NCBI GenBank assembly: GCA_051047955.1
Contig: JBPGPT010000024.1
Coordinates: forward strand, 62,001 to 126,000
DNA: 64,000 nt
From: Cystobasidiomycetes sp. EMM_F5
Taxonomy: Eukaryota
Reading direction: 5' to 3'
Numbering within the stretch: the first letter of the stretch is position 1; each line of letters opens with the position of its first letter. The notes under the pieces were generated by a model. That model did no database searches, was not told the DNA's origin, and saw nothing but the letters and a program-made list of their open reading frames with translations. The position numbers and the translations under genes are program-made. Below, piece by piece: positions 1 through 64,000 of this stretch.

Positions 1-1023
1 GACCCATGTGGTTGGGGCGTTTGCCGACAACCTACTTTCTGTCTAGTACCAGTTTGTCATTCAATCCAAATTTGCACTCTGGCGTACCGGTCAAGTATGC
101 GCGCATGAGAATCTGACCATCCACGTCGGCCCGCAAAACTGTGCCTGGCAGCATGCGGAATCAGCGCTTTTGTCTGCGACGAATATTTCAAGAATGCCTG
201 CCCACCTTTGCCAGACATGAGCAGATTGACGCTCTCAATAACGTCTACAAACGCTTCGTTCTTGCGATACTTGACATCTGCTCTTCGCCAGGACGTGGCT
301 CCTGTAGCCTGTATTGTGATTTTAGATGATTCTTCCCGCTGCGAAACATAGACCTCGTCAGTATTCACGTGATGCTACAATGAGTGTTGCACCCTCACCA
401 CTGCCTGCTCGCTCTTGACGCTCTCTGTCGTAATGTACATCTTGAGGGTGTCAGTCTCGCTGTTCTGAGGGTAGCCAAAGTCGAGGATTTCTAAACATGC
501 ACAAAGCTAGGTTAGGCGAGAGTACAGGTTTGACGGGTATAGACACCACCCTACCATCGAGCAATTCGTAAATCAAGACAAAGTTGTCCTTTACGCTCTC
601 CTCGTCGAGCTTGCCAAAGTAGCTCCTCCCTATATTGATGACGCGGTAGCAGAATTCAAATACCATTGCAGCATTGACGTTTGTCTTTGTTACGCATGCG
701 AGGTAGAGGTTTAGGTGACGGACGTGGAAGAAGGACGTGCTGCCGAGGGTGATGATGGGAGCGCGCACGTCGGCATTGGCGACGACGTGGATACGAAAGA
801 CTTCAGAGATGGAGCGTCTGGACGAGTCGACGTGCAGAGCATGGGATTATCAGCGCCGTCAAGTTGGCTGCTGAGGTCTGGTCAATGAGCCCACTTTACA
901 TCTGGCCTGAAGACTCTCGATATGAGCACTTCGCCTACGCTACGACATCAGCGCCAGGCAGCCATGACTGAGAATACTGCTGCACACACCCTTGAGGTTC
1001 AGGATGAAGAATGCCGATATCAT
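1..1023 (-). CDS. APM4: AP-2 adaptor complex mu subunit, 5' part, multi-exon; continues beyond window start
   Basis: Spliced N-terminus [57 protein letters not shown], then [41 protein letters not shown] and PECKFGLND, all typical of mu2 adaptins. Confidence 0.95.
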
Positions 1024-1613
1024 GGCGGGCGATGATGGTTGTTGCTGCAGCTGCCAATGCTGGACAGTAGCTATTCAGACGACGACCGGGTCGATGTATC
1101 GTCCAAGTCTGCCAGTCAGGCCCTCAGAGCATCACCCAGTCTGTGGTCATGGATGGGTCATGGTGTACCATAATGGTCAATATGGTCAATTCAGGAGCAC
1201 GTTTAGAACCTCTCAACAACGAGACAAGGCATAGACTGATGCGATGTAATATACCGCTGACACTGATGGAGCACAAATATGTACCATACACAGCTGATGG
1301 ATGACCGTGCTCAAGGCTGGTGCTGACAGCGGCTGACAAGCGATGGACCTCGAAGAACCATCAAATGAGCCATCCAGCTACCAAATACCACTCGATGAAA
1401 GCGCAAAGGCTGAGAACGTCGAGCTGGGCAGCGCTGACTCGCAAGAAGGCAGTCGCATGCGTCGCTTGTCGCCCAGTCACTCCTCCGTCTTCCGTCGCGC
1501 AACCGCACTACGGGGCTACCTCGAGACCTAACTTACATATGGTCAGCACGAAAGCTCCGCTTTGACGACTCAATGCTGCTTGAGTAAGAGCCGAGAACGG
1601 AGTCGCGCAAGAT

Positions 1614-4600
1614 ATGTCAGGCAGCATGCAGCAGGGCAATCGCCCCTCCTCGTCGCAGCAGCAGCAGCAAACTAGGCTACCCACCATCGATTTTACCTTT
1701 TCCGATACCATTCCTCCTGTGAACGATCTGAGTACTGGCAATCCTTTTCAAATGTCTGGCTCATCGCTCGCATCCTCTACTGGCTCGTCTTCGTTTACTT
1801 TGTCGATATGCGAACGTCGAGCAAACAGCAGTCGACCTCCCCCGCTGAAAATCTTAGAGGGCAGTAATCTCTCTGCCGGCCCGATTCAGTAGAAATACCA
1901 GCATCTCCAGCCATGGAAGCAGCTCGTCTCGTCTCAGCAAGGACGAGCAGCTTCTCCGCTGTCCTCCGCCTCCTCTCTAACTCTACGCATCGCGACGCCG
2001 CTCAGCGCTGCCAGCTCCACTTCAGTCTATTCATCGTCAGGCATACTCTCGCCCGGTGCAATGCTCATGGTTGGAGACTTTCCCGTTCCTCCTGTCCAAG
2101 CTCCCGACCATCCACATAACCGCGTGCATGACCGTGATGCTGTACCGTCAAACCCGTCTTCGAATTGCCAAACACCCGAGCGTAAACAAGATTGGGCTGC
2201 CATCTCAGATTGGCAGTATCCCAACTCGGACATATTGGATGCATACGGCGACATGGCAAGACGCACGGCTAGACCTGCAGCGCGTCTGCCAGGCGCATAC
2301 AGCAGCCGCGACTCGGTAAATTCGACCTACACGTACGATGCTGAGGGCGAGAGTGAGAGCGATGACGAGGTGTACGATACTTCGCTGTCTGTCGCAGACG
2401 AGGACAATACCATGACTGCTGCTACGACCGCCCTCTCCGCTCGCATGCTGCGCCGGACTACGAGCTGGTCATCTCGCCGCGATGGACGCTACGATTACGC
2501 TGCATCAATGACCGGCCAGGATGACGAGGAGAGTGATGACCATTCGACATCACATCCGCCTGCTCGTCTGCTACGCCGTCCTTCGTCGAGAGATAGTGCA
2601 CCGCACAAGAGATCATCTCAACAAAAGCACAGTAAACATGCCAGACCAGGGCCCGTGCGCACAAAATCGGATCCTATACTGAGTACGCTGAAAGTGGTGG
2701 ACAAGCGGGAGAGTGTAGGAGGAGAGTACCTGCGCCCACGACCAGAGACGAGCCTCAGTATGGCTTCGAGTCACGGCGATACCGTCTATGAGGATGCGCA
2801 TGAGATTCTGGGCGCAAGAGGCAGCATCGACAGACTGAGAGTGAACGGTAAGCTGGACGATAACGTATACAATTAAGCTGCACGGGGCTGACAGTTTAAT
2901 TTCTCCGCTAGCAGGTGCGCACGATGTTTTTGCGGTAGAGGCGCTCTCGAATGGACAAAGCCAGACTTTGGCTCCCGCAGCTAGCTCGCCTTCCCGATTA
3001 CGCTCCTCCTTCCGTCGCATGCGCGCCGCTTCAAACAGTACCATCACTCACCTCTCCTCTTCACACAACCAGTCAAGTTCTCTCCGCTCCTCGTCATCGT
3101 CATCCAACAGCCACTCCGCAAGCTCATCGATAGCAAGTACAATCGATGACCTTACCCTGTCGACTATGATGAAACAGTCGCAAGTGCATCATCCACTCGC
3201 TTCGGACTTTCACAGTGGGAATGGATGGATTCCCAAGCCGCTCATTTTGACCTCGACCCGCTTGTCACAGCCTTCGCCTGAGGCAGTCGCGTTACAGGAA
3301 GAACACTTCAGCCAGCTCGATTGCATGCCAGCCAAAGCGTCTTTGTTGCCGCCAGCTGAACAGCATCTCGATGCTCACCACTCACAACATGGGCAGCAAC
3401 ACCGACTCAGTACGACTCCGCCAAGCAGTCCTTCTCGTTTCGAAAGCTTGGACGTTTCTTCCCATGACCCTCCCTCACTAGTGTCAGCTCCTCAGACTGT
3501 ACCGCACGCTCCTGGAGCGCCACTAGAGACTGTAACGGAATGCGAAGAAGAGCCTACGCTGGCATACTCGATCAAACCGGACTGGTCCGCTCTCGAACTG
3601 GAAGAAAGCTTCTCGCAGCTAGACCATGTTGACATTAGTCACATCTCTCAGCCATCTACAAATGTGCTTGGCAATTTACTTGCTTCGGCTTCAAACTTGG
3701 CGGCGTTTCCACAGCGACCGGGACCACGTCGTATGCACTCTACTCCCGCCCCAAGCACCGCTGCTCCCTCATTGATGACACAAAATGAACCTATTGAATT
3801 CTACGGACGAGCCATCAGTCCACCGTCTTCTCCCGGCACCATCGGCAGTGCTGCACCTCGTCGGCAGAGTATCGCAGTCGACATCCGCGATGGACGACTC
3901 CATCGAGCGAGATCATCAAGACTTACTTTCGATAAATCTAAACAAGAAATGACACTGCAGCATATCGCTCATTCACCTTCTGCCCCGCCGATAGGTGTAG
4001 ATCAATTATCAGGCTTAATCCCTGCTCAGTACTCCCAGTTTCAACTATCGCAGAGCACGTCCAGCTTGGCGCAACAGAGCATGCGATCAAATGGACGTGG
4101 TCTCAAATCTGCTTTTGATCAGGAGACAGTAGCGTCAAAGACGACGCGAAGATCATCTAAACGACCTTCGATGTGGTTGAGTATGGCGTTTCCTGCGTAC
4201 GGTATTGGCAGCATCGACACACCTAAGAGCAAGACGAAAGCGAAACCAAAGTCAAAGGATCAGCTTCCGCCTTCGGCTTTACGCTCGGGCTTGCTTCCTA
4301 TCTCGCTGCCCGTAAATGCACGACATACATCGTCAGGAGCGCTTTATGACCCTACAGCTGACCGCGAGTCGCCCTTTGGTCGACGACCTATGTCGCCCGT
4401 CCAAGGGTATATCAGTGTTCCCGGAGAAGCCGATAAATTCCAAAAAGAAATGGCTATTGCTCTCATCGGAGAGTACGACTCTTCACTTCGTCGACGGGAA
4501 AGCAGGGTACTCAAGCGAAAAACAAGTACTGCACGGTCGGAAACGCTTGCCAGTACTCCACGAACGCCGGATCTGTCATTCTCTCCCGAACTACCATCGC

Positions 4601-4773
4601 CTGTTTTTAGTAGTTTTACGCACGGTTTGGCAGATATAGGCAGCATCGTATCGCCGGTGTCAACAATCAACTCCTCTCCCGTCTTTTCGTCTCTTTCAAC
4701 ACCAGCTACAGCTGGTTTATCCCGCTCCGGAATATCAGTCTCACATTCAGACTTCTGGAAAGTCTCATGTTAG
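1614..4773 (+). CDS. Large Ser/Pro-rich, probably disordered hypothetical protein (spliced; true start uncertain)
   Basis: ORFs 1614-1892 and 2061-2876 share a frame and can be joined by a candidate intron 1864-1950. ORF 2061 joins ORF 2968-4773 in frame through intron 2848-2914 (GTAAGC...GCTGAC...CAG). No recognisable domain. Confidence 0.6.
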
Positions 4774-4949
4774 TAGTATACGGGTGGCAAAAGCAGTAGA
4801 TCTGCATGACATTCACAAAAAGGAGAATGTACAGGAGACCTTACAGTCTGCTTGTGAAGGTAGCGTTACAAATATTCCTTATACATAGCGGAATGACGAC
4901 TACAGCACTTGACTTCCTTGATTACGAGCCCTATGCTACTCCTTTTATT

Positions 4950-6146
4950 TCAGTCCATCTTCATCTTGACAGTCTTAACTTCTAATTGTACGCTCTCGCC
5001 TGTGATCTCCCATCCATCGGCACCACCGATCTTCTTGTAGCCGCCAGGCGGAGGATCAAGCCACTGCGCACGAGCTTTGCGCTTGTCTGCTGTAGAGACG
5101 TTGATGCTGCAGACGCATATTGTCAGAGCGAAGCAGAGAGTTTCGGGTAGAACAGACCCACGCTTCGTCCCGCTGCTGTACTAGGACCTTGTTCTCCATA
5201 CCATCCTTGGTGAGAGCCCTGAGAGTAATAAATACGCCGCCTGTATGTAAGCCAATCCACCGTGTGCTATGTTCAGGCTTACATCATGAATTGTGGAAGC
5301 CCGAGCGGCAGATCTGGGTAGATGTCATATTGCCAGGTGTGAATGGTTTTGCCGTATGTCCGTCTCAAGTCTTGTAGGACCGGCCGCTCAGCGGTATCTA
5401 CTATCGGGCCTGGCGAGTTGAGGTAACAATGGTCAATAGGCAACTAGGTATGACCAGCGGTTCTGAACGCACGAGGCAGACCTGCTTTCTGCACCACCGT
5501 AAGCATGCCTGAAGTGACTTCGTGATCATGCGAGTGCCAGTAGCGTTTCTCCTCAGCGGATAAAGAGGAGAAGGTCTTGGCATTGGAGAGCCTTAGCTCT
5601 GTACAAACATTATGCTGTTGCTGCAGCGCACCGCTTCATTCACGATATCTGCACAGAAAGAGATATCAATGTCACTTATATGTATTCTGCGTAATGAAAC
5701 CCACATTCAATGCCAATCAATCTTGCGTCAGGCCGGTCGCTGTCGAAGATTATACACTATGATCCAAATCCATTAGCGGGTTCCTTTTGTAATGAAATTT
5801 GCTGCTTGCCTGATGCATGTTTGAGCCGTGCACATGTGTGCAGTAGTGCTCGGCAATGACTTGCCGCGTAAGGTCGTGCGCATAACAATGAATCCCGCTG
5901 TACATATATCGCCAAGTCAGAATACATCAGCGCGAAAGAGACCTTAGCTCGCTAATCGTCTGTCAGTTCACCTAACATGCTAGGAAATCAATCGCAAACT
6001 ATCAGCGATCTTGGACATGCCGATGTGCAACAGGCACGGACTTGACAGATCTGGTTGATTGGTGTAAAGCTCTGTGCGACTGAGCCAGCAGCGTCTACAG
6101 TCGCTCTTGCCAACTTGTGTGGGATTGATCCTTCAAGCGTAGACAT
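4950..6146 (-). CDS. DUF1264 / oil-body-associated protein (OBAP)-like, many short exons; missed by the ORF track
   Basis: Hand-spliced motifs: MSTLEGS...[86 protein letters not shown]; ends KMKMD*. Confidence 0.85.
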
Positions 6147-6613
6147 TATTGCTATTCGTTCGCAAAGCGCAGAGATCCGTCGCCGTCAAGGCACAGATTG
6201 TCTGTATTTATGCGAATATTAAGCAGTGACAGTTCTGAACACAAAGACGCATAGTTGACAGCGCAGACGACTATGGTACACGCTGTAAGTATCTAATCAA
6301 CATAACGTCAATTGGTGCGCATTGTTTGTTTCTAGCAACATAGACTGTACTTTCGGGATCTAGACATACTGGAGCTGAACAGGGGGTGGTAAGTGGTACG
6401 CGCAGAGACAGCGAGTGGGACTCCACCCGGGAGGACCCTCTATTTGATTTTACATATTGGAGACGTTCATCGTCGAGGCGTGATAGCTTGAGCATCGTCA
6501 TAGCGATACAGAAGATGCAGATCATCGTCCACTCCGTAGCAATGGGTAAAAGAAAGCAATGGGCGTTTTAAGACTGGGTTTATCGTAGCTGAATTTCGTG
6601 TGCAGGCCTCATC

Positions 6614-8768
<2,155 letters not shown>

Positions 8769-9696
8769 TGAGGATGTACTGTACACGGTAGCTGTCGGAA
8801 TTGAGGCAGCCCTTAGAATCAGCTGAACAAATTACGCGATGAATGTGTGAAACGCCCGCCCAGACGGGGAGACGCCACTCTGTGAGAAGGCAAAAAACGG
8901 GCGTCACCCGTGCATCAGCTGCCGAGTATGGACCAAGTCTTCGCGCAGCCTCCAAGAACGTTAACGTGTATTGTACATGACCCTCCACTCGGCTTTGGAT
9001 TGGGTGATCTGAAAAGACTAGAAACGGAACGGCTGTCGGGGTCCATTCGCCTGGATTCTGTGAAAGCTCCCGACGAGCGTATCCCACGATTTTCGCAGCA
9101 GATGGAGGGCGTAAGAACGGTAAAAGCATGAATAGCGCTCTTGTTGAGCAACTTTCGTTGAAAAGCATCAAGGAGGCCATTGCGAACCCTTCGCTTGCCA
9201 AGTGGCAATGGTCGCTGCAAGCTGAGCTGCGTAAAGTGAGCCTTCCCCTGCAAGTGTATTAGCCAGACGTGCGACAACGTTATCTCGAGCCCAAACCGTC
9301 TCAGCTTTCGTCGACGTGAGAAACGGGACGCGGCTCAGTCGCATCCGGCATTTGCACGCCGCTAACTTCAAGCGGCGCCCGAGAGGGTACAGAGACGTTT
9401 ATCAACCGCGGAATAGCTCGCGATCAAGAGTCGGAAGGCTGGCAGATTTGCTTGTCCGGTGCCATAATTGCCAGGACGCTCATGATTTCGTTACAGTCGC
9501 AGAATAGGCGGACACAGCGGACAGATGTGAAAATAAGCCGCATTTTGAAGTCTGACAGAGTCATTACAATCAGCATCAATGGCCTGAGCTGGTTGCAGTG
9601 AATGCTGGATGCGACTCGATCAGCTGCGCCGTTTTGCATGACCGTCCGTCGAGTCCCGAGCAGCCTATCTTGCACTCAGAAGCCAATCTGTAGAAT

Positions 9697-10516
9697 ATGA
9701 CAACCTATCAGTTCAAAGGGCTGAGCGATGCCGAGGAGAAGTTTGATGGTTCTGGGTTGCGAATTGCTATTGTGCATGCCCGGTAAGTCAGGTCTACAGC
9801 GATTGTATGGTGCTCTGACAAGATCTAAATTCTGTCTGTCTCATTCCTGTTCTCCTCGAACCCTCATCTTCTTAGATGGAACAAACCAGTTATCGAGCCA
9901 CTCGTCAAAGGGGCCGTAGAAACGCTCGTTGCTGCCGGAGTCAAGCCCGACAATATTGTCATTGAGAATGTCAGTGGCAGCTACGAATTACCGACAGCCT
10001 GCGCGAGGTTTGTAGTCGTATTCTTTGTATCAAACCGCAACTCACAACGTCCTCCTGCATTTACACAGACTGATAGCTGGCTCGCAAATACAAGCTTCCG
10101 CAGGAGCGACAGATCTGCTTGGCGGATTGACGAATCTCATGTCCTCCACTGGACCGTCACCTTCACGACCCGATACTCCTTCACGTAGCTCTACGACAGA
10201 CTCCGCCTCTCGGAAGCGCTTGACTGGGCCATTCAATGCCGTCATCGCTATCGGCGTGCTCATAAAAGGCTCCACTATGCATTTCGAATACATTTGCGAA
10301 GCTGTCAGTCACGGCTTGATGCGTGTAACGCTCGATACTGGCGTACCAGTCATATTTGGCGTACTTACGTGCTTGACGGAAGATCAAGCGTTAGAACGAG
10401 CGGGACTAGCAGTCAAGGGCAGAGAAGGAAAAGAACACAACCATGGCGTGGACTGGGGTAAAGCGGCCGTCGAAATGAGCGTGAAAGGGCAGAGGTGGGC
10501 GAATGGGGAGATTTGA
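9697..10516 (+). CDS. RIB4: 6,7-dimethyl-8-ribityllumazine synthase
   Basis: FDGSGLRIAIVHAR|WNKPVIEPLVKGA, VSGSYELP, VIAIGVLIKGSTMHFEYI, GVPVIFGVLT, HNHGVDWGKAAVEM; two introns. Confidence 0.96.
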
Positions 10517-10629
10517 GATGGCATCCATGGCCATACTGTTATAGTACAGGCCGCGACCGGTATTTCCTGGTCGAGACAGCTGCTTGCATATATATCAATT
10601 GTTGATCTCGCATAGAAGCTGCATACATG

Positions 10630-12263
10630 CTAGAATTTCGCAGCTAAAGTACTAACAACGCCTCCTATTTGCTCGCGATCTATCATCGCGTTCTGCCGAA
10701 GTAGCTGCACCTGTACTGACTTTGGATCGCATTTCCCTGAAGTGGCTGTAAGAGCTGCGGCAACGCCAGCCGCTTGCCCTGTCGCTCTGCGAATCAAATG
10801 CGCTGTCGCATGAGCTGCTACTTCTCTCTGCTCAGATATACGGGCTTACAATGCTGTTCCCATGACTCTCACTGACGCTGATGCCATCTTGTCCGCATCG
10901 ACGATTCGACCGGCAACAAACAGATTTGTCGTGTCGACACTTTGCAAGCACCGCAACGGAATGTCAAATACTCCGTCGCCGCCGATATGCTCGAGAGTAG
11001 CAGCCCAAGCCACCGCATCAGGCGAGTGATACTCCATGTACCAGCACCCCAAGCTATACGGTGCAAAGCAATTTAGATTTGACAGCTAGCCGCGGCAACA
11101 TACTCAACACGACTCACGCGACGGAATCAGGGAATCGACGAGCTTCAGCTACATCATTCTTCTGCAGTGAATAGCGGCATATGACATGACGGCTTTCGCG
11201 AGTCCCAATGTTAGGACCAGATTGAGCCAGATAGACTTGGGAGTGACCGGGAAGCGTACGTATAACTTGTAAATCTAGATGAATTAAGCGCAATTAGCGC
11301 GAATATACCGTCGGACAATGGCAATACTCACATGCCTGAGCTTGAACTCTGCAATGCTTCTCTGCATCTGCGATGCTTTGTACGTCCAGCGCGTCGTATT
11401 TTGCCGATGCCAAAAAGGTCACATAATCGTTTGTATTCGGGATCTCGATTAGAACGCTACCGTTCTTGTGGAGCAGCGCTGCTAATCTCGAGTCTTCTGC
11501 TTTAGCCTTCATGATGGCTTCCGAGTATAGTTTGCTGGTCGGCCTTGCTTCGGACGAGAAGCCAGACAAGCGTGTCGCCATCGACCCTACCTGCGTAATA
11601 CCTTCGTTGCCATAGCGGACAGCAGCTCCTCCTAGATGGGCAAGGTCTCCGTCGCCAGAAGCATCAACGAATGCCTGCGCCTCGAACTCATGGCAACGGC
11701 CGGACCGCTGATGGACCTGTATTGAAACAATACGGTCGCCTTGTCGCCTAGCACCTATAACGTTGGCATGCAGCAGGACGTCGATCCCCGCATCTTGACA
11801 TAGCTCGTCGAGTACAAGCTTGACACCTTCCGGATTGACTGCCTACATGCACAAGTCAGACTACATTTCAACGTATGGCAGAGGATGCGCACTTGGAAGA
11901 TGCCATTATGTTTATGAGGAAGCTTGTAGCATGCCCCGATAGCTGCGAGCCTATCCTCGAGGTCTGACCATATGCCGCCAACAGCCAGGCGGACGGGAGC
12001 ACGACAAGTGTACAATCCGCAGAATGAAGCGACGCCGCGCATAGTCATTGCACCTACATGTTACTGTGTCAGTCAACGAAGCTATGCCATGAGCTTCAGC
12101 ACGTACCGCCCAAATACGCCTCGGCCTCAAGCAGCAACACTTTGACGCCATAACGAGCTGCGCCATAAGCTGCTGCAACGCCAGCTGCACCTCCTCCAAC
12201 CACGATTACGTCGTATCTCGAAGCCCGACGATGGCCGTTGGGTGTCGTTGCGAAAGATACCAT
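10630..12263 (-). CDS. FAD-dependent oxidoreductase (FAD_oxidored / PF12831-like family), multi-exon
   Basis: YDVIVVGGGAAGVAAAYGAARYGVKVLLLE Rossmann motif, FVDASGDGDLA, IGTRESRH, RRFPDSVA, FDIPLRCL..NLFVAGR, SASVRVMGTA|ATGQAAGVAAA; ends AAKF*. Confidence 0.88.
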
Positions 12264-13048
12264 TTCTCCACACTGCTCGTTCAGCTGACAGTGACGGTGG
12301 GCAGATGCAAGCCATTGGTGCACAAATCCAGCGACATCTGTACCGTGCCTCTGCCGGAGCCGGCTTGCAGGCCGTTCCGTAAAGTCTGCTAAACCTGCAG
12401 CTGTTCGCTCGGCTGGTTCTCCCCGACCACTCCCATCCGTCTTCCCGCTCCCCGCCCATCCCTCCGGTTGCCTTGCGGCCGCCTCTGCCTGTTACCCAGC
12501 ACACTTCGGCAAAGACTACAATGCCGTTGCATGCCGCCGTAAAGCTCATGTCGGGAAACTTGTCATTGTGAGCCGTAACAGGGGCGAAACTTGCCATTCA
12601 TCTGCGCTGGGAGGTTTGACCTGCGCAATCAGACTGAGCGAACCACGAGGAGAACAGAATGTATATTGTCATTGATCTCACACTTCCCCTTCCCTTCCTG
12701 CGTGTCTAGCGCCATCCAACGGCCAATTGATACACCGGTAACACAGTTTCGGCGGGAATACTTGAACCTTGAGCTTCTGAGCACCGCATTTGAGGGTGTG
12801 GAAAACGCGCACGAGATTCTTGAAAGATCGCGGATGGTGACACGAGCAGCTGTTTGACGTTTCAGAACCACTGCAGTGCAAGTGAGGCTTTTCAGTGTGT
12901 TCCCGCCCAATAACACTAAACGAATATGTAAAGCCACCATTGACATCGAGCTACAACCCTAGCTTGCATATCATACACGGATCCTTTTCATCTTCAGCAG
13001 ACACGTCGAAAGTATCTGCAAACCATAGATGAAGTATGACTAATGTCC

Positions 13049-15332
13049 TCAGTATTTGTAGCGGAAGCTGCGCATTTGACGATCTGTCATATCGGCTATG
13101 CCCTCTCCTCCCTGCGTGAGCACACGAGAGTCAGTATGGGACGGTTCGACCTGGGCAAGTATACTCACATCATAATCGGGCTTTGCGGCTTCATTAGTGA
13201 CGGCCTCCTCGTCCCTACGCTTGTTTTCGCCTCGCATGATCCAAAGCAGCACTGCAGCTGTCACAGCTGCTGCCGCACAGTTGGCCAGGACACAATACAG
13301 TCCAGTCCGATAATTCGGCGCATCGCGGGCGAAAAAGGTCTGGGGTCCAGCGATATCTAAAGTGCCGAAATTTAGTCAACTGAGTCAAGGTAAGTGCTGG
13401 AGAACATGGGCTCACTGCCTAGACAGAAGGCGACGAAGATAGCACCGCTTCGTGAACACAATCAAGTCAGCTTATTAGGCCTCGCTTCCCCAATACCTCG
13501 AAGCGACTCACTTGGTGAAGACACGCTTCGTCTGACCTTGAGTATTGTTTGAAACTATTGACAAAAGCATTGTGAATCCTGCCGGTGAGCAGGCACTGAG
13601 CCACACGCCAGAAAGCTTGGCCAGAGGTTGTGTGTTTGGTATCGAAGTAAGCATGATGGCTCCGATGATGCCGATAATCTGGCAGACGATAACGCAATAA
13701 AGACGGGTATTCTTGATTTTGGTAGCGATGATTGACGTGCTCAGGATAGCCACCATGTTGAACGCCCCGGAAGGGCTATTGAACAGAGTGGCTTGCAGAC
13801 CGCTATATCCCATCCCTTTGATGAGAAGAGGGGAGAATGCATTTCTGTCATCACGATCTTAGCTTGATCACTTTGTTCACGTTGGCTTTCCACTCACAGA
13901 GCTGGACCCCAGTTGATGAAGTACGCCATGAAGAAAAAGCAATAAAAGTTTGGGTCAAGAGCCAGTTCTCTGATCTGTTATAGCAGTATCGCGTCAGTTT
14001 ATGTGTCCAGCAAGCTACGTTTGTTGTAGTAGCTATAAGTCGCACCTGTTCCATTCGGAATGTGTGCGATCCCGCATTCATTTTCTCGTGTCGTAAACGA
14101 TCCAGGGCGACCTGTCTTTCGCGCGGAGAGAGCCACCAAGTATCTAATATACGTGACGGAAGGAACCTGTCAGATAAACAGAAGGAATTCAGCGTTGTTC
14201 TCACGTCTAGATGTTCAGGTGCGCACGCAAATAAGAGTAGTCCCCAAGCAGTGGTAACGATCCCTAGAACCAGGAAGAATTTGCGCCAAGGTGCTAGAGG
14301 TGATGAAGTGGCTCCGCACGCGTACGCAATCAGTCCGCCGCAAACTATCGCAAAGCCTATGGGCGGTGTCAGCTATCTACCAATGTACCATGCATTTGCG
14401 CACAAATCCACCTTGCAGGGTGTACCAGATACCAACGCGCAAGGTCTGCTCGTTTCTTCGATAGAATGTTTGCGTGAATAGCATCATGGCCGGTCCTACG
14501 ATTGATTCCATCATGCCCAAGGTGCATCTACTAACAGAGAGGCCTGCGTAGCCTTGGACTGCACGCACCAAGCATTATCAGAAAACGTATGCACACCTTC
14601 ATCTGTATTGCTTACCAGCGGCGATTGCTGCGAGGTTTATGCCCCACAAGGCGACTACTCCACCCGTCACACGGCCCATATGAAACTTCAATAACAGATA
14701 GTTCACGGGCCCTGCACAGTTCGCCAGAATTTCACGTTAGACAAAAGCAAGTCTCGACGCCGAGCTACCCCTCAAGACAAACTTACATTCGGCAACAAGC
14801 TGCCCAATGTAGAAGAAGAGTATGACGTTGCTATAGTCTTGACCCTATTGAGGCGAATCAGTCGGACGTAGTTTGCAAAATAAATGTGCTACTCACTACG
14901 AGGTGAGTGTCGTCCAAGATACCCAGTACCGTTGAGTAGGACTGGCGAGTACATACTTTGTGTCAGTCGTGATCGTCAGCAATAGGAGGGTCTGTCTTCG
15001 CCTAACCAGAGATTGTTTATCGACGAATTGTAAGAAAAAGGTTCCGCAGAGAAGTGGCATGAGAATCAAGTCTAGCTTGCGGAGAACTGCCAGGTATTGT
15101 CGCAGAATAAGTCAATGCTAGGTTTTCCTGGCAAAAGTGCAGGTGAATACTGACCTCTCCCGCGCTCCTCTTCGGTCACATCATTCAAAGCTTGCAGTGT
15201 GTGCAAGGCCTCTCTGGCCTCCGAGTCCACTGCGGAAACTGCAGCGTGGGTCGGAACGATCTTCTCTTTGTGGAGTTCCCGCAAGACGGGCTTCTCGTCA
15301 TTGTTGTGGAAAGATTCTTCGGTGTGTGACAT
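13049..15332 (-). CDS. MFS transporter, allantoate permease (Dal5)/anion:cation symporter family, many introns
   Basis: FSYNFVDKQS, WVSWTTLTS, RCTLGMMESIVGP...FYRRNEQTLRVGIWY, PWRKFFLVLGIVT, WWLSPRERQVALDRL, SNNTQGQTKR, ENKRRD and C-terminal DMTDRQMRSFRYKY. Confidence 0.92.
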
Positions 15333-15442
15333 GGTGGAAATTTAGACGATGGTAGCAGGAGAGAGCTACGAGGCCAAGAAGCATGCCGGAGAGACCTTTT
15401 GTGGGCCTCCAGACAGGCCGACAGACTGTTCGAGCGCTCTTC

Positions 15443-15637
15443 CCGACTGCCGACACGGAGCAAGCCAAGAATCGGCGGGAGTTGCTTCCCGGCTTGCTTC
15501 CCGAGGAATCGTACGGAGCTCACATAGAGGACAGAGGAGGGGAGCGTGCTGAAAGGTCAGGTGGTATAGACTGGTCACTGCATGAGCTTGCCGCTGACAA
15601 GTGTCTCATACAGCTCCGTGTCGCTGCCGAGTCCCGA
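15443..15637. promoter_or_regulatory. Two CCGA-N3-CCGA direct repeats (15443-15453, 15627-15637) in the divergent MFS/TF promoter; candidate Zn2Cys6 binding sites
   Basis: CCGACTGCCGA and CCGAGTCCCGA. A third copy (CCGACTCCCGA, minus strand) lies at 19641-19651 upstream of the ADH. CGG half-sites are the established Zn2Cys6 target. Confidence 0.45.
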
Positions 15638-15693
15638 GAAGCAGACTTCTAGATTGCCCGGTTTCCGGCGCCCGGGCTTACAAGCAGCTGCCC

Positions 15694-18039
15694 ATGGAGA
15701 CCCGCACGAACAAGCAGCCGTGGACTCGGATCTCAGTCGCCTGCGAAAGGTGTCGGGCTCGCAAAAGCCGCTGCTCTGGCGAAACGCCTTGCACGTACTG
15801 CCGCAAATACGGCTTCGAGTGTAGTACCGTGGAGATCAGCCGGAAACGCGCAAGAAGCGATGGTAATACCAGTGAAGACCAGCAAGCATCTGACGCAGGT
15901 GGCTCGAACAACCATTTTGCGATATCTCAGGTTGATCCCTTTCACGACCCGTCTGACGGACTGCTCCCCTCCAACACTAACATATCCTCATCGAATGTCA
16001 ACGTGAGCGATATCCTGGCGTCAATGTCACAGGACCATCCCAAGCCAATGCTCGGTTCCGGGCATGGTTCCGGGCAACAAATAGCACCGCAGGCTCATAC
16101 ATCTCCAAGCGGTCTGGGAGACGTGCTCTCAGCTGATGGCATGGGACAGCCGACCTCCGGGCGCAGTGAGGTCGAACAATCTGTGTTCTATGGCAGCTCG
16201 GCCGCCATGAGTTTCGTGAGGAGAATTCTATCTGCGATGCCGGATCGGCCCTCCAATGCAACCCAGATAACCATTGCTCAAGCCCAGCCCATTCCCAGTA
16301 ACGCAAGAATAGGAGTTGTAAACGATTCCTTTGTGCTACCGACCAGAAGTCGGTCTGACGAAATGCTGCGGAGCTATTTTGAATTTTCAGGCAGTGCGGC
16401 ATATGCCCTACAGGTGATTGAATAACGGACCTGACGCTCGCATTGATAGGTATATTCATCGTTCTGCATAAGCCATCTTTCATGGCCGAGTACGAGCGCG
16501 TTTGGCTGTCAAATACCCAGCCTACGAGCGCCTTTCTGGCGTTGTTGAATGCTCTTTTCGCGTGTGCGATTCTCTTTCGCTCGGGTGAAACAAGTGCCGA
16601 ATCCGAGACCCTCTTTGCTCGCTCTGCAGCACTCTTGAGCGATACGATCGCGAACGACCGACCCACACTGCAAGGTCTACAGGTTGTACTGCTGCGATGC
16701 CAGTATACCCAAAGTACAGGCTCTGCCAGTAGCTGCTGGAGGTCACTGGGGACAGCTGTGAACATGTCGTATGCGTTGGGCCTACACAGTCCCGCCGCCA
16801 TTGTCAGTAATCATATCATTGACCAAACGCGGAAACGATGCTGGCAGGTCTGTCAAAACATGGACATGTAAGGGCGTCTGCGGTAGCTGTAAGTATTACT
16901 GAGCCAGTCTGATGCCAGAAAACAGCGTAATTGCCATGACTCTGGGTCGACCGCCTCTAGTAGCATACAGAACGTTGAAACTGGCGCCGGAGGCACTGGA
17001 TGACGAAAATATCACGGCTACAGCACTATATCATGCACGTCAGCAAACTCCAGCTAAGGTGCATGTTGTTTTACAGACTGGTCGCATTGGATTCGTCATG
17101 GGTAGAATCATCAACGACATGTACCTTTCCGAAGATGAAGGTCGGCACTTGAGCACCGCAGAAGAGGTCAAAACTCTTATGAGCTTGGAAGAAGAGATTG
17201 AAGATGTCGAACGCGAATGTCCGCCTCATCTCAAGAATAGTAATAATCGGCAGAGTACGATCATTTCAAATAGGTGTGCTTCTGCTTGTCTATACCATCT
17301 CTCAGCTGACATGACTTCCTCACTCAGAACTCTGCGTCTCCGGATTCTATTGTACCGGCCCGCACTGTCTATGGCATTAAAACGACTTCAAGAAAACGGA
17401 CAGACGCCTTTTGCAGACTCTGACGATTTACGAACTGCGTTCCGTCACAGGCAGCAAATGTCATGTCTAAATAGCGCCTATCGGCAAATAGATCTATGTT
17501 TTCTCACATTGCATGGTCCATCGGATGCACCATGGCTTCGTCGATCATGTCAGTCTGCTCGCTGCTATTTTGACGAAGCAGCGTTACTAATACCCTGCTC
17601 TCATCAGATATGTGTGACTGCATGTCAGTTCTACTGGCGTGCAAGGTCCTCAACATAGCTGGATTTTCGGATTTCAATACATATTGGGAAAAGGCGGTTG
17701 CAGTCTATCGCCAAGCAGTACCGAATGCTCAATCGCCTCTGATGCAGGGATTAGAGGTGTTCGAATCTCTCCGTTCACTACTGCAGATGCCCATCGAACC
17801 GGTCAACGATATACTCCCCACCACCGCCTTCAGCAACGAACAAGCAAATCTATGGACAACAGATGATATTTGGGGTAGTGAAGTAAGCCAGACGAAATTT
17901 CCTCCTTGGCATGTTGACTCAGCTGTTCCTATGCGCATAGAATTCAGAATGGCTACATTCAATACTATCTGGCGGTCTTCCCGATTTTTATACTGCGTAC
18001 GATGACGGCACAGGGTCAATGTCGTTTTCGACCATGTAG
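15694..18039 (+). CDS. Zn(II)2Cys6 transcription factor with fungal-specific middle homology region
   Basis: RISVACERCRARKSRCSGETPCTYCRKYGFEC; FYGSSAAMSF; LGLH...RKRCW; AMTLGRPP; LRILLYRP; spliced end SMSFSTM*. Confidence 0.93.
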
Positions 18040-18129
18040 TACACACTGTACATGCGAGTAGGCTGGTTGGGGCTTAAAGTAGTTCGCGATCGCATGGGAT
18101 TACGGGAATACGGGATCGGCCTGCAAGCG

Positions 18130-19544
18130 TCAGACTTGCGGCCATACCAGGACAGGCTTGATCACCGAACCGTCTTGCATCGCAGCCACCGCTGCTGCGA
18201 TACTATGCATGTCGAATCGCTGCGACAGCTTTTCGATCGGTAGACGACCTTGGCTATGCAGCTCCACGAGGAAAGGAATGAAAGTCTTTGGATTGGAGCC
18301 TCCGAGAGGCACGCCCATGATCCTCTTGTTGCCCAACATAAGGCGGCCGATATCAACTTCTATGGTCTTCCCGGGCGGATGTATGCCAACAACGGCTACA
18401 GTGCCGCCCGTGCCCAAGCAGTCGTATGCTGTGGAGAGCACCCCTGGTACGCCCGTTACTTCGACGGCGTAATCAACGCCTTTGCATAGGCTCTGGATCT
18501 TGCTTACAATATCGGGATCGCTGCCATTGAACGCGTGGGTAGCTCCAAGCTTAAGTGCCTTATCCAAACGATTTTGATGAAGATCGACGGCGATAATTTT
18601 GCTATAATGTCCATTGCGGGCAGCCATAATTGCACCGGCGCCGACTGCACCAATCTGTATGAAGGAGGTCTGACCATCAGATGACTTGGCGAATAATGAG
18701 CAGATAACCGACCCCAAAAATGGCGATAGTGCTGCCGACGGGTGCATCTTTGAATGAATTGAAGACTGTGCCACTGCCTGTCAGAACTCCACAACTGAGG
18801 CCTGGAAGGTAGCAATATTTCGTCAGAATACTGAAATCGTAAATTCTCTGAACGCTAACTCTACCTGAAGCCATCAGTTCCAGATTGGCGTCGTTTGGCA
18901 GCTTGATGGCCTTGTTTAGTAGAACATTCAGACTTGCTGTTTTTCATCAACATTGCGAAAAAGTTCGGCTTACGCCAGATTGCTCAATCAAAAGATGGCG
19001 AGCAAAGCCGCCTTGCGAAAGGAGGTTGGATATGCCCTTTCCGTTTCGGCTCCACGTATGGCGACCATTTGTTCTTTTACCGGCAAGATTGTATGCTGCC
19101 CAATGTTCACAGGTGTATTGACGCCCTCTTGTGCAGTGGCTGCATTCTCCGCAATGACACCAACAGAGGATGACCTTGTCGCCAGGCTGCGGTTCATACG
19201 GCTTTCAATCAGACTTCAAGCCGGATTTGAGGAGTATTTTTGATGCACCTGAAAATTCCTGACTCCTGGTCCGACTGCCTTTACAATCCCAGTAGATTCA
19301 TGTCCGAGTATTGCTGGTAGCGGAGTATGGCTTTTGCGATTTAGTAGATTTACATCCGAGTGACCTGGCGTGGGTCGTCAGAATATCACGTGTATGTCAG
19401 CGCCAAACGACTGCTTAGGAACTCACAGAGGCCACAAGCTACAACTTGCACCAGCAACTCGTTTGCATCAGGGTCGTCTACCTCGACGTCCTGATGGACC
19501 ATGCCTCCGCCAACATTTTCGACGACATAAGCTTGCGTTATCAT
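18130..19544 (-). CDS. Zinc-dependent medium-chain dehydrogenase, aryl/benzyl-alcohol dehydrogenase-like
   Basis: ACGLC|HSD, PAILGHESTG, CHCGECSHC...YTC structural Zn site, LSCGVLTGSGTV, IFG.GAVG NAD-binding motif, FIPFLVELHSQGRLPIEKL, VIKPVLVW. Confidence 0.92.
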
Positions 19545-19822
19545 GAGATGCGGAATAGGATAGTTCTTGTGCCCTGCGTATGATTGGACCCAGGTAAAGG
19601 AGTGGATCTCTACTACTTTGCTGTCGGATCTATGCTTGTCTCGGGAGTCGGGAGGCGCCCCGATAGCCGGTCAAAGAGGTGAAGAGAGACGAACAGCTTC
19701 TAGCGCACTTTCCTTATTATCATAATCTGCTGCATTCAAGGCTCTTTGTCGTGTATAATATTCTATATGCCTTGCAGTACTAAACGTCGATCGCGAAACG
19801 TCTCTGCCTTACTTTTGAATTG

Positions 19823-20917
19823 ATGTCCGAGTCGCGCACGATGGGCCTGCAGGTCGACGAGCATGCACTTAAGTACAGTACGCTCTTGCGATCCTGGCCG
19901 CGATCAACACCACGCTTGGATGTCTGGATAGACGGCCACCCGGATGCCTTCAGGATTCCATTGGCCTACCTGGAGAGATGCGGCACGAATTTCACCCATC
20001 TTTGCAAGATGATGCAAAGCCTCGTCAACGAGCCGGCCATTCTGCACCACCGTCTCGACACCGGCATGCCTGGGCAGGTCGTCAGCGCCGCTGCGCAACC
20101 GGCTGTCGGGGCCTACGTTCTGATCAGCCAAGGTAGGCGGGACCCTGTACGGCAGCGGAGTGCGCCTTCTTACTGCGTCGTCACACACAGGCGACGCTTT
20201 TACCTGGCGCAAAGGGCCTAACGGCAGCAAGAAATATCGAGCAGCTCGAACGCCTAGCGAAACGTCAACGTCGAGCAAGAGATCGAAATCCACTGCGGGT
20301 GTGAGTCGCGGTCGTCTTCCTGCGCATGAGTGACTGTGTCTGACATGCCAATCTCAGAACGACACTTTCCGATTTGAGATAGCCCGCCGCGATGTATTTT
20401 GCCTTGTCACAGACTCCTGGGAGCAATGCGAGTGCGCGCATATCGTGCCCAAAGCACGAGATGATGTGAGACGATTGATAAAGCGCCACGAGCTTTACTT
20501 TAACAAGAGCATCATCCGTAACAGATCTACAGAGAGATTTACGAGACTTCTATAACTCCGAATCTATACTCCCCGAACATGGGTCTACTGCTGCAGGTTG
20601 GTATACATACCAGGTTCGATGCTTTCAAATGGTCTCTGTACCACGATGTACGTTCTACACGAGCCATCTAATTAACGGCAAATGATCGCTGATCAGCAGA
20701 ACTCATGCAGGGCGAGGCTCTGATAGTTCAGTCCTTCGAGAGTCCTGACTCTGAAGTTTATCAGAAGTACCATGGCAAGCGTATACCTCTCACTCGTTTC
20801 AATACCCCAATACTATCCGACAGACCCGACCAACGCCTCCTGGACTGGCACTTTGCCCAATGCTGTATGATGCACATCAGAGGCTTCTCGGCTCAGCTGT
20901 CCATCAACGCGCAATAG
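19823..20917 (+). CDS. Fungal HNH-endonuclease (HNH_2-like) domain protein, possibly frameshifted
   Basis: Spliced motifs FRFEIARRDVFCLVT...CECAHIVPKAR and LYSPNMGLLLQVGIHTRFDAFKWSL, plus C-terminal RPDQRLLDWHFAQC. Confidence 0.7.
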
Positions 20918-21509
20918 TGACTGCACACTGCGCAGTTTGTTGTGCAACCCAGCTACGTTTGCTGATTGTCAACGTCAGACTGGGGTCATAGCCTGATTCA
21001 ACCATTTCGGGTCAATTCATTAACGAGTTCATCATCCCGATTCTCATATTCGTCATACGGCAGCCCTTCCGCTGTAGCCGTCTCTGAATCCATACCGACT
21101 CTCCAGAGATGCTCGAGGAATCTGAGCGACTGCTCCGCTGTTTCGGGAACGGTCGGCCCCTGTAACAACGACGAGCGCGAGATTGAGGGAAGAGGCAGAA
21201 TGTATGCAGTCGACGGGGATGTAAGTCGTGATTGACCGGCGGAGAGGGAAGAGTCGCACAGGTTGGAATGGGGCGAAGCGGTTGTAAATGATGGAGCAGC
21301 GAATGTTCGATATGCAGGTTAGAGATGCGTGCAGCTGTGTAGACGAGAAGCATGTCCATCGCCTCTTATACTCTGCAGAGACTAAAGACCACTCAAATAT
21401 CGAGGCGCGAATCAGGCACAATATATATCCTGCTTTGACAGACTCTTGCCGCACTGCACCATCAGAATTATCAGCACATCCTGACGCTCCTCTCTCAGTT
21501 CATGAACCC

Positions 21510-24500
21510 ATGCGCCGCTTTCTCGGTGGAAATCTGGCGACATCGACTGGCGCGTCCGGGCAGGGCGCCCTCAATGGGCCATCGAACGGGAATAATGGCT
21601 CGACGCCCGAGTCGTCTTCGAGCAATTATGTCGCGTCTGGCAGCCAGTCTATGGCCGCTGCTGCTACGGCGGCTGCGTCGGCATCGGCCGCAACTCGACG
21701 CGCCTTGCAAACCACCTGGCAACAATTTCGAGCCAATTCGACGAAATCAAGCACATCCCAGTCGAGTGATGCAGAGAAATCGAGCAGCAATGGTAAAGAC
21801 TCGGTATCGTGCACCTCGAGCGCGGAGATAGAACGCATAGATGGAATGGAACGTAAAGCGCAGTCGCAGTCGTCAGAGGCCAGTGCGGACAGCGTCCAAG
21901 AAGACTGGAACAGTATGCTTTTGCCCTTCTCGGAGCGGACGAAGACGACGGCAAACGAGATGGATAGTCCTGCACAAATGCCACCTATGCCCACTAGAAA
22001 CTACGCCAAACTCGACGTCTCGACCAGATATACTGCAAATGCATCAAGCATGGTGGATCTCAAAAACGAAATGCTGCTCGAACTGCTATCGAGTGATGCA
22101 ATGGTCCACGTTGGCGATTTTGAGATTCTCGGACTGGACGAGGTGGAGGACTTGCGAAAGGTGGGTAACGCCACGCGTTGTTTCACAGGACGCACAATCT
22201 GATGGCCTGACACTATGTCAACAGGAGCACTCGCACCTCAGTAACCGTCTCAATATCCTCCTCAACAAGCTAGAAGTCGAGTCCAAGATCAGAGATGCCA
22301 CAGTCTCCATGTCCAAGCTATATTCGTCGAAACGACTGTCGCGGCAAGCAGACGACCAAATCGATACTGCAAACCGCAAGGTGGCAAGTGTAGAAGCTGA
22401 TCTGAGCCGGATCGCTAAACGGGAGAGCGAGATCCGTACTCGTCTATTACGGCATATGGCTGCGATACTGGCTCTATCTCTCCAGAAATCAGAAGCCATG
22501 AACCTCTCTCCCTCCTCTGCTGCGTCTTCTGCCGCACTCTTGACGCCCACCCAGACAAGTATCGATAGAGCTGTTCTCCTCTCTCCGACTCTATCGACCG
22601 GCCAGGATTCGACTAGATTTACGAGATTCGAGGGAGCACATCTCTATGCCGGTAACAAGGACGCGTCGATACCAGTCAACAGATCACCTTTTACTGCCTC
22701 TCTCAACGGAGCGTTTCCATTGAGAGCTAGCGTCCTGCACAGGAATCATTCGCTAGACTCTAGTCAGGATCGTCTATTGGAAGGACATGCGTTGCCATTT
22801 GCGGCTTCATCTGCTTCAAACGGACTGAATGCACAACATGTAGCTGCACTGGAGGAACAAATTGCAGATCTCACTACGCGTCTACAGGAAGCTCAAGCCG
22901 CGGCGGAGAAACAGGAAACGGCTGGCGTGGCTCTACGCACCGAAAGAAGTTTGCTGAGTGATCAGATTAAAGTGCTCGAGCAGGCATCGGAGCAGAATCT
23001 TCAACAACAGCAAAAGCACATCAATAAGCTCCTGAAGGAACTGGAACAGAGTCATGCAGATGCGGGCACGTGGGAGAAGCAGAATAAACAAATGCACGAC
23101 GAGGTGCAGCACCATCGACAGAATATGCGGGATGTACTGCAAGCGGCTTATATTACGCATACAAGGACACTACAAAGCGTGCCTGCTATGGTCAAACAAG
23201 CGGAAATCTACCAGCGTTTCTCTGACAATCTCAGCAGGATGGATACTGACAATCTACAATCCTTTCTCGAAAACGATCTCGTCGGCTTCTTGGCCGACAG
23301 CTCGAAGTATCTTCAAACACATGCCAATGAGGTTGGAGCACTTCGCGAAGAATTGAAGACACTACGCTCCACACATACGAACGCTTCGTCTCGCTTCGCA
23401 GTAGAGGCGCAGCAGCGGGATAAACAGATACAAGGCCTACAGCAGGAGAATGGGCTGCTAGAAACCGCGATGGCACAGGCGCATGCAGAGAAGGGAGATG
23501 CTGAACGAGCTCTACATACCATGCAGACGGAGTTTGCGAGGCAGAGACAAGCTGCGAGTTCTGCGAGTTCTGAGCAGAATAGAGCGCATGCTACGGCGCT
23601 GGCGGATATGGAGCGCGCGGCGAGTGTGCGAGTGCAAGAGGCTGAAAAGATGCATGCTCAGCGAATGCAGCAGGCGGAACGATCTGCGTCTGAGAGACAA
23701 CAGGATATCGAACAGCGAGTCCATGATGCAGAGGCACATGCGCGTGACGTGACGCTGCTCTGCGAACGATTGCAAGATGAGCTCGAGGATGCCAAGCGTA
23801 GCGATGTCGCCAGTCTCGACAGTCTGCGAAGCGTATGGGCAGCCCTGCCGACTCAGCGGGCTCTACAAGCCAGGCTTGCTCTTGATCCAACGGCCGAGGT
23901 ATCTAGGTATGTTGCTGCGTATACTGCTAGGGCGTTACCGCACGAAGACTCGGCATCCCTACTTCCGCAAGTCTGGGACAGCGATGCGTTTGCGTTGCAT
24001 ATCGAAGCGGTGCTCGTTACAGAGGCAAAGCTTGTCAAGCGCTTAGCGGGAAGTGATGAGCATGCTGCTGGACACAAAGCATCTTCGGAGCGTGCTCAGC
24101 GACTGTTGCACGAGTCTACTGCGTCTCTGCAGACGTACGCGAGCCAGGTGAAGGAGTTGCGGGATCAGCGAGATGCGAGCGCGAGAAAGCAAGTGGAGAT
24201 GCTCGAAAAGGTCAACGAACATCAGGATGCGCTTGAACAGTCGAAATCTCAAGTCCGCCGAGCCGAAGGGGATGTCAGGGAATTGATGAAGAGAGTCGGT
24301 CAGTTGGAAAAGGAAAAGATGGAGTTGCAGTCGAAAAAGGAGGAAGTCACGGCTGCTGCTTCGCAGCAAGTAGTTTTACTACAGCGAGAGGCTGATGAAC
24401 TCAAGGAGGACCTGACGGCGGTGAGTGTGCGTGTGTAAAGGTTGTGGAGACGCGTGCTGATAAATCTCCATTCAGGCACAAGACGAGGTGGACGAGTTGC

Positions 24501-24625
24501 GAAACAAAGAGTCTAGACAGCGGGTGCAGCTGCTCGAAGAACTGTCGACGCTGACTGAAGAGGCCTCTTCTCTGCGAGCCCAACTCCGGACGGCTCAGCG
24601 CAAGTTGCAGACTGTGCGGGGGTGA
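21510..24625 (+). CDS. Uds1 (up-regulated during septation)-domain coiled-coil protein
   Basis: LLELLSSDAMVHVGDFEILGLDEVEDLRK|EHSHLSNRL...LEVESKIRDATVSMSKLY...RLLRHMAAILAL, then a long coiled coil. Introns near 22161 and 24421-24475. Confidence 0.8.
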
Positions 24626-24802
24626 TTCATTAAGTCGACCCAAGCACGGTGTATGGCAATCCCGTGCATATCCGGAGTGTACCTATATCCTCGTTGTTCA
24701 TGACTAGCCGTGCATCGCCGTGAAGAAGAAGTTTGCACCGCCTTATTTTGACTACTCTGCTTTAAACACTCCTGCATCTCGACACCTCTGCCAACCTGAG
24801 CC

Positions 24803-27800
24803 ATGTCGCAGCCAGTGACGCCCATCGCAGAGGAGGACGACGGCCACGACGACTTGTCAGGCGCGCACCCAGCCTCGATATCGTCGCCAGCCATACGCCG
24901 TCACCACACCGTATCGCACTCGCAGGGCCTGGGCAGCAGCTTGCAGCATGGCAGTGCATACCCTCAGCAGCAGCAGCATCATCATAACCACCACCAGTAC
25001 GGCGTAGTGTCTGCATCGTCGACGTCGCCCGCCGTCAATGGAACTTCTAGCCCGTCATCGTCGAGACTCTACCGAATTTCTGGCAACGCAAGTCCAGCCA
25101 AGGGAGTGCAGACGTCGACATCGAGGACATCGCCAGTTCCGAATAGGCTGCTGTTTGGAGCAGGAGCTGAGCCTGGCGGACTCGATATGTCAAGTCAGGA
25201 CTTGTCGACGGCAGTGAATGACGGTGATACTCCCCCAATGGCAGGGACGCTGCAGTCTTCCCTCGCCAGACATTCCAGCATGCCCGTATCCAGAGGCATA
25301 AGGCGAGGTCACAATCCTGGCGCACCCTGGGACCGAAGAGCGTCGCCCAACGAGGGAATGGCAGCCATATCGACAAGCAGTATAGCAGAAGAGGGCTCAG
25401 CTGGGCCTAGGCACAGAAGCAATACCTCCGTAGAGGTGCGCTGGTGGTGTTGAAAGTGCCTTTTCACACGCTAACGTAGACTTGAATTGATTCGCACGGC
25501 ATTCCAGGACAAGCGACTATCTGCATCCAGGCCACTCCTGTCCCCGCCGCTGACTTCCTCGGTATTCCATCCCGCTTCCCCGCCTCGCAACTCTGGCTTT
25601 GTCGTCACATCGCGTCCCTCGAGCATGAGCATGTCTGGCGACTTCAAATTTGGAAGTACTCCATCAGGCGGTGTCTCTGCCCACAGTCGAAGTCAGTCAA
25701 CCAGTAGCACTACCCAGACTAGCGCTGCAGCAGCTGCGGCGGCCGCTGCGTGGGCCTCAGCCGAGACTGTCGGAGCAAGCAGACCTCAACTAGAAACAGG
25801 TCCCGGTCATCATCATTCCTTCAGCCTGCATTCGACTCAGGCATCCAATACCTCTGGAGTAATCGACGCCGCCGACAGGTACTTGACGACCCTCAACAGA
25901 TCGTCGTCAAACTCATCCTACTCGCACTCGAGAGGGCAGTCTGAGTCCGTACTTGCAGTTCGACACAGCCATGATACTGCACCTGGGTCGAGTTCGGCAT
26001 CTTCCACGTCGCCAGCTGCTAGCCCCCTCGATCCCACCCTCCTGCGACAGAACAATCCTTGGAGCCCCACACCAGAGGAAAAAGTGCAGCTGTCGAGTTT
26101 GACTGTTCAAAGCAGTACTCCAAACTCTTCGCTCAGCCACGCACAGTCTGCTACCGTTCCCTTCAGCATCGACGAGGACAATCTCATATCATCACCTCGT
26201 CGAAACAATTCAGCCAAGCAAAGTCGGGCGGGACGTACAGCAGCGGTGACTGGAGGTGCGTCTGGCTTGTCCAGAAGCGGCAGTGTCAAGTATACTGCCG
26301 GTCCACAACGCAGAAATACACCTCTACTTGCGCCACTCGTCACAAATCCCGATACCTTGTACGATGCGGCTCAGCAGAGTCAGATTACCCCACCAAGCGC
26401 AGTTGATGAACACGATGAAGTCGATACTGCCGCACTTTTAGCGGCGCCTGGAATACCTCTGCAGAGCAATGACATGAGTCAGGCTTTGAGACAAAAGGAT
26501 GGACAACGTCTGCCATCACCGCATTTTGAAGTGTCTCCTACAACCACCCCAAATCCACAATACCCTTCAACCAGCGGCTCGCGAATCCTGCGAGGTCCCG
26601 TGTCTGCATCACCGTTCGTTCCCCCTATTGGACACACGCATCGTGATAATCAAGCTGCAATCTCACCAGACGTCGCGTTGAATCAATCGTTTGCGGCACT
26701 GAAGAGAGGCAATACTCATGGCCACGGCAACAATCGAAACCAGCATAATCGTGGCTTTCAAGCTACAAACTCGCAATCGCAAATACAGCAGAATCAGCAG
26801 CGAAGCCATGGACCGGTCTCCCAATCTAACGAGACGACTAGAGAATCAGTCAACGAAGCCAATGCAAATTCGGAAAATATAATGCAGCAACATTTCGCTC
26901 TACAACAGGCTTACCAGCAACAATCAGCAGGTATGCTGTCCAACACTTCGGCTGGACATCCGAACCCTACGCCTCTAGCGTTTCCATCACTGTTCGACAT
27001 GCACTCTGCGTCCGCACAAGCCTTTCAGAATAATCTGATTCAGCAGCAGATGCTCCTTGCGCAGCAGACGCAGGCCCTGCAAGAGCAGCAGGCTCAACTT
27101 GCTGCCGCGCTAGCTGCGGGCTTGTCGTTACGTGATGGCACGTCCGGCTTGAATGCCATCAAGCCACTCCCCAATGCTCCTTATGTGGATCCATATGCCA
27201 TAGCCGCGCGTATCGAGGCGCTTCAAAAAGCAAATATTGCGCTAGCAGCTGGTCAACATCTCCCTCCGCTGCAGCAAACTCAACCGCAGCAAATGTCGCT
27301 CAACGGCTATGCGGGTCCCTTTGCCCCCTTCTCTCCTCTTCCACTCTCGACACCTCAAATGAGCGCGAATCCAAGTCCTCATTTGGGTGGGGCATCACCC
27401 ATGCTACAACAGAATGGCCACGTAGGACAATCGAACGATGGTCGTCAATCACAGCAGGTAGCAGTTGATATTGCTGCTCTAGTCAAGGAGAAGAACTACA
27501 ACCCAGTAGATTTCCATGCAACGCCTGCCAATGCCCGCTTCTTTGTCATCAAGTCCTTTACGGAGGATGATGTCTTCAAGTCTATCAAGCATGAAATTTG
27601 GTCATCTACCCCGCTGGGAAACAATCGGTTAGACAAGGCCTTCAAGGAGTCGTCGAGTGCATACAATAATACTGCCAACGATTCCTCTGCAGATGGTACA
27701 AACTTGAACGGGGGCCCTCGTGGTCCGATATTCCTATTCTTCTCGGTCAATGCTTCCGGTCATTTTTGTGGAGTAGCCGAAATGTTGACGGCGCTCGATT

Positions 27801-28339
27801 ATTCCGTCTCGAGTGACATCTGGGCTCAGGGGGACAAGTGGAAGGGCACGATGAAATTGCGCTGGATCTACATTCGTGATATTCCAAACCCAGCTTTACG
27901 ACACCTCAAACTGACAAACACTAGTGAAATGAAACCGGTCACGAGCTCGAGAGACACTCAGGAAGTACCCTACGAACAGGGTTGCGAGATGCTCAGGATA
28001 TTCATGACGTACCCTTCCAAGACGACTTTATTACAAGACTTTGCGTATTATCAATCTCAGTCTCAGTCTCAGTCTCAAACACTCCGGCCTTCTCCACAAC
28101 CTCAGCAAAATCATCAGAACCAGTTTCATCCGCAAAGTACTCCGCAGATGCAGCACTTGGGACAGCCTGACGTGCCGCAGTACCAGCACCACCAGCAACA
28201 GCAGCAGCAGTACCGCCAGAATCCGCATACTGGCTTCCCCGGCCCATCGGCAAACAAGTCTCTGCCTCCGTTGCCGACTCAAGGCCTGTTTGCAACACCT
28301 GTACCGCTCAATCAGTACAATCACAACCATAGAGTGTAA
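24803..28339 (+). CDS. YTH-domain m6A-reader protein with long Q/S-rich disordered region
   Basis: ARFFVIKSFTEDDVFKSIKHEIWSST.GN.RLD.AF, IFLFFSVNASGHFCGVAEM, IWAQGDKWKG.MKLRW, KPVTSSRDTQE; one intron near 25436. Confidence 0.93.
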
Positions 28340-28549
28340 CATCATCCGATCCGGCATGAGAGTAGTTGCATATAAAATCCCCTATGTAGCGTCTAGCGAT
28401 GTACACGTATAGTCTTGGCAGACAAATGGAATGAATGGATCCGCATTGCCTGTGTCTTGCTCTGCTATTCCGTCATTGATGTCGCCAGCTGGTTCAGATT
28501 GACCGTCCTCTCTTGACAAGTTCAATACTTCAATACTAAACCAAGGACC

Positions 28550-30622
28550 ATGTCTCCGTCGCGTACGTAATACGACAGCCATCTGGGATACAAGCTCTGA
28601 GGCTAACTCGAGCATCCTGCATCGTCAACAGCCGAAGCTATCGCCATTTCGGACCCGCTGGCGATTGTTGCTGATCTCTACGCGCAGAATCAGAAGCAGG
28701 CGCGCGGAACCACGAGCGAGGTCGATAATTTCTTCTACACCGTCTCGCAGCATTTCCAGACCGTGCTGCGGGATCATGTTGATGATGTGAGCAGAGCAGA
28801 GCTGGCGGGCGAAAGGCCTATTTACGCGTCCTTTCAAGTGGAATTGGCGACGGAAGACACGATGAAAGACTGACTGACAGCGTATAATATGCACAGATTC
28901 CTATACTCGACAATGTCTCGGAACGCGGAAAGCTCGTTCGCTTTCGCTGCATGGTTCAGGATACTGGCATGGCAAACGAAGTCTACGTGCTAGACGTGGA
29001 CGAAAAGTCAAGCAAGCACGGCTCGCCGAGTCGATATGACGGAAGAGGGTGTTGCGCTTATTCCGAGGGCGCGGCGAGCGGTTCGCCCATCATCGGTGTC
29101 AGTATCTGGGCTCATACAGCGACCAAGTTCATCGCTGAAAATGCGTACATCTCCAGTACGATGCAGACAATCTTACCAACTTGTGCGAACGACAAGTCGT
29201 CTACGCGGTTAGCGTGCCCGGCGAGACATCATGGAGCAGAAAATCGCATACTCGCCGGAGATCGTCGATAAGCAATGCAGTCGAAGGTATTACTCGGAGC
29301 TTACAACAAAGCAATATCACTTCAAATGGTACAACACCAGCCATTACTTCTCATCTCGCGTACAAGTACCCATTCCCAGCAGAGAAACATACCGGAGCTA
29401 TCATCAAGCTCTATCCATATTCAGCGACAGCTATCCCCGCAAAGGACGCAAAGGTCGACAAGCCTGCATCAACTGGCGGCACATCTAGTCTAAAAGCTAC
29501 AGAAATAGTCGAATTTGTCGGAATTCTCGACTATTCGCATCTGCCTGCCGAGGATCACGAGGCAATTCCAACTACACCCGCTCAGCCGGTGAAGACTCTG
29601 CATGCGATTTGCAGTATACCCGCACCCGTAGACAACGAAGACATCGACAAAGACGCAACGGTCACGCGTGAGGCATTGGTCAATTACATTGCGACAGGCC
29701 TGGAAGGGGATCTGCAAGCTGCAGAATTCCTGCTGCTTGCTCTACTAGGCAGAGTGTGAGTTCTATATAGCCTGTCATTGATCTGACACTTACACATGTC
29801 GATTGTAGTAACGCTCGTCGGGGGTCCATCACACTAGGCCATATGCCTATGAACCTTGTTCTTCCAGCTTCTTCACCGCTGTCTACTGTGAAAACCTTAG
29901 CGGATGTTTTATCAACTCTGGTAGCTCGCCTCGTGACGCTCGACCTCTCTATACCTGCACTCAATGCCAGTCGATATGCTCCAACATCGCAGAATGAGGA
30001 CCTGCATTCGGGCTGCCTTCAACTACCGGCTGGGACATGCGTGCTTGTCGATGAGACGCGGCTTGGCGAAGGGACACTCAAAGATGCTGGAGTACGAAAC
30101 ATTCAAGCTCTCACGAACGTACTACAGAATCAGACACTTCAGTATAATTTCCCATTTTCCAGCTTTACGTTTGAGACGGATCTCAAACTGATTGTCATCA
30201 GCTGCGGCAAGAGCTTGTTGCCGGTGAGTTTGTATAGGAAACGCGTGAACGCAGCATCAGAACATTGCCTGACGTAGCGTTTTCTAACATGGTAGGTCGA
30301 GTGCGTCATACAGGTGCAGCCTGGCACAACCCAATCAACCATTCAAACTTCACCCGAGCAAATGCAGTCTTTCCGGCAACTATTGTCATTCGAGCGCACC
30401 CAGACCTTTTCAATACCAGAAAAGACATCAGAATACATTCAGGCGGATTTCGTAAAGACAAGACAGGCCGATGCGAAAGCAGTCTCGCAAGAGGATCTGG
30501 TCAGGCGGATGACATTGGCTCGTTTGCTGGCAGTTTCGCTGGGCGAGAAGGAGCTGACGGAAGTTCTGTGGGATCAAACAAGACAGTTGGATGAAGCTCG
30601 TCAGTCGAGATTGGGTTTGTAG
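28550..30622 (+). CDS. Mini-chromosome maintenance complex-binding protein (MCMBP/Mcb1-like)
   Basis: LVRFRCMVQDTG, YAVSVPGETSW, IIKLY, EFVGILD, GDLQAAEFLLLALL, EDLHSGCLQLP, VLVDETRLGEGTL, LQYNFPF, IQADFV. Confidence 0.88.
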
Positions 30623-30778
30623 GGTGTGCGGGGAAGGGCTGTCCTGTTGTCTAATACGTGTAATGTTTTGCATTGAAAGCTGGCTATTCGGGCACTGCGG
30701 CGGTGTCATCCAAGTTGGACTTTGTTCGATATTACTGCGCTGCGCTGAGCAGCTGTTGCGTCTGCGTGGCCTGCCAAC

Positions 30779-32498
30779 ATGGACGCCGCTCTGATGGCCC
30801 AGATCCAGAAGGGTGCGCTGCATCGTTCAGAGCCATGACGGGCTGGCCGAGCTGAAGTAAATTAACCAATTTCCAGGCAAAGGATTGAAGAAAGCTCAGA
30901 CTAACGACAGGTGGGCACTTGTGTTGGCCGTGTAGAGGTATTGCCGCTGATTGCGACTGTGGTCTTGTTGTTCAGATCCGCCCCCATCGTCGACAACAGT
31001 ATGTCATAGGAATGGCTCCACTCAAGACAATTAATCACAAGCGGGACGCTTATTGACTTCATCGTATCCTACAGAACCCAGCGGAGGGGGTGGTGGTGGC
31101 TTCCCTGGCGCTCCTGCTCCGCCTGGGGGTGCGAGAGGTGGTGCTTCAGCTCCATCAGCAGATGCTGTTTCCGCAATGGCAGCGGCACCCCAGCTTGGAG
31201 GCTTATTTGCTGGAGGAATGCCAAAGCTCAAGAGCTCCGCTGGTGGTGTAAAAACGGGTGGGCAGACTCTATAATGGCGAGGCAATGAACAGCACCTTCT
31301 GACGTCAAACGTGAAATGCGCGCTACGTTCACCTCTGCTCGTCGATATGCGCGATACAGGACGTACGTCAGCTTCTCAAGCCGCTGCTTCTCCGCCTGTA
31401 CGCGCCGCGCCTGCAGCGGTCGCACCACCACGTCCACCCGTACCTCCACCCGGCACCATCAGCAGACCCGCAGCTCCAGCGCCTCCGGCACCTCCAGTTC
31501 CAGGATCCAGTGCACCAAGACGTGCTCCTCCACCTCCTACTAATGGCGCTCCCCTTGGCAAACCATCAGGCAGGCCACCTCCAGCTCCTCCCGTCCCCAC
31601 CGGTCCGCCAGCAGGATCAGCTCCTCCAAGACCTGCACCACCTCCGCCCTCTGTTGGTGCCGGATCGGCGCCTCGAGCTCCTCCACCTCCTCCACCTGGC
31701 GGCCCACCTCGAGCTCCGCCAATGCCGCCGTCGTCTGCAGTTTCGCCTCCGCCACGCCTACCACCAGCACCTCCTGCTTTGTCTGCTAGTACACATCGCG
31801 CTCCACCTCCTCCTCCAAGCAGATCAGCAGCTCCTGCCAGAGGTCCACCACCAGCAATACCAGGTAGACCAGGTGGCGGCGGCGGCAGTGTCAATTCCAG
31901 TCCGTCCAATTCGGACGTTGCGGCACCGCGAGCACCTCCAAGATTACCTGGACGAGCTGTCCCGCCTACACCTCCGAGAGCCACGCCTCCGCCTCCACCA
32001 ATGGCAGCTCCGTCTCCTCCTCCTTCGACATTACGGCCTAACCTTCCGCCTCGACTACCATCACGGCCCGAGTCTGAGGACTTTACGCCTCCGCCACCTG
32101 CACATCGTCTACCTCCCCCTCTTCCGCCCAGCTTGTCAAGCTCGACTTCAAGAGCCCCTCCTCCACCACCCGCACCGTCTAGAGCTCCAGCTGCTGCACC
32201 TCCAGCGCCTCCTCGAGCGCCCCCAGCAGCAGCATCGCGCTCGAATGGCTATTCATCAGATGAAGACGATGGTGCTCCTCCTCCTCCTCCGCCCCCTCCT
32301 CCGCCTGAGAGTAACAGACCTCCCTCGCCTCCGCCTACAATGTCCTCAACAACGCCCTCGGGTACAATCGTTCGCAAATTCCCGCAATCGGCACACTTTC
32401 CTGCTCCAAGGCCATACATGCGTACGCAAAAGAACTACCCAACAGGTAGAGACAGAGGAAGTAACTTCGATATCGCGCGCGTCATGTCGGCGTTCTGA
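30779..32498 (+). CDS. VRP1: Verprolin/WIP-like proline-rich actin regulator with WH2 domain
   Basis: Micro-exons give MDAALMAQIQKG|KGLKKAQTNDR|SAPIVD (WH2); QLGGLFAGGMPKLK; long polyproline tract; C-terminal FPAPRPY..K.YP.G. Confidence 0.88.
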
Positions 32499-32985
32499 GC
32501 GAAAACTAGCAGCACACTCGCAGGCAATCGACAATCAACAGACGTTGTACGCAACCTTGTATGTCTAGGGAAATTCGGCATCAGTGCAAGCCAAGCGCTG
32601 TATGCAATCAAGACAGATGCAGCAGTGGGAATGATGGGTTTGAAATGTTTCATATCGATTGATGTGGTCGGGCTCGAACGATGCTCAATGGATGAGATGA
32701 GAATCTCTCGTAGTCGTTGGCTAAAAAAACCTTCCTTTCTACCTAAGGGACAGCAGAGAATCGTAACAAATAACTTCATGGCTTGACACTGATGATCATC
32801 AAGCTCGAGGGTATCTTCTGCCTAAGTTTCCCTACACGCATCGTGAGAAGCTTTGAGTCGCCAATCGAAAATCGTGGGCTCAAGGGTGCCGAAGGGATGC
32901 AGCTCAGCCCTGGGATAGCAGATACAGATAAATGTACACTTCTCCACTTTCGGCTCGCGCAGCCATCCCAACTAGGCGATGACAT

Positions 32986-34614
32986 TCAACACGTATCAAA
33001 GAAGCTAGTGGCACTCGCTACGCAGCCGATTGTCCCAGCAAGACATGACGGAGCAGAGCAACCGAATTTGGTGCAGCATGTAGCTGCCTGGCCAAACCAA
33101 TCACTCGCAAGGCTGTAAGCTAGACATCCTATGTCCAGGCCCCATGCCCAGGGGTTTGAGGCTCCAAGGCCAAGTAGTACCGGGTCGATGATGCCTGCTT
33201 GGAAAGCTGCTTGCAAGGTACTTCCGGAGACTGGATCGGTTGTTTCGCCTGGATAACCTGCACATGCAGCTGGACCCACAACGCTCAAATGGCAGAAAAT
33301 GTCTGCTATGTTAAGAGTGGAAGTGATGAAGTTGTAGTTGTACAATTGAGTCCCCAAAAATTGCTGTACTGCCTCGTTTGTCACGATTGGGGAATTCTTG
33401 AAGGATTGCGAGACAGTATAGGTAAGACCAGCTTCGGCATAAATCGTTTTCGGAATATTTGGCAGGTATGCACTGATGAAAGAGGACCAGGTGCACATGC
33501 CCGATATGGCCAAGTCGAGTACTTTGAGCGTCACTGTTAGATAATCCACTCTGCAACTATCCAATTGCCTGGCATTTGCGCTCGGATGCAGTGGTGATGA
33601 CCATAAGTGTCGGTCGGATTTGGCTGTGAGTTCTGAATCCAAGTCGTGCTCCGCCTTCAGGTCTTCCAAAGCAACTCCGGCAAGACTCAGATAGTATTCC
33701 ATGTCGAATTGCCAGGCGGCGCGTCTCGCAGGCCCTCGCAATGTGCTCAGCCATCTTAGATCGCGTTCCTTGACGGTTCGGATAAAATGAATGGGAGTAA
33801 GCGAGTTGCTGGGATGGTCATCGTATGGCGCAGGTTTCATTTCGCTCCTACGTCGGGCGAGTCTGATTTGGGTCTGGCTGAGCTTGATGCCGAGGTACGG
33901 ATTAGCGTTCTTGAGGGCTACAATATGCATCAGTGATTCTGCCATCTCATAGCCGCCAGTCAACGCCATCTTCAAGAAATATGTGGCCTGCACGTATGGC
34001 TGGGATAGCGAACGGTTTGCAATGATGTACGAGACAGCATTATGGACACCCAAGACTTCGCTTCCCGGATCGGGAACAGTAGTAAAGTAGCTGGCAGCGT
34101 ACGCATAGGCTCCAGAGGGTATCCATGTCAGGCTATCGTTCCGTATTTGATCACGAATAGCTGTTGCGCTGGCGTTGGTATACGATACAAGCTGATCCAT
34201 CGCGTTGTCGCTGGCATTCCAAGCTTGCGTACAAGTGAGGTTTCCCATGCACGCAATGTACATCAACGAGGCGCTAGCTGTTGTTATGTTGGGTAACAAA
34301 GCTGTGAAATTCGTCCGACCGTAACCATAGAACGGCACGCGAGTGTACATATATGAGTAGACGGTGGGTAGAGCCGAATGATTTGCGATGCGGATAGTAT
34401 AGTTGTACGGGATCGCAGTCAAGGTTTTATCCGTGCAATTGGTATGTATTGCGGGGCCCCGAAGACAGCTAATGCCAGAAACAGCTTGCAACCACCACAC
34501 GTAAGTTCGAAGAATTGTCGACAGGAGGGCTACAGCCAAGGAATAAATATAAGTATCGTTACTGCTTAGAACGCTTGTAGTTTCCGCAGACTCACCGGTG
34601 CCATTAGTAGACAT
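32986..34614 (-). CDS. Orphan secreted, N-glycosylated, Cys-rich protein
   Basis: 556-codon open frame. Removing in-frame intron 34595-34530 (GTGAGT...CTGTAG) gives signal-peptide-like MSTNGTALLSTILRTYVWWLQAVSG. Ten N-X-S/T sequons in the N-half, an RLARRR site and 11 Cys in the C-terminal domain. Confidence 0.75.
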   Translation of the reverse strand: MSTNGTGESAETTSVLSSNDTYIYSLAVALLSTILRTYVWWLQAVSGISCLRGPAIHTNCTDKTLTAIPYNYTIRIANHSALPTVYSYMYTRVPFYGYGRTNFTALLPNITTASASLMYIACMGNLTCTQAWNASDNAMDQLVSYTNASATAIRDQIRNDSLTWIPSGAYAYAASYFTTVPDPGSEVLGVHNAVSYIIANRSLSQPYVQATYFLKMALTGGYEMAESLMHIVALKNANPYLGIKLSQTQIRLARRRSEMKPAPYDDHPSNSLTPIHFIRTVKERDLRWLSTLRGPARRAAWQFDMEYYLSLAGVALEDLKAEHDLDSELTAKSDRHLWSSPLHPSANARQLDSCRVDYLTVTLKVLDLAISGMCTWSSFISAYLPNIPKTIYAEAGLTYTVSQSFKNSPIVTNEAVQQFLGTQLYNYNFITSTLNIADIFCHLSVVGPAACAGYPGETTDPVSGSTLQAAFQAGIIDPVLLGLGASNPWAWGLDIGCLAYSLASDWFGQAATCCTKFGCSAPSCLAGTIGCVASATSFFDTC

Positions 34615-36285
34615 TCTGATCAGGATCCCAGAGACAATGTGGCGGGGAAAAAACAAAGCTCGTCTTACCCAGGAAAGCGAATCTGCTGGCAGTGCCCGAA
34701 GGTACTTAGTCCATTATAGCTGAGCGAACACATCAAAAGAAGCAGCTCAATCTTGGAGTTTGATTTACTTCAGCTTTGTACCTTGCTTATCCAGCTCTGG
34801 CTGAACCAGCTGTACGGGCTACCGATATTTATGTAAAGGTTGAAATAGTCTTGCAGCTGAATCCTCAGATACAAGTGCAGATGCTTTCGAGCAATCTGCT
34901 AGACGGACGTCGTGTTAAGCAGCGGTGCGGCGGGGAAGAAGCAACAGCTCTCCATGCAGGAAGAGAATGTACATTTCTCCGCCTGTGGTCTCGCCCCGTT
35001 ATATTTGGGCGTAGCCTATCGTGATACAGTGCTTTATCCGCATGGTATTGCGGCAGGCTGTTGAAACCTTCTATTCTACCCACCGTGCCGGAAGCAGATA
35101 CGCGGCGGGCTGAATTGATCACGTGTTGAGACTTTCCCCGTGGGGTGGGGTAGCCAACGCCCACCGCGTCGAGTCGTGGTCAGTCGCCAGCCAATGCCAA
35201 TGCAGGTGTCGCTGATTTAACGATGCGGTCAAGATCTCATAGTAGTGCCATAACTAGCGCTAGGGATATACTGCATTCAAGCACGGATGCGACATCTCGT
35301 TCCCACGAAATTGCGGATCGATGCCAGCGCGGAACTTGACCGACATGACGGGACTGTCGCGAGAGGGGCACTCCATAAGCATGACGGGTGTGATGCGCTC
35401 CAGGCGGAGATGTCTGATCCTAATGGTATTTGCCGGAAGTCTACCTGGCTAACCTACGACACTCTGCTCAGAGCTGGAGCGAAGCCAAAGGTCTTGAACG
35501 CGGCACAATCGTTGGCAGTCATGTTCCTATTCAAGACGCCCCGATTCTGGGTATGGCCCACTGTGGTTATCGTCGCAGTCACTACAAATCGGCCAGCTCA
35601 AGCTCGCCTTTTGCAGCGACGAGGTAGCGGACCATGCGCAGCCGTGCAATGTCCAGAAGTTCCTATAACTAGTGGATTTGCGTATGCGCCAACTTTCCTG
35701 GAGTGAGTTTGCCGGATTGCACTGCTTCGTAGGCATAGGTCGCTGATCGTGTAAGTAATATGGACGTCGTCAGTCAGTGTGGTGCAGGCAAGTACAGTGA
35801 CAATGTCCGCCAAGTCTTTGCGTGTTGACATGGTCGATTGACAGTCGGTAGCAACACATACTGCCACTGCAATGCTGGAGCCGTCTATGTGCACGAATGC
35901 CAGGTGTGTACTGCGGCCGCTCAACGTACGGAGCCTCCATTGTTGAGTGTGCTCTAAAATCACACCCCAGAACTGCCAGCAGAGGAGCAAAAGGCCAAAA
36001 ACTGTCTGTTGCGGAGATAATCCAGCGTCCGACCAGTACAAGGCGGACTGCGCGAGTCCGGCGTAGGGACTCCAATTCGGGGAAGCAACAGTATGGATCA
36101 GCAGTCATCATAGCAGCATCAGCAGTAATCAGTCATCGTTAGCGAGATCAGCCTGCATATTTTCGACGTGACTATATACTATAGCCCCATCTTGCCTCGC
36201 CAGCGACACTCAGCATGACGCATTAGCCGCACCAGCACCACACGCCCGTCAGCCTCGACACTCACACTCATTGACTACCGATGCC

Positions 36286-39200
36286 ATGGACACGCAGCCC
36301 TGGCTGGCCGAGCTGAGCGAGGAATGGGTCGACCAGGAAAACAACAACATCAGCAACAACAACAATAATGATGATGGGAGAGCTGCAGTACAACACGGCT
36401 CGGGCAAGTCAGTTATGGACTTTGGCAGCATCGTAGTGAGAGACCAGCCCCCGTTTGGTAGCGCTTCGCCGTCAGAGTCGTCGCAAATCGTCTACGGCAC
36501 AACCGTCGTCCGCGAGACTGACAATGGTCCAGATAGAAAGCAAGCCGCTCAAGCTGCGGGAAAGAGCCAGCTCGCCTGGGCCATATCCGCTATCGCTGGC
36601 AAGGGCGACCTGCTCGCAGAGTCTACGCCAAAGACGCCAAACCGCTTGCAGGCCTTGTTTATGGGAATTCAGACGCCGCCCAGTCCTGCGCCTCGCAAGA
36701 CTCCCTTGAATGCCAGTGTTACAGGCGAGTCCTCGTCTATTGATACCTTGGATGCAGCTGCGACTATCGCGCTGCCCGCGTCTCCGAGCGAGAGCACGTC
36801 TATTATCGAACGCAGAGACGACTCTAGTGAACCTTCCATACAGGCGTTTAGTCTATTGGCAGAGGGTGTCAATGGTCACGACGTACTGCAAGAGCCGACT
36901 GAGGGAGATCTAATCCTCTTCAGCCTAGCTCAAGATCAGCAGCCAAATCTACCAGAACTGTCAACAATACAAGAAGAACCCGAAACAGAGCGCGAAGACG
37001 ACGCATTGGTCCCCGATTTAAGAGCGGATCCTGAAGCGGAGCTAATCGAAAAAGGCAACGCCGCAGTAGAGCACTTGCAGGATTGTGAGTCGCCATCGCT
37101 CTCCAACCGCATGCGCTGACTGGTGTATACAGTAGACGCCCATTCAGACCATAATCGCCCAGCAGAACTTACACACACCATACAACCGCCCACCAGCGAC
37201 TTTTCATTCCATATCGAAAAGACGAAGCGACAGTCGTGGAGAGCGCATCTCCCACCACCGACTCCACCTCCGGCGCTCGACACTGACGCACTTCGCACTT
37301 CTACCCCAACAGGAGTTGCTGTTCGCACAGCATTAACAGCGTCTCAAGCAGCTCCTGCTGCGTTTGCACGCACTCCCTCCCGACTCGCAGCTGCTGTTTC
37401 TATGGCTGCCTCGACAACGGTTCCAGACACTGGTAAACAAGCATCTCCTGCTCTTGGAATCTTCAAATTTCACCACGATACCCCAACTCGAAGGCATTTG
37501 GAAGCATTGGTGCATGAGATTGATGCTCTGCAGAGTCCACCGCAGTCTGTCGACTCTTCGCGGATCGACAAGCAGAAGGATGCCGTATGGCTCGAACATT
37601 TGCAGGAACTGCGGGCATCACGGACTTCTGCAGATCTTCATCGTTCAGCCCCCGGCATTCGATATGCACTGCATCAGAATACTTTTCTCCATCACCAGTA
37701 CGCTGACGAGAATGACGACGTGTACATGGATGAAGATGGCCGCTTATCGAGTACGCGAAGCGCGAAAAGAGTACGGCTGAGCATGAGCGCTGCCTATCCT
37801 CCTTCACCACGGGATGCCATTCTACAGAATACAAACACTCGAGCTACGCCTTACTTGCATAAACGGCCATATCGACTTGCTCAATCTGCGCGGAGGCCGT
37901 TGGCCGCCTCAGCTACGCCTGCATTTGTTCCGAGGACGACCACTCCCCTTCGTCCACCGCTTCGATCACTCCCATCTATGACGATGCCTTTCAACCGCCA
38001 TCTCCGCTCGTCTGCTGCCAATGTGCCGCAGCTAGCCACTCCGCACTATAATCCGCCTTCAAGATATAGCACAACGTCTCCTGCTGTCTCCCTGACTCTG
38101 GCAGAGACGCCACAACCCGAACGTCAGTCTAACAGGAACGAGTCGACTCTGCAGTACGATACAACTCTGCCAGTCACTCCGCAAGCTCCCGTCCCTGTCT
38201 CACCGGCCGTGACGGCTATACGAAATCGAGTCGAAGATGCTCGAGCATTGATGGACCGCATTCGAATAAGACAGGCTTCTGCTGCTCAAACATCAGGCCG
38301 CGTATTGGCGGAGCAGGCGGGGCCGAATCCGCCTGTTCGATTCTCGAATCCCGCTCCTGCTGCGGCTTCGTTATCCCCTGATGAGCCAGGCGACTCTCGT
38401 TCTACCTCTGCTGCTCTACGCACGCCGTTGATCGTCGCGCCAGCTGAAAGTACTATCGTTGTCCCTCAAGCGCATGGCAGAAGGGCTCCAGTAATGAGCG
38501 CTGCTCTGCCGAAAGGTCCGAGTAGCTTATCGCTTCCTCAGCAACCTCAAAGGCCATCCTCATCGTCATATGCATCTTCAAGTCGCTTCCATGCTTCTAC
38601 GAGTACGAGAATCACCTCCGGCTCCACTGCGGCTACCAGTGTCGTCATGCAAGCCCAAAGTGCTGAAGAGCAACGCCAGACACTCGTTTCCGGCATGGTG
38701 CAAATTACTCCCGATGTCGCTAAAGGTATGCTCACCCGAGATATGCTTGGTGATATGGATTATGACGATGTACACAATCGTTGGAAGAGACTGGCACCTC
38801 AGCCTGCTGGTGCTGTCACGCAACCATACCTCAGCGTAATCCCTGAGATCAGTCCGATGCTCGGTGACCATAGTGATGATGATCCATTCAGGGATATCTC
38901 CAGCATGGAACGCAGCAAGACGCAGAGCGCCATCATCGCTCCGATGCAGCTGCAGAGTATCAATACCATACCTAAGCAGGTGGCTGATCGCAGTGCTGCA
39001 CCGACGGAAAAGACGTCAACGCCTCCGCTGACAGCTTCAGCTGGCCCTCCGCTTGTTTCACCTGATCTTCCGATAATTGCACAAACACGAAAGTCGAGCG
39101 ACAACAGCGCACTAGACTCCGATAATGTACAGCCGTCAGCGCCGCCTCCTCCGCGCTCGGCCCTTAAACGCGTAGACAGCTTCTGCACTCCGCTCGTCAG

Positions 39201-41479
39201 CTCGCGTATAGTCCCGGCTGATCGCACTAAGCTAGGACGGAGTGTTAGCTTTTCCGATGGGCGCAAAACTGGCAAGATCGCGCCACCAATGGAGAGGTTC
39301 AAGACAGCTCCTCCTGCCAGCGCTTTACGATACGAAGTCCACGACATGGCACAAAGCACGGACGACTCTGAGCGAGAAGATGCATCGGGTATAGAAGCGG
39401 ATGACGATGGAGGGCACGAGAGTACGAATCCGCTCAATCCGTCTGGTTTACCGATAACATTTACTCTTCTCAAATCTCGTGCGGTGACTTCACCAAATTG
39501 TACTGGCCAAGCGACGCTGCGCTGTCCGCCCAATACAGACTATGCTGATGAGACTTCAAGTGAACAAAGTACACCGACTGGCGTGATGCATCTGCAAGGT
39601 CGCTCGCGGTCGATGCGTTTACGCTTGCGACAGCAGTCAGCTACGTCTTTCGCCAACTCTACGCTTGCATGGCACCGTCAGCCACTTCCAGCGAATGCTA
39701 CAATCTTGACAGAGTGCTCCTTTGCAGTCTCGCATGATCGATTGGTGCAAATCCTGACGGATGTCATGCCATTTGAGCCAGATTGGCAGAACATGACGCG
39801 TATCGACCTTAGCGGCAAAGGCGTAGACTCTGTAGTACGCCTAAAGGAGTTCCTGCCAAAATTGGACGATGCCATCTTGTAAGTCACTACAGCAAACGTT
39901 GAGCCTTCGCCCGTTGATTTTCCGCTTGCAGATCAAATAATGGACTCACCTACGTGACAGGCATATCTAGTTCTGTCCGCTCACTTGATGTGGCGCAGAA
40001 CAAGCTCAGCAACCTGACTTCCTTTGGACACCTACTTCATCTCGAGAGCTTGAATGTGTCAAACAACCCAGATCTGTCCGAAGTGCATCAGCTCTCATGC
40101 CTGCGCCATTTACGCATCTTTAAGGCTGACCATTGCGCAATCGGCGAGATTCAAGGCTTGCATGAGCTGGATGGCCTGATCCATGTCAGCCTACGTGGTA
40201 ATGCCTTACAAAGTATACATCTGGCACACACCAGCTGGCGACGAGTGGAAAGTCTGGACTTGGCGGAAAATCATTTGATTGAGGTTGCTGGCTTGTCAAG
40301 CCTGAACAGCCTCAAGGCTATTGACCTTGGTGCATTGAGGCACTACAAATTCGAGGAGTCTTAATACTGAGAATGTCGTCTCGTCAGATAATAATCGATT
40401 GACGACGCTAGAGATGGAGTCGGAAGCTGCACAACTTCGCATACTGCGAGTCTCGAGCAACAAGCTGACCAAGCTGGATTTATGCAACATGCCTCATCTT
40501 CGAACAGTCAGTCTACAGACGACTATCACATTTTCCACTTCTGACGAACAGTCCAGGTTTACGCGGATGATAACCGAATCAAAGAAGTTAAGGGAACGAG
40601 CGGGCTTCGGCACCTTGAGAATGTCAGTCTCAGAGATCAGAGACACTGTAAAATGTGGGAACATTCCAACGACATGCCTCCCTGTCAAGACTGATGTATC
40701 ACTTCCGACATAGAAGCCTAAATTGGCACGACCTCCGCGACATTCGTCGTCTGTACCTTAGCAGTAAGTGGTGACTAGGTTAGATGTCTTGATCAGGCTT
40801 ACTGACAATAATTCATTGCAGACAACACACTGCCTTCGATTTTCCCATCCGAGCAATTCCACAATCTGGTTCTGCTCGAACTTGCTGGATGTAGACTTAC
40901 TTCTCTACATCCGGATTTTGCGGCCCTTGCGCCAAATTGTCGAGTTTGTAAGCATGTCAGCACGTCACCGTGGTTAAGCATGCATTGATACTCGAAATAG
41001 TAAATCTCGATAACAACTTCATTCAAGACCTGACGCCCCTGGCTGGCATGTCGCGCTTGAAACGTCTGTCTGTACAAGGAGCACGACTGGAGCGTCTTAA
41101 ACCCCTGTTGGCATCGCTTGCGGAACTGAAAGAACTGGAGATGCTGGATGTCCGGTAAGTTTAGTTTCTGACTGCGAATACCGTGGCTGGCTGACACTTT
41201 ACTAGGATGAATCCATTGACATTGGGATTTTATCCTTTGCCGACCGCTGCCTCAACTGCTGTCTTGGAGACTGCGGTGTCGCCCACATATGCTGTCGAAG
41301 ACAAGCGATTCCGGTCTTCTCTTCCCAACGAATGGTTGGCGAAACGTAGTGCATATCGAGCGTTGGTGCTCGTGACGGGACCTTCGTTGAAGCTACTGGA
41401 TGGACTAAAAGTGGGCCAACGGCATCGAGAGCGAGCGCAGGAGCTGCTTGATTCGTATGCCAGTGCTACTACTATATGA
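36286..41479 (+). CDS. NUD1: Septation/mitotic-exit network scaffold, Nud1/Cdc11-like LRR protein
   Basis: N-terminal QPWLAELSEEW; intron 37085-37132 removes the stop between ORFs; LVQILTDVMPFEPDW, LKEFLPKL, tandem LRRs, DVR|MNPLTLGFYP, YRALV...LLDGL. Confidence 0.82.
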
Positions 41480-41572
41480 AGTGTTGTTTAGTTATCAGCA
41501 AAAGTCGTCAGTCTTGTCGTTGTACTCTTACGCTATATCTTCTTGTTGACTTCTCATCGTCTCTTCAAGCAT

Positions 41573-43601
41573 ATGCCTCGCGCAGTCCGTCTCGACCTGG
41601 CTGCCCCGCTGCAGTCTGAGGTCGTTGATATTCTACCATCACCACCGCCAGCGTACTCTGCGCTTCCCATCGATGACCGCTTCGAGGACGCCGACGAGAC
41701 TGACGACAGTGACGCTGATGGTGAAGAATTTTTAGTGAACGGCGAAGAGGACCTCGACGATTTGAGCGACGACGACGACGAGGACGGCGACGACGACTAT
41801 GGCATCGACGACAATCTCGTCGGTGACCAGGATTGGGAGAATGCTGCGGGAGATTTGACAAAACGATACAACAGGCTACGGCAGCACGTTGGCGCACTGA
41901 CCGGAGAGCAGAGCAGGTCTGCCCCAGCTAGCGGAATAGCTTCAAATGCAGGCTCGACGTCCTCTGCGATGCCGCTGCCAGCGCAGAATCAGCATCGAAT
42001 ACGTTCAAGTGCTGCCACTTCAGCTGCAAATTCCGGTACTCCAAACAACGCTTCCACAACGAGCAACGGCGCACCCACAGGCGTACACACCAGCAAGCTC
42101 GAGTCGTCTCTTGCTGCTCTGTCAAACAAATACTCTGCCGCACTCAACCTCGGCATGGTCGGCTCGTCCGAAGCTTCTACGTCTGCACTGCCGTACGGCG
42201 CACAACCATCATTCACAAGCAACGCCGCAACACGCAAAGGCGGCAGTGAGAGGCTGAACATAGTCAAAGACAAGAGCGACCGAGCGACGACAGAGCAGGT
42301 GCTAGACCCGCGGACTAGACTGATTCTCTTCAAGATGCTAGGCCGAGGTTTACTCGAAAAGGTTGAAGGCTGCGTCAGTACAGGCAAAGAGGTATGTAGT
42401 CGCAACGTACCGCTGTTCGAATGCGCTTAAATTGATGTCACAACAGGCCAATGTGTACCACGCTCTAGGCAGAATTTCACCAGATGCAGAACCGCCATCG
42501 CTTCTAGTACATCTGGCTCTCAAAATCTACAAGACGTCCATTCTGACTTTCAAGTCTCGTTCAAAGTATCTGACTGGGGAGTTTCGCTTCAAGAATGGCT
42601 ACTCCAAAGTCAAGAATCCGCGAAAGATGATTCGGCTGTGGGCAGAGAAGGAGATGCGCAATCTCAAGCGAATGCACACTGCGGGCTTGCGGTGTCCCGA
42701 GCCAGTCGAAGTGCGAAACAACGTTCTCGTAATGACGTTCCTTGGCCTTCACGACGACAGCTGGGAGGCCTGTCCTAGATTGAAGGACGCAGATCTGCCT
42801 GCCGAAAGACTGGAAGAATTGTACATCGAGATGCTGTGGATCGTCCGACGGCTCTATAAGGTCTGCAGGCTTGTGCATGCCGATCTCAGCGAGTACAACG
42901 TCCTCTACAACCCCCTCGACGAGCACTTGTACACTATTGACGTGTCGCAATCTGTCGAGCACGACCATCCCCACGCTTTCGACTTTTTGAGGAGCGATAT
43001 TGCAAACATGGATGAATTCTTTGCACGTCGTGGTGTCAGGACGCTCGGTATCATGCGTACTTTTGGCATGATTATCGAGACGTGGGGCATGGATGGCGAG
43101 GAAAGCGAGTTACAAATCAGGACGGAGGTGGAACGACGCTTTTCGTTGCCGGAAGCTACAGCCGATGCGAATGGACTGGGAGATCAAGTCGAGCAGGACA
43201 AGGTCTTTATGCAATCGTATATTCCCCGCACGCTAAACGAGGTCTACGATCCTGAGCGGGATGTTCAGCGTATTGCACAGGGAGAGCAAGATCAGCTCAT
43301 CTACTCTGAAGTAGTCGGTGTGGTTGCGCCCAAGGCGATCAAGGTGGATGAAGATGTGGACGAGCAAGAAGACTTTGCGAGTGAAAGTGGTACCGAGGAT
43401 GAGAGTGGAGATGGAGATGACGGCGCCGAGGGCGAGGCTGGCGTCAAGCAGTCTAGGGGCAAGCGGCACGAGGACAGGGACGCCAAGAGGGAGCGCAAGC
43501 AGGCTGTCAAGGAGGAAAAGCGCGAAAAGCGCAAAGACAAGATTCCAAAGAGTGTCAAGAAGGCGGCAGTCAAGAAGCACAGCGGAAAGAACAGAAAGTA
43601 G
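41573..43601 (+). CDS. RIO1: RIO1 atypical Ser/Thr kinase (40S maturation)
   Basis: [73 protein letters not shown], basic C-tail. Confidence 0.96.
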
Positions 43602-43720
43602 GCATTCTCTTTATTAGTAGCCTTGCTAGGGAATTAGCATATGCACGCCTTTGTTGTCGCCCTAAACCCAGGATTTCTGACAAAAAAAAACAGAGTACGC
43701 GGGCGCCAACCAGCGCGCGG

Positions 43721-44958
43721 ATGGCAGCAGCGACGACGCGAAGCCAGCCGCTGGTCTGTCGCGGGCACACGCGGCCGCTGACGTGCCTGTCGTTCTCTGG
43801 GCTCGAGGCTGACGGCGAGCACTATTTGCTGATATCTGGCTGCAAGGATGGGACCCCGATGGCGAGTGGGATGGGGATGTGATGCTGGCCAGCTCGAATA
43901 GTATCGGCTGACTTGGCCGTTTGCAGCTGCGGGACGGGGCAACTGGTGTGTTGTCAATGACGATGCAGAGATATCAACATGTTTTAATTGATTGACTGAC
44001 TATCCCCAGGCGACTGGCTCGGCAGCTTCCTAGGACACAGAGGGAGCGCCTGGTCTGCCAAATTGTCCGCAAACACCCAGCGAGCCATCAGCGGTTCAGC
44101 CGACTTTAGCGCAAAAATATGGGACGCGACAGACGGGAGCTGCTTGTTGACCCTCCCGCACGAGCACATCGTTCGCTGTGTGGATCTCAACACCGACGGC
44201 TCAAAAGCAGTCACCGGCGGTCACGAAAAGAAACTACGATTGTGGGACGTGGCTCAACTACTCGCTGCACAGCAAGATCAGCAGGGCAAGGGAGGTCAGA
44301 CGGAGCAAGCGGTTTCTGCAGACAGTATCACGCTGGCGTGCAGCTACTTCATTGCAGATGCGTCTAAAAGCACTGCGCACGAGGGGAATATCAAGTTCGT
44401 GATATGGGATGAACCGAATGGGCAAGTGGTGTCTGCTGGCGACGATAAGACTGTCAAGTTCTGGAGCTTGATGAGCATGAAGTGCGAACACGTTCTCCAT
44501 GTCGATGCTCCCATTACCAGTATGGAACGCTGTCACGACCAAGCCGGGTCCATCAGCCTGACGCATGGCGATACGGTTGCCTTCATCGATGCTCGAGCGT
44601 GAGTCAATACTACGGACGTCATATGCCCATTCCACTAATCTTCACCTCCCATTCCAGTCGCGAAATCAGACTGTCGTACACCTTACCTTACCCCGTCTCG
44701 ACAGCTTCGTTGCATCCCATCTCGCACGATCGTTTCGTGACAGGATCCAGTGCTGACGGCTGGGTACGCGTTCATGACGCAAAGACTGGCGCCGAGCGGG
44801 AAATGTACAAAGGTCATCATGGTCCAGTTCACGCAATCTCCTATTCCCCAGACGGCGAGCTGTACGCTAGCGGGTCAGAAGACGGAACGATCAGGCTGTG
44901 GCAGACGACGCCAAAGACGTATGGGCTGTGGGTGGCGGGCGCAACGACGGGCAATTGA
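43721..44958 (+). CDS. WD40 protein, STRAP/UNRIP-like
   Basis: PLVCRGHTRP, LISGCKDGTPM|LRDGATG|DWLGSFLGHRG, SGSADFSAKIWD, KGHHGPVH.ISYSPDGELYASGSEDGTIRLW, YGLW. Confidence 0.92.
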
Positions 44959-45322
44959 GCAGGGATAACAGTGCATACCGTCGCAAGAAGTCGTACTTGC
45001 AGTAGTCGTTCATCAAAGTCAGCAAATCAAGAAATCAGGGCGATGAAGCACAGCGACTGCGTTCTATGATCAGACGACGTTTTGCTCCAGAGGCAAAGCA
45101 TCATGAGTTACTTCAGAGTTAAAGCATAATGAGAAATGCAGCTTGACAGTGGTCATCAGGATCGATGAGATTTTGGGCTTTGATCGACTAATGACGACTG
45201 CTTGAAACTCACTAGAACAACCAACACATGCGCGACGACTGTATAGACAATATCTCAACAAAAAGCGGACCAATGCATAACTCCGCTTCCCAAGTGCAGA
45301 AAGATCCAGCCAACGTCCGACT

Positions 45323-47329
45323 TCATATCCGTTGTGAACGCCTTCCGTGCTCATTCTCATCCTCTTGCCAATAAGAATCAGCGCCGTCATCCTCGGCATC
45401 AGCGGCGAAGACTGCTTGCCGACCATGATGACCGTTCGGTAATGCTGATCCATTTCCTCTCCGCTGATCCATCTCTACGTTTTCTTCATTGGCCAGGCCA
45501 GCACTTTCCGGTAGTCGGCCATACAAGACGCTTTCTTTTGGCTCTGCGTTTCCATTGAGGCCGTCCCGCGAGGTTGAGCCAGACACCAAGCGTCGCCAGA
45601 AAGACGGTGTATCACTCAAAGACGCAGGGGGTGCGTTCTTCCCGCTTGTATGATACACGGAAATGAGGACATTGGCCCACAGATAGATTACGAATGAAAT
45701 GCAGAAAAGAATGATGATATACGTGACGTGCTGTGAATAAAGAGAGGTGCTAATGAGCCTGGTCATCCTGCTGATGAGTATGGCATCACTCACATCCATG
45801 CCGATGCCAGCGACGACTGCAATTTCCTCTTCGGTGGCAGACATGAACTGCAGCCTAATCCACAGGGCATAATCCGATCAGCTTAGTGGTTTGCGAAAAT
45901 GGCTGCATACTGCACCCACCCGCCAGCGACCAACAAGAACGGTGTCGTGTGCTGAAAGGCGGCGATATCCTTCGGCTTAGCGGTGCCAGGACCAGATGAG
46001 ATATTCACCGGATCCACGACTGCCTCATTCCTATTGTTGTCGACCGGGTCAACTGGAGGATTGTGCGTCTCCTTCAGTACGAAGCAGATTTCGATGATCC
46101 GGCATAGACCGGCGAGCATGAGGGTATACCCAAAGATGGTGTGCACATGTGTCGACAACATTGTGGCCTGTTCGTGTCCCGACATGGCAAAGCCTGTGAG
46201 GGCAATCACAAGAGCTGGCCAGATGTTGCGCTGAGAATGAAGGCGAGCAGTCAGTAAGGTAAGTCTTGTGTCATAGTACGCTGTATTTCAGCATTACCTT
46301 GCGATTCCGACCCAAATACATTCCGAGGGCACCGCCTGTCCAGAAGAGAACACCAAGAGAGGTGTGCTAGTCGTGTGCAGAGATTAGTCGCATCTTTGCG
46401 GCATCCGGATCTGGTCTACCCACCTGCATGTCTTTGTGAGACCAGCCGGAGGAAGTCTCGAGGAAGTTGTGTTCGGTAAATGTGTTGATGATGCCCCAGG
46501 TCATGCTTGAGGCAGGCAAGTAGGTCAGTCTGTTGCCTACTGTATGCATATAATTTCAAACACACATGACGGTGCTATCCAAGAATTCCTGCGATATACC
46601 CCGCTTTTCAAGCCACGGCGCTCCATGCATACTCATGATGAGAATGATGATGCCATAGCCCATGAAGGACGAGCCCATGATGTGGTGAGCCAGACACTGG
46701 CCGAGATTGCCACCAGCGCAGTAGCCGAGCGCGACAATGACGCCGAGCAGCATCTGGACATATCCAATGACTGGATACAGCCTGCCTAGTATACCGTGTA
46801 CGGCTAGAACTATCTTTCGAGCCTTCTTGCCTTCATGGATGTGCAGCTTCAGATAGACACCCAGTCCAGCTTGCGCCAGTATAATCCAGAACAACCATTC
46901 TGCAAAACTGCCGTGCTTTGAATGGGAAAATGCTCGCCCACCGTGAGCGTGGCCCAGCCATACTCCGCCAAGCGTCAGCACCGTAGCTGCGTATCGAAGA
47001 GGCCTTGTCAATGACGCCGTAGTGTATGCAAAATCCGACTGACAAGTCAACTGGACTGGCACATGCCAGCGCGACCTCGTCAAGCCAAAGACCATGCCCA
47101 GAGGAAATGCAAAGCCCCAGACCAAGACTTGAACGTAAATGTGGAGCCATAGTATCGAATCAATGGGCTTGAGGGCATTCTCCGGACTGGCAGCCGCTTC
47201 GTCGTGGTGCTCGTGGGCAGTGACGGCCGCAGCATGCAGCGCTAGCAGGCACAATACCCTCGGTAGTAATCTTGATGGTCGCTGCTTGTTGCCCGGTGCC
47301 GGATTTGCTGATGCCAGGTCTAGTACCAT
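45323..47329 (-). CDS. YTP1: Ytp1-like integral membrane protein
   Basis: AHEHHDE, IDSILWLHI, RSRWHVP, LGHAHGGR.F, GQCLAHHIMGS, QEFLDS, WGIINTFTEH, TGFAMSGHEQ, FMSATEE. Confidence 0.88.
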
Positions 47330-47714
47330 GCTGAGTAGTTTTCAGTCACGAAAGTCACTTGGAGATGTATATGCTGCTTGTGGGAGACACCAGAGCAACC
47401 TCTGCAGGGATTGCTCTGGATGTCCGCCCCAGCTTGCCGTGCTGGGCGTTGCGGGGGTGAATGTTGGCCACACAGTAGAATAGTAGTTGGGCCGCCCATA
47501 TACACGTAGCTTGGTTGGGGGTTCGGAATATACAACGCAGCAATTCTGCCAACAAACGGGCACATCTACAACAATCTTGTACACGATAAGTTGCGCGTAG
47601 AGATTGCTGTTGCTGCTGGTCCGGCTTGGGCATTTGCTTGTTGCTGAACTGTTTGGTCTGATGTACAACTTGACCTTTTGCCATTAAGTGTAGGAAAACG
47701 GCATCATTACATTG

Positions 47715-49569
47715 ATGGTCTTCAAGTGTCGCCTCGTCGTTGACAACCCGTCCACGCCCTTCTGGCTTGAGCATGTGGATTGCTACCGCTGGTTTGGTCA
47801 GCGCGTTAACAATCCAGCCGCCGTCACCCCCGGTCAGAGGGATGGCACTGCGGGCGTCTTTCAGAGCTCGGGCTATGCCATGTTTGGCACGTCTGGCGTC
47901 GTCACGTACAAAGTGACTGGCAAAGATTGCTGGCTCGCTTTGCTGTGGCATGTGGGGCCAACCGCCAACCGAGCTTGTATCGACCTGTTTGAGGAACGAC
48001 CAGTCGCCGGGCGTGGGCTAGCTACAAGACTCTTTCAGCTCAACACAAAGCAAGCTCGCATGCCACTGTCTCTCAACGGTGCTGATGTGACGTTGAAGGT
48101 TGGTTGTATTTCACGCTCGACATGTCGTCGCGCGCTGAGTGGCGGTCTTACGTCGCTCGCAGGTTTACGCGAAAGTCGGCTCGACAAACGACGTCGAGGC
48201 TCGATGGACTCTGGCGCTTGAAACTGCTTCGCCGGTCCAATTGCAGTCGGATCCCCCGCCTTTTTTTCACACGAGGGACCTACTCTTGCCTATACCTGTG
48301 CCGCGCACGCGCGTCTTCACTTCTGTTCGCTTCATTCCAGTCGGTCATGACGTTTCAGCTGACAAACACATGGGCGCGATGGCAGCGGGATTTCAGGTGC
48401 GCGCCTTCGCTGCTGTATGCCTCAATTTAGGTCTCTATATTGATTGGATTGGTGAAGGCGACTCACACTGGCGGCAAAGAGGACCCAAATGCCATCGTCA
48501 GCCCCCTTTTCCTGTGTCTTACACAGCTTCCAGCCCCCTATATAGATGCAGGGTCAATCGTCCCCGGTTTTTTTGGTGAATCAACGCGAAACAATGCCGT
48601 GATCACCTGGGCTGGAAAACAAGAAAACCTGTCCGATTTTTGGTATCTTTGCGATCCCAGAAATGAATTGGAGTGGCTGCCAAAGGATGAGGCGGTCAGG
48701 GCTGGCTCTGAGCTTTTTCTCGCCGGATACGACTCGCACATCAGAAAGAAAACTGTATTCATACGTGCTCCTTTGGCAGAGAACGGAAGATGGATCACTG
48801 GCAAAGCAGACGAAGATGTCCTTTCCCACGGACGTGGCTTTTTGCCCATTTTCACGCAGGATCTGTCTCACAGCAATGCTTGGGTGCCAGGTACTTCGAT
48901 TCCCGGCAATGCACGATGTATCGCTGACGCTTTCGACAGTCGAAGGTCTCTATACTTACAATTTTAGCGTGTTGTGCTGGCGATCCTTCGAAGATATCGC
49001 TGCACCAATTCCGGACGACGACCAAATTGGTCTCCACAATAGATTCGCTCAACAGTCGCAGGACGCCTTGGGAGTCCACGGAAAGATTGGTACCGCAGAG
49101 AAGGCCGTAATGGTCGCGCTCGCAGCGCTCGAGCGTATGGCTCTGCTCGCCGGTCAAACCCCTAAGATCTTACCCTTAGGTGTCGAAAGATTGCGTGAAT
49201 TGCCTCCGTCTGCGATGCTGTCATCTTTCCTGACTCTTGAGAGCAGGAACCTCCGGCAACAGATACGTTGACGTTGCAAAAACCATTTTTACGGGAACGA
49301 CAGGTACTAACACGCAATATCTCGTGGCCCTTAGGGACGCCATGAATTATCTTCTGGCGGAACTCAGCCGCAGATTCGGCCATACTTTCCGTACTCACCC
49401 AGAGATTAGTGGCAAGTTGCGGGACTTGAGCGACTTGATCGCGCGAGTCTTGACAGAGAGGGCATCTGTGATGGGTCTACATGGAGGCGGAGATGCGGCG
49501 CACCGACATGTATACGACGTATGGAAGAGGCTTTCGGGTGTACTCGTCTTATCCATCTGCTTCTTTTGA
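47715..49569 (+). CDS. Multi-domain protein: actinoporin-like N-domain, two DM9-like repeats and helical C-domain (3' end uncertain, may reach ~49730)
   Basis: Exons joined through introns 48099-48162, ~48397-48457, ~48891-48939 and ~49195-49246. Domain resemblance judged by eye (see findings). Confidence 0.65.
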
Positions 49570-49713
49570 CACAATGCGCGCAGTCAGCAATCCTTTTGCC
49601 GTATATGAAGTGGTTTAGAGATGTGAGAAACACCGATCCTTTCTGTTGTATTAGCATATCCTGGCCGGACAGTGTATCGTGTACCGAATCACATTTTCGT
49701 GTATTAGCCGAGA

Positions 49714-50834
49714 CTACTGACTTGATATAAATCTCGATCTACGAGTCATTGATATAACACGCTCTAGACTGGACCGGTACACCGCATTATTCGCCTTTGC
49801 ATACCAATCACACATGACCTGAACGACGTGGTCAATCTCGCCGACTTCCTCCTCGTCGGTCCAGTCTATGGCTGGAAACATCTGGGCTAGAGCTTTTCTG
49901 TCTTGAGGAAAAGCTTGCTTTTTGAATACTGTTTCGCTGTTGACGATGTTCCAACCCAGCATCATTGCAGCGACGGCTAGTACTGGAGCGGAGAAGCTGA
50001 TGCAGATGGGGTGTGTATACCTTGAAGTATTACAGTAAACATCAGTACAAGGCAGGAACAGACACGGTAAAGGAATATAGATAACTCACATCTCGTTCAG
50101 GACTTGCCATGACTCTTTTGCGAGTATCATTCTTTGACTTTCTTCTGGCAGCGTGGCAGCGAGTGCAGGATGCTTGATTGCCGCCATGAGCGGCTTGAAA
50201 GGATGAACGACCGTCATGTCGAATTGTAGTGCTACAAGTATCAGCTCTTCTATGTACAGGACTTGCTGCACCAGCTTTCGGAATGCCTGATAATGAGGAT
50301 TGTATTCAGCCTGTAGATCGCCGACTTCGATGACAACGATCCTCACCGGATCAGATGGATGTATCTTTGGCTCCTTGCCTCGTCTCCTGTCTTCCAGACG
50401 CAGACAGTAATTCACAACCGCTTCAACCTTGCGAAGCGATTCCTCGACCTTGCCAGCGAGAAACAGACACGCCATTGCGACCTCGCGATGGCCGTACTTT
50501 GCGAGCGAGTGCATCATGTAGAAGCGGTGCAGAAAGATGGAAGCGGTGGAGACGGTCAGTAGCGGCCTACAGTCACGATATTCGAACCACACCGTCTTCA
50601 GCTCCGCCCCATCAGTGATAGAAGGCGACCAGCTCACACGCTGACACGGACGCTGCCTACGCGGACGATGAGATCCACGCCCTGCGCCCGCTCGTACAGC
50701 TCTCGCTCGAGCGATATGCCATCAGCCCTCGACGGCGTTGCGCCAAAGTCTTCTGGCCAGTCAAATATCCAGTCATTGGGCGAATTGTTGCCGTTCTGCT
50801 TGGGTGCAGCTGCAGCTGCAGCAGTGGAAGTCAT
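49714..50834 (-). CDS. Transcriptional cyclin (cyclin T/K, Pch1/Bur2-like)
   Basis: TPSRADGISLERELYERAQG, TASIFLHRFYM, ACLFLAGKVEE, EELILVALQFDMTVVHP. Confidence 0.9.
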
Positions 50835-51346
50835 GGCTGCCGTGTCAGTATCATGGCATATTGTTGCACATCTGGTCTGGCCAGAGTCAACAGGACCTTA
50901 GGTCTGATTGCCCAAGACTGACGGAGCAAGACCGATGTTGGGGTGCATGCTTTACTAAGACTAACAGCTGAGACGTGTCAACTGCTGACAATATACGCAT
51001 CGCGACGCCGGCCTTGGGCAGCCCTGGCACAGCTTCACCTTCCAAACCCGGCATCGTTCTAAAGCAATGCGCTCCACCAGCGGGCGATTAATACCAAGAC
51101 ATGACAACGCATAGCCTTCCTTGTCTTGTAAACAAAGCCAATTGTTTCCGATGTGGTCGCCTTCCATAATCAGGGTCGAAATCGGATAACGCGGTGCTGA
51201 TGGGGATTCGCAAATAGAGACCTCTATTGACAGACGTACAGCCCTGCAGTCAAGGTGAGATGCTCATGATGCTGGAAGCAGGTGGTTTACAGCTTACTAG
51301 TTGTTCCTTTTCTCTCTCTAGTCATAAATCGCAATCCTGCTGCAAA

Positions 51347-52185
51347 ATGCGTCAATCTAGTTGTTCCCTCCTACCTATTCTCGCAGCAGCAACATCTCTA
51401 CTATCATTCTTTCAACAAGCTGCGGCCAATCCATGCCTCCAAGTTAGCTGTCCCAGGTATAACTCTTTCGGGAGAGGGCCAGCAGTCGAAGCTGGTCGAG
51501 ATCAACAGGACATGGTCTGGTGAGTAGCATCAGTGCAGATCAGTCTGCGCTTGTGAAGCTAGGACTCAGGCTGATGAGCTCGCCTCACAGCTACTACCCT
51601 GGTGCTTCCGGATGCGCCTACCAAATCAACGATATAAACCTCTTTTTGGAGGATCCTTATGATTCGCCAGGGTGTCCTTCTCATGGTGAGCGCACACACG
51701 CTGTCGACTCGGGAAATGTCGGCTAACACCGTTATCTCCAAGCCACTTGTACGCAGTGCAAACCGCAGTTTATACTAGTCGACGGACTCTGCCAATGCCC
51801 GGCCCCATTGTCGTATAGCGGGTTTGAAGACAGTTCGTGTTGCCTTGGCGTTCAAGAATATGATAGTATCTAACGATATTGTCACAGCTTGTCACTTGAA
51901 GTGTCCAGTGGGGACACAGAACCTTAACGATCAATCATGTCAGCCGTGCAATAAGGCGGCAGGAGAAGTTAGTTCCGGAGGATTCTTTGGCAGTGAGTAG
52001 CTAAGCACGAGTACATGTCTCGTCATGCTTCGTGCTAATCACCTCTTGTTTCTACAGAATGTGTGACATGTCCTATGGGGCAAATACCCAATAGCGACAA
52101 TTCTGCGTGCGTGCTGCAGCCTTCGCGCGCTGCTGTACGTAGGCAGCTGCAAGTCAAGGCTAAGCGACACGACTATTGGCGATAG
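51347..52185 (+). CDS. Small secreted cysteine-rich protein, multi-exon
   Basis: Signal-like MRQSSCSLLPILAAATSLLSFFQQAAA; spliced Cys motifs CKPQFILVDGLCQCP, CPVGTQNLNDQSCQPC, CVTCPMGQIPNSDNSAC; ends QPSRAAVRR...YWR*. Confidence 0.7.
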
Positions 52186-52355
52186 TCTTCTTCTGCGTAC
52201 AGCATCAGTGAAGTGGATTCCCGGACAGTGTATCGGGAAGATGTATCCAGTATGAGCTATAGATCCAAAAGCCTAACGATTGGCGTACAGTAGCGTGTCC
52301 AGTATCAATAATTCGAATGGAGCTCTGTTTTGCTTCTTGAGTAACCCCGACCAAG

Positions 52356-54235
52356 ATGCGGACGGGATATCTGGTTTCTCTGACTCTGCCGTTGCTCTCG
52401 CTCAGCGGGAGTGCCCAAGCTGGCCTATTCGACCGCCTCAAGGGCTCCGCTTCTTCGATATCGTCTTCAGTCGCCGACGCCGTTCCATCGCCCGCTGGAG
52501 CAGCTGCGCCTTCACCGCCGGCTGAGCCATCGTTGGATGCTTTCGGCGGTAGTGGTGTCCAACCTACGCAGGCTGGATCAGGCAAAGGGAGAGCTGCAGC
52601 CCCAGCTCAGCCGGGACAGATTATTTACGAGCGGGTGCCAGGCGAACCAGATCCAAAGGTTGTCAATCAGGTCGAGACGGCGGTGCCAACGCAGGAAGCT
52701 CACGAGCCATACGATGGAACAGAGTACAGGTGGAAGATGTTTGCAGTGAGTTGCGAGTTTGGACGGTGTTCGGACGAGCTTTTGGACGTGGAAGGCTGGT
52801 CGATATTCGGATGGATCTTTTCGACCTCGCTACAGTGACATGGGCTGATGCGGCTACATACCATTTTTATGCACTGCACGTACTATCACTCGCAGTTTCG
52901 TCCTGCCCAATTCTTCTACGAAGGACTCAGCTTGTGAGCCTCGATTGTACAGCACAAAGCATTCTTGGCTGATGTAGCAAGCAGAGCGGCGATATTAACC
53001 TATCTTGCAATCACACTCCTGGGAAAGCGTGCGAACCAAGCACAAGCGACCGCTTGGTGGAAAGCGCACGTCGGGTTACTCAACGAGGTAGGTCAAGGAT
53101 GGGCTGCAATTCTCCGCGATTTAACTCCGGCTCATCTTTCTTTGTCCTCCAACAGAACTTTGCCTCATTCTTACGTAGCCCTGCCTCTGCCTCCTTACAA
53201 CGCTCCGATCCAACTACATACTATGGCTTTGCCTCAGGTCGCCGCGGTACTTCCGGCCTTGTCGCCCAGATTACAACCTTGCCTCGACACGACATTATCG
53301 CACTTGCCTTTACTCTAGGCTACAAGATCTATGATCTTTCCTGGTCGCCAGACTCTGGCAAGGTGAATCTTGAATTTGAACTCGAGCATCCTACCGAAGG
53401 TGGGAAACTGCCAGCTGGCAAGGAAGACATAATTTGGGCGATTGTCAGACGACACGCTCTCATGCAAGTCCGTGAAGCCCGCTGGGATTTGGCTAGTTTC
53501 GGTCAGCCGGTCGAACCAAAGGAGTTGTCGGTTCTCCCGAACAAACAAGGAGAGCAGTTTGTCATCCTGTCGGAGAATGGTCAGGTTACGGAACTGTTCC
53601 TACGAAACTCGAAAGGACCTTCTGGTATTCTAGAGCTTCTCGGTAGCCAAGAGCCGGCAGCGAAGAAGGCAGTCAAATGGCTGGAATCCATAGCTATCAG
53701 CGATATTGTCGCAAAAAGACCGGATGAACCGTATGTCTTGCTAATTCTGTTTACTGCGCAGGCTGTACTAACTTCTACCCCATACATACAGAGTCTTGGA
53801 GAAGGCTGGCAAGATTCCACAGAGTCGTCGCCTAACGATGACCATGACTCTTCCCCCTGCATCACACGCTGCAGAAACACTGCCATTGGTCGAGCTGGCT
53901 CTCAATATCGTCGACGTGCTCAATGGCAGCACCCTGTCTAGCGACGTTGTCGCAAAGGGGGTGAGCGGACTTTTAATCTGATTTGTCATGACTTTCGACT
54001 GATTTTCTGCAATTTTTCCTCCCAGCGAAAGCGCCGCACAGAAGTATACAACCTACTATTGTCCGAGTCTCGTAAAGAGGCCAATGATAAAAAGATTGCC
54101 GAAGCTCGTGCAATCAAAAAGCGGGCGGATGAAGAGAAGAGGGAAAAGATGACCCCGCAAGAACGTCGCAAGTTGGAGGCCAAGGAGAGGGATAAGGAGA
54201 TGAAGAAGATGGCGATGAAGCAGCAAAAGAAATGA
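52356..54235 (+). CDS. DUF1682 / CCDC47-like ER membrane protein
   Basis: Signal peptide; YRWK.F.|FRPAQFFYE, TM segment, GKRAN, YYGFASGRRG, PRHD, WAIVR, RWDL, ILSE, K/E-rich C-terminus (MTPQERRKLE). Confidence 0.85.
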
Positions 54236-54533
54236 AAGACCGGGCAGCCCTAAAAGAAACAACGTTGTCGGGACTAATTGCCCAGCATCAATCTCGATAA
54301 TAAAAGGTAGTCATATCCCATCTCTGCGCAGGTACTTGCTTAAACTGCCGCCTGATGCCTACTAGTAGCACCCGATCAGTAGTCTGACCTCTTCGAAGCT
54401 GTGTCATCGTTGTGTGACTTCCATCCAACAACCTGCCTGTTCAATCTGAGTCTGTCGTTGCTGTAGACCAGCGCCAAAGCCATCCAAACTGGCTGGGCTG
54501 TACAGCTTGAGCGCCAGAAGGTGATGCGAAAGG

Positions 54534-57500
54534 ATGGCTTCAGCTTCGGGCGGTTCAAACTCAAGACCGCCAGCCAACGATGGCAACAGAACGCCCTTGA
54601 TACCGTTGGAGTATTGTGATGCGCCTAATCAGCGGTTCTATGCCGTAAGTCGTGCTCGGAAAGCGATTTATCATCAGAAAGATTGTCAAGCAATGAAGCA
54701 ACATCAATCAAATTACTCGTCAAGATGACATACGGACGCTGACTCGAACATCTTCTAGGTCTCACTCTTTGCCCTCCAACAATCTTACAAGCTGTTCCAA
54801 TTCGCCGAATCATACTTGCCCTCGCCGAGTCCTGCTTCAGTTTCGCGACCGTGGCTTTTGTTCAAATGGGCAATCCTGGATGCATTCACCATCATCTTGC
54901 TGTTGCCGCTTTTGCGAATACCACGTTTCAGCTGGAATGGATCCGCTAGGACTCTCCTCGTCCTCACTTTATGCCTAAGCAATTGGATACTTGTCGGCAA
55001 CTGGAGGACGTCAGGTCTGCTCGGTCTAGCTGGCGTGGTCATACCATCAAACATTAAGGGTTTGTAAGGTCCTTGAGCACGTCGCGGGATTTTCTGACGC
55101 TCTCCTCGCTACAGGCTACTTCCACTCCGATCTGGCCATACTGGAGCATAAAGTTCGCCTCGGCAAGCTGGTTGATCCTGCCACGCACATACTGGGCTCT
55201 TTCACCATCCATATATTACCGCACAGTACGGCACGCTTTCTGCACTTCGAGAATCAGTTGCAAACGCCTTGCGTAGCCGTACAAGGTCTCGAGTCCGGTC
55301 TATATAGCCATCCCGCTTTGAATACGCAGCGCCAAATAGCCATACCCGTCCTTCTCAATAATACTCAACCCAAATACTTACAATACAGCATCGCCGCGCT
55401 CGGTGGTTCTATCGATGAAGAAGGGAATGACGGAAGAGCATACTACAATCTGTCAGCCAAAGATCTCACGCTTATCTCGACTGGTGCATACCGCTCTCTT
55501 CTCAACATTAGAGGTCGTGATCCGTTGCTGGCTCTCACGAATTCCGATGCCAATGACGAGGGCTTCGACGACGATATCAGCGAGGAGCGCGACTTTGCAC
55601 CGTCGAGTGGGACCTTAGCGCAACGCCTTATCGGCTATGATGGTACGCAGGACACCGATGCCTTGTCCGCGAAAATAGGACACTCGACAAACCAAATGCG
55701 CGAGCTTGCACATAGTCTGCGCCATTTCAATTTACAACCCACGCAGTCCATCTGGGCGTTCTATGCAGACAAGCCAGGTATCATACGACTCGAGCGCGTC
55801 ATCGACAAGTCCGACAATGATGTCAGGGTACCGAATCCGAGAGTCGACAATATTGCTACTCGAGACGCGGCATCATCAAACAGCCCCGCAAACAAGATAG
55901 TGATCGTTCCCTGCCCGCAAGCTGCCTTCGTTACGGATGCGCATCGCGGCAAACGCTCGGACTCGGAGAACGACATTACGGCTTGTCAAGCGGATACTAC
56001 CAGTCAGGAAGCGGCGGTCGGCCAACTACCAACCACGCATTCGTTCACAGTGGAGATCTATGGATACCCACCTTTACGGTTGCAATATCATCGCTTGGTA
56101 GGCCCATCTGCAACGGCTAGTAGCAGACACAACGCACAGCGAGAATCAGCTACCATAGATGGCATTGCACCAGAAGGGGCTTTGCTGATGTCGCAACCGC
56201 ACGATGCTAAGGCCAAAATAAGCCTCAACAAGCGTACACCCGGTAATGGCGACAGTCTTGAGCAGAAGCAGATCGCGCTTGTCCCGCTGAATCAGCAATC
56301 ATTATCCAACATACACGCCCCCGAAAAGGTGCATGCGTCTATTGAAGTGTCTTCTTCACTCGCCGGCGACCACTCGTACCAACTGGATAAAATAACGGAT
56401 GCCACGGGAAACAGCTTTGATTTCTCTTCCCTGCATGAGCAGTACGAGACAGCTGAAGCTAGAACGCAAAAACGCAAAGCATCGGTCCGATCAATGCTGC
56501 AAGATGCTTCTGTTCGCCATGCGCGTATTATACCTCGATCGCAAATCTCGTTTGTGGGCTGCGGGACTAGCTCGGGAGCTGGGAGCGGTCAGCCCGTAAA
56601 GCTGTTAGAAGGAGGAAAGGCGAACCTGCATCTCAGAATCAGCACGCAAAACGGTGGTCCAGGCGGTCAGAACAGTGCAGGCAGTGATAGTCCATATACT
56701 GTCTCGGTATCCCACGAGAAGGACAGTGATCCATTGTCAGAGACATCGACCCCAACCCAAGAGCAGAAGACCTTTAATCTCAAACTGACACGTGCGTCCG
56801 AGTCCATTTCGATTAACAAGCCTGGCCGGTATCGTATAAGTGGGTTTAGAGGAGATCGTTGCGATGGGCAAGTGCTTGAGCCGAGCGAGGTGTGTGCAAG
56901 TCAGCGCATCAGTACGACGTCTTTACTGACGGCGTGCCTCTAAGTGTATTGTGTACACCCCTCCTCTACCGACCGTTGATCTATCGCTTGATCCCATCAC
57001 TGATGCTTGTGCAGGCGAAGTTGGATTGCGCGCCATGTTCTCACTATCAGGAGAACCGCCATACAGAGTCCACTACACCGTATTGAACGGTGCAAATGGC
57101 AAGCCGCAGAAGCGTACGAAAACAATCAAGCTGAGTCGCGACGAGCTGGAGCTAAGACCTGATCAAACTGGCGAATTTGTCTACGAGGTCAGCGATTTTC
57201 GGATCTGTGGACGCGAACAAGACTGAGTTTGCATCCAAAGTTCGTTTCTCTCGACGACGGGAATTATCAAGGTATACCTATAGGTCGCAGCATTCGGCAA
57301 TCCGTTCATCCTTTGGCAAGTGCACGCTTTTTGCGAGCTGGAACAGAGCAAAAAGTGTGGTCCTGTGAGGGCGAGCGGGTATCCGTGCCGATCGAATTAA
57401 GCGGTATCTCGCCTTGGACGGTGCACTATAAGATAGTCGGCCAGAAGAATGTTCACACGGTCGAAGGTGTGCAGGACGCCAAAACAAATCTCGACGTTGC

Positions 57501-59358
57501 CATCCCGCCGAAGATTGCAAAGCATGGTGGAAGCTTCACCCTGTCGCTAGGTAAGTTGAACAGAGTGTTGGCCAGACATCCGATCATGAATGTACCTTTC
57601 TTCCATTTTCTCTGTCAGTCCGAATACAAGACGGCCGTGGCTGCTCGCAAGAGGTCACCGTCGACGATCTTGTGGTCAGTGTGCATCGTACGAAGCCCAC
57701 GGCGGCTTTTGTCGCCAGTAGCTCTGTAACGGTGAAGCAAGGAACAGCGGTGTCGCTCCCGTTGCGTTTGACAGGTGAAGGTGTACGTATGCTCAACTTC
57801 AATAACATTGCGCGCAAAGCTTACGAAGACTCAATTTACTTACTAGCCGTGGAAGCTGACGTACCAACAGCCAAACTCAGATAAACCTCGAACGCTTACC
57901 GTTCGGGACAGCAACGGCAATATGCTGGTTGACCAAGCTGGACATTACGAGCTACTCTCAGTATCCGATGCTCATTGTCCCGGCGTTATTGGATCTGCCA
58001 AAACCTACGACATCTCCTGGATTACGCGACCTACCGTCAGCCTAATCGAGCATTCTGGTAAACTCGCCAAAAATGGCAGCTACATTCGGCAACCAGTCTG
58101 CGAGGGTGTCGATGATTCGGCCACAGCCATCTTCGCCGGACAAGCACCTTTTCTACTCACTTACGACTTGATCGAAAGCGGCCCCGATGGTCAACGCCAC
58201 TCCAGTCAAGACATCCGTTCTTCGCAGAAGGAGGCACAATTTGAATTGTCGACAGCATCACCTAGCCATCGACTGTATGAAATTACCGGCTTGAGCGACG
58301 CTACCTACGATCAGCTTTCCAAGCAAGGCCTGACAGCTCCTCCACAGGGCAAAAAGGGCGTGCTTCGGCTAGAACAGACTGTATTAGCGCGACCGACTGC
58401 GACATTCGCCAATCAGGACAAGCCTTTCATTTACTGTGTCAAGGACTCCCTCCAAGCAGCACACTCTGTGCGACCGGTGCTGAAGCTTGCCGGCCTACCG
58501 CCGTTCGTTGTCGAGCTCGAAGTGACACCAGACGGCTCGCACATGAGTCAGCGGTACAGCAAAGTCTCTGTTCCTACTCGCCAATGGACATTATCTCTGC
58601 CGCATACGTTCGCTGAGCCTGGACCTGTCACCGTGTATATTCGCAAAATCGTTGACGCGACTGGGTGTGAGCGTATCATTCCCAAAGGCAGTCAAGGCAC
58701 GACTGCCCGACTCGAAGTTGCCGAGATTGCTAGCATTGCGCCTATACAGCTGCAGACAGATCATTGCGTCGGCGAGAGCATAGACTTCGTTCTGCAAGGC
58801 GCTTCACCGTGGACAGTCGTCTATACTTTCAATGGCAAGAAGCAGACTGTTGCCAGCAAGGATAGTAGATTCTCGAGAGTGGCAGAATCCCCGGGCCAGT
58901 TCAGCATATCCTCTGTAGCGCAGTAAGTCCCGGTCATCCCTTTTATCACCTTGGTAGGCACTCATGGTCGAAACTTCGTCGATTGCAGTCATCAAGACTC
59001 TTGCAAGTCCGTGGTTACAGACATCGAGAAGACTGTCCACCCTCTTCCGACGGCGAAAGTCAAGTCTGGAGTCGCATACATCGAGAACATCCGAGAAGGG
59101 GATCAAGCAGAAATAGTCTTTGAATTTCAGGGCACTCCACCGTTCACCTTCACCTACACCAAGTCTGCACCCACCGACAGAAAATCCCGGAAACCTGCCC
59201 CCATCCTCGAAACTCATACAATCACCGGAGTCGATACGCACAGATATTCCATCTACTCGCAGAGCGAAGGAACTTGGGCAATCACAAGCGTGTCTGATAA
59301 GTACTGCTCATATCCGCCGTTGGCAAAGGCGGATCGTCGTATGTTGAAAGCGGCTTGA
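54534..59358 (+). CDS. POM152: Nuclear pore membrane protein Pom152
   Basis: PLIPLEYCDAPNQRFY, N-terminal TM, ILGSFTIHILP, IPVLLNNTQP, repeated Ig-like modules (LSGEPPY, SGISPW, FAGQAPF, LQGASPW, FQGTPPFTFTY), final VSDKYCSYP. Confidence 0.93.
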
Positions 59359-59468
59359 CGATGTTATGATTGCAGTAAGATGGCCATGTTGTTGTTTTAC
59401 TATACCGAAGCCGTTGAAGTTGGATCAAAAACCGACAACAACAATATATGAAGAAGTACTTTCCAGGC

Positions 59469-60609
59469 TTAGATCTTTGCGTCCCTATTCTCCTCCCACA
59501 TTGTCTGCCCCGAACACGTGCAGACGGTCTTGTCGTTAGCTGTAGGGTACAGTTCAGCAGCAGCTTATGAGTGATTGTGCCCAGTACCGCTCACACCACG
59601 CTCCTGCGCTGCGCGCTATCACGCCCGCGAGAATGCCGTGACCGAGACGCGGCGCTGTGGTAGTAGCCTGTTGCGCTTCGATCGGCGCGATGACCACTTC
59701 GCGGCAAGCATTGTTAGAAGATCGTCCGGAATCCCACAATTTGTGCCACTCACTAGCTCGGCCCACAATGTCCCATACATTCAGGTCTTTGACTTCTGAA
59801 AAGAGATCCCCATAGACATGATTCTTCCGCATTTGCACGTAGCCCAGCTCTCGCAGTACACCGCCTGTGCTAGCTGCTCCCTTTGATATGTCTCCAGATT
59901 TCGCAATGTATACGCCATACCGCTCAGCGAGGCCATCGCTTTGTGACGGTGCAATGGCTGCTGTATTCGTTTTGCGTTCGTTTATCGATGATCCGTTAAT
60001 ATGTGGTATTGGACTGGATGCAGTGCCCGCGCTCAGTATATCGTGCTTGATGGTGAGATCCAGTAGGACCGTCTTGCCAATTTGCACCTGTGCATCATTG
60101 CAGGTTAGCAAGATGATATGGTTGATGCACAGCGCGTGATTCTGGGCCTACCATTCTAGCAATTCCATGGACATCCTGTTTCCCACCTTCTGCTTGCGCT
60201 TTCTGCGGTGTATAGCTTTCGAATATGCACACGGCAGCACCGTCTGGACCGTTCGAATCACTTGACCCAGTCCCTCGCACAATGACCTGTCTGCCGTCGG
60301 CCTTGAGAGCTCGCGCAATCTGAGACGGAGACGTCTTGCCTTCCACGAGTACACTCTTTGTTGCGAGATCAATATCGTACTTTTCGATACCCGGCTGTGA
60401 CGACAGAGCCTGCTTTATCGTCTGCACGCATGCTTGGCAGTGCTGTCAGGATGTCAGAGACAGACCATCAGTGAGGAACACGAGTCCAGAGGATGCCCAA
60501 AACTCTTCAAATCAGCCAACTCCGTCTTGGACTTTCACGCCTCGTTGATTACCATTTCGACGGCAAACTCCGTCTTGAAGCTGAGCTTGTCCTCAATGTC
60601 TGCGCTCAT
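59469..60609 (-). CDS. CCS1: Copper chaperone for SOD1
   Basis: FKTEFAVEM|HCQACV (MHCxxC HMA motif), IVRGTG, AAVCI, GVIARSAG and C-terminal VCTCSGQTMWEE. Confidence 0.94.
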
Positions 60610-60822
60610 GGCAGCGACTTTGCAGAATTCAGACGATATTGCCAGTCTTGTAAGAAGCAAAGATGCAGCAACGCAAACGATGTTAACAGTCTGGATGACA
60701 AAAGTGGCGATATACGCCATGCCGAAGGACGTTTGCCAAGTTGCGGTAGTGCTACAACGACAAAGTGACTGACTAAAGTATGCTGATGACTGCACTGTCC
60801 ATATAACGCTGACTTCCCCACA

Positions 60823-62034
60823 TTACTTCCCATCCAGCTTGCGCATCTGCTTCTTTGCGTTTGCCAACTTGCCCTCCGTCCTGTCGACGTCTTGCGACAG
60901 ACCATCCAGCAGCTCGTTGTGCTCAGCTAGCTCGACATTGATGGCAGTAGCCAATTCCCTCTGCCGCCGCAGAACGGCAGTCAGGGAGCCGAGGCGGTCA
61001 TCCTGCTGGTCCATTTCCTGCTGCTGCAACTGAAGCAAGCCCATATTGTCCAAGACGCGCGTTTGCGCAGTCTCTTCGACAGGCTTATTGGGCTGTCGAG
61101 AACCGAGAACGCGTGTCACTGGTTTGGATGAGGTGGGTGACGCCGTGCCCAGAAGGGCTTGTTTCGTAACGTTGCTAGGAGGAATACCGTTTGGTCCCCT
61201 TGCAGCTCGCTGCGATGTACTTACGGATGCAGCTAGTTTGCCCAGCACTTCTGTCCTGTCTTGCAATCTGACCATCATATCTGCGCGCCGCCGCAGTTCG
61301 CCTTCACTCAGCGCTTGAGCACCGTTGGGATTCTTTGCGACATCATCCAGACCTCTTGCGAGAATGGTCAGTCGGTTAACGAGCGACGCTAGAAGCTTCT
61401 TTGCATCGACGCTCGCCTGATGCGATGCGGTAGAGTCGCCCTTGTCTGCCAGAGCTTCCCGTCTGCTTAGAGCTGCCTGTATATCCTTTGCCACGCCTTC
61501 AAGCGCTTGGTATTCCTCGAGCCACGAGACTGAGGTGAAGTCTGTACGCGTGTTTGGATTGCTCATTCCATTGATATTCGTGCTTGGAATCTCGAGAAAA
61601 GCCTTGAAGGCGTGGCTGTTTCGATACGCCTGGCCAGAGTCATCAGCTGCCCCGACGATAAGGCGCAGGAATCGCTCGAGGCCAGTCTGACGTTCGCGCA
61701 GGAATGCCTCGTCTTGACCATTGGCGGCAGTCCCGGATAGGCTCCTTAGGCCTGGAACGCTGCCCAGGATTGTGCTGCCCAGTCCAGCCCGTTTTGGCGG
61801 GAGCTGCGGCAGTTTGAACGACGACGACGACGACGACGAGCCATTCGAGACCTTTTCGCCCTTGAACGGTAACTTTTCTCGCTCCAAGTCTGCGACCAGC
61901 GCCTCAAACTCGCTGTACCGTCGCCAGACTGTCCAAGTCCTGCTGCGGCCGTGGACTTCGACGGCGTACGCTATGTGTCTGTCGGGCGACGTGCGCTGCT
62001 GGTGCTGGCGAATATAAACGCCCTGCAGGTCCAT
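60823..62034 (-). CDS. VAM7: Vacuolar PX-domain Qc-SNARE, Vam7-like
   Basis: PX domain (VWRRYSEF, LPPK, LRERQ.GLE.FL) and C-terminal t-SNARE helix (QDDRLGSL...INVELAEHNELLDGLSQDVD); likely start MDLQGVYI. Confidence 0.9.
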   Translation of the reverse strand: MDLQGVYIRQHQQRTSPDRHIAYAVEVHGRSRTWTVWRRYSEFEALVADLEREKLPFKGEKVSNGSSSSSSSFKLPQLPPKRAGLGSTILGSVPGLRSLSGTAANGQDEAFLRERQTGLERFLRLIVGAADDSGQAYRNSHAFKAFLEIPSTNINGMSNPNTRTDFTSVSWLEEYQALEGVAKDIQAALSRREALADKGDSTASHQASVDAKKLLASLVNRLTILARGLDDVAKNPNGAQALSEGELRRRADMMVRLQDRTEVLGKLAASVSTSQRAARGPNGIPPSNVTKQALLGTASPTSSKPVTRVLGSRQPNKPVEETAQTRVLDNMGLLQLQQQEMDQQDDRLGSLTAVLRRQRELATAINVELAEHNELLDGLSQDVDRTEGKLANAKKQMRKLDGK

Positions 62035-62158
62035 AACTTCATATGAGGCAGCGGTTGGTTTCAGTACAACAGTGTGCGGGGCTTCTTGTACGACATGAGC
62101 GAGTAGAAATGGAAGACTGCAACTGACCCAAGTTGCCCGGTTTGCGTTGTACGCTCGT

Positions 62159-64000
62159 CTACGTCTGCCCGCGAAGACTGCTGCATACCTCAAACACACC
62201 CGTTCCCGTGTAGGCAGACTTGCCCATGACGATGCTCGCGCTCGGACTAGTGAGATCCTCATAGTCGCCGTATAGCGCTGCATCCGCGACAAAGGTCGCA
62301 GTAGTCTCAAAGGATGCTTTGAGGAATGGCGACGGAGAGTTGGCTAAACCTGTGCGGTTGAAAGGCTTGTATCCTCCTTCTGACGTCTGTCGAACAAGCC
62401 CGTCAGTAAAAGGTGAGTAAGAGAGTGCAGTAACCGAGACACACCATGTAGTCTGCAATCAGTGTAAGATGCCGTCTGTCGACGCCGATGCCGTACACTG
62501 AGAAGACGCCCTGAATCTCTTTGATCAGAACGGAGCGTGCCGCCTCAACACCATAAGTTCGGAGGAAAGCTGCAATGTCGTTACTGTAGATGGTGTCCAT
62601 ATTGATGACTCCTTGTGCAAAGCTCCACGCCCCAGCAAGGTTGACTCCCTCCGTGACAACGATGTCGGGGTCGCTAGGCTTTGCCGACTTTTCTCGATTG
62701 GCAACAAAGCATCGGTTGATGAGTGGAGCCTGGTGGACAACCGCAACGCGGCAGCAAGCTTCGATGATGCCGACAAGAAGAAGTTTGGGCTGCTTTGCCC
62801 CGAATTTCAGGTCGAGCTCGCACCACGCTCCCGCTGCAGACTTGTCGAAACGAACAGCCGTGAAGAACTTTGAATGACCTGCAATGAATTCCTGGATGCG
62901 CTCTAGCCGCTCGACGCGTTCTTTCTCTTCAAGGCGAGACGTCTTTCTTGAAGTGGCTTCAGCACTCTCTCCATCGATATCGTCGCTCTCAACGTCCGAA
63001 ATCGCATCCGCAGCATTCTCTTCCCCTTCATCCGCTGCAAAAAAGGCATCTAGAGCTTCTGTGTCCATAGGAAGACCATTCGCTTCTTGTTCGTCGTCCG
63101 ACTCGTCGTAGTCTGCTTCGTCTTGACCTTGTTTGGCTCGTCGCGCATCGTCTGCGTCGTTATCCACCTCTTCCGCAGTTGACTTTGGCAACGCCATTTC
63201 GTCCTCTACGGCCCCTTGCCCATCACCGGCCTCAATGTCGTCGCCAGTCTCGGTTCGCTGATTACTCGAGCGTTCCTTCTGTCCTTTTCCAATCTCCGAC
63301 AATCGGGCACCTTTCATAGAGTTCTTCAAGCCCTTTGCGACCTCTTTATCGAAAGCCGGGGTAAAAGTGCGTTGTATGCAACGAAGAATCTGTTCGGGCG
63401 TCGTGCGAAACTCCTCTTCGTACTCTTCACGGGGGAAGAACTTCATCTTGACAGTGTATAGCTTGTCGCGCGAGTAGGCGTTGTCCGAGTCTTTCGTAGA
63501 CAGCCGTTCGTTTACTGTAACTTCTTCTACCACCTGTGACAAGGTGACTTTTGAGGCCATCTTGCACAGCGTCTCTACGTCCTCTTGCGACACACCTGCC
63601 GCAACTTCCATCCTCATTGTTGGCGTCTTGATGTTAGCAGAGGCAGTCATGACAATCTCTCGCAGACGAGGAATACCCAGCGTGACGTTGGCAGCACCGT
63701 GACCAGCAAAATGGAAAGTATTCAGAGTCATCTGAGTGGAAGGTTCGCCCACACCCTGAGAAGCGAGCAGCCCAACAGCTTCTCCGGGATCTACCAGACT
63801 TCGCATATATCGCACATTCATGACGGTTGTGTATGCATTCGGATCCAGCAGCTCTCCGTTCCTTTTAAGCTCCCACTCGTGCCATAATTTGCGATCCTTC
63901 TTTTTCGACTTGATCAATTTCTGTGGGTTTGAGGTCATGTAGTCCGACAGGCTGACGGCATACCGCTCAGAAACGCTGCCGATATGTCGTGCCGGGGAGT
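62159..64000 (-). CDS. RPA190: RNA polymerase I largest subunit, 3' part (extends beyond window end)
   Basis: [50 protein letters not shown], acidic expander, [42 protein letters not shown]. Confidence 0.97.

Follow-up and report, generated by a model that had tools for sequence, protein, structure and literature searches.

A predicted fungal fusion of an actinoporin-type beta-sandwich with two divergent DM9-like repeats

In Cystobasidiomycetes sp. EMM_F5, a locus on the forward strand at 47715–49569 raises the questions of whether one gene encodes an actinoporin-like domain fused to DM9 repeats and whether its product would attack membranes. Both had been proposed in the first-pass annotation of the window, that is, of the whole 64,000-nt stretch of DNA analyzed here. 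The observation itself was confirmed, and the interpretation given to it was partly supported.

Spliced translation revealed four predicted exons and three GT..AG introns on the forward strand, encoding a protein of 460 amino acid residues. Exon 1 (47715–48098) contains the start codon and residues 1–128, constituting most of an N-terminal beta-rich domain. Its ATG at 47715 is the first one downstream of an in-frame stop codon (47691–47693), and P0002, the only relative found, starts at the same aligned Met. Exon 2 (48163–48396) encodes the last strand(s) of the N-domain (residues 129 to about 149) and a Pro-rich linker and then opens repeat 1 at residue 183 (about 48325). Exon 3 (48458–48890) encodes the bulk of both DM9-like repeats, with the boundary between repeat 1 and repeat 2 at 48667/48668, and exon 4 (48940–49271) encodes the end of repeat 2 (to 48980) and a helical tail with AVMVALAALERMALLAG, and carries the stop codon TGA at 49269–49271. 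The donors of intron 1 (48099–48162, 64 nt, GTTGGT...CAG), intron 2 (48397–48457, 61 nt, GTGCGC...AAG), and intron 3 (48891–48939, 49 nt, GTACTT...CTGAC...CAG) are all non-consensus. An alternative acceptor of intron 2 at 48430 would leave an intron of 34 nt; the other three introns here are 49–64 nt long. In intron 3, a CTGAC sequence resembling a branch site is located 11 nt upstream of the acceptor. When codon usage was compared in six frames, the proposed frame scored best in all five putative exons, including a possible fifth one.

This fifth exon (49335–49569), which would contribute 77 more helical-looking residues and extend the protein to about 517–521 residues, is uncertain. The gene had been thought to reach 49569, and a TACTAAC branch sequence (49305–49311) and a TTAG acceptor (49334) are present; the codon score of the exon exceeds those of the other frames only narrowly (0.054 vs. 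0.041). However, the fourth intron needed for this extension has only two frame-compatible GT donors, GTCTGC at 49208 and GTCATC at 49220, both of which are weak, and without this intron the frame closes at the TGA of exon 4.

Several lines of evidence bear on whether the modules belong to one gene. Exon 2 is a single open frame that connects the last part of the N-domain to repeat 1 with no stop codon in between, and the sequence LKV|YAKVGSTNDVEARWTL spans intron 1, as the first-pass annotation had stated. The frame of exon 3 has no ATG anywhere, and exon 3 therefore cannot begin a gene. In the linker region (48223–48369), the frame of exon 2 codes best, with a score of 0.127 vs. −0.016 and −0.323. 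Reading through intron 1 leads to a stop codon at 48219–48221, and this frame has a codon score of −0.267 vs. 0.164 for the spliced frame in the region of exon 2. We relied on the six-frame comparison instead of shuffled controls because shuffling creates stop codons, making the control lenient (z of 2.9–4.0).

When ESMFold2 folded the exon-1 product together with residues 1–35 of exon 2, the median ipSAE was 0.66, compared with 0.02 for the best control; 51 of 78 solved complexes attained this level, as did 2 of 108 mismatched pairs. Residues 8–21 of exon 2 (48184–48225) were predicted to pair with residues 4–11 of exon 1 (strand 1). The runs agreed in at least 69% of contacts, with a pLDDT of 72–83 for chain 1 and of at least 48 for the exon-2 partner, whose own fold was flagged as uncertain. 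The two chains are halves of one predicted domain, and the pass may partly mirror a likeness to solved folds. Together with the open frame of exon 2 and the coding score of the linker, this result suggests, short of proof, that a single spliced gene encoding one polypeptide is the best reading, as had been proposed.

Relatives of the protein were scarce. A phmmer search of exon 1 against 1.84 billion representative proteins yielded two matches. One of them, P0001, is a 705-residue tandem-repeat protein matched seven times over query residues 15–47 and was rejected as an artefact. The other, P0002, matched with an E-value of 3.3e-5 and is a partial protein of 125 residues from a metagenome-assembled genome of a lichen fungus, encoded on a contig of 1088 nt. 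Its match to exon 1 was missed by tblastn with default seeding and found with a lowered seed threshold (34% identity over 96 residues, E-value of 4e-12). P0002 was also the only near-length protein found with the profile A1. None of 215 candidates for exon 1 and none of 209 for exon 3 was a longer homologue at E≤0.001. In metagenome scans, A1 gave 97 pattern matches and exon 3 gave 174, none of which was confirmed by tblastn; default seeding is insensitive, so that these blanks are weak. No paralogue was detected within the window, where the next best tblastn match had an E-value of 0.33. Across the homologue and metagenome searches, no ortholog sharing this architecture was recovered.

The N-domain consists of about 145 residues and begins straight at its first strand. 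Exon 1 contains the quoted motifs CRLVVDNPS, WLEHVDCYRWFG, PAAVTPG, GYAMFGTSGVVTYKV, LALLWHV, and NRACIDLF, the order of which, judged by eye and not from an alignment, follows that of actinoporins, as noted in the first-pass annotation. In a comparison of protein-language-model (ESM) features, the neighboring clusters of exon 1 were those of Anemone_cytotox, Aegerolysin, FB_lectin, and Nakanori. The best cluster, in which 49% of members carry PF06369 (Anemone_cytotox), shared 215 of 256 features and scored 0.94, with a recognition value of 2267, just below the mark of 2300 under which a high score is weak evidence. Among the clusters shown, those of Anemone_cytotox occupied ranks 1, 2, and 8, and this set took 9 of 30 matches; the PF06355, PF07367, and PF21230 clusters scored 0.93, 0.93, and 0.87, respectively. 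All of the ten best family-bearing matches belonged to the same family or clan as the top one, a result of ten out of ten in one clan that a third of shuffled proteins also reach.

Searches by sequence and structure did not bear out this likeness. Exon 1, its read-through ORF, and P0002 matched no Pfam family at E≤10, PF06369 included. Exon 1 and P0002 had no match in NCBIfam and PDB sequence searches, and no actinoporin in the PDB was matched by either the single exon 1 sequence or profile A1. The AF2 model of exon 1 with P0002 was all-beta with nine strands and of low confidence (pLDDT of 51). A Foldseek search of this model against the PDB gave no match at E≤0.001, and actinoporins appeared at E-values of 0.15–0.38 and TM-scores of 0.21–0.26 amid many unrelated sandwiches. 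Fold searches overall returned only generic beta-sandwiches, the modules having been modeled and searched as exon pieces without their outer strands. The proposed actinoporin-like fold was supported in part by the nearest feature clusters and the all-beta model, whereas neither a Pfam match nor a specific structural match was obtained. We regard a beta-sandwich of the actinoporin, aegerolysin, fruit-body lectin, or Nakanori type as the supported, though not proven, prediction for this domain.

In actinoporins, an N-terminal amphipathic helix of about 30 residues inserts to form the pore. The earlier statement that this helix is absent here held. An in-frame stop codon precedes the first ATG, residues 3–10 of exon 1 are modeled by AF2 as a beta-strand, which the co-fold pairs with the C-terminal strand, and the helix is considered missing also because P0002 starts at the same Met. 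The aromatic cluster, which together with a phosphocholine site serves sphingomyelin binding in actinoporins, had likewise been judged missing in the first-pass annotation, in that case by eye.

The two repeat patterns noted earlier are present in the translation at residues 183–276 and 277–364 and, by eye, fit the DM9 pattern as units of 94 and 88 residues; tandem DM9 repeats are characteristically 60–75 residues long. In exon 3, DM9 (PF11901) was the only Pfam family matched at E≤10 (E-value of 0.0052, 17.2 bits), residues 31–78 (48548–48691) aligning with profile positions 15–62 of 115. The piece 48530–48760 gave an E-value of 0.0023 and 18.3 bits; these scores of 17–18 bits are below the Pfam gathering cut-off of 26.2. 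The match covers the junction of the repeats, on the motifs that had been chosen by eye in the first-pass annotation, and each repeat searched singly had no Pfam match. The two repeats were not significantly alike: their local alignment score of 24 was reached by 227 of 500 shuffles (mean of 23.7). MAFFT lined up F, AP, G, G, and E positions between them. Of the Lys and Glu residues with which CGL1 binds mannose, only a single Lys, that of the GK motif, and a single Glu look conserved, as judged by eye on unaligned sequences. AF2 modeling of exon 3 by itself gave a pLDDT of 36, too poor for a search for the pseudo-twofold N-type lectin fold of CGL1, and neither exon 3 nor the two-repeat profile A2 had a significant match among PDB sequences. 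In the ESM Atlas, the best match of exon 3 was phage Gp5_OB (0.85), which was dismissed as uninformative in view of its low recognition value (1713). The assignment of both as very divergent DM9 repeats agrees with the sole Pfam family matched and is supported by sequence, if short of proven.

The tail carries an amphipathic hydrophobic stretch, AVMVALAALERMALLAG, in exon 4, and the highest Kyte-Doolittle window lies at residues 406–424. Neither a signal peptide nor a transmembrane segment was predicted in the protein, the 19-residue Kyte-Doolittle mean of which peaks at 1.35; the absence of a signal peptide had been noted correctly. Exon 4 had no match in Pfam and NCBIfam. Its best PDB sequence match, zuotin, was not significant (E-value of 0.29). 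Exons 1, 2, 4, and 5 matched no Pfam family whatever at E≤10, at this threshold Pfam detected no pore domain in any exon, whether of the aerolysin, ETX_MTX2, MACPF, or another type, and an NCBIfam search of six pieces yielded nothing.

Known systems resemble the predicted protein in part. Like aegerolysins (PlyA/OlyA), Nakanori, and the fruit-body lectins (XCL, ABL, and SRL), it has a predicted sandwich of about 140–150 residues and lacks both a signal peptide and a pore-forming N-terminal helix. Those proteins are described as fungal, cytoplasmic, and recognizing lipid or glycan in PMC8067419 and PMC10890737. Unlike theirs, the sequence found here has no sequence or Pfam match to them, and whereas they are single-domain or HET-fused (het-B type), here the sandwich stands N-terminally, ahead of DM9-like repeats and a helical tail. 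According to PMC8067419, PlyA, an actinoporin-like sandwich without the N-terminal region, forms no pores alone, and Nakanori is non-lytic; PMC10890737 places FB-lectin-fold domains within multidomain intracellular fungal proteins. The sea-anemone actinoporins (equinatoxin II, sticholysin, and Fav; PF06369) provide the top ESM-feature cluster, but they are secreted toxins with an N-terminal amphipathic helix, whereas the present protein has neither signal peptide nor helix. The repeats are comparable to the oyster DM9 lectin CGL1/CgDM9CP-1, with two tandem units of about 90 residues, although the PF11901 match is sub-threshold here; the halves of CGL1 are likewise divergent, with 30% identity (PMC4932603). 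DM9 proteins act as mannose lectins, and in natterins they make up the N-terminal portion (PMC4932603 and PMC8402412); the DM9 proteins noted in Agaricomycetes by PMC10282164 carry CBM5/12, not a cytolysin-type sandwich. As in natterins (two DM9 units and an aerolysin domain; PMC8402412), DM9 repeats would be joined here to a module of a pore-former superfamily. Unlike in natterins, DM9 comes after its partner module, there is no aerolysin or ETX_MTX2 domain, and the partner module lacks a pore-forming element.

The protein is most likely a cytosolic, lectin-like or lipid-binding chimera. We give a probability of about one half to the reading that one gene encodes a cytosolic two-headed binder (a chimerolectin) composed of a helix-less sandwich, divergent DM9-like repeats, and a helical tail that matches no known family. 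Its binding, ligands, and biological role we infer only. The sandwich would bind a membrane lipid or glycan, like helix-less members of its group, the DM9-like unit would bind a sugar such as mannose, and the protein would recognize or aggregate a target rather than form pores. It is unlikely that the single gene is real and one or both folds are misassigned, the product being a lineage-restricted beta-rich orphan of neither actinoporin nor DM9 type. The failure of all curated thresholds, the generic structural hits, the lack of significant likeness between the repeats, and the uninformative ESM features of exon 3 would fit such an orphan, yet two independent methods (Pfam and ESM features) reached both families that had been named beforehand from motif order, a double agreement that chance would seldom produce with 24,736 Pfam models and 7.7 million Atlas clusters to draw from. 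Quite unlikely, too, is a wrong gene model, in which either the N-domain makes up a gene by itself (about 168 residues, intron 1 retained) and the downstream frames belong to a further gene that begins at Met 48370 or 48379, or the locus is an untranscribed gene relic. In its favor, the fused architecture was seen in no ortholog, the donors are non-consensus, and P0002 has only 125 residues and ends at the end of exon 1. This end carries no information, however, because P0002 is flagged as partial and comes from a contig of 1088 nt. Moreover, 48223–48369 would then be intergenic, yet codes best in the frame of exon 2; the read-through frame scores −0.267, the exon-2 strand docks onto exon 1 (ipSAE of 0.66 vs. 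0.02), and every exon is stop-free, exon 3 having no Met of its own.

Membrane attack, as proposed earlier, turned out to be the weakest part of the interpretation, and pore formation is unsupported. We consider it improbable that the protein works like natterins, forming pores or otherwise attacking membranes under guidance from glycans, with DM9 aiming the protein and the actinoporin-like sandwich breaching the membrane, perhaps with amphipathic C-terminal helices. True pore formers are among the clan neighbors of the N-domain by ESM features, the tail has its amphipathic hydrophobic stretch (residues 406–424, 1.35), and natterins set a precedent for DM9 with a pore domain (PMC8402412). Against these points, the helix is absent, and strand 1 comes first and is buried on the C-terminal strand in the co-fold; PlyA, without the same region, forms no pores alone (PMC8067419); by Pfam, pore domains such as those of the aerolysin and MACPF types are missing from every exon; and no transmembrane segment is predicted, the tail matching no known family. 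More speculative, and with the lowest odds that we assign, is that such proteins are cytoplasmic "reverse natterins" restricted to (lichen-related) ascomycetes, composed of a lipid sensor with a helix-less actinoporin fold, a DM9 sugar sensor, and a new C-terminal amphipathic helical effector. Both heads would engage a foreign or damaged membrane, which the tail would then permeabilize; if true, existing recognition modules would here have been combined in a new manner into a targeted protein for membrane attack or cell death.

For the two-headed binder that we prefer, a full-text literature search with both terms together found no described fusion of actinoporin-type and DM9 modules, and the domain combination is undescribed if the fold assignments hold. 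With one relative in 1.84 billion representative proteins, the family is therefore invisible to ordinary annotation, and the gene shows how far recognition modules can diverge. Fungal cytoplasmic lectins and actinoporin-fold binders help to fend off grazers and to tell self from non-self, and they are also used as tools, such as bioinsecticides and probes of lipid rafts. As a single protein with two distinct recognition heads, the predicted product would be a candidate for a role in defence or recognition, or for use as such a tool.

The gene under study is predicted to lie on the plus strand at 47715–49271, where four open frames (exons 1–4: 47715–48098, 48163–48396, 48458–48890, and 48940–49271) are spliced via three GT..AG introns of 64, 61, and 49 nt (48099–48162, 48397–48457, and 48891–48939, respectively) into a 460-codon frame closed by TGA at 49269–49271. 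All of the peptides quoted in the first-pass annotation were found in this spliced translation. The start of the frame is well defined: the ATG at 47715 is the earliest one downstream of an in-frame stop (47691–47693), and P0002, a phmmer match of exon 1 and the sole known relative, begins at an aligned Met matching this ATG.

Codon usage was scored as log-odds, trained on twelve long ORFs from the window, whose own scores were 0.04–0.22. Exons 1 to 4 and a possible exon 5 scored 0.052, 0.164, 0.071, 0.151, and 0.054 in the proposed frame, respectively, each being the best of six frames. Exon 2 is a single unbroken frame: it carries the putative last strand of the N-terminal domain (the first ~145 residues), continues through a proline-rich linker, and leads into the start of the first of two repeats (residues 183–276 and 277–364). 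If the region contained two genes, the linker (48223–48369) would be intergenic, yet it codes best in the exon-2 frame, with a score of 0.127 versus −0.016 and −0.323, and −0.24 to −0.28 on the opposite strand. No in-frame Met was found in the whole frame of exon 3, which therefore could not start a gene. Retention of intron 1 leads to a stop at 48219–48221, and the read-through frame scores −0.267 across exon 2. When ESMFold2 was used to co-fold the product of exon 1 with residues 1–35 of exon 2, the median ipSAE was 0.66 (best control, 0.02). This passes a mark attained by 51 of 78 solved complexes, as against 2 of 108 mismatched pairs; the two chains are halves of one predicted domain, and the pass may partly reflect likeness to solved sandwiches. 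Contacts agreed by at least 69% among the runs, with exon-1 residues 4–11 packed against exon-2 residues 8–21; the pLDDT was 72–83 for chain 1 and at least 48 for the exon-2 piece, whose own fold was flagged uncertain. This predicted packing fits the splice model. On indirect evidence from frames, codon usage, and the co-fold, 47715–49271 is predicted to be one gene with a probability of about 0.8. Antisense to exon 1, a stop-free frame of 220 codons occupies 47355–48017 on the minus strand. The best minus-strand frame across exon 1 scores −0.013 versus 0.052 for the sense frame, so the antisense frame resembles a shadow cast by the gene on the sense strand.

The first-pass annotation had extended the gene to 49569, which requires a fourth intron. 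A canonical TACTAAC branch (49305–49311) and a TTAG acceptor (49334) favor this extension, but the only frame-compatible GT donors, GTCTGC at 49208 and GTCATC at 49220, are both weak. The 77 extra codons of putative exon 5 (49335–49569) score best of six frames by a slim margin (0.054 versus 0.041), and no Pfam or NCBIfam match was obtained for their product. Because of the weak donors and the marginal codon score, exon 5 is rated as possible, not established. If it is real, the coding ends of this gene and of a convergent cyclin gene (49714–50721, minus strand, with the frame stop at 49714; Cyclin_N, E = 1.9e-8) are about 145 bp apart, and their 3′ UTRs would overlap.

Upstream, a divergent gene on the minus strand (46556–47341) encodes a Ytp1-like membrane protein (Pfam DUF2427, E = 6.7e-21; Ytp1, E = 9e-12), and the roughly 370 bp separating the two genes (47342–47714) form a shared divergent promoter region. 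Genes for RIO1 kinase (42342–43601), a WD40 protein (44000–44602), CCDC47 (52973–53941), and the nucleoporin POM152 (55030–56943) are located on the plus strand. These flanking genes are ordinary eukaryotic housekeeping genes and confirm a normal fungal chromosomal context. The surroundings give no hint of a toxin cluster, a secondary-metabolite cluster, a MACPF partner gene, or a mobile element. Two long frames, 37120–39882 (plus strand, 920 aa) and 32986–34713 (minus strand, 575 aa), had no Pfam match at E ≤ 0.001 and may be further lineage-specific genes.

Judging from sequence searches, the gene is nearly an orphan. Searched with phmmer against 1.84 billion representative proteins, exon 1 yielded two matches, one of which (P0001) was discarded as a tandem-repeat artefact. 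The second match, P0002, is a partial protein of 125 aa encoded on a 1088-nt contig in a MAG of the lichen-forming fungus Candelina submexicana, with 34% identity to exon 1 across 96 residues; since P0002 and exon 1 end at the same point, it is uninformative on the downstream architecture. No further relatives emerged when exon 1 or exon 3 was used in word-indexed searches for longer proteins, nor from a profile search or two metagenome scans with tblastn confirmation, and no paralogue was found within the window. With default seeding, tblastn was blind to the match between P0002 and 47715–47987, which was recovered with a threshold of 11 or a word size of 2 (E = 4e-12, 54 bits, 34% identity), so the tblastn-confirmed scans may overlook relatives at such a distance.

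For the N-terminal domain, the actinoporin family had been proposed from motif order. At E ≤ 10, neither Pfam nor NCBIfam yielded a match for exon 1, the read-through ORF, or P0002, and exon 1, alone or as a profile, had no match in a PDB sequence search, but an ESM Atlas feature search retrieved the family named beforehand. The rank 1 cluster carries PF06369 (Anemone_cytotox; 0.94, 215 of 256 features in common). The recognition value for the query was 2267, slightly below the 2300 mark under which the tool treats a high score as weak evidence. PF06369 clusters also occurred at ranks 2 and 8, and the neighbors included PF06355 (Aegerolysin, 0.93), PF07367 (FB_lectin, 0.93), and PF21230 (Nakanori, 0.87). 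The best family-bearing matches all belonged to the family or clan of the top one (10/10), as is also the case for a third of shuffled proteins. From an alignment of just two sequences, exon 1 and P0002, AlphaFold2 predicted an all-beta fold of nine strands (pLDDT 51). A Foldseek search with this low-confidence model gave no matches at E ≤ 0.001; Fav and equinatoxin II, both actinoporins, appeared at E = 0.15–0.38, amid unrelated sandwiches. The N-terminal amphipathic helix, the defining pore-forming element of actinoporins, is absent, and the protein opens with strand 1. There is no apparent signal peptide, and in the co-fold residues 1–16 lie within the folded sandwich; both absences had been noted in the first-pass annotation and are borne out here. 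In PMC8067419, PlyA is described as having an actinoporin-like sandwich without the N-terminal region and as unable to form pores by itself, and Nakanori as non-lytic.

The two repeats had been assigned to DM9. The sole Pfam match of exon 3 was PF11901 (DM9; E = 0.0052, 17.2 bits), and a 77-residue piece spanning the repeat junction gave E = 0.0023 and 18.3 bits, both below the cut-off of 26.2. The match takes in the latter half of repeat 1 and runs into the beginning of repeat 2, corresponding to the motifs read by eye. Neither repeat gave a match when queried singly, and the similarity between them was not significant, the observed score being reached by 227 of 500 shuffles. Exon 3 was uninformative in ESM features, had a pLDDT of 36 when modeled alone by AlphaFold2, and, like the repeats, had no PDB match by sequence. 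Of the mannose-binding residues of CGL1, presumably just one Lys in a "GK" motif and one Glu are retained here, as they seem by eye. The CGL1 contacts given in the source consulted are Asp22, Lys43, and Glu59, as well as Lys114 and Glu130, and its halves are just 30% identical to each other (PMC4932603), so that divergence between repeats is nothing unusual in the DM9 family. The region is quite likely DM9-like, rather than a demonstrated DM9 member.

For the tail (residues 365–460), neither Pfam nor NCBIfam gave a match, and no PDB match was significant. Its hydrophobic stretch includes Glu and Arg, with a 19-residue Kyte-Doolittle mean of only 1.35, and no window in the whole protein reached the usual transmembrane level on this scale. 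A membrane-attack role had been suggested; with the pore helix absent, and neither an aerolysin-type domain nor any other pore domain found in the gene product, there is no support for pore formation.

The gene product is best read as a chimeric binding protein of the cytosol, in which a helix-less sandwich of the actinoporin/aegerolysin/FB-lectin kind would bind lipid or glycan and a DM9-like unit joined to it would bind sugar, with a helical tail carried besides. Fungal precedents for such parts (PMC8067419 and PMC10890737) include defence lectins, lipid-raft binders, and FB-lectin-fold recognition domains in intracellular het-B. No fusion of actinoporin and DM9 turned up in a literature search covering the main text of openly available articles; the one paper retrieved, PMC10282164, places DM9/DUF3421 only in mushroom CBM5/12 proteins. 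If both domain assignments hold, the architecture would combine known modules in a new way, within a family that is nearly orphan.
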